NCBI GenBank assembly: GCA_963787925.1
Contig: CAWBEN010000005.1
Location: 265,651-329,650, forward strand
Direction of reading: 5' to 3'
DNA from: an uncultured delta proteobacterium
Lineage (GTDB): Bacteria > Myxococcota_A > Polyangia > Polyangiales > Polyangiaceae
Length of the DNA: 64,000 nt
The notes below the pieces were generated by a model. The model ran no database searches. It was not told where the DNA came from and saw only the letters and a list, made by a program, of their open reading frames with translations. The position numbers and the translations under genes were made by a program. The stretch's first letter is position 1. Each line of letters starts with the position of its first letter. Positions 1 to 64,000 of the stretch are shown here, one piece after another.

Positions 1-1039
1 TCACGTTGAAATCGCGCAATCCGCCGGCGAAATTGTGGTCCTCCCATTTGACCAAACCGTGGACGTCGGTCTTGATCTGGTCGAGCTCGATCCCGCCTCC
101 GAGCGTTATCTGGCGCAGCCGCGTCGGCTCCACGCGAACGGTGAGCGGGACCACGTGGTCCCCTGGCGGGGGCGTAGCGAGCGTCGGGGTGATGTCGACC
201 GCGCTGAACACTTCGAGGTCGAGCAACGCCTGCGTCGCGGAATCGATCTCGGCGGTCGAATACGGCGACCCCTCCTTGATGTCGATCGCCCGGCGCAGGG
301 GCGCCTCCGGAATCTCCTGCTTTCGCGGCCCCCCTCCGTCGGGATCGAGGCCCGTTATCGTGATGGGGCCGAACACCGCGGGCACCCCGGGTGTCACCTT
401 GAACCCGTAGTCGACGACGTGCTCCCCGACGTCGACCTCGGCATCGGACTCGACCGTCGCGTACGCATAGCCGCGGTCCGTCAGCGCCTTCTTCACGGCG
501 CTCTCGGCGCTCTTGAACTTGTCCTCGTCGAAGCGACCTTTTTCTCCTCCAACCTCACGCTTTGCCGTCGCGTTGACGACGTCCACGATGTTCTTGGGGA
601 GGCCTCCCAGTCCCACGACGGTGACGTATCGATTGACGGTGGGCGGACCTTCGTCGACCACGATCTCGATGCGAACATGGTCTTTTTTGACTTGAAACAC
701 GTGGGCTACGCGAGCGTGCGCGTCGAAGAAGCCCTTGGATTGGTAAAAGCGCTCGACGCGCGCCATGTCGCGCTGAAGGACCGCCTCGTCGTAAACCGCG
801 TAGTCATAGGCGACGCCTTGGAACAGAAAGAGAAACTTCGTCGACGCCTCCGTGCCGAGGCCGTTCTCGACGTCGCTCCCGCTGAGCTCTTTGGCGTGCA
901 GGACGCGGACCGAATCGACGGCCGAACGTCCGGGCGGGATCTTGCTGCAGGAGAGGGTCGCCATGCCAATCCAAGACAGCGCTACGCTCGTAGTCAAACG
1001 ACCCCATGGGGTCGCGCGAAGTTCAAGAAAGTCGGGCAT
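1..1039 (-). CDS. Omp85/BamA-TamA family outer-membrane protein, N-terminal POTRA part (3' end runs off the left edge)
   Basis: Absent from the ORF track because no stop lies in the window. Manual minus-strand translation from ATG 1039 (alternative ATG 964) gives a lipobox-like signal (WIGMATLSCS). It also gives POTRA-type motifs (RVERFYQSKGFFDAHARV; KKALTDRGYAYATVESD) and the start of a barrel (LGGGIELDQ...WEDHNFAGG). The listed 35..1066 + ORF is its antisense shadow. Confidence 0.6.
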   Translation of the reverse strand, partial: MPDFLELRATPWGRLTTSVALSWIGMATLSCSKIPPGRSAVDSVRVLHAKELSGSDVENGLGTEASTKFLFLFQGVAYDYAVYDEAVLQRDMARVERFYQSKGFFDAHARVAHVFQVKKDHVRIEIVVDEGPPTVNRYVTVVGLGGLPKNIVDVVNATAKREVGGEKGRFDEDKFKSAESAVKKALTDRGYAYATVESDAEVDVGEHVVDYGFKVTPGVPAVFGPITITGLDPDGGGPRKQEIPEAPLRRAIDIKEGSPYSTAEIDSATQALLDLEVFSAVDITPTLATPPPGDHVVPLTVRVEPTRLRQITLGGGIELDQIKTDVHGLVKWEDHNFAGGLRDFNV

Positions 1040-1071
1040 CGTCGGGTCCAGGTCGTGCTTCCTTGAACAAT

Positions 1072-1569
1072 GTGTGCCGAACGTTCCTCGTCCTAGGCCT
1101 AGCCGTTCAGCTCGCTGGCTGCAGCAGGTCGCTTCCGCACCCGCCGTATGCGCCTCAAGCAACGAGCGCGCTCACCCTCGTCGACATGTCGCCGCCACCC
1201 GGCCGAGCCGAGCTCATCCCGAACAGGCCTCCGCAAGCCAACGCGTGGGTCGACGGCGAGTGGATCCTGCGCCGCGGCCGCTGGTACTGGCTGCTGGGTC
1301 GGTGGGTCACCACGCCCCCGGGCGCGAAGCTCGCGCCGTGGGTGTTCGTCCGGGCGCTCGACGGGACGGGCTATTTCGCGCCGAGCGTCTGGGTGGACGC
1401 CCAGCGAAACACGATCGAGGGCCCGCCTGGCCTCGCCTTCGCGACGGCGAGCGGTTCGGCCGTCTTCGATCCAGGGGGAGACTTGGAGAACGTGGGCCGC
1501 AATATCCGGACGGCTCCGCCCCAGCGTCATCACGAGCAGCCGGCGGCGGCCGGCCCGCCCGACCGTTAG
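1072..1569 (+). CDS. Hypothetical lipoprotein with W-rich YxWxxGxW-like motif
   Basis: ORF 1006..1569. An in-frame GTG at 1072 gives the signal MCRTFLVLGLAVQLAGC (lipobox LAGC). Motif WVDGEWILRRGRWYWLLGRWV. Confidence 0.5.
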   Translation: MCRTFLVLGLAVQLAGCSRSLPHPPYAPQATSALTLVDMSPPPGRAELIPNRPPQANAWVDGEWILRRGRWYWLLGRWVTTPPGAKLAPWVFVRALDGTGYFAPSVWVDAQRNTIEGPPGLAFATASGSAVFDPGGDLENVGRNIRTAPPQRHHEQPAAAGPPDR

Positions 1570-1606
1570 TGTGACGTTGCCCAGCACACCGCGTGGCAAA
1601 TAGACG

Positions 1607-3354
1607 CTATCGGGCGCCGTCTCGGCTCGTCATTGGAGCGGCGCCTTTTTTGCCGCCCAACAAGCCTTCCCTGAGTCCCACCAAGAGCCGGCCGATGTCT
1701 TGGGCGCGCGGCTCTTGGCCCAAATACAATCGGACCGTGGCCTCCAACTCGGCGGTGCTCTTCTCGGGATGAGCCACGACCAGCGGAATGCGCGAGTCTT
1801 GCTGCGAAGGGCTGCCGTGCCATGAATGATACGGCGTCGCAAAATAGTAGCGGTCCTGTGGGAGCTTGCGATCGCCGTTGTGCGCTAGGAGAAGGACGTC
1901 GCCCGCCCGTTCACCGTGCGGACCCACCGCGAGATCGCGCAATCGTGGCTCGACGGCCAAATAGGTCGGGTGGGGGTGCTCTCTGAAGTACGCCTCGACC
2001 GGCTCCGTCTTTCCATCGCCGACATACACCTCGAAGGGCAGATCGTTCTCGGCGACGGGCACGGGCCGGCGCGCGAGGACCAGATCGAGCGCGCCGCGCA
2101 TGCTAGGCGCGAGCGCTCCGTCGACGTTGTTGCGATAGAACGCTTCAGCGGCCGGTAGGACGTCGGCTTCGTACCGGGGAGGCCGCGTCCAGTCGCACAC
2201 CGCCGAGGCCTTCAGGCAAGATGACCTGTCGGCCAAATAGACGTAGGCGATGGCCCCCTGGTAGGCGAGGACGCTTTGGAAGGGGTCCGACGCCTTGACG
2301 TCACCCTTGAAGGGGCGCACGCGGTAGCCTGCTCCGCGCAGGACGGCTGGTGGATTGTCGTCGGATTTCGTCGAGAGAGCGTGGGCGTCGTCCTTGTCGA
2401 CCTCCGTGTGGCCGTGGTCGCTCGTGAGCACGACGTACCGATTGCCGAGCGCCATTTTCTCGCGAAGCCTCTGCCGAAGCGTGCCGATCGCGGGATCGAT
2501 GACCTCTCTCATGTAGCTTCGCCGCGCGACGTCCGGTCCCTCCGGCGAAATGTGCGCCCAGTCGTCGGTCCCAAAGAGGTAGAGGGTCAACACGTCCGGC
2601 ACGGGCTCCTCGGCCAGTCGCTCGACGACGACCTCGACATCCTCTTTGTCGAGGTCGGCCCAGACGCTCCTCGGAAGATTCTTTTCGGTATGACCCTGCA
2701 GAAAAGCAGTGAGCGCCGCGCCGAGCACGCTGCGTCGGGTCATGAGCAGCTCGTCGGCGCCACGATAGAACTGGCTCATGGAGACCCAGATTTTCACGTG
2801 AGGATCCGCTTTGCGCATCGTCTCGTAAATCGTCGGGGCCGCGAGCAGTTGGTTTGCGTAGCCGTCGGTGAACACCGAGAGCGCTTGCGCGCTGGCTTCG
2901 ACACTCACCGGAATGGGAGCGGCAAACTCTCGCCGCTCCCGCACGAAGAATTCGTTGCCCGAAAATCCATCGCTGGAGTAGCACCCGTGAAAATAGTGGC
3001 CCACGCCACGCCCGTGGTCGACGGCAGCGTCGTCAACACATCGGGGGCAAAATAGGCGTGTGGAAAGGCGCCTCTTTCCTTGCCCAGCAGGGCAGCGAGC
3101 TCCGGGAGCTCGCCGTCCGAGAGCATCGAGTACAGAAGCTCCCGTCCCAAGCCGTCGATCGCCAAGACGAGAAGGGCAGGCCGGGAGGGATCGTTGGGCG
3201 GCTCGCCCGCCGGGCGCTCGCGCAGCGTGCGCTTTTCTCCTTGGCTGACGACTTTGACGAGCTTCCCGAACCCGCCGCACGCGCTCAGGCCGAGAACGAC
3301 CGCTACCCAAACCGCCGCAGCCGCTCGTGACTCACGTGGTGCTCGGCGCTTCAC
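1607..3354 (-). pseudogene. Alkaline-phosphatase superfamily nucleotide pyrophosphatase/phosphodiesterase-like lipoprotein, apparent 1-nt frameshift near 2970
   Basis: ORF 2905..3354 carries the signal (VVLGLSAC) and the N-terminal motifs LLVLAIDGLG and LPSTTGVAWATIFTGATPA. ORF 1607..3310 carries DGFSGNEFF...YVVLTSDHGHTEV. The two frames meet inside the TG..P..HG..GN motif. Total length is not a multiple of 3. Confidence 0.75.
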
Positions 3355-3593
3355 TTGGATGACCGGAGTCTCTCGTCTGAGGGCTTAGCACGCGCATTGC
3401 GCGATGACGCACGGAGCGCTCGCCGAGCGCCCTCTGCCCGCGCCGAAGCTCGGAAACCATTCTGCCTCGCCGAGAGCACGACGCGGCACCCAGCCCCGCG
3501 CGGTCGTCGGCTTTTTGGCCAACGCCCGTCTGGCGAGGCGATTGCAAGACGTCCAACCGTCCAACCTTCACGTCACGGCAAGAGGACGCAGCC

Positions 3594-4118
3594 ATGAAAG
3601 CTACCGAGCTACTCGAGAAACAGCATCGCAAGGTGGAAGCGATTTTCAAGAAGTTGGAAGCCAAGCGCGCGGAGGTCGGGCCGCTTCTTCAAGAGCTGGC
3701 CAACGACCTTGCGGCCCATATGGCCATCGAACAGGAAATTTTCTACCCCGCAGTGAAAGAAGTGGACGCCAAGCTCGTGCTCGAAAGCTACGAAGAGCAC
3801 GCCCTCGCCGAAATGGGGTTGAAGCGCTTGCTCGCGTGCGATCCCGAGGACGAGTCTTTTTCGGCTCGCGTCACCGCTTGCAAGGAGCTCATTCAACATC
3901 ACGTCGAGGAGGAAGAGGAGGATCTCTTTCCAGCCGTGGAGAAGGCGCTGGAGGACGAGGACCTCGAGGACCTTGGCAAGCGGATGAAGGCGCGCTTTGC
4001 GCAGGTTCAGGCTGCCGGCTTCGACGCGTCGGTTCCGAAGGGTTTTTCGAAGACCTCGGCCGACGTTTCGAAGAACCTCAAAGGCGCTTCGCGGGCGTCT
4101 CGGAGCGCGCAGGCGTGA
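3594..4118 (+). CDS. Hemerythrin (HHE cation-binding) domain protein
   Basis: 174 aa. Motifs LAAHMAIEQEIFYPAV and ELIQHHVEEEEEDLFPAV are typical hemerythrin-like His/Glu motifs. Confidence 0.8.
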   Translation: MKATELLEKQHRKVEAIFKKLEAKRAEVGPLLQELANDLAAHMAIEQEIFYPAVKEVDAKLVLESYEEHALAEMGLKRLLACDPEDESFSARVTACKELIQHHVEEEEEDLFPAVEKALEDEDLEDLGKRMKARFAQVQAAGFDASVPKGFSKTSADVSKNLKGASRASRSAQA

Positions 4119-4221
4119 CCGCACCTCGGGCCCTAGCGGCGTCCGGGAACGAGCGTTGCATCATCGATGGGTACGGCTTAGGTTGCATCTGTCGTAGGAG
4201 GCAGAAGTTCAGGAGACCGCC

Positions 4222-4503
4222 ATGACCGTCGTTGAATTCGTGGTTTACCTGGTGATCGCCGGAATCTGCGGCGCCATTGCCCGGGCAATGGCGGGTGGCA
4301 CGGGCGGTGGCTTCGTTTTGTCGATTCTGCTCGGTTTCTTGGGCGCGTTCGTCGGCACTTGGCTGGCGCGCATGCTCCACCTTCCCGAGCTCGTCGTCAT
4401 TGCCGTGGCGGGTCGCCCTTTTCCTATCGTTTGGTCGGTGATCGGCGGGATCGTGCTGGTCGTCCTTGCCCACGCGCTGACACGTCCGCGCTACAGCGTC
4501 TGA
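4222..4503 (+). CDS. GlsB/YeaQ/YmgE family small stress-response membrane protein
   Basis: 93 aa with three Gly-rich TM helices (GICGAIARAMAGG; LLGFLGAFVGTWLA; VIGGIVLVVL). AGGAGA RBS upstream. Confidence 0.8.
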   Translation: MTVVEFVVYLVIAGICGAIARAMAGGTGGGFVLSILLGFLGAFVGTWLARMLHLPELVVIAVAGRPFPIVWSVIGGIVLVVLAHALTRPRYSV

Positions 4504-4582
4504 GGCCGCCCGGCAGGCGCGGCTCGCGCAAGAACGCGCTCGAGTCCAACTGCCTCCCGCGCGCCTGCTTACCATTGCCCGT

Positions 4583-6499
4583 ATGGAGCTTCGTCCGTCG
4601 AGCGGCGGGCACGCCCGCGTGTTGCACCGAGCGCCCTTCCTCGTAACGGCGCTCGGGGCGGTGGGCGTGGTGTTCGGGGACATCGGGACGAGTCCGCTCT
4701 ACACGCTGCAGGTGGCGGCGCAGACGAGCGGGAGCCACCCGGTCGAGCGCCCCGATGTGTTGGGGGTGATCTCGCTCATCTTGTGGGCGCTGATTTTTGC
4801 CGTCTCGATCAAGTACGTCAGCTTCGTCATGCGGGCCGACAACCATGGCGAAGGAGGCATTCTTGCGCTGCTCGCCCTCTTGCCTCGGCGGGCCGCGTCC
4901 TCAGGCGGGATCACTGCGACCCTCGTCATCGCCGGTGCCGCGCTGCTCTTCGGCGATGGAATGATAACGCCCGCCATTTCGGTGCTGAGCGCGCTCGAAG
5001 GCCTGAAGCTGGCGGCTCCTGGTCTCCAGCCGTTCGTGGTGCCGTTGACTTGTGCGGTGCTGTTTGGGCTGTTCGCGCTGCAGCGTCGCGGGACCACCAG
5101 CGTCGGCCGGCTTTTTGGCCCGCTCATGGTCGTCTGGTTTGTGACCATCGCGTCGCTCGGATTGAAGGAGTTGCTCAAGACGCCGGAAGCCTTGGGCGCC
5201 ATTTCACCGGTCTGGGCCGCACGCTATTTCGTGCGGCACGGCGTACGTGGGCTGGGCATTCTCGGCGTCGTGGTGCTTGCCATCACCGGGGGGGAAGCCC
5301 TTTACGCGGACATGGGGCACTTCGGTGCGCGCCCGATCCGCGCCTCATGGTTCGCGCTCGTATTTCCTGCGCTGGCGCTGTCTTATCTGGGCCAGGGCGC
5401 CCTGGTGCTCCGGGAGCCCAGCGCGCTGACCAACCCTTTCTTCGCGATGGTGCCGAGGGGACCGGCCACGTTCGCGCTCGTCGCGCTCGCGGCGGCCGCA
5501 ACGACAGTCGCGTCGCAGGCGCTGATAAGCGGAGTGTTCTCGCTCACCCATCAGGCTGTGCAGCTTGGCTATTTCCCGCGGGTCACCGTCAAGCACACGT
5601 CGTCCGAGGCCGAGGGTCAGATTTACGTCCCGCTCGTGAACTGGGGCCTCATGATCGCGTGCGTTGCCCTCGTGCTCGGATTCCGCGCCTCCTCGCGGCT
5701 TGCTTCCGCCTACGGCATCGCCGTGAGCGGCACGATGGCCGTCACTTCTCTCGTCTTCTTCGAGGTGACCAGGAAGACTTGGAAGTGGCCTGCCATTCGT
5801 TCAGTGCCGCTCCTCTTGTTGTTTTTGTCGTTCGATCTGCCCTTCTTGGGCGCCAACGCGCTCAAGTTCGTCGATGGAGGGTACGTCCCCATCCTGGTGG
5901 GCGCGCTGTTCTTCGTCGTCATGTTGGACTGGCACAGGGGTCGCCAACTGTTGAAAGAGCGCGTGGAGCTGCGCAGCCTCGAACTGCCCGAATTTCTCGA
6001 GCAGCCGGCGACGAAGGCCATGACACGCGTCCCGGGCGCATCCATTTACCTGTCGCCCACGCGGCGGATCCCTCCTGTGCTGCGAATGCAGGTCGAGCTG
6101 CTGCGAGCGTGTACCGAGCGCGTCGTTCTGCTGACGCTGGTCGTCGAACACTCCCCCCAGGTAGACGAGGCGGAGCGAAGTCAAATCCAAGTGCTCGGAC
6201 ATGGCTTCATCGGGATAACTCTCCGCTTCGGTTACATGGAGAACCCCGACGTTCCGTCCGCGCTCCGGCGGGCGTTCGAGAACAGCCAACCGCTCCGGGC
6301 GGAGTGTCCCGGTATCCGGCTCGACGAGGCCACTTACTATGTGGCTCGCGAGACCGTCACGGCTGGGCGCGGAGGAAAGATGGGGGTCGTTCCAGAGAGA
6401 CTCTTTGCTTTTCTCGCGCGCAACGCGAGGAGCGCAGTCGACCATTTCGGGTTGCCGGCGGAGCGGGTCGTCGAGCTCGGGACTAGGATCGATCTGTGA
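4583..6499 (+). CDS. kup: KUP/HAK/KT family potassium transporter
   Basis: 638 aa. Signature GAVGVVFGDIGTSPLYTL, multiple TM segments and a soluble C-terminal domain. Confidence 0.93.
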   Translation: MELRPSSGGHARVLHRAPFLVTALGAVGVVFGDIGTSPLYTLQVAAQTSGSHPVERPDVLGVISLILWALIFAVSIKYVSFVMRADNHGEGGILALLALLPRRAASSGGITATLVIAGAALLFGDGMITPAISVLSALEGLKLAAPGLQPFVVPLTCAVLFGLFALQRRGTTSVGRLFGPLMVVWFVTIASLGLKELLKTPEALGAISPVWAARYFVRHGVRGLGILGVVVLAITGGEALYADMGHFGARPIRASWFALVFPALALSYLGQGALVLREPSALTNPFFAMVPRGPATFALVALAAAATTVASQALISGVFSLTHQAVQLGYFPRVTVKHTSSEAEGQIYVPLVNWGLMIACVALVLGFRASSRLASAYGIAVSGTMAVTSLVFFEVTRKTWKWPAIRSVPLLLLFLSFDLPFLGANALKFVDGGYVPILVGALFFVVMLDWHRGRQLLKERVELRSLELPEFLEQPATKAMTRVPGASIYLSPTRRIPPVLRMQVELLRACTERVVLLTLVVEHSPQVDEAERSQIQVLGHGFIGITLRFGYMENPDVPSALRRAFENSQPLRAECPGIRLDEATYYVARETVTAGRGGKMGVVPERLFAFLARNARSAVDHFGLPAERVVELGTRIDL

Positions 6500-6530
6500 G
6501 TCGCGGGCGAGGAGCGTCTCGGAATGGGCC

Positions 6531-7490
6531 GTGCAGCGCGCGCCGCCGGTGACGCCCCCCGATCCAAACGACGAGGTTTTCGCCGTTGTCCAACCGAACG
6601 CTGTGGCATCGCGCCCCGGTGTGTCGGCGTTGTCCTTGCGCGAGGGCACGCGGCGGGGTCGGGCGGCGAGCAGGGACCCGGAGGCGTTGCCGCCCCGCGT
6701 CGATGATGCGCGCGCGATCCGGCGCGAGCTGCGGCGAGTCCGCCGCGAGTACCGGGAGGCCCTTCGCACGATTGGCGAGCTGAAAGAGGCCGTCGCGGCG
6801 AGAGACGAGATGATCGCGGTCGCAGGGCACGAGCTACGAAACCCCATGGGGGCCGTCGTCGTAAACGTCACCCACATGGTGTTTCGTGGCCGGCGCGAGG
6901 GCGACCTGCCGGAATGGGTCGGACTCCGACTCGACGCGCTCGAAAAGCAGGCGCGAAATTTCGTGCGCCGCGCCACGACGCTGCTCGACGTCTCGCGCTT
7001 GACGACTGGACGTCCCCAGCTGAACCACGAGCCCCTGGACCTCGCCGAAGTCGTGAAGGACACCGCTCGCGAGATGGCGGGGGAGGCCGAGGCCTCCGGA
7101 TGCGAGCTCCGCCTAGCGCTCGATGCCGAGGTGATCGGCTCGTGGGATCGCGCTGCCGTCGAGCAGATCGTGATGAACCTGCTGTCGAATGCCATCAAGT
7201 ACGGGGCAGGGCGACCCGTCGACGTCTCGGTGGCGAGCGACGGCACGCGGGCGACGCTCTCGGTACGCGACCAGGGCATCGGCATCGAGGAGAGCGACCG
7301 CAAGCGAATCTTCGAGCGCTTCGAGCGCGCAGTCACCCGGCGTGACCGCCCTGGCTTTGGCCTCGGGCTGTGGATTACTCGCCAGCTCGTCGTGGCTCAC
7401 GGTGGCGAAATCGCGGTGGAGAGCCAGGCCGGCGTAGGTTCTGTCTTCACGGCGGCGCTCCCGAGAGGGATAAGTGCGCCACAACGATGA
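6531..7490 (+). CDS. Soluble histidine kinase (coiled coil + HisKA + HATPase_c, no recognisable sensor domain)
   Basis: ORF 6339..7490. H-box AVAGHELRNP, N-box LLSNAIKYG, G-boxes RDQGIGI and GFGLGLW. The start is placed at the first in-frame GTG after the kup stop and is uncertain. Confidence 0.85.
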   Translation: MQRAPPVTPPDPNDEVFAVVQPNAVASRPGVSALSLREGTRRGRAASRDPEALPPRVDDARAIRRELRRVRREYREALRTIGELKEAVAARDEMIAVAGHELRNPMGAVVVNVTHMVFRGRREGDLPEWVGLRLDALEKQARNFVRRATTLLDVSRLTTGRPQLNHEPLDLAEVVKDTAREMAGEAEASGCELRLALDAEVIGSWDRAAVEQIVMNLLSNAIKYGAGRPVDVSVASDGTRATLSVRDQGIGIEESDRKRIFERFERAVTRRDRPGFGLGLWITRQLVVAHGGEIAVESQAGVGSVFTAALPRGISAPQR

Positions 7491-9040
7491 ACTCAAGCGA
7501 ATCCTCCCGGCGGCTGGTGCGGTTCACGAGCGGTATCCCCGGTCTCGACGCGGTTCTCGGCGGCGGCTTTTTCGTGGGCGGCGTTTACATCGTCGAGGGC
7601 GTTCCTGGCGCGGGAAAGACGATCTTCGCCAACCAGATATGCTTTCACGTCGCGAGCCAGGGGAGGCGTGTCCTCTACGTCACACTCCTCGCGGAGTCAC
7701 ATGCCCGCCTCCTTCAGCATCTTCAGGACCTCAGTTTCTTCGATGCCGGAGCAATCCCCGATCAGCTCACGTACCTGAGCGGTTTTTCGGCTCTCGAAGA
7801 CGGTGGGCTGAAGGCACTCCTCGAGCTCGTGCGCAAACAGCTGCGAGCGCAGCACGCGAGCCTCGTCGTCCTCGACGGCTTTGCGGCCGTCACCGAGTCC
7901 GCGGCGACGGAGCGCGAGTTCAAGAAGTTCGTGCACGAGTTGCAGATCCACGCCGGCCTCGCTTCATGCTCGTTCTTCCTGCTGTCGAGTGGCGCGCCGC
8001 GCGACGCAGGTGCCGTGCAGCCCGTGCACACGATGGTCGACGGTCTCGTCCGTCTGGACGACCACGTGTTCGGTGTCCGCTCGGAGCGCGAGATTCGCGT
8101 ACAGAAGTTTCGCGGCAGCGGCTATCTGCGCGGCGTCCACACCTTCGGGATTACGGACGACGGCATCCGGGTCTATCCGCGACTAGAATCGTTCCCCGCC
8201 GAGATCGGGGACGCGTGCGGACCAGAGCGACTCGTCCTCGGCATCCCGCGCCTCGACACGATGCTCGGCGGGGGCCTCTGTCGTGGAACGAGCACGATGA
8301 TTCTGGGACCTACCGGCGTCGGCAAGTCGACCCTCGGGTACCACTTCCTGTCGGCCTCGACCGCGGACGAGAAGGGGCTTCTTTTCTCGTTCTACGAGAC
8401 GCCGAAGCGCGCCATCGGCAAAGCCCAATCGGTCGGGCTCGATCTCGCAGCGCGATGTGAGCAAGGGCACGTCGAGCTGGTATGGCGTTCGCCCATCGAA
8501 GGCACGCTCGACGCGATTGGCGGTAGCATCCTCGAGCGGGTCGATCGGCTCGGGGCGAAGCGGCTCTTCCTCGACGGCTTCAATGCGCTGCAGCAGGCCT
8601 CGGCTTACCCGGAGCGCGTGCCACACTTTCTCGCAGCGCTCGTGAGGGGGCTCCACGTGAGGGGTGTAACGACCGTGTACTCTGCCGAGCTGCACGAAAT
8701 TTTTGCATCCCACATCGACGCGCCGATGCGTGGCGTCTCGCCGTTGCTCGAAAACCTGATCCTGTTCCGCTTCGTGGAGGCCGAGGGCACCGTCCGCAGG
8801 GTGGTCTCCATCCTGAAATTGCGCGACTCCAATTTCGATTCGCGGCTTCGGGAGTTCGTCATCAACGGCCGAGGCCTCGACGTCCGCGGCGGTTTCGAAG
8901 ACGAAGAGGCCGTTTTGACTGGCGTCGCACACAACGTCTCGAACCGAAGACACCGCGGCGAAGCAGGGAAGCCGACGACGACGAAAGGAAAGAAGAAGAA
9001 GCCAGCCCGCAGAAGGGGAGAATCGAGAAAGCGGGAATGA
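7487..9040 (+). CDS. KaiC-like double RecA-fold ATPase
   Basis: ATG 7487 overlaps the kinase stop (ATGA). Two Walker A motifs (GVPGAGKT; GPTGVGKS) and two Walker B-like strands (LVVLDGF; RLFLDGF). N-terminus SGIPGLDAVLGGG. Lys/Arg-rich C-terminal tail. Confidence 0.85.
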   Translation: MNSSESSRRLVRFTSGIPGLDAVLGGGFFVGGVYIVEGVPGAGKTIFANQICFHVASQGRRVLYVTLLAESHARLLQHLQDLSFFDAGAIPDQLTYLSGFSALEDGGLKALLELVRKQLRAQHASLVVLDGFAAVTESAATEREFKKFVHELQIHAGLASCSFFLLSSGAPRDAGAVQPVHTMVDGLVRLDDHVFGVRSEREIRVQKFRGSGYLRGVHTFGITDDGIRVYPRLESFPAEIGDACGPERLVLGIPRLDTMLGGGLCRGTSTMILGPTGVGKSTLGYHFLSASTADEKGLLFSFYETPKRAIGKAQSVGLDLAARCEQGHVELVWRSPIEGTLDAIGGSILERVDRLGAKRLFLDGFNALQQASAYPERVPHFLAALVRGLHVRGVTTVYSAELHEIFASHIDAPMRGVSPLLENLILFRFVEAEGTVRRVVSILKLRDSNFDSRLREFVINGRGLDVRGGFEDEEAVLTGVAHNVSNRRHRGEAGKPTTTKGKKKKPARRRGESRKRE

Positions 9041-9408
9041 AGACGATCGTCATCGTCGACGATGAATTCGGGCTTACCGACGTATTGGCCGCCACGCTCT
9101 CGGACGTGGGCTTCCGCACGTTGACGGCGACGAACGGTGTCCGCGGACTGGAGATCATGACGGACCACCCGCCTGACCTCGTTCTCCTCGATTACATGAT
9201 GCCGCTGCTCGATGGCCCCGGAGTCCTCCTCGCGATGCGCTCCGATCCGCGGCTCAGCGGCGTTCCGGTGATCATGATGAGCTCGATGCCCGAGGCCAGC
9301 GTGCGCGGACGGTGTAGCGGGTACGTCGCCTTCCTACGCAAGCCTTTCGTCTTCGAAGCCGTTCTGACCGCCGTCGAGCGGGTGCTCGGTGGGGCCGCGT
9401 CGATTTGA
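9037..9408 (+). CDS. Single-domain response regulator (receiver only)
   Basis: ATG overlaps the KaiC-like stop (ATGA). Motifs IVIVDDE, DLVLLDYMMP, PVIMMSS and LRKPF. Confidence 0.9.
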   Translation: MKTIVIVDDEFGLTDVLAATLSDVGFRTLTATNGVRGLEIMTDHPPDLVLLDYMMPLLDGPGVLLAMRSDPRLSGVPVIMMSSMPEASVRGRCSGYVAFLRKPFVFEAVLTAVERVLGGAASI

Positions 9409-9411
9409 AAG

Positions 9412-11127
9412 TCACGGCACGGTGGCGGGCGGGTTGAGCGCCGTCCCGCCCACGGTGACGTTCGTCATCGTCAGATTCTTGTAGTGGGCGGCCCCTGTTC
9501 GCAGAGGCGTTCCCTGATTGACGGTGACGTTGCTGATATTGATGTTGGTCGCGGGCGTCGAGGTGTCGGGGCCGTCGATTCGGAACGCTTCGCTGGTTAC
9601 CGACTTCACCGTAGCGCCGTCGACGTTGATGTTGTTGAATTTCGTGAATATCACAGGCTGATTGGGCGGAATCGCGGCGTTCCCGCCCGAACCCCCGCTG
9701 TATTGGCCGTTTAGAAAGAAGAACGTGGAGATCGCGTCGACGTGCAGCTGCCGGGCGTAGAAATCCTCGATGTACCCGCCCCGATAGATCGAGGCCTTCA
9801 GGTAAATGGCCTGCGCAAGGATGCCGGGAACGTCGTGGAACGTGATGTTCTGCGCGTAAACGTTTCGAACGCCCGCGGACATCTCGCTGCCGATCGCGAT
9901 GGACGCGCCGTGCGTGGGGTTGTTGGACGCGAAGGTGCAGTTTTCGATCACGACGTTCTCTGTAGGGGTGTAGAGACTCGGCGTTCGACCGTCCAAGTCC
10001 CGGCCCGCTTTGATCGCAATCGGATCGTCGCCGACCATGATGGAGAGTCCGTCGAGGTGAACGTCGACGCACGATTCGGGATCGAAGCCGTCGGTGTTGC
10101 CGACGAATCCGATGCTCGTCACGTTGTGACCGGTGACATTCTTGCTCATCACCGGATGAATGGTCCAGAAGGGGGAGTTCTTTGCAGTGAACCCGTCGAG
10201 CAAGACGTTCGTGCAGCGCATGAACTCGATGAGCGACGGCCTCAAGAAATGGCCTGAACCATACTGCCTCATGCTCACGGGAGTGCCGTTCGCGTTTTCA
10301 GTGCGTAGCTTCAGCGAGTCGGCGGCAGAGAGAGCAGTCCAGCTGTACCAATCGTTCATCGTGGCGTTGCCATCGAGCGTTCCGCCGCCGGTGATCGCAA
10401 TGTTGGTCACGTCGTGGGCCGAGATGAGCGGCTTGTAATTGTAGAGTCGACTGCCTTCGAACGACACCTCGACGACGGGTAGGTACTTCGTAGGATCCGA
10501 CGTGAACTTGATCGTGGCGCCCGTCGGTACGTACAGATTGACGTTGCTCTTCAGCTCGATGGGCCCAGTGAAATACGTGCCTGGCGCCGGCGCGACGACC
10601 CGCCCGCCCCCGGTGGTGCAGTCGGCGATCGCGGCCATGAAGGCCGTCGTGTTGTCCGTGGCCCCATCGCCGACTCCGCCGTACTTCGCGTCCGTGACGA
10701 CGCAGTCTCGATTGGGAAAGGTGGGGGGAACGATGCGTGCGAGAATCCCGGGAACGGCCCCCCAGCCGACGCCGGCGTCGCTTGCCGGAGGGTAGACGAT
10801 CCCCGTGTCCGGGGCGGAAGTCGACGAGTCTCCTGCGAGACCTGCCTCGCTCGGAGAAACGACGATGGTGCCCCCGTCCGGGGCGCCACTCGAGCCACTC
10901 GAGCCACTCGAGCCACTCGACGGAAAGCTCGCGTCACCGGTCGACGGCGTGGGCAGTCCGGTCTCCGGTGCCGTGACGGCCGAGTCGTCGCCGGTTGCCG
11001 GCGCCCCTGTCCCGCCGCTGGAGGCACCACTCGAAGCCGTCGACGCATCGGGCACGGAGGTTGTCCCACTCGCGCTGCACCCGACGAGAAGCAGAGCGAC
11101 CAAGGCACCGACTGACGTCCTTTTCAT
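9412..11127 (-). CDS. Glycoside hydrolase family 28 (polygalacturonase/rhamnogalacturonase-like) lipoprotein
   Basis: Signal ALLLVGCSASG, a Ser/Gly linker, then a right-handed beta-helix signature: CVVTDAKYGGVGDGATDNTTAFMAAIADC, NTDGFDPE, GDDPIAIKAG, HGASIAIGSE. Confidence 0.85.
   Translation of the reverse strand: MKRTSVGALVALLLVGCSASGTTSVPDASTASSGASSGGTGAPATGDDSAVTAPETGLPTPSTGDASFPSSGSSGSSGSSGAPDGGTIVVSPSEAGLAGDSSTSAPDTGIVYPPASDAGVGWGAVPGILARIVPPTFPNRDCVVTDAKYGGVGDGATDNTTAFMAAIADCTTGGGRVVAPAPGTYFTGPIELKSNVNLYVPTGATIKFTSDPTKYLPVVEVSFEGSRLYNYKPLISAHDVTNIAITGGGTLDGNATMNDWYSWTALSAADSLKLRTENANGTPVSMRQYGSGHFLRPSLIEFMRCTNVLLDGFTAKNSPFWTIHPVMSKNVTGHNVTSIGFVGNTDGFDPESCVDVHLDGLSIMVGDDPIAIKAGRDLDGRTPSLYTPTENVVIENCTFASNNPTHGASIAIGSEMSAGVRNVYAQNITFHDVPGILAQAIYLKASIYRGGYIEDFYARQLHVDAISTFFFLNGQYSGGSGGNAAIPPNQPVIFTKFNNINVDGATVKSVTSEAFRIDGPDTSTPATNINISNVTVNQGTPLRTGAAHYKNLTMTNVTVGGTALNPPATVP
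10885..10920. repeat. 4 x 9-bp perfect tandem repeat (gccactcga) encoding the SSG linker of the GH28 protein
   Basis: Read directly: gccactcga x4. It translates on the minus strand as SSGSSGSSGSSG. Confidence 0.9.
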
Positions 11128-11435
11128 GCGAAGGCTCCTAACGGCGATAGCTCAAGCGGGCGCCCTCGCGGCAACATGCGCAACGCGAGGCACCGCGGGC
11201 AACTCGCGCAAACACAATCACGATGCACACGGCTTGGGGACTCTACGCTCGAAGGAACGCTCGCGCGAGCATCGCGAGCATCCTTGCCGCCGCTGTCGGG
11301 ACCCCCTTCGGCATGACCAGAAAATTGAATTGGGTCGAGAGGATTGCAATCGTGCATGGCGTCGTCTTGCGTCAATGGCGGGGCTCGTGCCAACTCCTTG
11401 ACTCGACATGGAAGAAGTGCCACTCGTTGGCTCCA

Positions 11436-13691
11436 ATGAGGAACTCTGTCGCGTTCGGAGCGCTGGCCTGCGTTGTCGCTTGCTCCGGCAACGCGACGCC
11501 GGTGCCCGCGGCATCCGAAGGCGGCGCGCCGGCCGTTCCCGATGGGAGCCCTGCGACCGCCCCGACGAGCGACGGCGATGTTCCGATCCCGTCGGAGAGC
11601 GGCACGGCAGCGCCCTCATCGACGGGAGATGCCGACGGGCTCGCCCCAGATGCGACGACGGGGCCTGCCGCCGACGGTGGCACGCCGGCGCTTTCCGACG
11701 CGGCGGCGTCGATGCCATGGCTGACGTACAACTACGCGCCTTCGGTGCGAACACTCGCGCCCGCCAAGACGATCATTCACGGTAACGTCAGCGGCGCCGA
11801 CGCCGGCCTCGCTACAGGACAGGCGGCCCGCTTGACCGGTGCCAGCAGCGGCATCACGTTCGATTTTGGGCGCGAAGTGGCCGGAATCGTCTCGCTCAAA
11901 TTCGGGGCGGCGAGCGACGCCGCGCAGACGCTTGCCCTCGCATTCACAGAGTCGCCGCAGTACATCGGTCCGGCGAGCGACCAGTCGATCGGCCCGCCGA
12001 CCAGCGTCGACGGCGCGCTCTCCGTCACCGTGGTTCCGGCCGGCACGTACGTCATGCCCGCGAACAAACTGCGCGGCGGGTTTCGCTACTTGAGCGTGTA
12101 CCTGAACACGGCAGGCTGGGTCGACCTCTCCGGCGTTTCGCTCCAATTTTCAGCGGCGCCGACGATGCCTGCCCCCAATCAATACCTGAATCACTTTTAC
12201 TCGAACGACGATCTGCTGAACCGTATCTGGTATGCCGGCGCATACACCGTCCAAATGAATACGATCGACCCGAAGCAGGGCCGAGCGTTCCCGTATCCGG
12301 CACCGGGAACCAACTGGGACAATGGCGCGACTGTTGGTCTCGGCAACACCGTGCTCGTCGACGGAGCCAAGCGCGATCGAACCGTATGGCCGGGCGATCT
12401 GGGCATTGCCCTACCGACCGCCTACGTGTCGACCGGCGATTTGCTCACGATCAAGAATTCGCTCGACACGCTCTTTGCTGGGCAAGACGCGGCCACGGGC
12501 GAGTTTCCCCGGTCTGGGCCGCCGCTGAACGGCCAGAACGGCCACACGACCTCTGATACGTACCATCTCTGGACCCTGATCGGCGCCTGCAACTACTATC
12601 TCTATTCTGGTGACAAGGTTTGGCTCGACCGCAATTGGGCGGCGCACAAGAAGGGACTCGCCTTCAGCACGGGGAAGATCGCGAGCGACGGCCTTTTTCA
12701 GGTCAGCCTCGTGAAAGACTGGGGTCGGCTCGGGCAGGGGGGCGAGAACATCGCCGCGAACGCCATTCTTTATCGCGTCCTCTCGTCGTCGGCCGACATG
12801 GCCGTCGTCGAGGGCGATGCCGCTCTCGGGGCCACTTACAAAACGCAAGCGGCCGCCCTGAAGACGGCCGCCAACACGCTACTGTGGGATGCGACGGCTG
12901 GCGCCTATCGAGACAATCCGACGAGCACGCTGTATCCGCAAGACGGTAACTCGCTCGCGATCTGGTTCGGCCTCGTCGATACGAGCGCCAAGGCTCAAGG
13001 CATCACCACGGCCCTTCACAAAAACTGGAACGCGCACGGCGCTCACACGCCCGAGGCCGATCCAACGCGCGCCACGATCTCGCCTTTTCCTGGGTCGATG
13101 GAAGTGGTCGCACGATTCGTCGCGGGTGACGACCAGCTCGCCCTCGATTTGATACGCCTCGAGTGGGGCTACATGCTCAACGCCGCAATCGGTACCGGGA
13201 GCACGTTTTGGGAGGGTTATCTCGACGACGGCACGTTCGGCTACGGCGGCTCGTACATGAGCGCCGCCCATGGATGGTCCACCGGACCGACCTTCGCGCT
13301 GACGGAATGGGCGCTCGGCGTTGCCCCCGACTCCGCCGCCGGCCAGACGTACCACGTCGTTCCGCACGCCGGTGACCTGACGCACGTGGAGGGCTCGCTC
13401 ACCATGGCACCGGGCAAGGTCGTGCGCGTGTCCTACGACCATCCCGCCTGTGGCGATTTCACGCTTCAACTCGACTCGTCGGCTCATGCGGCCTCGGTCG
13501 GTGTCGTCGGCATCCCGAAATTCGGCCAAACCCGAGTGATTCAGCTGAACGGCACGACGGTGTGGGACGGGACGAAGCTCATCGCTTCGCCGACGGTGGC
13601 CAGCGCGGACGAGGACGCCAGCTACGTCTATTTTCGGAGTTTGCCTCCGACCCAAGCGATCTTCAGTTACTACCCGAGGCGCTGCCCGTAG
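11436..13691 (+). CDS. Six-hairpin glycosidase, GH78 alpha-L-rhamnosidase-like lipoprotein
   Basis: ORF 11223..13691. ATG 11436 gives the signal MRNSVAFGALACVVACSG. C-terminal (alpha/alpha)6-type motifs: DRTVWPGDLG, DTYHLWTLIGACNYYLYSGD, DGNSLAIWFG, STFWEGY, SAAHGWSTGP. Confidence 0.65.
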   Translation: MRNSVAFGALACVVACSGNATPVPAASEGGAPAVPDGSPATAPTSDGDVPIPSESGTAAPSSTGDADGLAPDATTGPAADGGTPALSDAAASMPWLTYNYAPSVRTLAPAKTIIHGNVSGADAGLATGQAARLTGASSGITFDFGREVAGIVSLKFGAASDAAQTLALAFTESPQYIGPASDQSIGPPTSVDGALSVTVVPAGTYVMPANKLRGGFRYLSVYLNTAGWVDLSGVSLQFSAAPTMPAPNQYLNHFYSNDDLLNRIWYAGAYTVQMNTIDPKQGRAFPYPAPGTNWDNGATVGLGNTVLVDGAKRDRTVWPGDLGIALPTAYVSTGDLLTIKNSLDTLFAGQDAATGEFPRSGPPLNGQNGHTTSDTYHLWTLIGACNYYLYSGDKVWLDRNWAAHKKGLAFSTGKIASDGLFQVSLVKDWGRLGQGGENIAANAILYRVLSSSADMAVVEGDAALGATYKTQAAALKTAANTLLWDATAGAYRDNPTSTLYPQDGNSLAIWFGLVDTSAKAQGITTALHKNWNAHGAHTPEADPTRATISPFPGSMEVVARFVAGDDQLALDLIRLEWGYMLNAAIGTGSTFWEGYLDDGTFGYGGSYMSAAHGWSTGPTFALTEWALGVAPDSAAGQTYHVVPHAGDLTHVEGSLTMAPGKVVRVSYDHPACGDFTLQLDSSAHAASVGVVGIPKFGQTRVIQLNGTTVWDGTKLIASPTVASADEDASYVYFRSLPPTQAIFSYYPRRCP

Positions 13692-13704
13692 CCGGCCCGC
13701 TCGA

Positions 13705-13728
13705 AGGCGACTCGCTCCAGCGTCGCCT
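13705..13728. terminator. Weak hairpin between convergent genes (7-bp stem aggcgac/gtcgcct, 10-nt loop)
   Basis: Read directly. No U-tract. It overlaps the pilT stop codon. Confidence 0.25.
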
Positions 13729-14783
13729 CAGAGGACCGAGCCGTCGTCCTCTGGAGGATCGATGATCCCGTCTTGCACGAGACGGGCGAAAGCCATGGCG
13801 AATGTTTGCATTCCGTAGGGGTGGGCTCCCTTTTCCATCAGGGATTTGAGAGAGGGATTCGTCTCGGGGCGGCGAATGCTCTCTTTGACGGAGTGCGAGG
13901 CGACGAGGACCTCCGCGGCCAGCGCGACGCCGCTGCCGCCCGCTCTCGGAACGAGCCGCTGGGCGATCACACCCTGGAGGCAGCTCGCGATGCGCGCTCG
14001 ATTGTCGGCCGGATCGCCACGCAGAATGGCGAGCATTCGATTGACGGTCCGCATCGCGTCGCTCGTGTGCAGCGTCGCCAGCACGAGATGCCCTGTCTCC
14101 GCCGCGCGGAGGGCGATTTCCATCGTCTCTTCATCACGGATTTCTCCGACGAAGATGACGTCGGGATCCTGGCGAAGCGCCGCGCGCAACGCGGACGCAA
14201 AGCTCGCCGTGTCGAGGCCTACCTCGCGCTGACTGACGCTCGAAAGCTTGTCGCGATGGAGAAATTCGATGGGGTCTTCGACCGTGACGATGTGAAGCGC
14301 CCGCGTCGAGTTCAGCTCGGCCAGCATACTGGCGACCGAAGTGCTCTTGCCGCTCCCCGCAGCGCCCACGACGAGCACCATACCGTTCTCTTTTCCGCTG
14401 AGCTCGCGGGTGACTGGCATCGGCAGGCCGAGCGAATCGAGCTCGGGGATGTCGTACGGGATGAAGCGCATGACAATGGCGAGGCTGCCGCGTTGCCTGT
14501 AGACGTTCACGCGAAAGCGGCCGATGTTGGGGGCGGAGTACGCGGCGTCGTACTCCTTCAGTTGATCGAGCTGCGCCAGCACCTGCGGATTGGTGATGAC
14601 TAGCCTCGCGAGCGTCAGCGTGTCTTCGGGGGTAATCTTCTCGGTGCGAAAATAGACCATGTCCCCACGGATGCGCGCCCCGGGTGGCTGGCCGGCCTTG
14701 ATGTGAACGTCGCTGGCGTTGCCCGCGACGGCCTTGGACAAGAGCGCACGGAAAAAACCTTCGTCGGCATAGGGGCTACTCAC
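13728..14783 (-). CDS. pilT: PilT-family type IV pilus retraction ATPase (orphan)
   Basis: ORF 13728..15149. In-frame GTG 14783 gives 351 aa. Walker A GAAGSGKST, IVTVEDPIEF, FVGEIRD and His-box TGHLVLATLHT. Confidence 0.85.
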   Translation of the reverse strand: MSSPYADEGFFRALLSKAVAGNASDVHIKAGQPPGARIRGDMVYFRTEKITPEDTLTLARLVITNPQVLAQLDQLKEYDAAYSAPNIGRFRVNVYRQRGSLAIVMRFIPYDIPELDSLGLPMPVTRELSGKENGMVLVVGAAGSGKSTSVASMLAELNSTRALHIVTVEDPIEFLHRDKLSSVSQREVGLDTASFASALRAALRQDPDVIFVGEIRDEETMEIALRAAETGHLVLATLHTSDAMRTVNRMLAILRGDPADNRARIASCLQGVIAQRLVPRAGGSGVALAAEVLVASHSVKESIRRPETNPSLKSLMEKGAHPYGMQTFAMAFARLVQDGIIDPPEDDGSVL

Positions 14784-14931
14784 TTCGATGAATCGTACGC
14801 ACGCGCCACGCTCGCGTCTCGGTGGGCGTGACGGGCCGAAGCCACTCCGATGTAGGTATGCGCGCGCACCGAACTCTTGCGTTACTTCGACCGTTCGGGG
14901 ACCCTTTTCGGGGCGAGGGGTCCCGCTCCCG

Positions 14932-15954
14932 TCATGGCGCGGCGAGCGATCGCGGTTCCAGCCAGTTGATCTGCACTTCGTGGCTCGGCTCCATGTACGT
15001 CGAGACGGCGACGGGCGTATCACCCGACCAAAGGACGGACTGGCACGACGCCAGCGCGTGCATCCCCGCCTGGCGGCGAAGGTCCCTCGAGAAAAGCTCT
15101 CCGCACTCGCCAAGCAATCGCCCGTTGGGCGCGAGGTCGAACATGCCAATCGGCGCGTCGGCCCTCCGCCGCTCGAGCACCCGCATATCGGGTGAAAGCT
15201 CGAGGAGCTCGCTCTCGAGCGCGACGAAGAGCCGCCCTGCCTCGGAGCGTATCGTTGCGGCGACCGGCGCGGCGCTCAACGTCACGCGCCCGACCGGCGT
15301 CGCCTCCCGGGACAGCTCCACGATCGCCGACCCCGTGCCGTCGTCGTCGAGGACGTAGGCACGCCCGTTGAGAACGGCGGTTTGCGGACCATGCTCGGCC
15401 ATCGGTTCTCGGGGTCGCCACGAGCCCAGCACGTGACCGCTTCGGTCGAATGTGGAGACCGTCCACGACGGGTACTCGTCGAGGGCGATGAGAGTCAGCG
15501 CGCCATCGGTGGCTACTCGCACGGCCCCGGCTGGACCGAGACGAACGCGGCGAATGACTTTGAGCCGCCGCGCGTCGAGCACGATCCAAGAGGCCTCGCC
15601 GCCAGCCACCGCAGCGACCACGTGAAGCTCGTCGCCGACGCGGGCTCCGGCGACGTCACCGCGGGGGAGACCGAGTCCTGTTTGGCGCAGGGCACGTCCC
15701 GCCGCCAAGTCCCACTCCGTCACGGCGACGCCCACGCCCTCTAGCGACCAGGCAAGAAAGATCGTGCCTCGGAGACTGCGCGCATTGGGTGGCTCGCCGG
15801 GCATGACGTCGAGTGAGGTCGCGACGCTCAAGCGCGTCGTCGCGAGCGATGCGTGCTCGCCGAGAGCTACGTCAATCGGTAAGCCGACGGCCCCGTCGGC
15901 GCCCACGTCGCGCGCGAACGCTGCCAGCGCCGAGAGAAGCAGGATTCGAACCAA
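14932..15954 (-). CDS. Secreted hypothetical protein (Sec signal), candidate partner of the upstream NlpC/P60 protein
   Basis: 3' third of the 701-aa ORF 14932..17037. In-frame TTG 15954 gives MVRILLLSALAAFA. The remainder looks beta-rich and repetitive. The start codon is uncertain. Confidence 0.5.
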   Translation of the reverse strand: MVRILLLSALAAFARDVGADGAVGLPIDVALGEHASLATTRLSVATSLDVMPGEPPNARSLRGTIFLAWSLEGVGVAVTEWDLAAGRALRQTGLGLPRGDVAGARVGDELHVVAAVAGGEASWIVLDARRLKVIRRVRLGPAGAVRVATDGALTLIALDEYPSWTVSTFDRSGHVLGSWRPREPMAEHGPQTAVLNGRAYVLDDDGTGSAIVELSREATPVGRVTLSAAPVAATIRSEAGRLFVALESELLELSPDMRVLERRRADAPIGMFDLAPNGRLLGECGELFSRDLRRQAGMHALASCQSVLWSGDTPVAVSTYMEPSHEVQINWLEPRSLAAP

Positions 15955-15965
15955 ACCGGCGCACG

Positions 15966-17057
15966 TCAGCGCTCCGGGCCACGGTAAAAGCCGTCGAGAA
16001 GGTGATCGTACAACCGAGGCGAGACATCGAGCTTCTGCGCGTTCACTGGCTCGTTGGAGGGCGCCCGCTCCTCGAGCCACGCCCATTGGGCCGCGGATTC
16101 GTTGTACCAGAACGTCTGCCGCTTCACGCCGCCGAGACTGGCGTGCCCGCCGCATCCCCAGGACGAGTCGAGCTCGAGAACACGGATGGGGCCGCCCACC
16201 GCAAAGGCCTGCGCCCCGCTTCCGAGCGCTAGAAGCGATCGCGTGTCCGAAGCTGTTGCGAGGCGCTGTTCGTAAACGATCGCTCGGTGGCCGACCTCCC
16301 CCGTGGAGCGCGAAGTCATCGACACGATGTCTCCCGGCCGAACGTCTTGCAGCGAGGCGACGCGCCGAAAGCCGCGCTGGTCCAGGCCGAACAGCGCTTC
16401 GTTCATGACGTCGCGGAAGCCCGCCTGCGGCCGAGTGAGCCCCGTGGCCGCGAGGTACGCCTGTTGCGTGTAGCCCGCGCAGTCGATTCCAATTCCACAG
16501 TCGAACATCAACTGGCGAATGGCTTGTGGCCTCCAAGGCCGGCCCCCCGCTGGCTCGCCGACCGTGTCGATGAGCGCCTGGGTCAACACTCGAATCTCGT
16601 GGGGAGAGCCACGGCCTTTCTGGATTCGGTTCACGACCGTTGCGAGCGAAAGGTGCGCCCTGACTGCCGCCTTCGCGACGACGCGCTCCAGCTTTTTCAT
16701 GCTCGATTCTTGGGTCGCGTAGTGCTTCGACATCGCGAACGGCGCGGCCACGCGCGTGCCCCCGGCGTCCCAGTAAACGTCGTCGCCCATGTCGCGGCCG
16801 TGGTACGTGGCCGTCATCGAGCTTCGAAACGCATCGAGTCGCTGCTGGACGAGGGCGGCGCGCGCGTCGTGCGGAGCGTCGACGCGACCGGTCCCCTTGG
16901 ACGATAGGCCGCCCAACACCGGCGGCCCCGAGGCGAGATTCGCCCAGTGCGAGGTAGCAGTGTCGTGCGCGAGCCCGGTCGGCGCAGCAGGAGTGCTCGG
17001 GCTGGATGAAGGTGCCCAAGACGCGCTTGGCGTCCACGGCCTGATTCCCTGGGTCAT
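15966..17057 (-). CDS. NlpC/P60-type papain-fold hydrolase domain protein with ~185-aa N-terminal extension and no signal peptide
   Basis: 363 aa. GIDCAGYTQQAYL (Cys codon at 16479..16481), RPGDIVSM and GEVGHRAIVY match the DC(S/A)G...PGD...H layout of NlpC/P60. Confidence 0.6.
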   Translation of the reverse strand: MTQGIRPWTPSASWAPSSSPSTPAAPTGLAHDTATSHWANLASGPPVLGGLSSKGTGRVDAPHDARAALVQQRLDAFRSSMTATYHGRDMGDDVYWDAGGTRVAAPFAMSKHYATQESSMKKLERVVAKAAVRAHLSLATVVNRIQKGRGSPHEIRVLTQALIDTVGEPAGGRPWRPQAIRQLMFDCGIGIDCAGYTQQAYLAATGLTRPQAGFRDVMNEALFGLDQRGFRRVASLQDVRPGDIVSMTSRSTGEVGHRAIVYEQRLATASDTRSLLALGSGAQAFAVGGPIRVLELDSSWGCGGHASLGGVKRQTFWYNESAAQWAWLEERAPSNEPVNAQKLDVSPRLYDHLLDGFYRGPER

Positions 17058-17255
17058 GCCTCTCTGTCGGCCAGGCCGCGCGCCGGTTGCCCGCTCAGTG
17101 CGGAAACACCTCTCAGTGCGGAAACACCTCGTTGCCGGTTACGAAAATCGCCAATTCGCTCCGGAGTGACACTCTCCGCCGAGATTGGACGACGGGCCTT
17201 TCTTGCGAGCGCTGGCCCTGTCGGAAACACTCGGCGTGTTAGGGTCCGGTGACTT

Positions 17256-19070
17256 ATGTCGGACCGTGTGGCGATTGTTCACGATTGGCTTACGTCGATG
17301 CGAGGCGGCGAGAGGGTCCTCGAGGTTTTGTGTAAAGTCTTTCCGCAGGCCGACCTGTTCACGCTCACCTTGGACCCGGCGCAGTTGTCGCCCGCGCTCG
17401 CGCGCCGGCCCGCCACCACGTCGGCCATCGACTACGTGGCGCGCGCGCCCTTCGTCAGCGGTCGTTTCCGCGGGCTCTTGCCGTTTTTCCCGCTCGCCGT
17501 GGAGTCTTTCAAGCTCGGGGGCTACGGCTTGGTCGTCTCGAGCAGCCATTGCGTGGCCATCGGCGCGATTGCGCCTGCGAGCGCGCTGCACGTGGCCTAC
17601 GTGCATTCGACGCTTCGCTACGTCCGTGAGGGCCAACCCATCTACGAGGCGAGCGTGCCTGGCCATCGCGTCGGTCGGGCGGTCTTTCGCGGCGCCGCGC
17701 ACTATCTGCGTCGCTGGGAGACGGCTGCGGCGGCGCGCCCCGACGTCCTCATTGCGAATAGCACCTACACGCGCGATCGCATCCGCCGCTACTACCGGCG
17801 GGACGCGCAGGTGATCGAGCCGCCCATCGAGACCGGTCGCTTCGAGCGCGCCGCCGCGCATGCCCCCCGCCTCGACGAACGGGCGCCATTTCTTCTCGTG
17901 TCGGCGCTCGTGCCGAACAAGCGCGTCGACCTTGCGCTGCGCGCTTTTCGTGGACGGAGCGAGCGCCTCGTGGTGGTGGGCGACGGCCCGGAGAGGACCC
18001 GCCTCGCTAGCCTGGCGGGTCCCAACGTGACCCTTCTGCCACGGGTCGAAGAGACGGAGCTGGCGTCGTTGTACGCGAGCTGCCGAGCCCTGCTGCACAC
18101 GGGCGTCGACGACTTTGGAATGGTCATGGTCGAGGCGCTGGCCGCCGGAAGGCCCGTGCTCGCGTGCGCTGAAGGTGGAGCGCTCGACATCGTTCGCGAC
18201 GGAGAGACGGGTCTGCTCATCGAGGCAGCGACCGTAGAAGCCGTTCGCGCCGCACTCGATCGCTTTCACTCGATGGCTGGGGCGTTCGATCCGTCCACGC
18301 TTCAGAAGAGCGCGAGGCGCTTCGACGGGGCAAGCTTCGAGCGGCGATTCGCGGACGCGGTGCAAGAGGCGCATGCTCTCCGAGGTCGTGCGCCCTCGGG
18401 CCAGTCCCGCGGTCGCCCTCGCAACGGCCTCTCGGCCGATCTCGCGAGGTGCCGCACGAGCAGTCCGGGCCCGTCACCGGAATCGGAGCCGGCCGAGGGG
18501 CCCGTCGCGACCATTTCTCCAGCGGGCCGCGCGATCAAGCGGCTGGTGGACGTCACGCTCGCTGCCTCGGGTCTCGTCCTGGCCGCGCCGCTGGTCGCCG
18601 CGCTCGGCGTGACCATACGAATCGACTCGCGCGGACCGGCGCTATTTTACCAGCGTCGAGCGGGCCGCGAGCGACGACCGTTCACGCTCGTGAAGCTGCG
18701 AACGATGGATGCCGCCGGCCGCGTGACCCGCGTCGGTCGTCTGCTGCGGCCACTGGGCCTCGATGAGCTGCCGCAATTGTGGAACGTGCTGAAGGGCGAC
18801 ATGAGCCTCATTGGTCCGAGGCCCGAGGTACCCGAGCGCGTCGCCCGCTTCGGCGAGGCTCTGCCTGGCTATGGCATGCGCCACGCGATGCGCCCTGGCA
18901 TTACGGGGTGGGCTCAGGTCAACGGTCTTCGTGGCGACGTGTCGATGGCCGAGCGCCTTCGATTCGATCTCCAATACCTGCGAGAATGGAGCTTCGCGCT
19001 GGACGGTCGTATCTTGATGCGAACCGTCTCGGCGGTGCTCGCCGACACGGCTCGCTCGTTCCGACGCTGA
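17256..19070 (+). CDS. Fusion protein: GT4 glycosyltransferase (N) + small bacterial sugar transferase / phosphoglycosyl transferase (C)
   Basis: N-terminal part: VAIVHDWLTSMRGGERV, HTGVDDFGMVMVEALAAGRPV, ETGLL. C-terminal part: KRLVDVTLAASGLVLAAPL, FTLVKLRTM, DELPQLWNVLKGDMSLIGPRP, GITGWAQVNG. A single uninterrupted frame. Confidence 0.8.
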   Translation: MSDRVAIVHDWLTSMRGGERVLEVLCKVFPQADLFTLTLDPAQLSPALARRPATTSAIDYVARAPFVSGRFRGLLPFFPLAVESFKLGGYGLVVSSSHCVAIGAIAPASALHVAYVHSTLRYVREGQPIYEASVPGHRVGRAVFRGAAHYLRRWETAAAARPDVLIANSTYTRDRIRRYYRRDAQVIEPPIETGRFERAAAHAPRLDERAPFLLVSALVPNKRVDLALRAFRGRSERLVVVGDGPERTRLASLAGPNVTLLPRVEETELASLYASCRALLHTGVDDFGMVMVEALAAGRPVLACAEGGALDIVRDGETGLLIEAATVEAVRAALDRFHSMAGAFDPSTLQKSARRFDGASFERRFADAVQEAHALRGRAPSGQSRGRPRNGLSADLARCRTSSPGPSPESEPAEGPVATISPAGRAIKRLVDVTLAASGLVLAAPLVAALGVTIRIDSRGPALFYQRRAGRERRPFTLVKLRTMDAAGRVTRVGRLLRPLGLDELPQLWNVLKGDMSLIGPRPEVPERVARFGEALPGYGMRHAMRPGITGWAQVNGLRGDVSMAERLRFDLQYLREWSFALDGRILMRTVSAVLADTARSFRR

Positions 19071-19076
19071 GGCGCC

Positions 19077-20384
19077 ATGTCGCCCGGGCGGGAGCTGCGC
19101 GACGCGATTGCAAACCTTTCGCTCAAGACCCTCTCGCTGGGGCTGGAGCGCGTCTGCCGGCTCGTCGTAGTCCTCGCCTCGGCTCCAGTGCTCGGCCAGG
19201 CGGCGTTCGGCCGCTTCGTCTTCGCGTCCGCACTGACGTCGCTGCTCGCGCTCGGGACGGATATCGGTCTTGGCGTGTGGACCACACGCGCGCTCGCGCG
19301 CGACCGGGGCGATGGCGACGCAATCGTGCTCCTGGGGGCGTCCGTCCGCGCGCTCGCTGCCATTCCGTATGCGGTCGTGGTGGGAGGGATCGCGATCCTC
19401 GCCGTCAAGGGCGAAACGCGCGCCGCCGTCGCGCTCCTTGGCGTGGCCGCGCTCGCCAACGCGTTTGTCGATCACGTCTCGGCGATCCTTCGAGGATACG
19501 AGCGCTTTGCCGAGGAGGCGGCGCTGAACGGCTGCCGAGCCCTCGCTACGGCGATGGCTGGTCTCGTGGCGCTCGTCGCGGGTCGCTCGCTCGTGAGCCT
19601 CTGCGCGGCGCTGGTCGCGGCGAGCCTGGCGGGCTGCCTTTACGGCCTCGCCACGCTGCTGCGGTTTCACCCGCTCTCCGGCCTGGTAAAGCGGACGACG
19701 AGGGCTCGCGCACGGGAGCTCGCCGGCGTCGCGCTGAGCCAGTCGTGGCCTATCTGGATCGCCGGCCTGCTGTCGCTCCTCTATTTCAAGGTCGACACAT
19801 TTTTCTTGCGCTTCCTCGCTGGTGACGCCGAGCTCGGGGCGTACGGCGCGGCGTTCAAGCTCTTCGAAGGGTGCATGATTCTGCCGTCCATCGTGCTCTC
19901 GATCGCGTTTCCAAAGCTGGCGCGCGCCCACACCGATGCGCGTGCGCAACGCAGGCTCGAGCGCCTACTGGCGGTCTCGTTGATCGGTCTTGGCGTGGCC
20001 GTCGGGGCGGTTGGTTTTCTGGGTGCAAGGCCGCTCGTGAGCTTGCTCTTCGGCGCCGGCTTTGGCCGGGCCGTCGCCTCGATGCGCATTCTCGCGCTCG
20101 GGCTCCCTCTGCTCTACCTGAACTTTGGACTGACTCACTTTTTGCTGGCCCGCGACCTGGGGCGGGCCACCACCTGGCTCGCGGCAATGATGCTCGCGGC
20201 GAACGTGGCGCTCGACGCAGCTCTCATTCCGCGGGGGTCTGGCCCGGGGGCCGCCTGGGCCACCGTGCTCAGTGAGGTCGCACTGACGGCGGCCTCACTA
20301 GCGGTCCTCCGAATGGTGGGGCCGGTTGGTCGCCGGCGGCGGTCAGCCCGAGGAGCAGCCAGAACAGCCCCAAAAGTGGCGTGA
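19077..20384 (+). CDS. Polysaccharide flippase (Wzx/MOP superfamily)
   Basis: 435 aa, about 12-14 TM segments. N-terminus NLSLKTLSLGLERVCRLVVVLASAPVLGQAAFGRF is typical of oligosaccharide flippases. Confidence 0.75.
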   Translation: MSPGRELRDAIANLSLKTLSLGLERVCRLVVVLASAPVLGQAAFGRFVFASALTSLLALGTDIGLGVWTTRALARDRGDGDAIVLLGASVRALAAIPYAVVVGGIAILAVKGETRAAVALLGVAALANAFVDHVSAILRGYERFAEEAALNGCRALATAMAGLVALVAGRSLVSLCAALVAASLAGCLYGLATLLRFHPLSGLVKRTTRARARELAGVALSQSWPIWIAGLLSLLYFKVDTFFLRFLAGDAELGAYGAAFKLFEGCMILPSIVLSIAFPKLARAHTDARAQRRLERLLAVSLIGLGVAVGAVGFLGARPLVSLLFGAGFGRAVASMRILALGLPLLYLNFGLTHFLLARDLGRATTWLAAMMLAANVALDAALIPRGSGPGAAWATVLSEVALTAASLAVLRMVGPVGRRRRSARGAARTAPKVA

Positions 20385-22143
20385 ACTCGAAGAAGTAGTC
20401 GAGCGTGCCGTGCAGGAAGAACGCGCCCGCGGCGATGGCGGTGCCTAGCAAGGCGAGCCGCCCGTTCGCGGCATGCCGTTGAACCGAGCAGAGGAGCGCC
20501 CACCCGATCAACGCGAGCGCTGCCATCCCCGCGAGGCCGAGGTCCGCGAGTGTCTCGAAAAAGAGGCTGTTGGCGTGGATGCGCGTGTCAGTGTAGGGCT
20601 GGCCGGTCGGCGCCGGGGAGAGCACGGCCTGATAGCTCCGTCGAAAGTTGTCGGGGCCGATGCCGAGCCACGGGCGTTCACGCCAAAGGACCAACGCCGC
20701 CTTCCACAAGGCGAGGCGCGACGGAGGCTGCGGGGGGACGGCGGTCCGCTCGACGCGGTCCGCGGCAGACGGGAGCCAAGGCGCCTCGCTTTGGAGCTCG
20801 CCGCGGACTTCGACCGATTGTCGCGGCATTGCGTTGCCGCGGTCGCTGAACCAACTGCTGCCTTCTTGCGCCAGATCCCAGCGCAGGCGATAGGAACCCT
20901 CTCTCGAGGGGGCGCTCGCCACGCCGACGACGTGGACCTCGCCTCCTGGAGGCACGTCGGCGGGCAACGCCGTCCGTTTGCCCTCGTAGTCGGCGAGCGT
21001 GCTCGGCCCATCTACGCGTTCCCAGTGGTAGCCGAGATGGACGGGCTGCGCGCCAGCGTGCCGCCATGCGACCGCGCCGGTGTTTCGCAACGTGATCGGA
21101 ACGGCGAACGACTCACGCAACCGCAGCACGCGCGGCGTCTGGTCGACCTGGTACTCCGCCCGCAGCCATTGGTCGTCGTGCCACCATCGCAGCCTCTGCC
21201 CGAGTGGCGATCCCGAGCCGGCAGCGCTGAGGGCGAGGCCCGAAGACGTCACGATGACGGCGAGCGCCACGATGGCCGCGGGGCGCAGGCTCTGCATCGA
21301 GCGCCGTCCAAGTGCGAGGAGCGCTGCGCTGGCCAAGGCCGCGCCGGCAAGCCCAGAGCGCGTAGCGCTCGCGAGGATGGCCGTGACGAGAAGGGTGGTG
21401 CCCAACCCCACGAGGCCGAGCCGCGCAGTGGAGCGGCCGTCGGAGCGCGATTCGGCCTCTACGAGCGGCGCGGTGACCAGCAGCGGCACGGCCGCCTCCC
21501 AGTACATCGCTCCGATCGTCGGATAACCGAAGACCCCGCTCGCACGCACCAATCCGAGAGTGTCGAACTGACCCTCGCGGAAGGCTTCCCATGCCGAGGA
21601 GCTGCTCGGAACGAGCCACTCGAGCGTCGCTGTGATGGACGAAAGCAGCGCGCCGGCGAGCAGCGCCCAGATCACCCTTCGGCGCGCTGCGGTCGCGCCG
21701 GTCAGCCTTCGCGCGACGAAGAAGACGAGCACTCCGCTCGCGCTTCGGAGAGCGAACTTCGAGGCGGCGGCTCGAAAGCTCCCTGCGCCGATCGCCGATG
21801 CGAACGGCACGACCAACCAGACGAGCGCCGCAAGTACCATTGGGTCGCCACGCCAAGCCCCGATCGCGGCGAGGGGTCTTGAGCCCGCGCGAGCCCAGTC
21901 GCGCGCGAAGACGAGACCGCCCGCGGCGATCGTCGCGTAGAGGACGAGCTCGACGCTGGTCATCTGGAGGGGACCGAGCCGGAAAAGCGGCGCCTCGAAC
22001 GGAAGCGTCGACGCGAGCAGCACGAGAAGGCCGCTGGCGAGGCGATTGAGGATCCGTCCCGCCGGGACACGCCGCTCCTCGGGGCCATCGACGGGCGACG
22101 CGCTTGCCGAGGGCGTTCCGGGATCCATGACGCGATGATGCAC
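20269..22143 (-). CDS. O-antigen ligase/polymerase (Wzy_C) family membrane protein with inserted beta-sandwich (NBR1-like) domain
   Basis: 624 aa, polytopic. ATRSGLAGA and WRERPWLGIGPDNF are Wzy_C-type motifs. The soluble insert reads FAVPITLRNTGAVAW...YRLRWDLAQEGSSWFSDRG. Confidence 0.75.
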   Translation of the reverse strand: MHHRVMDPGTPSASASPVDGPEERRVPAGRILNRLASGLLVLLASTLPFEAPLFRLGPLQMTSVELVLYATIAAGGLVFARDWARAGSRPLAAIGAWRGDPMVLAALVWLVVPFASAIGAGSFRAAASKFALRSASGVLVFFVARRLTGATAARRRVIWALLAGALLSSITATLEWLVPSSSSAWEAFREGQFDTLGLVRASGVFGYPTIGAMYWEAAVPLLVTAPLVEAESRSDGRSTARLGLVGLGTTLLVTAILASATRSGLAGAALASAALLALGRRSMQSLRPAAIVALAVIVTSSGLALSAAGSGSPLGQRLRWWHDDQWLRAEYQVDQTPRVLRLRESFAVPITLRNTGAVAWRHAGAQPVHLGYHWERVDGPSTLADYEGKRTALPADVPPGGEVHVVGVASAPSREGSYRLRWDLAQEGSSWFSDRGNAMPRQSVEVRGELQSEAPWLPSAADRVERTAVPPQPPSRLALWKAALVLWRERPWLGIGPDNFRRSYQAVLSPAPTGQPYTDTRIHANSLFFETLADLGLAGMAALALIGWALLCSVQRHAANGRLALLGTAIAAGAFFLHGTLDYFFEFTPLLGLFWLLLGLTAAGDQPAPPFGGPLVRPPSVRPH

Positions 22144-22291
22144 CAGCTGTCCGGCGCCCGCAGCTGCGGCGGAGGTGATGGGAAAGATCGGCGAGGGTCG
22201 GGTCGCACCGATCAGCCGGGGTGAAAAACTCCGTCACATCGCGATGGCCGAGGAGCGATGCCGCTGGCCGCCGGGCTGCAGATCGTGAACT

Positions 22292-24457
22292 GTGAGTGCA
22301 GCCATGAGGCTGGCCGTCGAAGTCACCACGTGCACTCCTTCGCGAACCGGCGTGGGTTATTACACCGAGCACCTGGTCGACGCCCTGTTGGCCACGCGAG
22401 CTCCGGACGACCAGGTGGTCCTCTTGACGAATCGCGCCCCTGCTTCGGAGCTTGCAGACCGCTGGTCGTCATCGCTCCACGTGCGCGCGTTCGGGGTCCG
22501 CGCGCTGTGGATGCAATCGATGGTGCCGCGCATGCTGACGGAGACGCGCGCCGACGCGGCCGTCTTCCCGAACTACATGATGCCGCTGGCGGCTCCGTGC
22601 GCGAGCGTGGTGATCGTGCACGATCTCGCCATTCTGCGAACGCCGCAGCACTTCACGATGCACAAGCGGCTCTTCATGCAAGCAACGTTGCGGCGTTCCG
22701 TCGCGGCCGCCTCCGTGGTGGGGACCGTCTCGAGGGCCGCTCAGCACGACATTCTCCAGCTCCTCGGCATCGACCCGGAGCGCGTCGCGCTTTTACCGGC
22801 GGCAGCTCACCCGTCTTGCGTCCCGGCCTCCGCCGAGGAGGTGCGCGCGGTTCACGCGAGACATGGGCTCTCGCGGCCGTACGTTCTCACGGTCGGAACG
22901 CTCGAGCCGCGCAAGAACCTCGTCACGCTCTTGCGCGCGTTCGATGAGCTCGTGGCCGCGGCGCCCGAGCACGAGCTCGTCGTGGTGGGGGGACGTGGCT
23001 GGCTCGACGAGGCCCTCGTGCGGGAGCTGGAGGCACGATCCGCGAGCCGACGCGTCCGCTGGCTCGGCTACGTCACCGAGCCCGATCTCGTGGCGCTCTA
23101 TACGGGGGCCGATCTCTTCGCGCTCGCGTCGACCTTGGAGGGCTTTGGGCTACCCCTCCTCGAGGCGATGGCGTGCGGCACGCCCGTCATCGCTTCGGAC
23201 GTGGCGGCCCTACGCGAAGTTGGGGGCGAGGTCGCGCACTACGTCCCTGCCACCGACTCCAGCGCTTTCGCCCGCGCGATCGCTCACACGCTCCGCGATG
23301 GCGAGGCCCGCCCCGCGCTGCGCGCCGCGGGACTGGCGCGAGCGAAGGAGTTCTCGTGGACGCGGACCGCCGAGGCGCTATGGGCTCGTGTCCGCACGAT
23401 CGCGCCGACGCGGGTCGCGGCGACGGGCCACGCGCGGGCCACGCCCGTGCGAGCGGCAGCCGCCTCCGTCGATGCTCGTCCCCCCCTGCCGCGACCTCTC
23501 CACCCGGCTCCGTCGGGTATCAGCGAGCGGGAGTGGGCGCTGCTCGCGACCGTGGTCTACGCGGACCTTTTCGACTCACCTTTGCCGCTGCACGAGGCGG
23601 CGAGCGCAGCCTTCGGAGTCGTGCTCGACGCCGCCGCGGTCCGCCGTCTTGCGGCGGGCCCGACCCTCTCCCGTCTGGTGACGCTGCACCCGAGCGGCTA
23701 TCTCGTCCTGGCCGGGCGCGAGCACCTCGCCGACGACATGCCGGAACGAGAGGCGCTGACGCAGAAGCTCGTTCATCGAAGCCGCCGATCTCTCACGCTC
23801 CTCGCGGCCCTACCCTACGTCCGAGCGCTGGTGACCTCGGGAGGGGTCGTTCATCGGAATCCGGGCAAGCGACCCGACTACGATCTCTTCGTCGTCGCTG
23901 CGAGTCGGCGCGCGTATACCGCATATACGTTGCTGTTTCTGGCCACCAAGCTCACGGGCACCCGCCGGCTCATCTGCCCGAACTACCTAGTGGACGAGAG
24001 CGAGCTCGCTGTCGTCTACCACCGCGATTTGTTCACTGCACACCAACTCAAGTCGTGCCGCCCCTCATCGGGCCAACGCGCCTACGCGACATTGTGTGAA
24101 GCCAACGAGGGCTGGGTCCGAGAGTTCTTCCCTGCCTTCGCGCCGTCGAGCGCGGCCGAGTCAGCGCCGCCATCGGCGCTGGGCTTGGCGGGTCAGCGGG
24201 CCGGGGAGCTTGCGCTTCTCCCTTTGGCCGACTTCGTGGAGCGGGTGCTTCGCTTCGGCTGGCGGTTGCGCCTGCGGCGACGTGCGGCCAGCGCCGTTCG
24301 CGGCGATGTCGTTCTCGCTGATGGGATCCTGAAGCTGCATTTGTCGGACTACCGACGCCGCGTGCTGGAACGCTTCGCCAGGCGCCTTCAGGCGCTTCGC
24401 GCCCAGCTCGAGTCCCCGACGCGCTCTCCCACCCCGCCGGACCCGGTCGCCCCGTGA
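22292..24457 (+). CDS. GT4 glycosyltransferase with ~330-aa C-terminal domain of unknown function
   Basis: N-terminal part: TGVGYYTEHLV, TLEPRKN, STLEGFGLPLLEAMACGTPVIASD. The C-terminal half (from about 23480) has no motif I recognise. Confidence 0.75.
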   Translation: MSAAMRLAVEVTTCTPSRTGVGYYTEHLVDALLATRAPDDQVVLLTNRAPASELADRWSSSLHVRAFGVRALWMQSMVPRMLTETRADAAVFPNYMMPLAAPCASVVIVHDLAILRTPQHFTMHKRLFMQATLRRSVAAASVVGTVSRAAQHDILQLLGIDPERVALLPAAAHPSCVPASAEEVRAVHARHGLSRPYVLTVGTLEPRKNLVTLLRAFDELVAAAPEHELVVVGGRGWLDEALVRELEARSASRRVRWLGYVTEPDLVALYTGADLFALASTLEGFGLPLLEAMACGTPVIASDVAALREVGGEVAHYVPATDSSAFARAIAHTLRDGEARPALRAAGLARAKEFSWTRTAEALWARVRTIAPTRVAATGHARATPVRAAAASVDARPPLPRPLHPAPSGISEREWALLATVVYADLFDSPLPLHEAASAAFGVVLDAAAVRRLAAGPTLSRLVTLHPSGYLVLAGREHLADDMPEREALTQKLVHRSRRSLTLLAALPYVRALVTSGGVVHRNPGKRPDYDLFVVAASRRAYTAYTLLFLATKLTGTRRLICPNYLVDESELAVVYHRDLFTAHQLKSCRPSSGQRAYATLCEANEGWVREFFPAFAPSSAAESAPPSALGLAGQRAGELALLPLADFVERVLRFGWRLRLRRRAASAVRGDVVLADGILKLHLSDYRRRVLERFARRLQALRAQLESPTRSPTPPDPVAP

Positions 24458-26359
24458 CGTCGCGCGGTCGGTCGATGGCGACGGTCACCACCTGCGGAGC
24501 GGCCCTGCTCGTGCTGCTGGTCTTCGCGCCGGCGCTGTATCAGCCTTTTCTTGCCCCGAAGTTCGCTGCTTTGGAGCTGACCGCTTCGCTCGGGCTGGTC
24601 TGCTTTGCGCTCCGATGGGCGGAGGCGGGCTCCGCTACACCGCCGCAATGGACGCGCGAGCTCGCCCTTGGAGCCCTCTTCGTCCTCGGTACGACGCTCG
24701 TCGCATGGCTCGCCGCCGCGGGCAGGCCCTGGGGCGCGCCGTATGCTGCCGACTCGGTGGGGAGATGGGGATCGCTCTTCGGGCTCGCCTGCGGTGCGAG
24801 CGCTCTCGACGACTCGCCGGACGCCCAGCAAACGGTCCTCGAGGCGGTCACGATCGCCAGCGGAGCGGTTGCCGCGATCGGCCTCTTGCAGCACCTCGAG
24901 GCGCTACCTCTTTCCATTCCGGTCATCAGCTTGCCCGGTTCGACCTTCGGCAATCGGAACCCCGCCGCCGAAGTCATGGCCATGGCGCTCCCTTTCGGAA
25001 TCGGCGCGGCGGCAGGGACACGGCAGCGGGGCGTACGAGGCATGATCCTCGTGGCGCTGGGGCTGGAGCTCCTTTTTCTAGCGGTCACGCGGACGCGCGG
25101 GGCCTGGCTCGGAGCGGCGTGCGGTCTCGCCACGACGATGGCGTTGGCGCGGGTGCGGATTCTCGCGCGCATCAGGCGCGCTCGCGGCGGCGGCGGTCGT
25201 CGTTGCCGGCGTGGCGGCGTGGGTGCCGGGGCGTTTCAACGCCCACGACGCGGGCGACGCGAAGCGGTACGCAGGCCTCGTCGAGGTGCTGCAAGAAGGG
25301 GTGGACATTCACTCGACGGCGTTGAGGACGCGCCTAGGGCTCTGGCGTCGCACGGCAGCCATCGTCCGGGACTACCCGATCTTCGGGGTCGGACCCGGCA
25401 ACTGGCCCGTGGTGTTCCCGCTCTACGCCGAGCCGGGCGCAACGCGTGACGGAGTCCTGAGCGCGACGCTTGCGCCTCGCCAGGCCCACGATGACCTGCT
25501 CGAGCGGGCGGCGGAGACCGGCCTTCTCGGTCTCTTGGCGTTCGGTTGTCTGGTCGGTGGAGCCTCGATCGCCATGCGCCGCCGTCTTCGCGACGGGAGC
25601 GAGGACACGCGGAGGGTCACCTCGGCCGGCGCGGGCGTCCTGATCGCGCTGCTTGCGCTCTCGCTCGGCAGTTTCCCACTGGAGAGCCCCGGCACGTTGA
25701 CGCTCGCCGGAGTGGCGTTGGGACTCGTCGCGGCCGAACGGAAATCTCGCAACGCGGAATCGTCGGCCGCATCGCGATCGGCACCCGGGGCGAGCCGGCC
25801 CGTGGCCTATGCAGCGCTGGCCTTTGCGGTCGCGCTCTTTCCCTGGGTCGCGTTGCGCGCCGAGCGCAACCTACGCGCGAGCGGGTGGCTCGGCGTCGCC
25901 GAACGCGCGATGCGCCGCGATCGCGGGCCGGTCGGCGCTGCCGAAGCCCTTTCGGCGTTGCAGCACGCCATCGCTGCGGCCCCGAGAGATTACCGGGCGA
26001 ACCTCCGCGCTGCGCAGATGTTCTCGCGCGTGGGGCGGTTCGCGGACTCTGCCTCGGCTGCCCGCGTGGCGCTCGGAACGGAGCCCTACGCGCCGAACGC
26101 GTGGGCGGCACTCGCCGCCGCCGACCTCGCGGCGGGCGATCGCGACGCCGCAAGGCGCGATGCCACGCGGGCCCTCGTGCTGCTGCGAGACTACCCGTTC
26201 GCGCTGGACCTGCGCGCGCGCACGGCCGACCAGCAGGGCGATGTTCAAGCCGCTGCGAGCGACCGCCAACGACTGACCGCCCTTGCAGCCGGGCCTCCAG
26301 ACGACGACACGACGCGCACCGCGCGCGCCCTCAGCGCCCCAGCGGACGGCACCAAGTAG
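24454..26359 (+). pseudogene. O-antigen ligase-like (Wzy_C) membrane protein with C-terminal TPR region, apparent frameshift near 25165
   Basis: ORF 24454..25449 is plausible up to ...TRTRGAWLGAACGLATTMALARVRIL and then turns Arg-rich. The frame of ORF 25211..26359 already reads SRASGALAAAAVVVAGVAAWVP from about 25163 and continues LGLWRRTAAIVRDYPIFGVGPGNW. The switch lies in the run tctcgcgcgcatc. Confidence 0.7.
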
Positions 26360-26386
26360 CTCGGCCGCGTAAGAGAGCGCGGGCTC

Positions 26387-26557
26387 TCAGCCCGCGGTCA
26401 TCGAGCCGGCGGCCGCCTCGGCCGGGCTCGCACTCCCTGGCGCTGCGCCGTCGTCGGCGGGGCTCGGAGTCGTCGAGGAGCTACTGCAAGCTACGCTCAA
26501 GGCAACCGCGAGGGCCACCAGGAGAAGCGAAACCAGGCCATTCGAGTGTCGCACCAT
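26387..26557 (-). CDS. Small (56-aa) putative lipoprotein
   Basis: Last 56 codons of ORF 26387..26842: MVRHSNGLVSLLLVALAVALSVAC followed by a Ser/Thr/Pro/Ala tail. Confidence 0.35.
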   Translation of the reverse strand: MVRHSNGLVSLLLVALAVALSVACSSSSTTPSPADDGAAPGSASPAEAAAGSMTAG

Positions 26558-26609
26558 GTCACGCTCCACCGCTAAAGATGCCCCAAGCATACGAAAGGCC
26601 TGCTGCGTG

Positions 26610-28109
26610 TCAATGGCCCCCGCGCCGCGCGGCCTCCAGGCGGAGACGGTCCACCAGCCAGGGGCCGGCATGGCGCAGCTGGGCAGCGCGACGTAGCCGC
26701 CGGGAGTCGAGCGGCATCGGCCGCCGAACCAGGGTCCGGAGGGCGCGCGCGCCGGACAACACGCGCAGCTCGGCGTGGACCACGCGGGACAGCGTTCGAT
26801 AAAACTCGCGCGAAAAGCCGGCTGGCTTGCCTTGCGCGCCATGAAGAAGCGGATCGAGGTCGCTGCTCTCGCTCCAGTTGCGCTTGTCGCCGAGCCGCCC
26901 TGCCGTCTGCTCGTGGTACCGCGTCCCCGGCAGCGGGTAGCTGACGGAGATGCCGATGTCGTCAGGCAGGAGCTCTCGCACGAGCGCCCGCGTGGCTTGG
27001 ACTTCGGGCCACCCTTCTCCCGCGTATCCGAATTGCAGAAACAGCCCTACCCTGGCGCCGCTCGCGCGAAGTCTCGTCACGGCAGAGCGCGCCTGGTCGA
27101 CCGAGATGCCCTTCTCCATCGCGTCGAGAATTCGCTGCGAGCCGGACTCGACCCCCAGCCAGACCTCGCTCGCGCCGGCGCGACGCAACGCCTTGACGTT
27201 GTCCTCCGTCATCAGATCGGCGCGCGTTTGGCAGAGAAAAGGCGTGCGCAGCCCGGCATCAGCCACGGCGTCGGACCACGCGACGAGCCAGCGCGATTTG
27301 AGCCCGAGAATGTCGTCGCAGAACCACAAGTGGTCGGGTGCGTAGCGTTCGCGCAGCAAGCGCAGCTCGGCGACGACGTTGGCCGGCGACCGGCTGTGGT
27401 ACGTGTTGCCGTAAACGGGCTTTGCGCACCAGTTGCACCGATAGGGGCACCCGCGTGTCGTCACGACGTTGAGCGAGAAGTACCCGTGCCGGCGCTTCCA
27501 GAACGAGCGATAGCGCTCGATGTCGACCAGATCCCAGGCGGGCAGCGGCAAGACGTCCAGATCCTGAAGGAGCTTCCGCGCGGCGGTGCGCCGCAGAAAC
27601 CCGCGGTGATGCAGCGCCAGCCCCGCGACGGACAGAGCGGCGTCGCGCGCCCGCTCGACGCCGCCGCGCTCTTCGTCCGTGCGCGCGAGGAGCTCGCCGA
27701 GCGTCACTTCGCCCTCGCCGAGGAGCACGAAGGTTGCCCCGGCGCGGAGGTACGCATCGGGATCGTCGGCGGCGTCGTGGCCCGCGGCGATTACCGGCAA
27801 TCCAAGCTTGGACGCGACAGCGATCATGGCGAACGATGCCTCTCGCATGGTCGACAGACACATCTTGGTGAGCCAATTGAAGGAATCGTCGTAGAGCACT
27901 ACGACATCCGGTCGCTCGCGCTCGACCGCGACGGCGAAGCCGGCCGTGTCGTCGTCGAGCATCGGATCGTAAAGAGCGACGTGGTGCCCGAGCGCTCGCA
28001 CGTGCGCCGCGGCGAAGAGCGTTGCGAGCGGCGGGTAGGGTTTTCCGATCGCGGATTGCTTCGCGTCACGCCGCAGCACGTGACCGTGCGCGAAGAGAAC
28101 TCTTGCCAC
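26610..28109 (-). CDS. B12-binding-domain radical SAM protein
   Basis: 499 aa. N-terminal cobalamin-binding Rossmann-type region (VVVLYDDSFNW...PVIAAGHDA), then the radical SAM cluster motif TTRGCPYRCNWCAKP. Confidence 0.88.
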   Translation of the reverse strand: MARVLFAHGHVLRRDAKQSAIGKPYPPLATLFAAAHVRALGHHVALYDPMLDDDTAGFAVAVERERPDVVVLYDDSFNWLTKMCLSTMREASFAMIAVASKLGLPVIAAGHDAADDPDAYLRAGATFVLLGEGEVTLGELLARTDEERGGVERARDAALSVAGLALHHRGFLRRTAARKLLQDLDVLPLPAWDLVDIERYRSFWKRRHGYFSLNVVTTRGCPYRCNWCAKPVYGNTYHSRSPANVVAELRLLRERYAPDHLWFCDDILGLKSRWLVAWSDAVADAGLRTPFLCQTRADLMTEDNVKALRRAGASEVWLGVESGSQRILDAMEKGISVDQARSAVTRLRASGARVGLFLQFGYAGEGWPEVQATRALVRELLPDDIGISVSYPLPGTRYHEQTAGRLGDKRNWSESSDLDPLLHGAQGKPAGFSREFYRTLSRVVHAELRVLSGARALRTLVRRPMPLDSRRLRRAAQLRHAGPWLVDRLRLEAARRGGH

Positions 28110-28258
28110 GACCGGACGCTAACGCTTTGGGCCGCGCGCGCCACTGGATTCATTTGAAACGAGCGCCGCCGACGCCTGAGCCGCGATTCGTTTCGTCTCA
28201 CGCGATCTGGCGTGGCTTTGGCGAGAGACTACGGTGGTGCGGCCCCCCTTGCCGCGCG

Positions 28259-29689
28259 ATGCTGCCGCCGTCCGACGAATCGAAGAGACTCTTGCCCTGG
28301 CTCGTCGCCGTTGCGCTCTTCATGGAATCGCTCGACACGACCATCCTCAACACCGCCCTGCCGACGATGGCCGACGCCCTCCGGGTGGCGCCCCTCAGCA
28401 TGAAGGCTGCGCTCACGAGCTACACTCTGAGCCTCGCCGTATTCATTCCCGTGAGCGGGTGGTTTGCCGATCGATACGGGACGCGTCGCGTCTTCGCCGC
28501 TGCCATAGGCACGTTCACTGCCGGTTCCATTCTCTGCGGCGTTTCGAGCGACATTCATTTGCTCGTCGCGTGTCGCGTCCTGCAAGGGTGCGGCGGGGCG
28601 ATGATGGTGCCCGTGGGCCGGCTCACCCTCGTGCGGACATTCGCCAAATCGGAGCTTGTCCGCGTCATGAGCTTCGTCGCCGTGCCGTCTCTGATCGGCC
28701 CGATGCTCGGCCCCCTCGTCGGTGGCTTGATCGTAGGTTTTTTCCACTGGAGGATGATCTTTTTCGTGAACGTGCCGATCGGCCTGGGCGGTTTGTACAT
28801 GGTGTACCGGCATTTGCCGGACTACCGCGCCGAGCGCACGGACAAGCTCGACTTGACGGGCCTCGTTCTCTTCGGAGCCGGCGTGGCGCTGCTCTCGTAC
28901 GTCCTCGAGGTCTTCGGCGAACACACGCTCACATCGCGCGAAGTGCTCGGGCTCCTCGGCCTTTCGTTGGTTCTCCTCGCGGCTTACGGCCGGCATTCGG
29001 TCACCACCCGCCGGCCGCTACTCCGCCTTCACCTGTTTCGCATTCGCACGCTGCGCACGGCGGTCGCCGGTAGCTTCGTCACGCGCCTTGGCGTCGGAGG
29101 AATGCCCTTTCTCCTGCCGCTGCTTTACCAGGTCGGTCTCGGGTTCACTCCGGTCCAATCGGGCTTGCTCATCATGCCACAGTCGGTCGCCGCGATGACC
29201 CTGAAGATGGCCATGCCAAGCATCCTGACTCGCTTCGGGTACCGCGCCATCTTGCTCGCGAACACGGTGCTCCTCGGGGCGACCATGGCCCTCTTCGCGA
29301 CGATCGGTCCGCACACGCCCGTTGGGCTCATCGTCGTTCAAGCCTGCGCCTTCGGGTTCTTTTCGTCGTTGCAGTACACCAGCATGAACACGCTGACGTA
29401 CGCGGACGTGGCGCCGCAGGACACGAGCATGGCGAGCACCATTGCCAGCACGACGCAGCAGATGTCGATGAGCTTCGGCGTGGCCGCCGCCTCGCTGACC
29501 GCCGCGCTGTTTCTTCCCGATCGGTTCCACTCGGATTCTGGTCAGACGACACACGGAATCCACGAGGCCTTCCTGCTACTCGGGGGGCTCACGGCGCTCT
29601 CCGCGGCGATCTTCGGCGGGCTGAAGGCCAATGACGGGGAGAGCGTCAGCCGCCATCACGCGGTCGAATCCGTCGGGCCCACTTCGTGA
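28259..29689 (+). CDS. MFS transporter, DHA2 (EmrB/QacA, 14-TMS) type
   Basis: ORF 28022..29689; ATG 28259. Motifs LDTTILNTALPTMA, GWFADRYGTRRVF and RVLQGCGGAMMVP. Confidence 0.88.
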   Translation: MLPPSDESKRLLPWLVAVALFMESLDTTILNTALPTMADALRVAPLSMKAALTSYTLSLAVFIPVSGWFADRYGTRRVFAAAIGTFTAGSILCGVSSDIHLLVACRVLQGCGGAMMVPVGRLTLVRTFAKSELVRVMSFVAVPSLIGPMLGPLVGGLIVGFFHWRMIFFVNVPIGLGGLYMVYRHLPDYRAERTDKLDLTGLVLFGAGVALLSYVLEVFGEHTLTSREVLGLLGLSLVLLAAYGRHSVTTRRPLLRLHLFRIRTLRTAVAGSFVTRLGVGGMPFLLPLLYQVGLGFTPVQSGLLIMPQSVAAMTLKMAMPSILTRFGYRAILLANTVLLGATMALFATIGPHTPVGLIVVQACAFGFFSSLQYTSMNTLTYADVAPQDTSMASTIASTTQQMSMSFGVAAASLTAALFLPDRFHSDSGQTTHGIHEAFLLLGGLTALSAAIFGGLKANDGESVSRHHAVESVGPTS

Positions 29690-29952
29690 CCGGCACCGCA
29701 CACCGGAGTCGCCTGCTCCGATTTCGTGTAGGTAGGTGAGCCGTCGTCAGCGGGTCGGGCTTCTTACAAGGGGGTGACGATCCCTCGGGCGCGTTACTCG
29801 GCCGCTTCGGACCCCCCTTGGACGACGCGTGGCGGCATCCCTTCGGGTATCGAAAAGCTCAGCGAGAGGCACGACCATGCAGGTGAGATCAAAAGCAGGC
29901 CCGTCGAACGCCGCCGGTTTGGAGAACGGCAGACCGCCTGACGCCCTGCATC

Positions 29953-31560
29953 GTGGGTGCGTTCGGTGTCGCCGGAGTCGTCGCGATGGCGGCGTGCGGC
30001 ACAGCGGCGAATCCGGCGAACGGCGATGCGGGCGCCGGCGGCCAGGGCAGCGGCAGCCCGGCCGGGACGGGCACGGCCGGCGATGCCGCGGGCGTCGGGT
30101 CCGCCTCTGGTAGCGGGAGCGCCACCGACGCCGGCAGCGGATCGGGCGCCAGCGCCTCGGGCGCAGCGTCGGGCAGCAGCAGCGGAGCTGTCTCGGACGG
30201 GACGCTGGAGCGCGGGGCTCGTCTCCGCGGTCGACGCGACCTTCCAGCGGCTTGCAGGCGGCCGGGACCCGCTCTCGTGCGCTCATCCGAGTCCGCGAGG
30301 GGCCAGACGAGATCGGGCGCAAGCTCGGATGTGGAAGACGTCGACCCTTTCGAGACCGCCCCATCTCGGAGCTTGACGGGTGCCGTTCTTCCATCCGAAG
30401 TGTCGCATGATTTCGAAACTTGCCGAGACCTTGGTGGTCATCACCCTGTTCGCCGCTTGTGCCGGACGTCCAACGGCGGGCCAATCGCCCGGGGTGATGC
30501 CCAGCCCGCTCGGAGGCCCGTGTAGCCTGGCCAGCGAGTGCCAACGGGTCTTTTCATGATGAGAGGGCGGCCCCCGGCGGGCAATGTTCGCGACAACACC
30601 AAAGTGCACGATCGGAGTACCACCGCGCGGCCTCGACGTGACCCGGGCTACGCGGAGGCGAACAACCCCGACGCGAAGATGAACGGGGCGCGCGGCTTCA
30701 TCTTGGCTCACACGTCGCCAACGGCGCAAAAGGAGAGCTACCGGGAACGTGGACCGAGAAACCGACGCGACCTGGGCGGCATTTGCCACTCAGATTCGTG
30801 TGCCGCCGCCCTGAACACGAAAACGAGCGCGGCCTTCTGGTGCGGCGACACCGGTGGCTATGGCCTCACGACCGCAAATCCCACCGACGAGCTTTACATC
30901 CGCTGGCTCTAGTATTCGTCGTTCACGCCGTGCCAGGAGATCTTCGGCAGCAAGAGCGTGGGCTCGCGCTTTCCCTGGCGATACTCGACGCAGGCGCAGG
31001 CGATCGCCAAACAATACACCGCTCTTCGCTATCGGCTCTTGCCTTTCCGGTACTCCAACGCGCAGATCGCCTACCATGAGACGCCCGTCCAATATCCGGT
31101 CACGTTCATAGGCACCACGCAGATCTTGGTCGGCAGTGGGCAGAGCCAGTTTCTCGTGCAACCGGTTACCACTCAGGGAGCGACCAGTGTCACCGTGAGG
31201 TTGCCCGCGGGCTCGTCCTGGATCGATTACTGGGGAGGGGCCGTCTATGCAGGCGGCACCTCGCCGACGATTGCCGCGCCGATCGACCAGGAGCCCGTCC
31301 TCGTGAAGGCCGGCTCCATCATACCCATGGGGCCCCCGATCCAAATCGTGGACGATGCCCCGGCCGACGCGCTGACCCTCGACATCAGCCAGCGGGTGCG
31401 ACGAGGGACACACATACGATGAAGATGCAACAGTTCAGGGTACCGCGGGCTATACGAGAAGCTTTAAGGGCTCCATCGAACTTGCTGGCAACCCTTACGC
31501 TGCGCGGCAGCCCGCGCGCTTTTTCGAGCCCGGTTGGTGGCTCCTTGCGGCGGCGGCGGT
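29953..31560 (+). pseudogene. Decayed GH31 glycosidase gene (lipoprotein signal + linker, truncated core, several frameshifts, in-frame TAG at 30910..30912)
   Basis: Pieces in three frames. The start is VGAFGVAGVVAMAAC plus a Gly/Ser/Ala linker. The core reads RGFILAHTSPTAQKESY | ATGNVDRETDATWAAFATQIRV | AAFWCGDTGGYG...DELYIRWL*YSSFTP | ALRYRLLPFRYSNAQIAYHETPVQYPV...PVLVKAGSIIPMG | HTYDEDATVQGTAGY. Together these reproduce the GH31 order RS..G.QRY / W.GD..W / DIGGF..EL.RW.Q..F.P / RY.LLPY.Y / GSIIP / LYEDDG. The right boundary is approximate. Confidence 0.55.
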
Positions 31561-31633
31561 TGGCCCAGACGCAACGCAGGGCGCAGACGCTGGCCGCGCA
31601 CCCCAACGGCTTCTATGCTGCTCGCCTTCGCGC

Positions 31634-33228
31634 ATGGCTTGCTGTCGCGTTCTCAGGCCGATCAGTCCGTCGGTGGCCGCTCTCCTGCTCGCCTTGAGCG
31701 CCGGATGCGGCAGCCAGTCGCCGGACGACTCGCTCCCCCGTGACTCTGCCAGTCCAAGCGATGCCACGCTGCCAGACGCCGTCTCGCCCAGGCCGGACGA
31801 TGGAGGGCTCGATGCTGTCCTTGGTTCGCCCGTCGAGGCGGGGCCAACCGCGCGGACGACCGACTCGGGCGACGGCCTCGGAGCCGAGGCGGGCGCCGAC
31901 GTTCCGGGAACGGACTCTGGCTATTTCGTCGATGGAGCCCCAGTCGGTGGCGGGACGGTGATCCTCCCCGCGGCGGCATGCCGATCGCTCGCTTCGCGTA
32001 CGGCCAAAACTATTGGGACTGGGCCGATTGGAGCCGCAACGGCGTGACGGGGCTGACGGGCACGGAGGGGCTCGTCGGGGCGCTCCGTCTGGACGTGCTC
32101 CGCGCGGGGGGGATCAACAACGACGCGAACTCACCGCCCTTCGACGCCGCGCAAATCGACCGATACGTCGCGTATTGCCGGGCCGTCGGGGCCGAGCCCA
32201 TCTTGCAGGTGCCTGTCCTCGCCAATCCCGTCGACGGCGGGGCGACCAGCGCGCGAACGGCAGCGGACATGGTGACCTACGCCAATGTCACCAAGGGGTA
32301 TGCGATCCAGTACTGGGAAATCGGAAACGAGCCCGACAACTACGACCTCGCGTTCGACGCGGGTGTGCCTCTGACGGCCCCCGAGTACTGCGCCACCTTC
32401 GCCGCGTACGCGTCGGCGATGAGGGCCGCCAACGCCGCGGCAGCGGGCGCGCCCCCACTGCGGTTCGTGGGTCCGGATCTCGCCTGGAAATACGTTGCCG
32501 GGCACGATTGGCTCACCCCCTTTCTCGATGGTTGCAAGAACGACGTCGATGTCGTCTCGATCCACCGGTACCCGTTCAGCGGAGCGCAGCTCACGACGGG
32601 CGCCGCCCTCTCCGACGACGCCAAGTTTCGCACCGACATCGCGGCGGTCCGCGCCATCGTCCAGGTCCACGCCCGCGTCGGGACACCTCTCGCCGTGACG
32701 GAGTCGAACGTCTCGTATGACTACGCGCCGGCCAAGTACGCGGACGCAGCGGTGGCGACGGAGCCGGGAACCTTCAACGCGGCGCTCTGGACGGCCGACG
32801 CGCTAGGCGTGGCGCTCGAAAACGGGTTGTGGTCGTTCGCGCTTTGGAACCTCGGCGAGCGCGCCGGGGGCTCGGTCCTCGGGTTCATGGTGAACGCGCA
32901 GCCCATTCCCCAGTACTACGCAATGCAACTCTTCACGACGAACTTGCGCGGCGACGTCGTGGTCCCCGTGGGTGTGCCCGTGGGCCTCTCGGTGTACGCG
33001 AGCCACGACTCGACGCTCGCGGCGACCGCGGCGGTCGTCGTCAACAAAACGCCGTCGGCTCGGACGTTGACGCTCGTCCCGGAGGGCGGGAGGCCGCAGT
33101 CGTTCGACTTCCCCCCGGCCTCAATCTCGGTCGTCCGGCTCCCGGACGCAGCGGCGGCCGCGACGCACGTCACTCGGTACACGCGGGCCATGGCCGCCGC
33201 GGGCTTCGCGCCGACGCAAGTGCAGTGA
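31634..33228 (+). pseudogene. Clan GH-A (TIM-barrel) glycoside hydrolase lipoprotein, apparent 1-nt frameshift near 31976
   Basis: ORF 31634..32047 supplies the signal VAALLLALSAGC and a linker. ORF 31978..33228 supplies the catalytic domain (YWEIGNEPDN acid/base; LAVTESN nucleophile; SIHRYPF). The frames switch at gcggcggcatgccg. Total length is not a multiple of 3. Confidence 0.7.
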
Positions 33229-33407
33229 CTCGTCCGAGCGCGCGGGGCGCCCGAGGCGCACTGCGCACGACAGGTGGGAGCGCACCGAGCCGCTCGCGTC
33301 TGACAGCGCGATCGCGGTGGCGGACTCGGGCACAGTCGGCCACCTTCCGAATGCCGCCGCGCCGGCGGTTCGCCGTTGGCGCGCCGCTTGCTCCCGCCCT
33401 CTGCACG

Positions 33408-33836
33408 ATGATCTACCGGAAATCCTCGCCGCAGCCTTCCAGGCTCTTGCTTCGAATCGTCGCCACTGCCGGCGCCAGCGCGCTGCTAGGCATGCCGGCT
33501 TGTAGCTCGGACTCCGCGGTGGGCTCCGCCCCCGCCCCCGTCACGACGGTCTCCGACGCCGGAGAGGCCGGACCTTGCGGTGGGGGCTTTTGCGGCGTCA
33601 TGGTCATCCCTCGCGACGGCGGCGACGAGGGCTTCGTCACCGTGGGCTCGGTGGGGGTCCCCGGGCCTTGGGATTCCGACGCAGCCGTCGACGCGCGAGC
33701 GACCACGGGAGGCGAGGCCGGCATCGTGGGGGGCGGCATCGTCGCCAGCCCGGACTCCGGAGACACGGGGCATTTGCCGTGCGGAGGCGTCTGCGGCGTC
33801 GTCATCTTCCGTCCCGACGCTGGCCTCGACCAGTGA
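33408..33836 (+). CDS. Small lipoprotein with duplicated PCGGxxCGV(M/V)(V/I) motif
   Basis: Last 142 codons of ORF 32829..33836. Signal ASALLGMPACSS. Motifs GPCGGGFCGVMVIPRDGGD and LPCGGVCGVVIFRPDAGLD. Confidence 0.55.
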   Translation: MIYRKSSPQPSRLLLRIVATAGASALLGMPACSSDSAVGSAPAPVTTVSDAGEAGPCGGGFCGVMVIPRDGGDEGFVTVGSVGVPGPWDSDAAVDARATTGGEAGIVGGGIVASPDSGDTGHLPCGGVCGVVIFRPDAGLDQ

Positions 33837-34664
33837 AGGTTCCGTTCGAGCTCGAGTGGATGGGCGGGGTCGCGGAGCACCACTTTCGCAAAGTCCGCCC
33901 TGCCACCGATGAGCTCCCGTGGGGGACGCTCATTGCGTCCGAGCATCCGCCGGCGGCCGTCGAGTACGCGCGCGGCGCCTGGACCGAGGTCGCCATCAAC
34001 GAGTACCGCGCGGTCGCGTCGTTCTGCGAGGTCCTGCGCGCGCTCGTCGACGTCAAGGCGCCGCTCGATCTGTTGGGCATGACGAGCGACTTCTTGACCG
34101 ACGAGTGCTCGCACGTGGAGCTCGCCAGCCGAATGGCGATGGAGCTCGGAGGGGCTGCCCCGCGATCGAATCGATCTCGATCACTTCGCGACGCGCCCGG
34201 CGGGCCTCACCGCCTTTCAACGCGCGAACGAGCTCTTGCTTCGCGTGAGCTGCGTCGCTGAGGCCTTCTCGGGCGGCACCGCCACCGTGAGTCTCGGCGC
34301 CACGTCCCACCCGCTGCCCCGTGCCGTTTACGAGACCATCTTGCGCGACGAGGCGCGCCATCGTCGCCTGGGTGGGCTTTACTTCGAGTGGGCGCTCGCG
34401 CGAATCGACGAGGACGAGCGACGACGCCTTGGCCGAGTGTTGCTCGGCGCCCTCAAAGGACTCGCACCGTTCTGGAAGTCGCCCTCGTCGCGAGCCGATA
34501 CGCGTCCCGAATTGCGTCAGGAGGACCTCCGCGCGCTCGGATGGCTGCCCCCCGCGCAGTTCGCGCCCGTCGCGCGCGACGTTACGGTGCGAGACATTCT
34601 CGATCCTCTGGCAACGATTGGGATCACCATCACCTCCGAGGAGCGCGCCGCATTGCTGGCCTGA
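33833..34664 (+). pseudogene. Ferritin-like diiron-carboxylate protein, apparent frameshift near 34155
   Basis: GTG 33833 overlaps the upstream stop (GTGA). The first half (frame of ORF 33575..34261) has INEYRAVASF...FLTDECSHVELA. The second half (frame of ORF 34236..34664, readable from 34150) has RVSCVAEAFSGG...ETILRDEARHRRL. That gives two E...ExxH half-sites. The switch lies in ggaggggctgcccc. Confidence 0.6.
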
Positions 34665-34715
34665 AAGCCCCGCTCGGCTTCGCCCAAGACGAGCGAGGTC
34701 GCGGGGCGCGCGCAC

Positions 34716-37262
34716 TCAGAAGTAGAGCGCGACGGACCCGAGCAACGTCAAGGGGGGGGCGGCGACGTAATGCCGAGCCGTCGAGGCCAAGCTGGTGGCC
34801 GATTGGACGCTCCAGTTCGAGACGAAGACTTGCTCGTCGTCCGCGTAGTGCAACGCGAGCAGGTTGTAAGCGTCCACGCCGAGCTCGACGCCCCCGTAGC
34901 GGAGGCCGGCGCTGGCGTTGAGGACGTTGTTCGACTGGCCGGTGATCGTGTCGGTCAAATGGCGTCCTGCAAGGAACGTGTAGCCTACGCCGATGTGCCC
35001 GCTGAGCGGACGGCGTGCGATTTCCGTGAGCTTGCCGCGCGCGTTCAAGTCGGCGCGGAAAAGGATCGGCGGGATGTTGGGGACGTATTTCGAGAGCCCC
35101 ACGATCAGCGTGTCGAACGTGGCTGCGGTGACCGAAGCCGCCGTGGACAGGAGAAGCCATTCGAACGGTCTGGCCAAGACCGACGCCACGACGCCGCGGC
35201 GTACGCTTGCGCCCTCGGTAGTGAGCCCCCCCGAGGTCGCCTCGAACACGACCTCGTTCTCGACCCACGTCTCGAACGCCGAGATCGTCGCAGTGTAGCG
35301 TTCGCCGAACGCCTGAGCGCGTACGCCCGCCTCGACGGAGCGCACCTTCGAATAGGGCGCCGAGCCCTCCTGCAGGCCGGCCTGGGCTCCGGTCGCGCCG
35401 GCGTTCGAGCTCGCGTCGAGTGAGCGGAAGCCCTCTCCGTACGAGAGGACCGGTGATATCTCCGGCGTGAGGTCGTACGCGAGGGTGATCCGAGGACCCG
35501 CGGCTACGCCCTGAACGGCACGTCGAGATCCCGGAAGCGCCCCGGCTGGCGAAAGGCCCGCGGGCGAAACGTTCGTCAGGCGATCGTTGACCGACACGCC
35601 GAGCACGTCGGCGCGCACCCCGCCCGATAGACGGAGACGCCTCCAAAAACGCAGGTCTACGTCGGCGTACGCGCCGGCGTCGAGCGTGCTCAGTCCGTCG
35701 TCCACGCGGCGATCCCACGCTTGCAGATTGTTGGGATCGAGCAGGCTCTTGGTCTGCTCGGTGTGCCCGACACGAAGGTAGACACCGGGCTCCGCGGTCG
35801 CCTCGAGCCACGCGGTGACCCTCTTCGGCTCCGAGTGGAAGCGCGATGTGACGCCTGCCGCGGTCTCGGCGTTCGTCGTCTCCCACAAATCGCCGAGCCC
35901 CGCGAACATCGGATTGATCTGCGAGGCGTAGATGTTGCCGCTGAAGTTCTGCCTCGCGCGAAAATCGGTCCACATGACCCAGGACGTCAGCTCGAAGCGC
36001 GCACCTCCCGGCGTCACGTGATCGAAGTCGGCCCCGAAGAGGACGCGCGACGACTGCACGCCCTGTCCTTGCGCGTAGCGCGGGTAGCTGTCGTAAAGGC
36101 CGATGCGCCCGGCGTCCACGTCGTCCGCACGGACGACCCCCGGGAGCGCGGCGCGGGCGCTGTACGCCGTGGTGAGAAGGCGCACGTGATCGCGGGTCCC
36201 GATGTCGAGGCCGTATTGCGCGTTGATGGTGCCGGATCGGGCGGCGCGGTTTGCGCCGAACCCATCGGTCGTGCGGAGAGCGAACGCGGCGAACGTCTCC
36301 TCGTCCGCCCCCTCTGGGGCCGCCACCCCGAGCACCCGCGCCTGGTTGAAAGAGCCGTAGCTCGTTTTGAGCTGGTAACCTCGCTTTTCTACGCCCGCGT
36401 CGAAGTAGGCGCTGCCGACGATGGCGGCGTCGCCCTGGCGCGGGTCGTACGGCCCCTCGAGGACGCGGATGCTGCGCACCACCTCGGGGAGAATGAAGTT
36501 CGCGTCGGCGTAGCCCTGCCCCTGGATATGCGTCGGAACGTTGATCGGCACATTGCCGATGCGCATCTCGATTCCGGCCCCGTGCTCGAGGTCGAAGCCA
36601 CGCAAGAAGACGTCGTTGCCGAGCCCCTCGCCGTCTTCGTGATCGACGAAGAAGCCCGGCGCGGCCGACAGCATCTCGGTGGTCTGTTGGCGCGGCGAAG
36701 CGTCCAACAGCTCGCGCTTGATGCGCACGTCGCCGAGCCCGCGCGGAGAGGACCAGCCGAGGCCACGTACCTGCACGACGCGCGCGTAGTCCTCGTCTTG
36801 CTCGTCGGTCGAAACGGGCTCCGCTTCCGGCAGCGGCGCCGGTGGCGAGGGCGGCGCCGGCGGGATTGGCGGCGCGAGCTGGGCTTCGCCCGGCTGCGGG
36901 CGAGCGGGGGGGTGAAAAACGACGACGTATTCTATCCGCGAACGGATGGAACGCCCGTCTCGCATCGTGGGACGGAAGACGGCGCCTTTGACCGCTTCGA
37001 CGGCCGCCGCGTCGAATGCGATCGAAGCGTCGGCCGGCAAGCGCCCGGCGACGACCGCCGACTCGACGTGGCCGGCGGCATCGACGACGAGCTGAAGAAC
37101 CACTTGGGCTTCGATGGCTGGGACGCCTTCGGGAAAAGGAGCATCGATCGGGGCCTCGGGCTCGGCGGCCACAACCTGCGCGTTCACGGCGGCGGACGCC
37201 GTCTGGAGCGCAAGGCCGGAAAGCGCGGCGGCAAGGCGGCTCCCCCAGCGGGCCCGCGTCAC
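34716..37262 (-). CDS. TonB-dependent receptor with N-terminal TonB_C-like domain
   Basis: 848 aa. Signal, then VVLQLVVDAAGHVESAVV...AAVEAVKGAVFRPTMRDGRSIRSRIEYVVVF (TonB C-terminal-like). Plug region: DVFLRGFDLEHGAGIEMRIGNVPIN...IRVLEGPYDPRQGD. A long barrel ends ...GSVALYF. Confidence 0.85.
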   Translation of the reverse strand: MTRARWGSRLAAALSGLALQTASAAVNAQVVAAEPEAPIDAPFPEGVPAIEAQVVLQLVVDAAGHVESAVVAGRLPADASIAFDAAAVEAVKGAVFRPTMRDGRSIRSRIEYVVVFHPPARPQPGEAQLAPPIPPAPPSPPAPLPEAEPVSTDEQDEDYARVVQVRGLGWSSPRGLGDVRIKRELLDASPRQQTTEMLSAAPGFFVDHEDGEGLGNDVFLRGFDLEHGAGIEMRIGNVPINVPTHIQGQGYADANFILPEVVRSIRVLEGPYDPRQGDAAIVGSAYFDAGVEKRGYQLKTSYGSFNQARVLGVAAPEGADEETFAAFALRTTDGFGANRAARSGTINAQYGLDIGTRDHVRLLTTAYSARAALPGVVRADDVDAGRIGLYDSYPRYAQGQGVQSSRVLFGADFDHVTPGGARFELTSWVMWTDFRARQNFSGNIYASQINPMFAGLGDLWETTNAETAAGVTSRFHSEPKRVTAWLEATAEPGVYLRVGHTEQTKSLLDPNNLQAWDRRVDDGLSTLDAGAYADVDLRFWRRLRLSGGVRADVLGVSVNDRLTNVSPAGLSPAGALPGSRRAVQGVAAGPRITLAYDLTPEISPVLSYGEGFRSLDASSNAGATGAQAGLQEGSAPYSKVRSVEAGVRAQAFGERYTATISAFETWVENEVVFEATSGGLTTEGASVRRGVVASVLARPFEWLLLSTAASVTAATFDTLIVGLSKYVPNIPPILFRADLNARGKLTEIARRPLSGHIGVGYTFLAGRHLTDTITGQSNNVLNASAGLRYGGVELGVDAYNLLALHYADDEQVFVSNWSVQSATSLASTARHYVAAPPLTLLGSVALYF

Positions 37263-37798
37263 AGCAGCACGAACTGTCCGACCAAACCGGTCACCCCGCC
37301 GTCCTCGCTCGTCTGGGTGTCACCCGGCAGGTCCGAGACGAACGGGTACGTGCCCTCGTGGACCGGCGCGACGAGCACGGTCGTGGCGCTCTCGCCGGGC
37401 TGCAGCGGAGGAATGCCGGCATCCGCCGCGAAGCACGACTGTGCGGGGCAGCCGCTCGCGTTCGGTGTGGCGAGGCAACGGATGACGAAGTCATGGGGCT
37501 TCGTGCCGACGTTCGACATCGTCAGTGTCACGACGGTGGCGTTCTCGACCGTGATGTTGGGCTCTCCTGGGCCGCCTTCGGCGGCGCCCACCGTGAACGC
37601 CGTGTCGCTCACCGTAAGGTCAATGACCTGCTTGCCACCGCTGATTCCGTTCTGATCGGCCAAGCAAGGGTTTCCGCTCGGGCTGCTGGTGCACGCTGCC
37701 GACCCGAAAAACAACGCCCAGGACGTTCCTGCCAGGCCGACTCTCCATCGCCACGCGCCGGCGGAGCCCCGCACGAACGCCTCGTCCACGCTGCGCAT
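37259..37798 (-). CDS. Cupredoxin-fold-like lipoprotein lacking the canonical Cu ligands
   Basis: 179 aa. Lipobox FFGSAAC. NATVVTLTMSNVGTKPHDFVI and HEGTYPFVSDLPGD...GVTGLVGQFVLL resemble plastocyanin/azurin-like strands. The stop overlaps the TBDR start (ATGA). Confidence 0.5.
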   Translation of the reverse strand: MRSVDEAFVRGSAGAWRWRVGLAGTSWALFFGSAACTSSPSGNPCLADQNGISGGKQVIDLTVSDTAFTVGAAEGGPGEPNITVENATVVTLTMSNVGTKPHDFVIRCLATPNASGCPAQSCFAADAGIPPLQPGESATTVLVAPVHEGTYPFVSDLPGDTQTSEDGGVTGLVGQFVLL

Positions 37799-38085
37799 GC
37801 AGCAAAGCTAGTCCGACGGCGCTCGCACCGCCTATCCAATATTTGCCGGAGGCTCTGCGCGCGACGCGCCGTCCGTCATGTCGCCCCGGGCCCGCCGAGT
37901 GTGTCCTGCCAAAGCGCCCCACACGGGCGTCGCGAGCCTCGACGCGCCGCGGGGAGGGCAGGCTCGCGCGTCATGCCGGCCGCATCGCAGACCATCGTCT
38001 CCGACGCGGCGCGGCTCGGCGCGGCGCGACCGGTCCGCGGGCTCACGATGCGCCCGCAGAAGGTCGCCTCCAATCCCTCAAGGGC

Positions 38086-39273
38086 TCAGTGGCAATGTTC
38101 GACGAGCGTCTGCAGCGCGTTCGCCCCATCGAAGGCGCCGACCGCCCAGACATCCGTGCCGCCCACCAGAGTAACCCCTCCGAGAACGCTATCGCCCGTG
38201 GTGCTCGGGCTCGGGCTGGGCACGCGGGACCAGCCCGAGTCGCCGCCTGCCAAGACGAGCGTCTCCATGTTTCCCGCGGGATCCAGAAAAGAGCCGACCG
38301 CCCAGCCCAGGTTGGCCGTGTCCAGCGCGATGCCGTAGAGATGGTTGTCGCCCGTACCGACGCTCGGCGCGGAGACAATCCGCCACTGACTATTTCCGGA
38401 CTCGACCAGCGCGCGAGAGCCGGAACGATTGTTGTGCGCGTCTCCGACGGCTTGCGCGTTCGACGAGGACGAGAAGGACGCGACCGCGAAGAGGTTCGTC
38501 GAGAGCGCGCCGTCGCTCGGCGCAGTCACGTCCGACCAGGCCGTGCCGTTCCAGTGGAGAATGAGCGCGCCGTCCGGCGCTTTCGAGCCAACTTGGCCGC
38601 CCACTGCCCACACGTCGTTGGCCGATACCGCGGCGACCCCGAAGAGCTGGTTTCCAAACGAGCCAGGGTCTGGGCTCGGAACGACCGACCAGGCGCCACC
38701 AGAATAGTGCTCCGTCAGCGTATGGAACTGCCCCGAGCTGTCCCGTTGGAAGCCCACCGCCCAGACGTCGCTACTGGAAATCGCCGAGATGGCGCTGAGC
38801 TCGTCGGAGATGCCGGCATGCGGGTGGTCGATGACCTGCCATTGATGGCCGTCGAATCGCTCGATGAGACTCTGCGGGGAAAACGTCTGGTCGTCGATGT
38901 AAAATCCGACCGCGACCGGCCTCCCGGGGATGGCCGCCACGCTGTTCAGTGAGTTCGCTTGCGTCCCGACATTGGGGCTCGGAAACACAGTCCAACGGGT
39001 TCCGTTGTAGTGCTGGATCAGCGTGTTGGTGATGTCAGGATTGGAGTCTGGAACGAGAGAGCCGACGGCCCAGATATTTCCTGGCGAGTCGCCGTCGACC
39101 GACGACAGCGAGTTGTCCGACATTCCCACGTTCGGACTGGGGACGACGGTCCACTTGCAAGTGCGTGAAAGGTCGACGGACGTGGTGCCCAACGAAGGAT
39201 CTTCGACTCCGCCACTGCAAGCGAGGGAGGCGACCACGAGCCCGACGGGCACGGCAATTCGGATGAGTTTCAT
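38086..39273 (-). CDS. Beta-propeller repeat lipoprotein
   Basis: ORF 38086..39291. ATG 39273 is preceded by AGGAAAGG and gives MKLIRIAVPVGLVVASLAC. About 7 repeats of W..V.SP..G...N.L.GVAA.S..DVWAVG. Confidence 0.7.
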   Translation of the reverse strand: MKLIRIAVPVGLVVASLACSGGVEDPSLGTTSVDLSRTCKWTVVPSPNVGMSDNSLSSVDGDSPGNIWAVGSLVPDSNPDITNTLIQHYNGTRWTVFPSPNVGTQANSLNSVAAIPGRPVAVGFYIDDQTFSPQSLIERFDGHQWQVIDHPHAGISDELSAISAISSSDVWAVGFQRDSSGQFHTLTEHYSGGAWSVVPSPDPGSFGNQLFGVAAVSANDVWAVGGQVGSKAPDGALILHWNGTAWSDVTAPSDGALSTNLFAVASFSSSSNAQAVGDAHNNRSGSRALVESGNSQWRIVSAPSVGTGDNHLYGIALDTANLGWAVGSFLDPAGNMETLVLAGGDSGWSRVPSPSPSTTGDSVLGGVTLVGGTDVWAVGAFDGANALQTLVEHCH

Positions 39274-39287
39274 GATGTCACCTTTCC

Positions 39288-40298
39288 TCATGGAGCCTTG
39301 AAGAGTGGCGCCATGGGCGTCACGTGAGCGGTGTCGCAGGTGTTGGCGATGCAGCCGAGCCCAAACGCCTTTTCGAAGGTCTGGAGCAGTGAATAGTGGT
39401 TGTAGGGAGTCGCGTCTTTGACCCCACGCGGGCCATGGCTAGTAATGACGATCGTGGCGACTTGTCCCGTACCGGGATTCGCGTCGCAGCAGCCCGAAAG
39501 GTCACCGTCGGCCCCCTCGTCCCAAGTGATGACCACGGCGTTGTTGCCGACCGTCCAGAACGGCGCGCTCGTGATTTCGTCGACGAGCTGCCCTGCGTAG
39601 GCATCGGCTGCGCCCACCAGAAAACTGTCATTGACCCCGCCAGGCGTCGCCGCGTCCACACAGAAGGGAGGCGCTCCGTGCATGTTGTGACACTGATCCG
39701 GAACGATGTACGAAAAGTTGGGCACCGTTGCCGTCAAGTCGCCCGAGAGCTCTTGAATGGGAACCATCTTTGCGAAGTCGGTCGCACTGTCTTGGACACT
39801 CTTGAAGTACGGGATTCCGTTGTGCTTCGCCGCATAGAGAGCGCTGTAGTCCGGGACGCCGTCGCAGCGGTCCGGAAAGCACGCACCGCGGAAACCCGGA
39901 TAAGGCATTCCTTGAAAATAGCCTTTCCAGCTGAGATGAGCGCCGTCGAGCTGGCTCATCAGGCTCGGCTTGTTGAGCGTGTGCGTGTAGTAGGGATTGT
40001 CATCGGAGATGCCAAAAAAATCGCCGCCGACCATCGCCACGTAATTTCCGGCGCTGGGCGACGCTTCGGTAAAAAACTTGGTCGCGAGGCCATACTTCTT
40101 GGCCAGCGCGTTGAGGTGTGGCGCCTTGGCGTTGCCGATGATTTGCGAGAAGCCGTGGTTCTCCTCGATGATGAGAAAAATGTGGTCGTACTTCGAAACC
40201 GCGGCCACTGCGGGTGCGGCGTCGGCCGTTTTGCGGGACACCGACAACGTGCTCGCAGCCAGTAGCGCGGGCAAGACTGCCCATTTGGTCCATTGCAT
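39288..40298 (-). CDS. Phosphoesterase family protein (PLC/AcpA-type), secreted
   Basis: 336 aa with a signal peptide. KYDHIFLIIEENHGFSQIIG, SPSAGNYVAMVGG, VPNFSYIVPDQCHNMH and VVITWDEG. Confidence 0.8.
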   Translation of the reverse strand: MQWTKWAVLPALLAASTLSVSRKTADAAPAVAAVSKYDHIFLIIEENHGFSQIIGNAKAPHLNALAKKYGLATKFFTEASPSAGNYVAMVGGDFFGISDDNPYYTHTLNKPSLMSQLDGAHLSWKGYFQGMPYPGFRGACFPDRCDGVPDYSALYAAKHNGIPYFKSVQDSATDFAKMVPIQELSGDLTATVPNFSYIVPDQCHNMHGAPPFCVDAATPGGVNDSFLVGAADAYAGQLVDEITSAPFWTVGNNAVVITWDEGADGDLSGCCDANPGTGQVATIVITSHGPRGVKDATPYNHYSLLQTFEKAFGLGCIANTCDTAHVTPMAPLFKAP

Positions 40299-40609
40299 GT
40301 GGATTGTCCTCGTTTCGTCCGTTTTGAAGTTGCGGCGCGCTTGTGTGCGCGATGGCGCATTGCGCCGCGTCGATCTCGAAGCGACGAGCGTGAGCTCCCG
40401 CGTCGCGTCGAAGCCCTTCGGTGCTGCACTTCGGCCCGCTTCGGTTCCTTCCCTGCGTGGTGGACGTCTCGCGGGCTAGTAACCGACCCGCATTGAAACG
40501 AGGCAACGGTCGGGTGTCTTGTGCGCGAACATACAAAAGAAGTACGACCCGAACCCCCCAGCGCCCCGGTTGTCGTTCAGTCCCACCCGAGAAGGAGGAG
40601 ACCAGTCAA

Positions 40610-41614
40610 TCAAGGGAACGTCGAAAAGAGATCGCTCAAATCGTTGACGCCGGGGTCGCCTGCGTGGTGCAGCAGCGGCATGACGCCGAATATCTCTTGC
40701 ACCGTCTTCACCAACGAGCTGTGATCGTAGTGGATGGCGTTCGAATAGCCGGCCTTGGCGTGTGGCGACAGCACGAACATTCCGATCGGACCGTCTCCGC
40801 CGTCCGCCTCGTCCCAGGTGACGAAGATGGCGCCACCGTCCTGATAAACCGGCGACGCGGTGATCGATGATAGAGTGGTCTCGAGCCACGCGTCGCCTAC
40901 CTGCACGGCGCAATCGTGCATGTCGTTGCACAGATTGGGCGTGATGAAGTTGTAACGGGCGACCGTGCCCCGCGCGAGATCAGGCTCGAACTCGGTGAAG
41001 GGACGGATGTGCGCGATGCAGTAGGGGTCGGCGGGATTGTTATGCCCCGTCACGTCGGAAAAGAAGACGAACGGGTCGTGCTTCGGTCCGTACTGGGCGA
41101 TCTGGGTCAGCGGGCAAACGCTCCCGTCGATGTCTTCTTGATACGCCTTCCAGGCGATCCCGGCCTTGTCGAGATAAGCGGTGAGATGATCGGGAGTGGT
41201 CAGCGTATGAAAGCTGGGGTCGTTGTCGTCGCCGATTCCCAAGGAGTCACCGGCTTCGAGCCAGATATAGTTCGGCTCGCTGGGATGATTCCGCGGTGGG
41301 TTGTAATATTGCGAGGCAGTGGCCGATATCGAAAAGAGTCTTTGGCTGATGTAGGGCGCCGCCGTGTTGGTCGCAAGCTGCGCGATGCTCTTGTTCTCCA
41401 TCAAAATGACGAAGACGGTCTTGATGAATGGCCCGGTGGCGCTGTCGGGCGGACCGCTCTCGGCCGCGGCCGCGTCGTCATCGGGCCCAGCCTCGGAAGC
41501 GCCGACATCGGGCGACTGAGCGTCCGTCGCGCAACTGGTTGCGGGCGGGTTGCTGCTGCTGCAGGCCAGCCCTAGCCCCCCCAGCGCCAAGGAGAATGCG
41601 GCACGCTTTAACAT
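40610..41614 (-). CDS. Phosphoesterase family lipoprotein (paralogue of 39288..40298)
   Basis: 334 aa. Lipobox LGLACSS. KTVFVILMENKS, HPSEPNYIWLEAGD, YNFITPNLCNDMH and IFVTWDEADGG. Confidence 0.8.
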   Translation of the reverse strand: MLKRAAFSLALGGLGLACSSSNPPATSCATDAQSPDVGASEAGPDDDAAAAESGPPDSATGPFIKTVFVILMENKSIAQLATNTAAPYISQRLFSISATASQYYNPPRNHPSEPNYIWLEAGDSLGIGDDNDPSFHTLTTPDHLTAYLDKAGIAWKAYQEDIDGSVCPLTQIAQYGPKHDPFVFFSDVTGHNNPADPYCIAHIRPFTEFEPDLARGTVARYNFITPNLCNDMHDCAVQVGDAWLETTLSSITASPVYQDGGAIFVTWDEADGGDGPIGMFVLSPHAKAGYSNAIHYDHSSLVKTVQEIFGVMPLLHHAGDPGVNDLSDLFSTFP

Positions 41615-41693
41615 CGACGGTCCTCTCCCGTCCGCGAAGGCCCAAACGCAACGCTAGAAGCAGCGCGTGGGCCTCGGCGGACGACCGGTGGGC

Positions 41694-42908
41694 TTACTGG
41701 TGGCGCAAGATCGTGCCGAGATCGCCGACGGCCCAGACGTCCTTGGACGTCCCGCCTTTGACGGGCCATACGTCGGAAAGCGCGTTCTGCGTGCCACTCG
41801 GCGAGCTGCTCCACGCCGTTCCGTTGTAATGGAACATCGCGCCGACGTCTCCAGCGATCCAGATGTCGTTGGCCGCGAGGCCGCGGATACCGTTGATGTC
41901 GGCCGTGGCGGCGATGGCGACCGGCGACCACGTCGTGCCGTTCCAGTGAAGGAGAGTCGGAGCGTTGGCGATGGAATCGTACTTGCCCGTGGCCCAGACG
42001 TCCGTCGCGCTGCTCCCCCAGAGCGCCCCGATGTTCTGGACGGTCCCGGTGTTGGCCGTCGTCCAGTTCGTCCCATTGTAGTGGGAAATGTAGCCCATGT
42101 CCCCGGCAATCCAGACGTCGTTCTTGGCGAGCCCCCAGACCCACGCGATGTTGGTCGTGATGCCCCCTGCGCCTGAATCGCTGGCGCCGGAATCGCTCGC
42201 GGTGGCGCCGGCGTCGATGCCGGCTTCCGTCGCCGCGTCGATGCCCGCATCCGCCACCGTGCTCGCGTCGCCGCTAGCGCCCGCGTCGGTTGCCGCCACG
42301 GCGCCGCCCGAGAGAGAGACGGTATGCCATGCCGTACCGTCCCAGTGCATCACGATGCCGACGTCTCCGACAATCCATGCATCATTGGAGGCGCTCCCCC
42401 AAACGGAGCTCAGCGGCGCGGTCGTTCCGGACGCGACCGTGGACCAGGTGGTCCCATCGTAGTGGAGGATCGTGCCTATGGCGCCGACCACCCATATGTC
42501 CGTTCCGCTCGAGCCCCAGATGCCCCCGAGCTTACCCACGCCATGCATGGACGTGGTCCATGCGGTGCCATTCCAATGAAGGATCACCCCGCCGTCGCCA
42601 GTCACCCAAATGTCGTTCGCATTGTTTGCCCAGATGTTGTTCAGCGAAATCAAGTTTGGCGGCGTCGGCTGGTAGCACCAATCGGCCGTGCATGTGCCCG
42701 GCCCCCCTTCGACGACGCCCGTGTCGGGCCCGCTTCCGTCGGCCACGCTGCTGCCGTCACGACCGGGCGCTCCGGTATCGGTCGTCGCCGTGGTTCCATC
42801 GCCGCCGGCCTCGCGGGCCGAACCGCCGTCACCGGGCGTCGAATCGTCGGAGCTCCCGCACCCGAGAAAGAAGACAGTCGAGAAGAAGACGAGTTGGCTG
42901 CGCTTCAT
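41694..42908 (-). CDS. Beta-propeller repeat lipoprotein with low-complexity Asp/Ala/Gly insert
   Basis: ORF 41694..42944. ATG 42908 gives MKRSQLVFFSTVFFLGCGSS. Repeats of the type NDIWVTGDGGVILHWNGTAWTT. Confidence 0.7.
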   Translation of the reverse strand: MKRSQLVFFSTVFFLGCGSSDDSTPGDGGSAREAGGDGTTATTDTGAPGRDGSSVADGSGPDTGVVEGGPGTCTADWCYQPTPPNLISLNNIWANNANDIWVTGDGGVILHWNGTAWTTSMHGVGKLGGIWGSSGTDIWVVGAIGTILHYDGTTWSTVASGTTAPLSSVWGSASNDAWIVGDVGIVMHWDGTAWHTVSLSGGAVAATDAGASGDASTVADAGIDAATEAGIDAGATASDSGASDSGAGGITTNIAWVWGLAKNDVWIAGDMGYISHYNGTNWTTANTGTVQNIGALWGSSATDVWATGKYDSIANAPTLLHWNGTTWSPVAIAATADINGIRGLAANDIWIAGDVGAMFHYNGTAWSSSPSGTQNALSDVWPVKGGTSKDVWAVGDLGTILRHQ

Positions 42909-43119
42909 GGTTGGCGTTCCCTGCTTTTTGCTGGTCTGGGTCAACCGCCGTCAGGGCGGACGTCCGGAGAGTCTGGCGAGTAGGTAGTAACCCCTGCCCG
43001 CCCGAATCAGGCACCTACGGCGTACGATTCTCGACCGCGCCCCACGTCGGCGCGCTGCTTGCTCACCCTTCGGATCGGTGACACCTATACGCCAGCGCGT
43101 CGCTTCGTGCGCCATCTCA

Positions 43120-43791
43120 ATGCGGGCACAATCGGCCTTGGTCGTCGTCATCGCGCTTTCCGCGTGCGCGAATGGTCAGATCGACCTCTTTCCTGACCCG
43201 CTCGACGGCGGGAAGGCGGACGAGGCGGGCTCGGATCAGGCCGCAGAGGCGATGGTCTCGGTCGAGCGCGTGGTCGACGCCGACGTCAATCAGGCTTCCG
43301 ACGACGCGAGCGGCAGCTCCGCCTTGGACGCGAACACGGATGGATCTGCCGATGGGCCGGGCCCGATAGAGGGCGGCGAGGCGGGCGGGTGCAGCTCCGA
43401 CAACGACTGCGGGGACTCCGGAACCCTGCACTGCGACAGTCGAAACGTCTGTGTGCGATGCGTGCTCGACTCGCACTGCGCCGGGCAAGCGGAGTCGAAG
43501 TGCAATCGCTTTTCCGAGAAATGTGCGGCCCCGTGCGCGAAGACGAGTGACTGCAAATCAGGCAACTTCTGCGACACGAGCCAAGGCGCTTGCGTGGACT
43601 GCCTGACCGACACGCAATGCGCGGGGAAGAGCAAGCCAAAGTGCGATAGCCACGAAGAGTGCGTTCAATGCTTGACCCGCGCCGACTGCCCGACCCCCAT
43701 GCAGTGCTGGCAAACGACGTGTGTGGCGTGCATCTACGCGACCGATTGCACCGGCGGCATCGTGTGCTCCGCCAGCCACGAGTGCAACTGA
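43120..43791 (+). CDS. Cys-rich repeat lipoprotein (myxobacterial C-x-x-D-C type repeats)
   Basis: ORF 43078..43791. ATG 43120 gives MRAQSALVVVIALSAC. About 6 repeats such as CSSDNDCGDSGTLHCDSRNVCVRC and CLTDTQCAGKSKPKCDSHEECVQC. Confidence 0.65.
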   Translation: MRAQSALVVVIALSACANGQIDLFPDPLDGGKADEAGSDQAAEAMVSVERVVDADVNQASDDASGSSALDANTDGSADGPGPIEGGEAGGCSSDNDCGDSGTLHCDSRNVCVRCVLDSHCAGQAESKCNRFSEKCAAPCAKTSDCKSGNFCDTSQGACVDCLTDTQCAGKSKPKCDSHEECVQCLTRADCPTPMQCWQTTCVACIYATDCTGGIVCSASHECN

Positions 43792-43972
43792 ACGTCGCAG
43801 CGCTCGTGCGCCCGGGGCCACGGCTCGGCTCCGAAAAAGCACGGCCCGTGCCTGGCTACCGTCCGAACGGTTACAGACCCTCCGAAGGACGCGATCTCAT
43901 TTGGCCCCCTCGCACCGCATCCCCAAAGAAAACCGCTGGCTGCGGCTGGCTCCGTCCGAGCCGAAAGCGACC

Positions 43973-44557
43973 GTGGACGACGAATCGATTATCGACGCCG
44001 TCATCCGCGGCGACGTACGGCGCGCTGGCGAGCTTCATGACAGGCTGATCTCCGCGATCGAGGCCACCCTTTTTCGAGTGCTGGGCAAGCGCGAGGCCGA
44101 TCACGACGATCTGGTGCAAGCCACGTTCGAACAAGTGGTGGTCACGCTGATGCGCGGGCGCTTCTCGCGGGGCTGCAGCTTGTCGACCTGGGCCTCTTCC
44201 GTCGCGGCGCACGTGGCGTTCAACGCGCTGCGGTCCCGCCGCCGCGCGCGTCGCGTCTTCGATCCCGTCGAGCTGTCCGATGTCGCCGACCGGCAAACCG
44301 TGGGCGATCCCGAGCGCGACTTGGGCGTACGCGAGCAGATTCAAGCGGTGCAGGGCCATTTGACCGCCATGCCAGCAGACCGGGCGATGGTGCTGCTGCT
44401 TCACGACGTTCTTGGTAACGAGCTCGCCGAAATTGCGGCCACTCTCGGCATTTCCGTCGCGGCGGCGCAATCGCGCCTCGTTCGTGGAAGACGCGATCTT
44501 ACGAAGAGGTTAGGCCATGCCGTCGAGTCGCAGCGAGAGGGATCCGACCGTGCTTAG
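43973..44557 (+). CDS. ECF (sigma-70 family group IV) sigma factor
   Basis: ORF 43721..44557; in-frame GTG 43973. Region 2: DHDDLVQATFEQVV...STWASSVAAHVAFNALR. Region 4: LLLHDVLGNELAEIAATLGISVAAAQSRLVRGRRDL. Confidence 0.8.
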   Translation: MDDESIIDAVIRGDVRRAGELHDRLISAIEATLFRVLGKREADHDDLVQATFEQVVVTLMRGRFSRGCSLSTWASSVAAHVAFNALRSRRRARRVFDPVELSDVADRQTVGDPERDLGVREQIQAVQGHLTAMPADRAMVLLLHDVLGNELAEIAATLGISVAAAQSRLVRGRRDLTKRLGHAVESQREGSDRA

Positions 44558-44561
44558 TCAA

Positions 44562-45755
44562 ATGTCGAAACGTCCGGACGTGCTCGCCCTATGGTCGCGC
44601 CTACCGTTTCCCACCGAGTCGGCCACTGAGGCGACGACCGACGCGCCTGCAATGCGTTCGGCACGCAGGGACAGAGTGGTCATCGCCGTCGCTCGCACGA
44701 TGCAACGGACGGCGGCACGGAGCGCTCGACGAGCGCGGGTTTTGACGCGCCTCGGCGTAGGCGCTGCGATGGCGGCGGCATTGGCCATGGGAATCGCGTT
44801 CTGGCGAACGAGAGCGGCGGCCGAACCGGTCGTCGCGCGCCTATACACGCTGTTCGGAGCGTCGCACGCGCTCGTCGACGGTCGCGAGATCGTGCCCCCT
44901 TCGGACTCGGCGGCGTTGTCCCTTGCCTCCAGGTCCCAGGTCGCCACCGAGCAGGCAAGCTCGTCGCGGTTGCAGCTCGTGAGCGGAGTCGAAATCGCAG
45001 TGGGACCGGAGACGCGACTCACGCTGCCGGACGCGAAGGCCCCCTCGAGCATGCGTGAAGAGGTGACGCTCGAGCTTGGCTTCGTTCGAGTGCAAGTTCC
45101 CAAGCTCCCGCGCGGGCATTTCTTTTCAATCCGAACTCCCAACACGCTGGTATCGGTTCACGGGACGGCGTTTACCGTCGAAGTGACGAAGTCCGGACCT
45201 TCCGGCGCGGCGAGCACCAGGGTGATCGTGACCGACGGAGTCGTAGCCGTGCAGCAGGCCGAGCGTGAAATCTTGTTGGACGCTGGGACGGAGTGGGCCT
45301 CTTCGATCGAAAATTCGGCCGACCTTCCGCTGGGACCGCGGACCGCCACCGTCACCCGATCGCGATCGGCCGGCTCCCCGGGAGCGATGCCTCAGAAGGC
45401 CGATCGAGAAGCGGCGAACGCCATGCCATTCGCGCCCGACGCAGTCACGACTCGCGACGACGGCGCGACTCCCACCGACCTGGCGAATCAGAATCGCCTC
45501 TTCTCGGAAGCGATGCATGCGCGCGATCAAGGCGATCGCGCTGGCGCCGTTCGGCTACTGGACGAGTTCATCCGCCGCTATCCGGGAGCGCCATTGATGC
45601 AGGACGCCCACGTGGAGCGGTTTCGCGTGCTAGCCCAAATGGGCGCACGCGCCGCCGCGGTCCGGGCGGCGCGGGCTTATTTGGCTCGCTATCGCAACGG
45701 TTTTGCGCAAGACGAAGCGCGGGCCTTGGCCCTGGACGCGCCGCCTGATCCTTGA
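44562..45755 (+). CDS. Anti-sigma factor-like membrane protein with FecR domain and C-terminal TPR-like region
   Basis: ORF 44517..45755; ATG 44562 lies 5 nt after the sigma stop. One TM (LGVGAAMAAALAMGIAFW). FecR-type motif FSIRTPNTLVSVHGTAFTVEV. Confidence 0.7.
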   Translation: MSKRPDVLALWSRLPFPTESATEATTDAPAMRSARRDRVVIAVARTMQRTAARSARRARVLTRLGVGAAMAAALAMGIAFWRTRAAAEPVVARLYTLFGASHALVDGREIVPPSDSAALSLASRSQVATEQASSSRLQLVSGVEIAVGPETRLTLPDAKAPSSMREEVTLELGFVRVQVPKLPRGHFFSIRTPNTLVSVHGTAFTVEVTKSGPSGAASTRVIVTDGVVAVQQAEREILLDAGTEWASSIENSADLPLGPRTATVTRSRSAGSPGAMPQKADREAANAMPFAPDAVTTRDDGATPTDLANQNRLFSEAMHARDQGDRAGAVRLLDEFIRRYPGAPLMQDAHVERFRVLAQMGARAAAVRAARAYLARYRNGFAQDEARALALDAPPDP

Positions 45756-45983
45756 CGCCCGACGACGAGTCGAACACCTCGAAGAGCCGATTAGGTTAGA
45801 AGAGGTGCTTCTGTCTGCCGCGCCCAGGCGACTCGAGGCTAGCGTCTCAATTGCGCCTCGCACACCTATGGATGCCTGACTGAAAGAGCATCGGTTACTC
45901 ATCAAACCGGATCGCACCGGTGGACGTTCCAGAGTCGCTGCAATCTTAAACGGGTGAAAACCCAGCAAAGAGTGAGGCTTTTC

Positions 45984-46709
45984 ATGAAAACCGCAATCGG
46001 GTTCTACGTCGTTTCCGTCGGCGTGGCGTTCGCCACGGCTTGCGGAGGAAATTCGACCACCGTGGCCACAGGCACCGACGGCGGCAGCAGCAGCGGAAGC
46101 GCCAGCGGGAGCGGAAACAACGGGAGCGGGGTGGGCACCGGCGGCTCCGGGGCGAGCGGCGGCAGCACCAGCGGCGCAGGCGCGAGCGGCGCCGACAATA
46201 CGGCTGGAGACGGCGGGCCGATGACGGCCGTGGGCGACTGCCCGAGCTGCCCAGGGAATCAAGTGTGCTGCTTGGCGCAATCCGGTGGCCAAGTGCTGGG
46301 CACCTGCGCCGTGAATGCGGCGGCGTGCCCGGGTGGAGCGTCCCCCCTTCCGTGCGCTGCAGCAGGCGATTGCAACGGCGGCCTCATGTGCTGCGTCACC
46401 GTGGGAAACGCGAATACGCCCTCGAGCACTCAGTGCGCGGCTTCGTGTCCGACCGGCAGCCCGCCGGCCTGCGGCGGGTCGCCATCCGACAACTCCGATT
46501 GCCCGGGAGGTGGGGCCGGCTGGACTTGTGAAACCGTTGCTGGCACGCCATCGGCGGTGCTTGGAATCTGCGTCGCCGCTCCGATTCCGGACGCGGGCAG
46601 CGGCACGGTGGACTCTGGCCCGGCGACCGTCGACGCTGGCAGCGGAGCGGTAGACGCGGCGCCAGCGAGCGAGGCCGGTCCGGTACAAGACGCGGCGAGC
46701 GGTGGCTGA
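45984..46709 (+). CDS. Gly/Ser-linker, Cys-rich (CC-motif) lipoprotein, family member 1
   Basis: ORF 45954..46709. ATG 45984 gives MKTAIGFYVVSVGVAFATAC. Motifs GNQVCCLAQSGG and GGLMCCVTVGN. Confidence 0.6.
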   Translation: MKTAIGFYVVSVGVAFATACGGNSTTVATGTDGGSSSGSASGSGNNGSGVGTGGSGASGGSTSGAGASGADNTAGDGGPMTAVGDCPSCPGNQVCCLAQSGGQVLGTCAVNAAACPGGASPLPCAAAGDCNGGLMCCVTVGNANTPSSTQCAASCPTGSPPACGGSPSDNSDCPGGGAGWTCETVAGTPSAVLGICVAAPIPDAGSGTVDSGPATVDAGSGAVDAAPASEAGPVQDAASGG

Positions 46710-46836
46710 TCGCTCGCTGGCCGGGTTGGCTTTCGAGCTGCGCAGCCTAACGGCTTCACAACTCGAAAAGAAGAAGGCGGCTTCCCGCAGGGCGACGTAA
46801 AGATACTTTCGTAGATACCTCGAGGAGGCCTTCGCG

Positions 46837-47559
46837 ATGAGACGTTCTAACGGTTGGGCGGCAACGGGCCTGGTGCTCGTCTCTCAGGTGCTCCTTTTTG
46901 GTTGCGGAGCGCGAACGACTCTCGACGTGGGTTCGGAGCCGCTCCTCGCAGAAGGCGGTCTCGGCTCCGGTTCCGGAGCGGCGGTTGGCGGCTCCGGAGC
47001 TGCGGCGGGCGGCTCCGGGACGCCGAGCGGCTCCGGCGCTGGCGTCCGCGGTTCGAGCGGCACGCCGGCCTCCGGTGGTTCGATCGCGTCGAGCGGCGCC
47101 CCGGCGGCCAGTGGCTCCAGCGGGGCTACCGGGTCCAGCGGCACGCCGGCCTCGAGCGGCGCGGCAGCTACCGGGTCGAGCGGCGCACCGGCCAATCCCA
47201 ACCTGATTGCCTGCGGAAGAACCACGTGCGATCCGGATACGCAAGATTGCTGCGTTCGCGCTGGCAACGTTCCCGCTTGCGCGCCCGCCGGGAGATGCCC
47301 CGGGGGCGGAGGCACGGTGGTGGTCTCGTGCTCTAGCGCGGGAACGTGCGATACGGGAGAGGTCTGTTGCCTCATCCAAGGCGCCGCCAACTGCGCGACC
47401 TCCTGCGGCGCAAGGCGGGGAGGCGGGACCGCCGTTCAGCTATGTGCCTCCAGCCAGGAGTGCGCAGCCGGCCAGACGTGCGCGGCCGGCGCAATGGGGC
47501 TGATGGTCTGTACCGGCGGCGCCCCAGCGCGGGGCGCGGGAGCTGGCGCGGGCGGCTGA
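46837..47559 (+). CDS. Gly/Ser-linker, Cys-rich (CC-motif) lipoprotein, family member 2
   Basis: 240 aa. GAGGAGG RBS. Signal LVLVSQVLLFGC. Motifs DTQDCCVRAGN and TGEVCCLIQGAANC. Confidence 0.6.
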   Translation: MRRSNGWAATGLVLVSQVLLFGCGARTTLDVGSEPLLAEGGLGSGSGAAVGGSGAAAGGSGTPSGSGAGVRGSSGTPASGGSIASSGAPAASGSSGATGSSGTPASSGAAATGSSGAPANPNLIACGRTTCDPDTQDCCVRAGNVPACAPAGRCPGGGGTVVVSCSSAGTCDTGEVCCLIQGAANCATSCGARRGGGTAVQLCASSQECAAGQTCAAGAMGLMVCTGGAPARGAGAGAGG

Positions 47560-47801
47560 TTCGCGGCGTGGAGTCCTTCTGAGGATTCGATGGGGTGGGT
47601 TTCCGCCGTCAGGTCGTGGTGCCACTTGTCTGCCGAGGTGCGGCGTTTGGGCAAGCGGCAACAGGCTCAGTGCATTTTTGTTTGAAGCGATATGACGCAA
47701 AAAAACAATGCATCGGGGCTGCCTGCTGCTTCGGCGGACGGTTACTAGGTCGACAAGAGGCGCGTGTGCGGGCGTCTCTGCCGCATGCCCTCGGAGGACA
47801 A

Positions 47802-48800
47802 ATGAAGACCTTTGGACGATTACTGAGCCCGGTTCCGGTCGTTGGGCTTCTCGCGGCGATGACCTCCTGCGGTACGGAGGTGCCCAGCAATGGGTTCGGC
47901 ACGCCCGACTCCGGGCTGTCCGGCCCGCAAGGCAATTCGAGCTCTGGCTCCGGTGGCAGCAGCGGCAGTGGCGGCACGAGTCCCAGCACTGGCGGCGGCA
48001 GCGGGGGCCTCACCGGCAGCTTCGGTGACGGCGGGAGCGCGCCTCCCGTCGGAACGGGCGTCTCCCAGCAATGCTTCGGTCTCGGCAGCACCCTCCTTTG
48101 CTGCGGAACTGGGAAGCAGACCTGCACGGGTTCAGGGGAGTTTCTCTCCTGGGGTCCCTGTCTCGACCAGGGCGGAGCGGTGCTCACGTGCAGCGGCTGC
48201 GTTGCCAATGAGAACGGTGCCGGCTGCGACGCGGGTGTGGACGCGGCGCCTCCGCACGACGCAGGGCCTCCGCCGCCTCCGCCGGCCATCTGCAAAGACA
48301 AGGCAATCAGCACGGAGCCGGAGATCCTCGTCGGCTATTCGCCGGCCCTCGGCCAAACGGTGGGCTCGACGGGCCAGATCAAGGTCTGGGTCAACGACGA
48401 GAATCCTCCGTTCATAGCGCCGGGCGAAATGGTCGATCCCGTCACGGGTAAAATCACGGCTCCGGGGAATCGAACCGCAAAGGCGCTCGACGGACTTCTC
48501 TGGGAGCCCGCTTTGTATATCGCTCCGGAGACGCCTCAAAACGGTGGTACTCCCCACTTTCCGCAGTGGATCAAGGGGTGGTACGACAACAATCCACCGA
48601 CAGGATCGACCGGGAAACAAATTCCCGGGATGGACCCGGTTCCGCCGGGAATCAAGCTTCAAGAGAAGTGGACCGCCGAGGAAATCTGGGATGTGGCCGC
48701 GCTCGGCCTCCCCCCTGGCACGTACACTGCGGTGTTCGTGATTCACGACGGTGACGACGATCGCGCGATCGGCTGCGTGACAATCGTCATTACGCCCTGA
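47802..48800 (+). CDS. Lipoprotein with Gly/Ser linker, short Cys-rich module and ~180-aa C-terminal domain of unknown function
   Basis: ORF 47595..48800. ATG 47802 is preceded by GGAGGA and gives MKTFGRLLSPVPVVGLLAAMTSC. Motif GSTLLCCGTGKQTC, a PPPPPP hinge and C-terminus ...GTYTAVFVIHDGDDDRAIGCVTIVITP. Confidence 0.6.
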   Translation: MKTFGRLLSPVPVVGLLAAMTSCGTEVPSNGFGTPDSGLSGPQGNSSSGSGGSSGSGGTSPSTGGGSGGLTGSFGDGGSAPPVGTGVSQQCFGLGSTLLCCGTGKQTCTGSGEFLSWGPCLDQGGAVLTCSGCVANENGAGCDAGVDAAPPHDAGPPPPPPAICKDKAISTEPEILVGYSPALGQTVGSTGQIKVWVNDENPPFIAPGEMVDPVTGKITAPGNRTAKALDGLLWEPALYIAPETPQNGGTPHFPQWIKGWYDNNPPTGSTGKQIPGMDPVPPGIKLQEKWTAEEIWDVAALGLPPGTYTAVFVIHDGDDDRAIGCVTIVITP

Positions 48801-48820
48801 AGCGGGTCGCCTGACTGCGT

Positions 48821-48859
48821 CCCCGTCGGTCGAGCGGCGCCGCCGCATGATCGACGGGG
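48821..48859. terminator. Possible hairpin after the lipoprotein gene (8-bp stem ccccgtcg/cgacgggg, 23-nt loop)
   Basis: Read directly. Long loop and no U-tract, so weak. Confidence 0.2.
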
Positions 48860-48974
48860 TCCGCGGCCTCCGCGCCAGCGTCGAAGCTGCCGTGGGGGCC
48901 CGTCCGCTTGAGGAGAGAGATCCCGGGCGCGACCCTTGCGGTTCGCGTGGGAACGCGTCAAAAGCCTCTCCACG

Positions 48975-49937
48975 ATGCACGCCGGTCAGCCGATCGCAGA
49001 GGCGCTTCACGGTCAGCTGGCGCCGCTCGCGAAGGCGCTGAGAAAGAAGCTCCGAAAGGCCGCGGGAGGCAAACCCAAGGCAGTCCACGACGCGCGCATC
49101 ATCCTTCGACGCCTACAAGAGGGGCTGACGGTCATGGGGCGCACGACCGGCCGCGGGGGAACGGCATTTGCCGTGGCCGATTCACTTCGCTCGATCGAAC
49201 GCCGGCTCGGCCCCACTCGAGACGACAGCGTCCTCTTGGAGCAGATCGCGGGGTGGCTCACTCGAGCAGGAGCGGACCGAGCGGAGACCGTGCAGCCCAT
49301 GGTCGAATGGCTGAACGGCGAGCGCCGCCGGCATGCACGATCGATGGCTGTTGAGCTCCGCCGCCGAAGAACGAGGCGGGTGTTGCGGCGGCTGGACCGC
49401 TGGTTGAGCAACCGTCTTCGGCATGCCGCCGAGGTCCGGCCGAGCCCGGCCAAGGCCGCTCCTTTTCTAGTGCGCCATTTCATACCGGAGGAGACATGGC
49501 ACGCTTACGGAAGGATTCTCGCCTTCGAGTTGCGCCCGCTCACCGGCGTCGACGTGATCCACAAGGTGCGATCCGCCTGCCGGCGCTTGCGCTATGTGCT
49601 CGAGCTTTTCCAAAGCGCTCTCCCATCCGCCGCCGCGGCGGCGATCATTGCGTCGCTTCAAAGGCTGCAAGACCGGCTGGGTGACTTGCACGATCACGCG
49701 GTGGCCGTCGACCGCTTAGAGATGGCGGTTCACTCGGCAAAGTTCCCCGACAGCGTGCCGCTGCAGGAGTACCTGGCGCATCGCAGACAACTCCGCGACC
49801 AAATGGTCGCGGAGTTCCAGGAAGAGTGGAGATTGCTCCGCGGCGAGGCGTTTCGGTTCGCGTTATCGCACCTCGTGTCCGGTGAGGGAACGGAGGGGGC
49901 GGTCGCGCTCGTTCCTGCCACCCGAACGGCCGCCTAG
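48975..49937 (+). CDS. CHAD domain protein
   Basis: ORF 48936..49937. VHDARIILRRLQ, IHKVRSACRRLRYVLELF and LQDRLGDLHDHAV are the conserved-histidine helical repeats of CHAD. Confidence 0.75.
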   Translation: MHAGQPIAEALHGQLAPLAKALRKKLRKAAGGKPKAVHDARIILRRLQEGLTVMGRTTGRGGTAFAVADSLRSIERRLGPTRDDSVLLEQIAGWLTRAGADRAETVQPMVEWLNGERRRHARSMAVELRRRRTRRVLRRLDRWLSNRLRHAAEVRPSPAKAAPFLVRHFIPEETWHAYGRILAFELRPLTGVDVIHKVRSACRRLRYVLELFQSALPSAAAAAIIASLQRLQDRLGDLHDHAVAVDRLEMAVHSAKFPDSVPLQEYLAHRRQLRDQMVAEFQEEWRLLRGEAFRFALSHLVSGEGTEGAVALVPATRTAA

Positions 49938-49979
49938 CCGGGCGGCCACCTGCAGAGGGCGCCAAGCCTGGCGGTGGGC

Positions 49980-50693
49980 TCAGTCTCCTCGGACGCTGTC
50001 GGGAGCGAACTGCACGCCGAATTCAGAGGTGATTTCGTTCATGCCCTCAGGCGGCGCCGCGAAATAGACGGTCATCATCGACTCGCTCAGGCACTGCTGA
50101 AAGGCCGGATCGTCGAGCTCGCTCGACCGGTCGATTTCTGCCGAGTCCACGACCGCACCCACCCGCCGATCGCCGACGATCTTGAATCGAACCGTCACCT
50201 TGCCGCGCAGCTTCGGCGAGCCCACGAGCGCGTTCTCGTAGCACTGCGTCGCCAGTGGGATGAAGTCCTCGTGGATCCGTTCGGCGATGTACTTGCCTAG
50301 GCCCGCGTCGGCCTGATTGCCTCCGCCGATCTCGGGGTCTGGCATCGTCGCCTTTTCGCGCGTCTCCGTGGTGCCCGGCCTGGTTTCGCGCCACGCCGCG
50401 CCGGGCCCCGCGTCGAACATCGTCTGAAGAATTCGGCGCATCTCGGCGGTGCGTCGCGCGTCGGTCGCCGGGGCGCGGCCGAGGGTGAGACCGCTGCCCG
50501 AAGTTGCCATCGTGGCCGTTTGGTCGCTCGAAATCGGCACCGACGACGGGGCGCTCGTGGGCGCGCCAAACGCATCCTCCGTGCCAGGGCCTTCCCGTGC
50601 GGTCGGGAACGGACTTGCATGCCGCCACGCCCAACGGATCAACAAACCGACGAGCAGCACCACCACCGCGGCGACCGCAACCCACTTCCTCAC
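49980..50693 (-). CDS. Membrane-anchored protein with AgmX/PglI-type (TonB_C-like) C-terminal domain
   Basis: 237 aa. N-terminal TM WVAVAAVVVLLVGLLI. C-terminus ...ATQCYENALVGSPKLRGKVTVRFKIVGDRRVGAVV...DPAFQQCLSESMMTVYFAAPPEG. Confidence 0.65.
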   Translation of the reverse strand: MRKWVAVAAVVVLLVGLLIRWAWRHASPFPTAREGPGTEDAFGAPTSAPSSVPISSDQTATMATSGSGLTLGRAPATDARRTAEMRRILQTMFDAGPGAAWRETRPGTTETREKATMPDPEIGGGNQADAGLGKYIAERIHEDFIPLATQCYENALVGSPKLRGKVTVRFKIVGDRRVGAVVDSAEIDRSSELDDPAFQQCLSESMMTVYFAAPPEGMNEITSEFGVQFAPDSVRGD

Positions 50694-50760
50694 GTGCCCT
50701 CCACGATCAGCGCGCGCTGGCGATGATGGGCTCGGCCCGCGTCCCGCGCAACGGCGGCGG

Positions 50761-51282
50761 TCAGAAGTCGAACGACGGCGCGTCCGAAGTGCTCGCCTCG
50801 GGCGGCCCGGGGAGCGGCGCGCCCGTGCCGGCGTCGCGCGTCGCGGGCGCGCTGGAGGCGGTGACGCCTGCTTCGGTCACCATGCTCACGAGAATGCATC
50901 GGCGGCTCACTCGCTCGCAGAGCGCCAGGTCTCCCGAGACGCAGTTCGGAAGCGCACACTGATAGCAGCCGACGCTTTGGCCTGGGATTGTCAGCACGGC
51001 CTGCTCGGCCTCTGCGCGATAATTGGGATTCACCGCAAAATCGCAGGAGAGCACACCCGTGCAGTCCTTCGGATTGCCGAAGACCTTGATACACGCCTCG
51101 GGGTCGTCCGGATTGCACGCGTCCCAAGTCCGCTTGGCAGCGTAAGTATCGTTGCGCACCTTGGCGCACGACGGGCTGTCGCCGCAAGCTGTCAGGGGCA
51201 CTCCCACGGCGAATGAGGAGCACAGGACCAGCCCCCCGATCGTCACCAAGACTCCACTGCGTGCCGCGCGTATCAGGTTCAT
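50761..51282 (-). CDS. Cys-rich hypothetical lipoprotein
   Basis: 173 aa. Signal ...FAVGVPLTAC, about 12 Cys and an acidic/Pro-rich tail. Confidence 0.5.
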   Translation of the reverse strand: MNLIRAARSGVLVTIGGLVLCSSFAVGVPLTACGDSPSCAKVRNDTYAAKRTWDACNPDDPEACIKVFGNPKDCTGVLSCDFAVNPNYRAEAEQAVLTIPGQSVGCYQCALPNCVSGDLALCERVSRRCILVSMVTEAGVTASSAPATRDAGTGAPLPGPPEASTSDAPSFDF

Positions 51283-51327
51283 GACTCTTCCAACCCCCGC
51301 GAGAAATCGCCAAGTCCGCGCCGGCCG

Positions 51328-52392
51328 TCAGTGCACACGGGCGGCCTTCGCGCGCAAGATGCGTGCTGCTTCCCTAAAGCCTTGCTCGTTCGGGTGAGCG
51401 ATGGCGAGAGAGTCGTACTCTCGCGCGGCATCCTCGAAGTAACCGTGCGCCACCATTTCGAGCGCTTCTCGCTCGGGCGTGCGCGCGCCGTCTCGGACGA
51501 GGGCGTTGCGAGGCTCTGACTTCGCGGTTGGGGGCGCAGGGCCCGTTGCAAGGGCGGTCCCTTGGCCGTCCGATCCCTGCGCCGCGGAGACGTCGAGCGC
51601 CGCGCCCGGTCTGCCCGCTGCGCCGATCGCCGACGTCGACGCCGAGCCGCCAGTCGCTACTGGATGCGAGGAAGCTCCCACCGGCTTCGCCCCTGACTTC
51701 GGAAGGGGGCGGTCGTCGCCCTGGAAGACGAAATAGCCGAAAATGAGAGCAAACGGCGTGAGTAATAGCGTGACCTTCTTTACCGTCGAGGCCGACTTCC
51801 AGTAGCTCTTGGCCTCCGCGGCGCTCCCCGGGCTGTCGTCGTAACGCGCGGGCTTCGAAGGGGAGGAGGGCAGCGGAGCCGCTCCCGCCGGAGGAGCGCC
51901 GGGCCGCTGAGCGATCAACATCGTCGAGCCGAAGTCGCCGGGTGGCCCGGGTGGCGGGCTCGATAGAGACGCCTCCTTGGCCGCGTGAACGGCTCGCTGC
52001 GCGGCTTGCCAGAGCGCGCCGCCGTCGGAAAGCGTGGTCGGGAAGCCGGCCGGGTTTTCCGGTGCCGTGCTGAGCGGCGCTCTGCGGATCCGTAGGTAGG
52101 CGTCGCCGAAGCGGACCTCGCACGGGACCGGGGCCACCACCCACGCTCCGCCGATTCGGTCGCCAGCGAGAAGAACCGGCAAGTGCGACGATGCCGCGAC
52201 CACAAGGACGCTTTGTCCGTCGAAGCCCAGAAAGAGGTGCACGGAACCGACGCCATTGCCGACCACGCACCATTGCCCGTGCGAGCCCACCGAGAATGGC
52301 TGCGTCGCGACACCGGGCGAAAAAGCGATCGCGCCGAGCTCGGCTCGCGCACCGAGCACGCGAGCTTCGATGACCTCGCGCTCAGGTGCCAT
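51328..52392 (-). CDS. Hypothetical membrane protein with degenerate FHA-like N-terminal domain
   Basis: 354 aa. FSVGSHGQWCVVGNGVGSVHLFLGFDGQSVLVV...VRFGDAYLRI, a Pro-rich linker, one TM (VTLLLTPFALIFGYFVF) and a C-terminal helical region. Confidence 0.5.
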   Translation of the reverse strand: MAPEREVIEARVLGARAELGAIAFSPGVATQPFSVGSHGQWCVVGNGVGSVHLFLGFDGQSVLVVAASSHLPVLLAGDRIGGAWVVAPVPCEVRFGDAYLRIRRAPLSTAPENPAGFPTTLSDGGALWQAAQRAVHAAKEASLSSPPPGPPGDFGSTMLIAQRPGAPPAGAAPLPSSPSKPARYDDSPGSAAEAKSYWKSASTVKKVTLLLTPFALIFGYFVFQGDDRPLPKSGAKPVGASSHPVATGGSASTSAIGAAGRPGAALDVSAAQGSDGQGTALATGPAPPTAKSEPRNALVRDGARTPEREALEMVAHGYFEDAAREYDSLAIAHPNEQGFREAARILRAKAARVH

Positions 52393-53524
52393 GCGATCGC
52401 GCCCCCGCGGGCCCTGGCCGCTGCGCCAAGGCCAAGAGCTGATCAGGAAGCGTCACCCCGTGCTCGTGCAGCTGCTGCAAGCACGCGGGCGGAACTCCGG
52501 TCGGCCGCAGCTCACTCGAGATGCGGCCGTTTTGGTCGAAGCCCCGGTATTCCCGCGCGAAGAGGTCTTGCAACAGGTAGCGCTGGTCGACGACGTCGAA
52601 CCCCGTCACCTCGGTGACGTGCGTGACCTTGCGCGAGCCGTCCTGAAGCCGCGACACTTGGACGACGAGCTGAACGCCGGAGCCGATTTGCTGACGCATC
52701 GCCTGGAGCGGCATGTCGATGTCGCTCATCATGCACATCGTCTCGAGGCGGGTAAGAGTGTCTCGCGGGTGCGTCGCGTGGAGAGTTCCCATGCAACCGC
52801 CATGGCCGCTCGTCATCGCTTGCACGATGTCGAGCGCCTCGCCTCCCCGGATCTCGCCGACGACGACCCGGTCGGGGCGCATTCGCAGCGTGGCACGGAA
52901 GAGGTCGCGTATGCTCACGGCCCCCTTTCCCTTGGGATCCGCCGGGCGTGCCTCCAGCTGGACGACGTGCGGCTTCTGAAACTGCACCTCGCGGGAGTCC
53001 TCGATGACGACTACGCGTTCCCCGTCGGGGATGAAACCCGAGAGCGCGTTCAGCATCGAAGTCTTGCCGCTCCCCGTGCCGCCGGCGATCATGATGTTCA
53101 GCTTCGAGATCACCATCGCCTGCAGAGCCGCCGCAGCGATGCCGTCGAGCGATCCGAATTGGACGAGCCGCTCGACCGTGAGGGTCTCTTTGAAAAATCT
53201 ACGGATCGACACGTGCGGGCCGTCGGGGGCGACCGGAGGGATGATAGCCTCGACCCGCGAGCCATCGGGGAGGCGACCCTCGAGAATCGGGTGGGCTTCG
53301 TCGACGTGCTTTCCCACGTACTGCGAGAGGTTACGGAGCGCCGAGAGAAGAGCCTCGCGACTGCTGAACTTCGCGGGAACGAGCTCGATCAAGCCTCGGC
53401 GTTCGATGTAGATCCGATCCGGCCCGTTGATCATGATCTCGCTGACCGACGGATCGTCCAGATAAGGTCGCACGGGGGCAAAGAACTGGAGAAGCGTCTC
53501 CTCGAAGACGTTCTTCGGGATCAT
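52382..53524 (-). CDS. cpaF: CpaF/TadA-family secretion ATPase (short form, no FHA)
   Basis: 380 aa. SEIMINGPDRIYIERRG, Walker [31 protein letters not shown] and MGTLHA. Confidence 0.88.
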   Translation of the reverse strand: MIPKNVFEETLLQFFAPVRPYLDDPSVSEIMINGPDRIYIERRGLIELVPAKFSSREALLSALRNLSQYVGKHVDEAHPILEGRLPDGSRVEAIIPPVAPDGPHVSIRRFFKETLTVERLVQFGSLDGIAAAALQAMVISKLNIMIAGGTGSGKTSMLNALSGFIPDGERVVVIEDSREVQFQKPHVVQLEARPADPKGKGAVSIRDLFRATLRMRPDRVVVGEIRGGEALDIVQAMTSGHGGCMGTLHATHPRDTLTRLETMCMMSDIDMPLQAMRQQIGSGVQLVVQVSRLQDGSRKVTHVTEVTGFDVVDQRYLLQDLFAREYRGFDQNGRISSELRPTGVPPACLQQLHEHGVTLPDQLLALAQRPGPAGARSHGT

Positions 53525-54102
53525 CGGCCGCCCTGCAACGACGCGCGCGCCGCCTCCGAGTATTGGCCGTTCGGCCGAAGTCTTATGTACTCGCGCAATT
53601 CGTTGTCCGCGTCGAGCTTTCCGTTCTCTTCTTGGAGCAAGACGGTAGCGAGCGCGTAGTGCGCGTCGGCCATGTCAGGCCGCGCGGCCACGACGCGCTT
53701 CAGTGCTTCACCGGCTCGCTTGAGATTGCCGAGGGCGATGTCGACCGAGGCCAGCGCAAACTCTATTTCCACGTCGCCGGGGTGCTTGCGCAGGAAATCC
53801 TCGCCGTAGCTCGCGGCCGCGGGGTAACGCCCGTCCGTCACGCAGACCACGAGCAGCCGGGTGGTCAACACGCGCTCGTCACCGCCCGCGTCTCGTGCCG
53901 CCACGAAGTACTGCTCGGCGCGCGTCAGATCGCCCACGCGTGCCGCCGCCTCACCTCGCTCCTGCAAACGCGCCGGCGTCGTCTCGCTGCGTATCGACGC
54001 AGCGTCCTTCGCCGCTCGCTCGCGATGCGTTTCGGTGCAGCCGGCGCCAGTCGCGGTCACGAGAAGCGCCAGCGTCCATGCCGCCCGATAGTCACGGTTC
54101 AT
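53521..54102 (-). CDS. TPR-repeat lipoprotein (TadD-like position)
   Basis: ORF 53521..54159. ATG 54102 overlaps the upstream stop (ATGA). Signal ALLVTATGAGC. 3-4 TPR-like repeats (AEQYFVAARDAG; ALGNLKRAGEALKRVV; HYALATVLLQE). Confidence 0.65.
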   Translation of the reverse strand: MNRDYRAAWTLALLVTATGAGCTETHRERAAKDAASIRSETTPARLQERGEAAARVGDLTRAEQYFVAARDAGGDERVLTTRLLVVCVTDGRYPAAASYGEDFLRKHPGDVEIEFALASVDIALGNLKRAGEALKRVVAARPDMADAHYALATVLLQEENGKLDADNELREYIRLRPNGQYSEAARASLQGGR

Positions 54103-54968
54103 CGCGGACCGGCCTTTTGCTTGACGGTCTGGTTGGCGGCCGCCAACCAGTTGACCCACGGCCCCTGCTTTCCCTCCGTGAGCGATCGCAGCACCCTCAC
54201 GTCATTCTTCGCGAGCTCGTAGTCGCCGATGGCCATCAGGTGCTCGAGGCGGACGCGCCGCGCGCGGAAGTCTTGGGTCAACGAGGCGCGAAGCTGTTTG
54301 GCAGCGCTGTCTGCCTCCGCGGCGCTTGCCTGGTCGCCTGCCTGCTCGAAGCAGACGCGGGCCGTATCGTAGAGCAGGACGGCCTGGACACCGTCTTTCG
54401 GCGCAAATGGACTTCGCTCGCGCTTACCCTCGGCGATGTCGAACTTCTCGGCCGCGAACGAGCGGGCCTGATCTGCAGCGGCCTGCGGGCAGGTCGCCGG
54501 GGCGGGCGCGAAGAGCTCTGGCGCGCGCGTGGGAGCCATGGCCACGGTGGCCGTGTCCCAGTCGAGGACCAGGTAGCCTCCGGCCAGGAGGACACCCACT
54601 CCCAGCACCTTCATGAGCGGGCTCATGCCTTCTTTTTTCTGAGCGCGCACGAGAGGAGCCCCGTCGAGCGCAAAGTCACCGAGCGCGACGAAGAGCAACG
54701 TGGACCCAATCTTCAGCGGCACGTCGGGCGCGAGGGGGATGCTGGTGAACGCGACGCCGTTGACGGTCGCCGGAGGCTCGGACGCCTTGCTCTCCGCGCG
54801 CACCGTGCCACCGACGACCTGTATGGCGACATGTTCGCTCGCAGCCTGGTCGAGCGGCAATCGCACGTCGCAGTGTGCCCCGCTTCCGATGAGCAACCGC
54901 TCACCGTCCACGTGCGTCACGGCTTTGCGCCCGTCGGCGGAACGAATCTCGACTCGGAGAGTGCTCAA
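54099..54968 (-). CDS. FHA-domain membrane protein
   Basis: 289 aa. LLIGSGAHCDVRLPL...EHVAIQVVGG...TVNGVAF...LKIGSTLLFV, one TM (VLGVGVLLAGGYLVL) and a helical C-terminal domain. Confidence 0.7.
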   Translation of the reverse strand: MSTLRVEIRSADGRKAVTHVDGERLLIGSGAHCDVRLPLDQAASEHVAIQVVGGTVRAESKASEPPATVNGVAFTSIPLAPDVPLKIGSTLLFVALGDFALDGAPLVRAQKKEGMSPLMKVLGVGVLLAGGYLVLDWDTATVAMAPTRAPELFAPAPATCPQAAADQARSFAAEKFDIAEGKRERSPFAPKDGVQAVLLYDTARVCFEQAGDQASAAEADSAAKQLRASLTQDFRARRVRLEHLMAIGDYELAKNDVRVLRSLTEGKQGPWVNWLAAANQTVKQKAGPR

Positions 54969-54995
54969 TGGAAACCTCGACGGCGCCCGTTGTTC

Positions 54996-55895
54996 CTAGA
55001 GTTGTATGCTCATCGCCATGGGCGCGACGATGAGCACAAGGATGGCAACGAAGACCAGCATCAACGGCGCGACCATGGCGACACTGGCCTTGGCCGCGGC
55101 CTCCTCCGCGCGCACGCTCCGTCGCTGACGCGAAACCTCGGCTTGTATTCGGAGCACGTTCGCAACCGGATTGCCGCGGAGCTCGGCCTGGACCACGGCA
55201 CCCACGAACTCGTTCACGGCGTCCGTCGGAACGCGCTCCGCGAAGTCCTCGAGCGCTTGACGGCGCGTCCGCCCAAGCTGCAAGCCCTGCAGAATCAGCG
55301 TGAACTCTTCGACCGTAGGATCCTCGGGCGCGCCCGATTTTTGGACGACTTGTCTGACGGCGCCCGGGAAGTCGAGCCCCGCGCCCATCCCGAGCGCGAG
55401 GAGATCGATCGCGTACGGGAGGCGCCGGTTGACGGCCTTGAACCTCGCCCCCGCGGCGCTCGAGATGTTCATGCTCGGCGCCATCGCCCCAAATGCGGCG
55501 CACGCCACGGCCGCGAGGACCCCCATCCCGCTGACCGCCCCGAGCACCGCGCCGAAGACGAGGCCGGCCGCTCCGCTGAAAATGCTGAGGCTGACCACCT
55601 CTTCCGGGAGCAGACCAAGGTAGTCTCCAGCGACGGCGACCTGGTGGTCCACGCGTTCCCGAAATGCTTGCGGCAAGAGCCCGCTGACGCGCATGCCGAG
55701 CCATCGGACGGCGGGCTCGATGGAACGCCAGACCTCCTGCTGCTCGATGGCCCGCTGTCGTTTCAGCCCGCGAAGCCCCATCCGCTTGCCGTCACTCAGC
55801 GGCGCAATGGCCGCCGCATAGGTGACGAGCCAGAGGCAACTTCCGACGCACGAGCAAAGCAGGATTTTCAAAGCGAGAAGGCCTTGCGGCGTCAT
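54996..55895 (-). CDS. tadC: TadC-like inner-membrane platform protein (T2SSF family)
   Basis: ORF 54996..55943. ATG 55895 overlaps the tadB stop (ATGA). LPYAIDLLALGMGAGLDFPGAV...LQLGRTRRQALEDFAERV...RSVRAEEAAAKASV. Confidence 0.8.
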   Translation of the reverse strand: MTPQGLLALKILLCSCVGSCLWLVTYAAAIAPLSDGKRMGLRGLKRQRAIEQQEVWRSIEPAVRWLGMRVSGLLPQAFRERVDHQVAVAGDYLGLLPEEVVSLSIFSGAAGLVFGAVLGAVSGMGVLAAVACAAFGAMAPSMNISSAAGARFKAVNRRLPYAIDLLALGMGAGLDFPGAVRQVVQKSGAPEDPTVEEFTLILQGLQLGRTRRQALEDFAERVPTDAVNEFVGAVVQAELRGNPVANVLRIQAEVSRQRRSVRAEEAAAKASVAMVAPLMLVFVAILVLIVAPMAMSIQL

Positions 55896-56761
55896 ATGTC
55901 CACCGTGAGCACTTTGCGTGCAAGGAGCAGGGCTGCCACCCACAACGTGATGGCGAGCGTCATGACCGCGTATCCTGCAAAGCTTTGCTGCAGCGGATCG
56001 AAGTAGCCCGGCTGAACGAAATTGAACGCGGCGCAGATCCCGAACGGAAAGCCCACCAACACCCAGAGCTGGGCTCTGCCCTCGCCGGTTTTCGAACGGA
56101 CCACGCCTTCGAGGCGATTCATCTCGCGGATGGTCGCCGCCGTGTTCTCGAGGACCGTCGGAAGATTGCCTCCTACCTGGAGACCGATGAGGACGGCGCT
56201 CAGCGCCGAATCGATCGTGCGGCTGCCGATTCGGGCGGACATGTTGATGAGCGCCTGTTCGAGCGTGTTACCCACACGCATCTCCTTGACGACGAGGTCG
56301 ATCTCTTGCTTGGTCGGATTGTGCAAGAGCGGCACGACTGCCTGCAGTGCGGCCGCCGGCCCGGGGACTGTCTTCATCGAGTTGGCCAGCGAGAGGATGA
56401 ACCCGTCGATCTGGGACTCCAGCTTCACGAGTCGCTTCTTCCGCTCCATGGCCAGGTGGATCGCCGGTGCGATGGCGATCACGGCGACGAAGACGTACCA
56501 GTAAGGAACATCGAAGAGTGCCAACTCTACGGCGAGGATGGCTGCGATGAGGCCTAGCTGCCAACGCACGATTCTCTTGCCCGACCCCTCCTTGAAGAGA
56601 AGGCGCAAGACCTTGTCGAGGTGTTGAACGTAGCGCCACCAGCTGCGGGCGAGCACGCCATCCCCGAAGCCAACGGTCTGTATGAGGCTGCCGACCCCTA
56701 TGCCGGTAAGGAGGATCGCGACGTACTTCACGAGATCGAGCGCGGCGAGATGGACCCTCAT
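55892..56761 (-). CDS. tadB: TadB-like inner-membrane platform protein (T2SSF family)
   Basis: 3' part of the 856-aa ORF. ATG 56761 (MRVHLAALDLVKYVAILL...) overlaps, as ATGA, the TGA that ends the corrected cpaF frame. QIDGFILSLANSMKTVPGPAAAL...MRVGNTLEQALINMSARI. Confidence 0.8.
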   Translation of the reverse strand: MRVHLAALDLVKYVAILLTGIGVGSLIQTVGFGDGVLARSWWRYVQHLDKVLRLLFKEGSGKRIVRWQLGLIAAILAVELALFDVPYWYVFVAVIAIAPAIHLAMERKKRLVKLESQIDGFILSLANSMKTVPGPAAALQAVVPLLHNPTKQEIDLVVKEMRVGNTLEQALINMSARIGSRTIDSALSAVLIGLQVGGNLPTVLENTAATIREMNRLEGVVRSKTGEGRAQLWVLVGFPFGICAAFNFVQPGYFDPLQQSFAGYAVMTLAITLWVAALLLARKVLTVDI

Positions 56762-58462
56762 AGGAAAGGCTCGCCGGGTTTGATTAGGCCCATGACGATG
56801 AAGTCGTTGAGAAACGAAGGAAGAAAGCCGGTCGCGCGGAATTCGCCCAGGACGTCGCCCTTGGCGCCCGTGCCCGTTCGGTGAAACTCGAAGATCGGAA
56901 CGAGCTCGAACCTCTCCTTCGTCGTCGATTCCCGTGACCTCGGCGATCGCGGTCACCTTTCGCGTGCCGTCGGAGAGGCGCGTCTGCTGCACGAGGAGAT
57001 GGATGCTGCCCGCGATCTGCTCGCGTATCGCCCTGACCGGGAGGTCGACGCCGGCCATCAGAACCAGCGTCTCGAGGCGCGCGATCGCCTCGCGCGGGCT
57101 GTTGGCGTGCGTCGTCGTGAGCGACCCGTCGTGGCCCGTGTTCATTGCCTGGAGCATGTCGAGCGCCTCGCCGCCGCGGCATTCCCCCACGACGATGCGA
57201 TCCGGTCGCATGCGGAGGGCGTTCTTGACGAGATCGCGGATGGTGTATTCGCCCTTTCCTTCCATGTTCGCGGGCCGCGTCTCCAGCGAGACGACGTGCG
57301 GCTGCTTGAGCTGGAGCTCCGCCGCGTCTTCGATCGTGACGATGCGCTCGTCTTCCGGAATCGCGCCGGAGAGCACGTTGAGCAGGGTGGTCTTCCCGCT
57401 CCCCGTGCCGCCCGCAATGACGATGTTCTTCTTGGCGATGACGCTCCTCGTGAGAAAGCGACCCATGGCCACGGTCATCGCGCCGTAGGAGATGAGTTTT
57501 TCCAGGGTCAGCGGCGTCCTGGAAAACTTTCGAATGGTGATCGCCGACCCGCGGAGCGCGAGCGGGCGAATGATGGCGTTGACCCGCGACCCATCGCTCA
57601 AGCGCGCGTCGACGAGCGGCGAAGACTCGTCGATCCGCCGACCAAGCGGGGTGACGATGCGCTCGATCACGGCGCGGACCCGTTCGTCGTCCGTGAATTG
57701 CGCGTCCGATCGGAACAGCTTGCCGTTCTGCTCGATGTAGATCGTCGTCGGGTCGACGACCATGATCTCGTTCACGCTCGGATCGCTCAAGAATCGCTCG
57801 AGCGGTCCAAGACCGAGCGCCTCGTCGGCCAGCTCGCCGACGAGCGCATCGCGGTTGATGCTTTGCGGGATGGTCTCTTCAAGCGACTGCACGATCCGCC
57901 GCAGGGCGCTCAAGACTTTGGGACGAAGTGACGGGTCGTCCACCTGCGAGGGCTGAATGGTCGCGAGATCGAGGTGGTCCATGAGGAGCCTGTGGATCTC
58001 GCGGCGCAGCTCCACGTTCTCGCGGCGCGCCTTCTCTTCGGCCTGCTCGGCGGCGCGGCCCTTCGGTGCTTCGTTCGGCGCGCTTGCAGCGGCAGCCGCC
58101 CTGGCCGCGCGGCCTGTTCCGACGGCGCCAGCATCGGCAGCCGCGCCGTTGACGACGGGGGGATGGTCCGCGCGAGCCAGCCTCAACGTGTACTCCCCCA
58201 CGACGATGGGAACGCCGTGAGGCACGTCGGTTGCGCTATTGTGCACGAAGGTCGAGCCAGCAAGAGTGCCGTTTCGCGAAGAGTCGGCCACGAGCATTCG
58301 CGGCCCGTTCAAATCAATGCTGGCGTGGTTTCTCGAAATGAGCGTGCTGTCGAAAGACAGGCTGCAAGTCGGTGCGCGTCCGATCGTGACGACGCCGTCG
58401 GCGACGTTCAAGTCGCGCCTCTCCTGGCGCAAGCTCGACTCGATGACGACGTTCACGCGCAT
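56758..58462 (-). pseudogene. cpaF: FHA-domain-fused CpaF/TadA-family secretion ATPase, apparent 1-nt insertion near 56911
   Basis: N-terminal FHA: TIGRAPTCSLSFDSTLISRNHASIDL...DSSRNGTL. Then an Ala-rich linker and the ATPase ([53 protein letters not shown]). After ...GIDDEGE the listed frame turns Arg-rich. The adjacent frame reads [50 protein letters not shown], a normal CpaF C-terminus. Confidence 0.85.
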
Positions 58463-58496
58463 CGCGAGGGCTCCAGAGACGCGGCGTCTCCCCGCC

Positions 58497-59855
58497 TCAA
58501 TGCGACGGGGGGACGCCGACGCCCCCGCCTGGCTGTTTGTCGTAAGCGTTAACGTGCTCGATGCCGCCGCGGAAGTCCTTGAACTTGGCGAGCGCGCTGT
58601 TCACTAGCTCCTGCGCCGAGGCCGGAATGGTCGTGATCACGCTGGGGACCATGAAAATCGCTCCTTCGGTCAAGAGGGTGGTGTCCGAGTGGGATCCGAA
58701 GAGCAAGCCCAGGACCGGGATGTCTTTGAGCACCGGCAAGCCGCTCACGTTGTGGGTCGTCGATTCACGACGAATTCCCGAAAGGACGAGCGACTGGCCG
58801 AGCTTGAGGCTGACGTTCGTCGTGAGCTTGGAGCTCTGGCGCCCGGGCAGGCTCGTCCCGGCCGCCGACGCGGTGAGATCGGAAACCTCGGCAGACAGCT
58901 TCACCTCGATCTCGCGTTGCTCGGGATTGTACTTCGGTAAGACGATGAGCTCCGTCCCGAATGGGATCTTCTGCACCCCGACCCCCAGCCCCGTCGTGAC
59001 GGAGAAGTTTTGCTCACCGCCGTTGGAGAAGACGGCCTCGACGTCGTTGTTCGTGATGACGGTCGCCTGCTTGAGGACTTTGGCCCATCCCCTCGTCGAG
59101 GCGATGTCCAGCCGAGGCAACGGCTGGTTGGCGAGGGTTGCGGTCGCGGTGCGCGGCACGCCCCCCAAGAAATCGTAGGTGAAGGCATCTTGAAGAGAGC
59201 CGCCACCGATCGACGATGGCCACCCGATGCCGGCCGCGTACGTCGACTCCGTGTCGTACTGAACGAAGTAGAAGTCGATGCGGATCACGAACCGCTGCGC
59301 CTGCGCCGGCCCCGCAGAGACTCCGCTGCCCGCCACCGAGACGAGAGAGTCTACCTCTCCAGGATAAAGTGAGGTCACGTGCTGCACGCGTTTCAGGTCG
59401 CCGTCGCTCGCCACCGTACCGTCGATGACGATGTGCGCGCCCACGCGGCGGACGCGAACGCCCGGGAGGCCCTCGAGCAGCTGCGCCAACTCGCGCTCGA
59501 CGACTTGCGGCGATCGCGCGAAGACGTCGATGGCCAACGTGATCTGCGAACCATCGCTCTTGATGAGCAGCAACGTCGTGGACCCCTGGTGCCTTCCGTT
59601 GATCACGAACTGGCTGGCATCGGTCGTCAGCTTGACGTCGATGATTCCCGCGACCCCCTCGGAGTAATTGCGGACGTCTTTGGCGGAAATGGTCTTCGTC
59701 TCGCCGATGGCAAGGGTGATCGTTTCGCCATTCTGAGCCGCCGTCGGGTCGTTGCGCCACTGCGCGGCCGCTGGCTGGGGCGACGCAAAGCCAAGAACGA
59801 CGGCGGGAAGCGCGATCGCGAGCGCTCGCTTGCTCCGCGATTTCACCTGGATCAT
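58497..59855 (-). CDS. cpaC: CpaC/RcpA-type secretin
   Basis: 452 aa with a signal peptide. N-terminal pilus-formation/BON-like region (ITLAIGETKTISAKDV...GSTTLLL). Secretin core: LVLSGIRRESTTHNVSGLPVLKDIPVLGLLFGS. Confidence 0.88.
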   Translation of the reverse strand: MIQVKSRSKRALAIALPAVVLGFASPQPAAAQWRNDPTAAQNGETITLAIGETKTISAKDVRNYSEGVAGIIDVKLTTDASQFVINGRHQGSTTLLLIKSDGSQITLAIDVFARSPQVVERELAQLLEGLPGVRVRRVGAHIVIDGTVASDGDLKRVQHVTSLYPGEVDSLVSVAGSGVSAGPAQAQRFVIRIDFYFVQYDTESTYAAGIGWPSSIGGGSLQDAFTYDFLGGVPRTATATLANQPLPRLDIASTRGWAKVLKQATVITNNDVEAVFSNGGEQNFSVTTGLGVGVQKIPFGTELIVLPKYNPEQREIEVKLSAEVSDLTASAAGTSLPGRQSSKLTTNVSLKLGQSLVLSGIRRESTTHNVSGLPVLKDIPVLGLLFGSHSDTTLLTEGAIFMVPSVITTIPASAQELVNSALAKFKDFRGGIEHVNAYDKQPGGGVGVPPSH

Positions 59856-60634
59856 CTCGGCGCCCTTTCGACGTCGAGCTTGACGGGCCCTTGTGGCGCT
59901 CGTCGGAAGCTGCTCTGGACGGCTTGTCGTTTCTGCGAATCCGTGAGGGTCGTCGTGGTGAGGTCGGGCGGCGTCTCGGCGATCTTCTGGTCGTCCGGAT
60001 TGCGAACGACCACGGTCAATTTGCCTCGCTCCATCGCCAAAGCAAGGAGCTGGCCCTCTTGCAGCGAGACGCTCAACGTGAGTATCGAGGCGCGTTGCAG
60101 CGGTTTTCGGTCGAGGCCACGATCGTTGTTCGTGTCGGATCCCGTCGCCAGAATGAGCACACGCTGCAGCAAGACGGTGGCCTCTTTGGTGTCGTCGAAG
60201 ACACCGATGACGTCCACGAAGTCGCCCGGGTGAATGAGCGCGATCTCATCGCTGAAGACCACGCGAATTGGAATGGCTCGGTTTCCCGGTTGCACGAGAG
60301 AGCTCAAGTCACGCTGCTCGTCGGTGCTGGCGATCACGTCGGTCCAGGCGATGGTCTGCTGAACGGGGACGTTCGTCGTCGCGCGAAGGCCAATGATCTT
60401 GTCCTTGTCGGCTGCACGAATGACGCGATCGTCGACATAGGCTTGAGGGACCTCGCGGATACCGAGCATCTCGTCGGTAATCGGCTTGCCACGCTGGATC
60501 GGCGTGACGGCGGCGAGAAGCTCGATCCGTCGGCCGCCGGAGGCGACCTGCTCGAATCGCCTCATGTAAAAGAGAAGCAAAGCAATGCCCGCCGCCCCGG
60601 CGAGCAATCCGACAAAGAGAGGCCGTATCTTCAT
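59852..60634 (-). CDS. cpaB: CpaB/RcpC-type pilus assembly protein (SAF domain)
   Basis: 260 aa. N-terminal TM LFVGLLAGAAGIALLLF. SAF-type IELLAAVTPIQRGKPITDEML. The stop overlaps the cpaC start (ATGA). Confidence 0.8.
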   Translation of the reverse strand: MKIRPLFVGLLAGAAGIALLLFYMRRFEQVASGGRRIELLAAVTPIQRGKPITDEMLGIREVPQAYVDDRVIRAADKDKIIGLRATTNVPVQQTIAWTDVIASTDEQRDLSSLVQPGNRAIPIRVVFSDEIALIHPGDFVDVIGVFDDTKEATVLLQRVLILATGSDTNNDRGLDRKPLQRASILTLSVSLQEGQLLALAMERGKLTVVVRNPDDQKIAETPPDLTTTTLTDSQKRQAVQSSFRRAPQGPVKLDVERAPR

Positions 60635-60737
60635 GAAAAGTGCTTTCAGGGCCGACGCTGGGAGGTTCTAACAGAGTCGCGCGGGCGCGTGAACCGCGCT
60701 GTTTCGATGTGCGCCGAGCGTTCGTCACCCATGCCGT

Positions 60738-61709
60738 TCAATTCTCCACGTGAACTTCGGCTAGCGTCGGCGTATCGGTACGAGCCGTCTCGATGGCCGT
60801 CAGCATCGTACGACCGCCGTCGTTCACCATCGTGAGATAGAGCATCGGCCCTCCGTCCTTCATGTAGACGACGCCGTCGTGGTGCTCCAGCCCATCGACG
60901 ACGAGCGCCCAGCCACGGGCCTTCATCTCGGCATCGTAAAAGTGCTGCACTGCCGACCGAGGCTCCGCCGAATCGTAGATATGCACACCGTAAGGAACCT
61001 GGCTCGCCGTGGCCGAGAGGATCCTCCTCGCGTGGGGCGGTCGGGGAACCATCGGCGAGTCGAAGCCCACGGCGTCGCCCGTCGCCGGGAACATTTCGTC
61101 GATATTGAATTTGCCTTCGGTCCAGATCGTGGTCACCCGCGTCCGCCCCGATGCGGACCTTGCTACGTACGCGTACCGAAAATGGCCGAACGCGGAGAGG
61201 TCATGCGAGCGGAGAAACGCCCTCAGGCGGTCGGGCAACTCGGCGAGCGAGAGGGAGTGCTCGTCGGCAAAACAGGTGAGGGCACCTTCGTCGCCATTCT
61301 CCTTGCGGACAATTCCGAGCCGCAGGCGGTGGTCCGGCACGATGGCGTTCGTCTTGTCCTCGAGCGTGGCGGGAATGTTGGCGAGCGCACGCGCCATGAG
61401 GCCTGGGTGCTCGCGGCAGACCGCCTCGAAGCGATCGAGGACGCTCGTCGGAGCTTCTCCCGTCGAGGCCGTCGAAACGTTCATCGCCACGCCGTTGATG
61501 AATACCGACTTCGTGCTCCCCAGAAGGTCGCCCACGCCCGCTAGCTCCTTGCCCACCTGCAGTGTGCCTTCCTGGAAATCGGCATACACGACGTGGGCGG
61601 CCGCGAGCGCGCAGAGGCACGTCACGAAGAAAGCGTACGCAGAGACCCGGGTCAGCGCGAAGAAGCGGTGGCGCAGCCAAGAGCTTCCGTTCCTCAAAGT
61701 GTTCATCAT
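60738..61709 (-). CDS. Membrane-anchored hypothetical protein embedded in the Tad-like operon
   Basis: 323 aa with one N-terminal TM (AYAFFVTCLCALAAAHVVY). No motif recognised. Confidence 0.5.
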   Translation of the reverse strand: MMNTLRNGSSWLRHRFFALTRVSAYAFFVTCLCALAAAHVVYADFQEGTLQVGKELAGVGDLLGSTKSVFINGVAMNVSTASTGEAPTSVLDRFEAVCREHPGLMARALANIPATLEDKTNAIVPDHRLRLGIVRKENGDEGALTCFADEHSLSLAELPDRLRAFLRSHDLSAFGHFRYAYVARSASGRTRVTTIWTEGKFNIDEMFPATGDAVGFDSPMVPRPPHARRILSATASQVPYGVHIYDSAEPRSAVQHFYDAEMKARGWALVVDGLEHHDGVVYMKDGGPMLYLTMVNDGGRTMLTAIETARTDTPTLAEVHVEN

Positions 61710-61723
61710 GGCCGCGGCCCCCC

Positions 61724-62275
61724 CTACCAGCTGAATGCGTGCTGCACGTAACCGATCGCCCCGTTGATGTCTCCGTCCTTTTGAACGTCGCCACAGCTCA
61801 TGAACGAGTTCGAGTACACCGTGTGAACGAACCAGCCGCGTCGCGCGGGGTCCGCCGAGCTCACCGTTTGCATGTTGTTCGACGCCACCGCCTTGAGGCT
61901 GATTCCCGCGATCTTGTCGAGCGCAAAACCTTCGCTACCCATGGCCGAGCCAACGGGGTCGCCTCCGCCATTCCCTACTTTGGTGTCCGGCTGCATCCCG
62001 CTGGTGGACGGCTGCGCGGCAGAGCCCGATTGGTTGTCCGCCGCCCGACCCAGATCGGGCTGGATGCTGCTCAGCGCCTGTCCGTCGGGGCACGCATCCA
62101 TGGCGTAGGCGACGGCCGCCGCGCGCGCCAGACGCTGAACGCGCAGCTTCTCCTGATAGAGCATTCGGAAATAGGCGATACCGACGAAAAAGATCACGAA
62201 GACCGACATGACGCAGATCGCTTCGACCATGGCCGCTCCGCGCTGTCGTGCCCGATTCGCTCGAATGGCTTTCAT
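61724..62275 (-). CDS. TadE-like pseudopilin
   Basis: 183 aa. N-terminus QRGAAMVEAICVMSVFVIFFVGIAYF has the TadE-type G/A-x-x-x-E hydrophobic segment. Confidence 0.7.
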   Translation of the reverse strand: MKAIRANRARQRGAAMVEAICVMSVFVIFFVGIAYFRMLYQEKLRVQRLARAAAVAYAMDACPDGQALSSIQPDLGRAADNQSGSAAQPSTSGMQPDTKVGNGGGDPVGSAMGSEGFALDKIAGISLKAVASNNMQTVSSADPARRGWFVHTVYSNSFMSCGDVQKDGDINGAIGYVQHAFSW

Positions 62276-62285
62276 GGTGTCGCCC

Positions 62286-63883
62286 TCAATGCAAGGTGAG
62301 CGGGTAGTTTCGCACCGAGGTTCCGAGCTCCGCCTTCGCCTGGAAATTCGTGAGATTGACGCTCGATAGCCGGCTTATCCCGTCCACGACGATCTTCGCC
62401 TTGAGGCCCTTTTCGTACATCGAAATCACCGAACCTCCCGTGAATGCGTCGGGATTGAAGAGTCGAAACCTCGCGCGCCAGTGGAAATTCCACATCGCGT
62501 CGTCCGTCCCGTTGCAGCTGTCCGTGCCCCAGTCTCCCTTGCAATCGTAAAAGAACTCGGCCTGCGCCCACGAGATGAGCTGGTAAAACGTCGGGTCGCT
62601 CATCGTGACGTTGCCGCGCGAGCCAATGCTGACGAACCGGGCCGAGTACGTGCTGTTGCTCTTGTTCGTGTCGCTGTAGACGAGCGATGCGATCTGCGCG
62701 TCCTTGATTCCGTTGTGCCAATCTTGCTTCACCTTCGACGGGGTCTTGTCGCCCTGCACGTTGGCGGGCCCGGTCCCCGCGGCGGCGACCTTCTGCTGCG
62801 CCTTCGATTGGCCGTTGCCCTGCTTGTTCTTGACGTCGTCCTCGCAGGTCGACAGTCCGTCGCATTGCTGCTGGGAGGCGTCGGCGATGGCTTGGAGTTG
62901 CGTTACCTGCTGGACCTGGGTGGCGGTCGTGCTGGGGCCAGGGTCCCCGTTGTCGTCGTAACCGAAGGCCCGTTTTTTCAGGTCGACATTCCCCTGGTCC
63001 GTCTGGGCTTTGCCACACGCTTCGGCTTGCGACGCCTTGCAGCGGTCGGTCCCGAGCTTGGTGGCGGGGCCCGACAAGTCCGGTGGAGTACCTCCTCCGC
63101 TGAGCTCGCAAAATACGTCGCTCACGCCGATGCCCGAAATGAGGTCCTTCAACATGCCCATGAATTTTTTTCCGATTTCGCCAGGCGTAATCGAGCCGAG
63201 CAAACCGCCCACGCCGTCGAAAGCCTTGGCGCAGAGCTTCGATGTCGTGTCCTTTTCGACCGGAAGCCCCCACGAGCTGTCGCCGGTACCTCCTACGATG
63301 CTGGAACCCACGGCGACGGCGGGGATCTTCAGGGTGGGCCGGTATTTGAAGCGATCACCTGCGCAGCGCCCAACGCCCCCGCGGGCGTCGCGTATTGAAC
63401 GAACGTCTCGGCCTTGTTCAACAGAATGAGCGCCTCGTCGATCGGCTGCCGCGTGACGTTGTCGGCGGTCTGCATCGCCTGGGCGCCCTCTACGGCGAGG
63501 AGCTCGAGCCCGTGGAAGAAGACGGCGGTCGGCAGAAAGGGGACATCGCCGAGAACGTCGAAGATGCCCGCCAGGATGATCAGCGTGTACTTGATGAGGT
63601 TGATGGCCACGCGGATGGCGAGGATCGCGGCCATCAAGAGATTGACGAGAACGATGACGTTCATCCCGCGCGCGTTGATGACGGCGGTACTGAACGCGAC
63701 GGCGTCCGCGCCTTCTTGCATACGCTCGCGGTAAACGAGCGCATCGCCCACCCCCGCGATGTACCAGAGCGCACCGACCAGAAAGATGCACATGGGAATC
63801 CCCATGACCATGATCGCGCCGCGACGATCGGCGACGAGGCTCCGGGCAGCCTTCGTAACGCGCACGCCCGGGTCACGGTTCAT
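62286..63883 (-). pseudogene. TadG-like pilus-assembly protein, apparent 1-nt frameshift near 63350
   Basis: ORF 63329..63916 gives the N-terminal Tad-type segment (RRGAIMVMGIPMCIFLVGALWYIAGVGDALVYRERMQEGADAVAFSTAV). The frame of ORF 62286..63791 is plausible only from FKYRPTLKIPAVAVGSS onward. The switch lies at gtgatcgcttcaaatac. The start is taken at ATG 63883 (MNRDPG); 63916 is the alternative. Confidence 0.65.
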
Positions 63884-64000
63884 GGGCGGAGCCGTCCGTG
63901 GCGGCGTGGGGAACATCGATCATCAAAATTTCCTCGAGCGGATACTCATCGGGATCGTCGGCTGCCCACATTTCGCCCTCGCGCCGTTCGTAAAACCGTA
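63873..64000 (-). CDS. 3' end of an unidentified upstream gene of the same operon (5' end off the right edge)
   Basis: Manual translation gives ...RFYERREGEMWAADDPDEYPLEEILMIDVPHAATDGSAHEP*. The stop TGA at 63873..63875 overlaps the TadG-like start region. Confidence 0.3.
   Translation of the reverse strand, partial: RFYERREGEMWAADDPDEYPLEEILMIDVPHAATDGSAHEP

Follow-up and report, generated by a model that had tools for sequence, protein, structure and literature searches.

Organization of the gene cluster

The analysed window, a 64-kb stretch of DNA from an uncultured Polyangiaceae (Myxococcota) bacterium, contains 14 contiguous ORFs that run from 63883/63916 to 49980 on the minus strand, joined by ATGA-type overlaps or separated by short gaps. 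All genes of the window described below lie on this strand. Profile-HMM searches along the series matched TadE (weakly), RcpC and SAF, Secretin, T2SSE and T2SSF (twice each), FHA, Yop-YscD_cpl and TPR families. The original prediction of a contiguous Tad-family machine with Kil as its nearest described analogue agrees with the FHA-CpaF fusion, the YscD/PrgH-like FHA protein, the TadE/TadG block and the lack of TadZ. We read the locus as a Tad system of the Kil-like, predatory type, with which myxobacteria kill prey cells by contact. For comparison, 38 related loci were fetched with the secretin, all from Polyangiaceae, Labilithrix or Myxococcales MAGs. Counts of the TadV peptidase are based on 27 orthologous Polyangiaceae loci, and 22 loci that reach the position of the second ATPase were informative for gene order; in 17 of these 22 the order CpaB-CpaC-FHACpaF-TadB-TadC-FHA/TM-TPR-ATPase2-FHA-like/TM is maintained.

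The series opens with a minor-pilin block. A TadG-like (KilN-like) large minor pilin gene (62286–63883), which carries a 1-nt deletion, encodes the N-terminus RRG/AIMVMGIPMCIFLVGALWYI and a Cys-rich C-terminal domain, with no Pfam or NCBIfam match to the product. The TadE-like (KilM-like) minor prepilin (61724–62275) matched Pfam TadE under the gathering score (E = 1e-3), has a hydrophobic helix after its RG/AAMVEA prepilin motif, and is represented by homologues in 20 loci. A conserved membrane-anchored protein of 323 aa (60738–61709) accompanies this block; its homologues adjoin TadE in 19 orthologous loci, and none of the 67 relatives found is named. Its AlphaFold model (pLDDT 89) combines a long N-terminal helix with alpha/beta domains. 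The fold found nothing significant in the PDB (best E 2.7e-3, TM < 0.25), and the sequence matched neither Pfam nor PDB entries.

Genes for the conduit, platform and main motor follow. CpaB/RcpC (59852–60634; Pfam RcpC 2.3e-15, SAF 3.6e-6) and the 452-aa CpaC/RcpA secretin (58497–59855; Secretin 2.1e-28, T2SS-T3SS_pil_N 6.7e-5) precede a KilF-like motor ATPase in which FHA (3.7e-10) is fused to CpaF (T2SSE 9.2e-60); this gene (56758–58462) carries a 1-nt insertion. The start of the TadB-type platform gene (55892–56761; T2SSF 3.8e-9, inside a fused ORF) overlaps the CpaF stop as ATGA, and the TadC-type gene (54996–55895; T2SSF 4.1e-16) has its ATG at 55895. The next product, a YscD/PrgH-like FHA protein with a TM segment (54099–54968; Yop-YscD_cpl 1.7e-7), occupies the position held in Myxococcus xanthus by MXAN_4649, an FHA/PrgH-like protein adjoining KilH (Seef et al., Supplementary file 1, PMC8460266). 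A lipoprotein with lipobox TGAGC (53521–54102) matched several TPR Pfam families and in NCBIfam weakly resembled BamD, PilW and Tgl, each under its cutoff; it may be the secretin pilotin.

A second ATPase and distal genes

Directly downstream lies a second CpaF-family ATPase, here ATPase2 (52382–53524; Pfam T2SSE 9.3e-56), which has no FHA domain and in which the Walker A, Asp box, Walker B and His box motifs are all intact. It is encoded in 17 of the 22 informative orthologous loci at 72–89% identity, and forms its own long-branch clade (bootstrap 100) in a 196-column NJ tree. Five orthologous loci have neither ATPase locally. The protein that follows (51328–52392), FHA-like with a TM segment, is conserved in 22 loci. 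It has no Pfam match; a profile of its N-terminal FHA-like module built from 19 homologues returned FHA domains as all of its top five PDB matches, the best being that of Rv0020c at a weak E = 0.005. The two ATPases and the FHA and YscD-like FHA modules originally predicted are present, and the third FHA module is weakly supported. The divergent, conserved second ATPase with its FHA-like membrane partner appears to be new, as does the co-presence or co-absence of both ATPases across loci.

The last two genes are less uniformly kept. A lipoprotein with lipobox LTAC and 12 Cys in 173 aa (50761–51282) has no family match in Pfam or NCBIfam; its homologues occupy the same position in 10 loci, and one weak match (L023) lies elsewhere on the opposite strand. 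The final gene (49980–50693) was correctly recognized as AgmX/PglI-type (NCBIfam NF033768, 2.1e-11, 43.8 bits, cutoff 40). It is not kept downstream in relatives, where weak matches alone occur in two of the 38 loci, and its product is probably a neighbour rather than a machine component. Of the extra parts proposed for the machine, the second ATPase and the additional conserved genes stand, and the AgmX/PglI-tail gene probably does not.

Probable genes beyond the window edge

The cluster had been taken to start at ~63.9 kb and to lack pilin, prepilin peptidase and TadZ. However, the window stops partway through one more minus-strand ORF, whose last 42 codons occupy positions 63873–64000, so that any list of absences is curtailed there. 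All 42 residues match the end of a 170-aa ORF (L039:778-1290) on a sister-strain contig that aligns to the window at 98.3% nucleotide identity (blastn) and reaches only 1.16 kb past its edge. On that contig the small ORF comes after a PT-HINT protein (Pfam 2.5e-20) represented by its C-terminal 259 aa, which is where the immunity gene following a PT-HINT toxin gene would lie.

Across all 64 kb of the window, neither a Flp-like ORF nor an A24 peptidase nor a ParA/TadZ-type protein with a Walker A motif was found. Of the collinear relatives, the two nearest (L001, L004) carry FlpB-Flp-TadV directly upstream of the same block, in the order FlpB-Flp-TadV-TadE2-TadG-TadE, the 323-aa protein and CpaB, with Pfam matches to Flp_Fap (2.7e-7), Peptidase_A24 (2.5e-12) and TadE (1e-6). 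TadV is encoded in 25 of the 27 orthologous Polyangiaceae loci. The apparent absence of pilin and peptidase is therefore most likely a window-edge artefact, with the genes just past the edge; the absence of TadZ, unlike these, is confirmed. Since the window itself holds no Flp, TadV or pilin-toxin gene, its upstream genes are deduced from the sister strain and from relatives with 64–74% secretin identity: the small ORF in the immunity position, a minor pilin of TadE/KilL-like type with a PT-HINT-toxin module, TadV and two Flp genes. On balance we regard the window's part as the distal portion (~14 kb) of a Kil-type Tad (type IVc) pilus cluster of roughly 19–20 kb in all.

Toxin-fused prepilins in related loci

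Several relatives encode prepilins that carry toxin modules. In L001, TadE2 is a TadE domain joined to PT-HINT (1.3e-18) and Ntox21 (3.9e-12), with a CdiI_N-like ORF next to it; L007, L016 and L017 join PT-HINT to a Flp-like prepilin, and L004, the closest alternative relative, has a plain TadE2. In L040 the ATPase2 homologue is followed directly by three prepilin-toxin genes, each with a small ORF in the immunity position after it, two of which have Pfam matches (CdiI_N, DUF4279). Ten of the 20 metagenomic homologues that were examined start with a prepilin-type N-terminus, followed by PT-HINT and then varied C-terminal regions. Precomputed Pfam annotation of the metagenomic match set flagged Ntox21 in a single prepilin-type protein (P0139); the RNase Sa, Tox-URI2 and ADP-ribosyltransferase domains belong to other or truncated proteins. 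The fusion of TadE- or Flp-type prepilins to PT-HINT and polymorphic toxin domains, accompanied by immunity genes, appears to be new.

Proposed function and alternative explanations

Homology identifies an outer-membrane conduit (CpaB and CpaC), an inner-membrane platform (TadB and TadC) and an FHA-fused CpaF motor, along with TadG-like and TadE-like minor prepilins, two FHA and TM proteins, the TPR lipoprotein and the second CpaF-family ATPase. We hypothesize, on the Myxococcus Kil model, that touching another cell would trigger FHA-dependent assembly of the machine. FHA-CpaF would then polymerise Flp into a short pilus, primed at its tip by three pilins (KilL-like, TadG and TadE), and this pilus may contact or penetrate the target cell. 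In this lineage, toxin domains on tip or Flp-like pilins could be exported on the pilus and freed by HINT autoproteolysis, with cognate immunity proteins shielding the producer. ATPase2 and its FHA-like membrane partner may work together as a conserved accessory motor module, either in retraction or in the handling of toxin-bearing pilins, and any role given to ATPase2 is speculation. Taken as a whole, this edge-cut Kil-type cluster, presumably encoding a contact-triggered toxin-bearing pilus with an accessory second motor, is the reading we favour, with moderate confidence.

An ordinary adhesive Tad/Flp pilus for attachment or biofilm formation, with FHA merely regulatory and the relatives' toxin fusions as incidental cargo of a hypervariable neighbourhood, seems to us unlikely, though it deserves some weight. 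With the relatives' upstream genes added, the canonical Tad set is complete save TadZ, Tad pili are in general adhesins (Seef 2021, PMC8460266), and HINT fusions are confined to a minority of related loci (L001, L007, L016, L017 and L039). However, the window has features that, according to Seef et al. (PMC8460266), separate Kil from Tad: an ATPase fused to FHA, and a YscD-like FHA protein. In addition, the main ATPase clusters with those of predatory Bradymonadales: its clade is sister to their Kil-like ATPases (bootstrap 91) in the same NJ tree. M. xanthus KilF shows no specific grouping with this clade in that tree, so Kil membership rests on the Bradymonadales and on architecture. Toxin/immunity modules that sit in-frame on prepilins with G/XXXXE intact, in several lineages, are also hard to see as incidental. 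Much more improbable is the machine of the original prediction, a pilin-less and peptidase-less Tad-derived envelope or secretion apparatus separate from pilus-forming systems. It draws on the lack of Flp, A24 peptidase and TadZ in the window, against which stand the continuation of the cluster past the window end, the two Flp genes and TadV upstream in collinear relatives, the frequency of TadV among orthologous loci, and the prepilin cleavage motifs retained by the TadE- and TadG-like proteins, which require a peptidase.

Two core genes are frameshifted, which the original prediction missed, and this copy may therefore be inactive. In the TadG-like gene one nucleotide is deleted at ~63348, the A of GCTT[A]CAAATACC (blastn alignment); the gene is unbroken in the sister strain (532 aa) and in L001 (one ORF). 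A 1-nt insertion at ~56912 puts the final 51 codons of FHA-CpaF in another frame, with the C-terminus ...GEPFL in the shifted frame; as a result, the ORF finder read CpaF and TadB as a single 856-aa ORF. In relatives both CpaF parts abut in-frame (checked in L001; adjacent coordinates in other loci). Real inactivating mutations in a decaying machine, an explanation compatible with the others, are a tenable but minority possibility: neither indel falls in a homopolymer run, and the intact TadG in so similar a strain and the single-frame CpaF of relatives point the same way. Yet in Logan contigs from run ERR11571141 the window's exact TadE and CpaB lie beside split genes for the 323-aa protein and the secretin, a pattern suggestive of noisy long-read data with indels left in the assembly, and the rest of the operon is intact and conserved, with no wider decay seen.

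Comparison with known systems

The M. xanthus Kil system (MXAN_3102-3108 and MXAN_4648-4661; PMC8460266, PMC12075869) shares with the window an FHA fused to a CpaF-type ATPase, an FHA/PrgH(YscD)-like protein adjoining the platform genes, CpaB, secretin and two platform proteins, many FHA modules without TadZ, and a Myxococcota host. The TadF/TadG/TadE-like minor-pilin triad of the present cluster type is likewise shared, TadE2-TadG-TadE reproducing the kilL-kilN-kilM order. Kil occupies two clusters in M. xanthus and one here, and its KilP is remote, whereas Flp and peptidase genes are in-cluster in the window's relatives. The second CpaF-family ATPase with its FHA-like/TM partner and the Cys-rich lipoprotein are further differences; nothing in the window was recognised as a cytoplasmic FHA-TPR protein of the KilD type, and its TPR protein, which lacks FHA, is a lipoprotein. 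The consulted portions of Seef 2021 and Herrou 2025 (main text and supplements) describe neither the second ATPase and extra conserved genes nor pilin-PT-HINT toxin fusions such as those of the relatives. The Tip1-4 HMMs of Herrou (PMC12075869) had no match in Labilithrix luteola or Sandaracinus. A single-cluster core, proposed as a novelty of this locus, was already listed by Seef et al. (PMC8460266): the contiguous Bradymonas sediminis kil homologues DN745_00680-00700 have the same CpaB-CpaC-ATPase-TadB-TadC order.

Canonical Tad/Cpa systems (Aggregatibacter tad, Caulobacter cpa) share the CpaF/TadA ATPase, TadB/C, RcpA/CpaC, RcpC/CpaB and TadE/F/G pseudopilins, as well as, with the window's relatives, Flp prepilins with G/XXXXEY and the TadV/CpaA peptidase. 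The window differs in its FHA-fused ATPase, extra FHA/TM proteins and lack of TadZ/CpaE, and in having two ATPases where the consulted part of bioRxiv 10.1101/2024.10.28.620641 gives the canonical system one bifunctional CpaF. Bdellovibrio bacteriovorus (bioRxiv 10.64898/2026.07.08.737194) is likewise predatory; it encodes several paralogues of TadA, and FHA/TPR regulators lie close to its tad genes. Unlike those of the window, its paralogues are scattered (rcpA2-tadA2 as one module, and tadA3), tadA2 is dispensable, and its main ATPase is a TadZ-TadA rather than an FHA-TadA fusion.

The relatives' fusions resemble PT-HINT-bearing polymorphic toxin systems such as Rhs and CdiA (Zhang et al. 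2012, PMC3482391) in placing a variable C-terminal toxin after PT-HINT, in an Ntox21 of the Enterobacter cloacae CdiA-CT type and in having an immunity gene (CdiI_N) downstream. The consulted text of Zhang et al. contains none of the terms pilin, pilus, Flp and TadE, and 'Flp pilins' fused to ARC toxins receive a passing mention only (PMC12605009). Unlike Rhs/CdiA-type systems, the fusions described here have a Flp or TadE prepilin as their N-terminal trafficking module.

Gene content of the operon

The operon comprises 14 minus-strand genes in an unbroken series from 63883/63916 down to 49980, separated by short gaps or joined by ATGA-type overlaps. Both this ORF layout and profile searches of the core labels bear out the predicted contiguous Tad/Kil-like series, and the CpaF, TadB/TadC, CpaC, and CpaB labels were all upheld by Pfam. 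CpaB matched RcpC (2.3e-15) and SAF, the CpaC/RcpA secretin matched Secretin (2.1e-28) and T2SS-T3SS_pil_N, and the platform proteins TadB and TadC matched T2SSF (3.8e-9 and 4.1e-16, respectively). The two anticipated ATPases are present: FHA-CpaF (CpaF1; 56758..58462), whose copy here is frameshifted, joins an FHA domain (3.7e-10, residues 25–89) to T2SSE (9.2e-60, residues 216–493) in one protein, and a second CpaF-family ATPase (ATPase2; 52382..53524) matched T2SSE at 9.3e-56. The TadE-like minor prepilin has a clear prepilin motif (RG/AAMVEA) and a TadE match below the Pfam gathering score (E 1e-3). Several TPR Pfam families matched the TPR lipoprotein, and the last gene carries an AgmX/PglI C-terminal domain above the NCBIfam cutoff. 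Canonical Tad parts in the window therefore include a CpaF/TadA ATPase, TadB/TadC, RcpA/CpaC with RcpC/CpaB, and pseudopilins; among the TadE/TadF/TadG pseudopilins, TadE-like and TadG-like members are in the window and a third, TadE2, in relatives. The components in the window are those of a Tad-type pilus machine, with Kil-type additions, and it is virtually certain that such a machine is encoded here.

Two of the three proposed FHA modules stand, in CpaF1 and in the FHA and transmembrane protein encoded after TadC (Yop-YscD_cpl, 1.7e-7). The third, in the gene after ATPase2, is weakly supported because its product had no Pfam match and a profile of 19 homologues, whose top five PDB matches were all FHA domains, reached a best E of only 0.005. 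Pfam and NCBIfam gave no family match for the TadG-like protein (whose N-terminus is TadG-like), the 323-aa membrane-anchored protein (unk323), or the Cys-rich lipoprotein (12 Cys). AlphaFold models the conserved unk323 (60738–61709) with confidence (pLDDT 89, pTM 0.79), and neither a sequence match nor a significant fold match was found in the PDB. Only 67 relatives of unk323 were found, and those few with an organism label are Polyangiaceae or Myxococcales.

The surroundings of the operon in the window are unrelated housekeeping genes (radical SAM, MFS, TonB-dependent receptor, phosphoesterases, ECF sigma/FecR, CHAD). The TonB-dependent receptor (34716–37262, minus strand) combines Plug and beta-barrel domains with a TonB_C-like domain at its N-terminus (Pfam 4.1e-7). 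At 38086–42944 (minus strand), two tandem genes of the Phosphoesterase family (PF04185) are interleaved with two proteins of ~400 aa that have weak DUF6087 matches only, and the ECF sigma/FecR pair lies at 43721–45755.

Conservation among related loci

Scanning genomes with the secretin recovered 38 related loci; every one comes from a Polyangiaceae, Labilithrix, or Myxococcales MAG, and the highest identity is 74%. Twenty-seven are orthologous (secretin 56–74% identical), and 22 of these extend to the TPR gene. The full order CpaB-CpaC-FHA-CpaF-TadB-TadC-FHA/TM-TPR-ATPase2-FHA-like/TM is kept in 17 of the 22. Both ATPases are absent from the cluster in the remaining five (L006, L009, L010, L020, L021), where CpaC is directly followed by TadB, and the TPR gene by the FHA-like gene. 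FHA-CpaF and ATPase2 thus follow a both-or-none pattern across orthologous clusters, and ATPase2 is the best-conserved protein among the orthologous loci (72–89%). The Cys-rich lipoprotein comes next in ten loci. The AgmX/PglI-tail gene, originally counted as part of the machine, has no conserved position downstream in relatives and is, by this synteny, probably a mere neighbor. Downstream of the operon in one related locus, a Ser/Thr-kinase-like motif (…GTPFYMAPEQ…DLWSMGV…; L004:20111-21085) was seen by eye and could be relevant to FHA signaling.

The minor-pilin block TadE2-TadG-TadE-unk323 is co-directional with the operon in L001, L004, L016, L020, and L021, and lies divergently a few kb upstream in many other loci. 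Several MAGs hold a second, paralogous Tad/Kil-like system (L026-L031, L033-L035, L037, L038) with a secretin 45–52% identical, as in the orthologous/paralogous pairs L025/L029, L005/L031, L012/L030, and L013/L033, for example. Some paralogous systems have their own ATPase2, about 60% identical.

Pilin and prepilin peptidase at the window edge

Homologues of Flp, the A24 peptidase, and TadE2 (a second TadE-like, KilL-like minor prepilin) were not found within the 64-kb window, and the original prediction took the operon to lack pilin and prepilin peptidase. An exact-protein look-up with CpaB recovered a Logan contig of a sister strain (L039) that is 98.3% identical to window positions 57152–64000 and reaches 1162 nt beyond the window. 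Upstream of TadG this contig encodes a 170-aa ORF, and window positions 63873–64000 match its final 42 codons exactly. Next upstream are the C-terminal 259 aa of a protein with a Pretoxin-HINT domain (2.5e-20) and a C-terminal domain that has no Pfam family and an insignificant best PDB match (E 0.05). As the last positions of the window are the 3' end of the 170-aa ORF, with the Pretoxin-HINT gene upstream of it, the window ends inside the cluster. The ORF at the window end had also been considered as the C-terminus of TadE2 in another frame, a reading rejected on the separate 170-aa ORF of L039.

In L001, which with L004 is one of the two closest loci sharing the window's co-directional layout, the order is FlpB, Flp (Flp_Fap 2.7e-7), TadV (Peptidase_A24 2.5e-12), TadE2, a small ORF, TadG, TadE, unk323, and CpaB; L004 has the same order minus the small ORF. 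Cutting such a layout at TadG would leave no Flp, A24 peptidase, or TadE2, so the edge of the window most likely accounts for the apparent lack of pilin and peptidase. A TadV homologue occurs in 25 of the 27 orthologous loci, usually directly upstream of CpaB and preceded by two Flp genes, and Flp genes are present in most of them. Judging from these gene orders, Flp and TadV probably lie upstream in the source genome. The predicted lack of TadZ did hold: no product has a ParA/MinD-type domain, and a coarse regex test found no deviant Walker A of TadZ/CpaE type in the window or in the clusters of all 38 loci. Calls of absent components at window edges are not to be trusted, and the present case is an example.

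Single-base frameshifts

The TadG-like and FHA-CpaF genes were originally reported without frameshifts, yet each carries a 1-nt indel. A deletion near 63348 splits the TadG-like gene (an A is missing in GCTTACAAATACC), and an insertion near 56912 (an extra C after GAGGTT) splits FHA-CpaF, so that its last 51 codons fall in another frame and the ORF finder joins CpaF and TadB as one 856-aa ORF. These could be real pseudogenes or errors of assembly. Neither single-base indel lies in a homopolymer. The sister strain has an unbroken TadG gene (532 aa), and in relatives CpaF stays in a single frame. In Logan contigs from run ERR11571141, a TadE and a CpaB identical to those of the window sit next to split genes, a sign of noisy long reads and perhaps of leftover assembly errors. 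On this evidence we lean somewhat toward an assembly artefact over pseudogenes. A GC3-phase scan across the window was too noisy to gauge indel enrichment in the operon. Beyond the indels already described, the window and L039 differ by just two, both of which alter the length of an intergenic poly-G run: at 58493 (G4 versus G5), shortly before the CpaF start and in its likely RBS region, and at 61724 (G7 versus G6), directly after the TadE stop.

A second CpaF-family ATPase

ATPase2 has no FHA domain and retains all catalytic motifs. It forms its own long-branch clade (bootstrap 100) in a neighbor-joining (NJ) tree and shares just 43% identity with CpaF1 across the aligned region; it is therefore not a recent duplicate of CpaF1. 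Its best NCBIfam matches are of TadA/TrbB/VirB11 type (TIGR03819, 3e-84) versus 7.6e-13 for PilT, and a PilT-type retraction ATPase was rejected by family. The canonical Tad pilus is said to run on one bifunctional CpaF (bioRxiv 10.1101/2024.10.28.620641), whereas the Polyangiaceae clusters place a second CpaF-family ATPase in the operon. In Bdellovibrio, TadA paralogues are dispersed and one is dispensable (bioRxiv 10.64898/2026.07.08.737194), in contrast to the in-operon ATPase2. Literature searches on two-CpaF loci returned essentially nothing relevant.

On an unrelated metagenome contig, an ATPase2 homologue (L040:2-928; 61% identical to the window's ATPase2 and 56% to CpaF1) lies directly upstream of three prepilin-toxin genes (L040:897-5813), each followed by a small ORF in the immunity position. 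This adjacency ties ATPase2 to pilin-toxins at the genetic level. Assigning ATPase2 a particular role is speculative, but a conserved in-operon CpaF paralogue bears on how Tad extension and retraction, now ascribed to one bifunctional ATPase, are powered.

Prepilin-toxin fusions

TadE2 of L001 (L001:3993-5528) joins a whole TadE-like pilin to PT-HINT (1.3e-18) and then Ntox21 (3.9e-12), and the ORF after it is similar to CdiI_N immunity proteins. Flp-like prepilins fused to PT-HINT directly follow the unk323 gene in three other loci (L007:2182-3474, minus strand; L016:2752-4050; L017:1831-3975, minus strand). For the lineage of the window itself, L039 (L039:2-781) reveals no more than the C-terminal PT-HINT part and the small ORF downstream of it. 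Ten of 20 metagenomic homologues inspected have a prepilin-type N-terminus before PT-HINT and a varied C-terminal region; the N-terminus (G/XXXXE plus a hydrophobic helix) is seen, for instance, in P0123, P0127, P0128, P0129, P0139, P0142, and P0147. Toxin domains flagged across the metagenomic set included Ntox21 (in one prepilin-type protein), RNase Sa, Tox-URI2, and ADP-ribosyltransferase, with Ntox21 confirmed in L001 and P0139. Small ORFs lie downstream of the fusions in L001, L039, and L040, and two of them are CdiI_N-like. By domain order, the relatives L001 and L040 appear to have the polymorphic-toxin layout of trafficking module, PT-HINT, toxin, and putative immunity gene. The available part of Zhang 2012 gives no pilin or Tad mode among its trafficking modes (PMC3482391), and another article refers once, in passing, to toxin domains joined to ‘Flp pilins’ (PMC12605009), beyond which our searches on pilin-toxin fusions found essentially nothing relevant.

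We hypothesize that contact would trigger FHA-dependent assembly of the machine, which would extend a Flp pilus from a priming tip of three pilins. Toxin domains borne on the tip or on Flp-like pilins would, in this lineage, be freed by HINT autoproteolysis, with the downstream ORF conferring self-protection. ATPase2 and the FHA-like/TM protein might form an accessory module, for retraction or for handling bulky toxin-pilins. A killing or toxin-delivery function has, from gene content, perhaps slightly better than even chances. The fuller proposal, that Kil-like Tad pili of Polyangiaceae deliver polymorphic toxins on KilL/TadE-like tip prepilins and Flp-like prepilins, presenting them to target cells or injecting them, with ATPase2 and its FHA-like partner as loading or retraction motor, is tentative. 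If this holds, killing by Tad/Kil pili would gain a molecular explanation, and the type IVc pilus would join the trafficking routes known for polymorphic toxins. For Kil, Seef et al. left unclear whether the apparatus is itself a toxin-secretion device (PMC8460266), and Herrou et al. found that killing needs a pilus with exchangeable minor-pilin tips and identified no toxin (PMC12075869). In-frame pilin-PT-HINT-toxin fusions with putative immunity genes in a sister Kil-like lineage offer a testable hypothesis for the killing step.

Comparison with Kil and canonical Tad systems

The original observation is confirmed in part: its headline lack of pilin and peptidase falls, and its analogy to Kil, the Tad-like contact-dependent prey-killing apparatus of Myxococcus xanthus, is sound as the closest described one. 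Seef et al. described Kil as a Tad-like core whose ATPase is fused to FHA, whose secretin is short, and which lacks TadZ and has numerous FHA proteins, one of them PrgH-like and adjoining KilH (PMC8460266). The window shares the FHA fused to the ATPase N-terminus, a YscD/PrgH-like FHA protein right after TadC (cf. MXAN_4649), and the absence of TadZ. Herrou et al. reported KilP, a major Flp pilin at a remote site, as well as Flp adapters and tip trimers of KilL/KilN/KilM (TadF/TadG/TadE-like) encoded in that order (PMC12075869). Relatives of the window show a TadE-like/TadG-like/TadE-like order, a likeness in gene order and protein type.

With the window and relatives added to 196 columns of Seef's published ATPase alignment, an ATPase-only NJ tree placed the Polyangiaceae CpaF1 clade as sister to Bradymonadales Kil-like ATPases (bootstrap 91) and far from alpha-proteobacterial CpaF (Caulobacter, Agrobacterium); the same tree did not resolve M. 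xanthus KilF with CpaF1. Bradymonas has contiguous CpaB-CpaC-ATPase-TadB-TadC homologues, DN745_00680-00700 (PMC8460266). We file the locus in the Kil-like class by architecture, an assignment we consider likely. In the genome table of Herrou et al., Labilithrix luteola and Sandaracinus have contiguous kil-core hits and no matches to the Tip1-4 HMMs (PMC12075869), which implies that the core was already catalogued and the locus type was not described. The real interest of the locus, relative to these known systems, is the ATPase2 module and the pilin-toxin fusions of its family.
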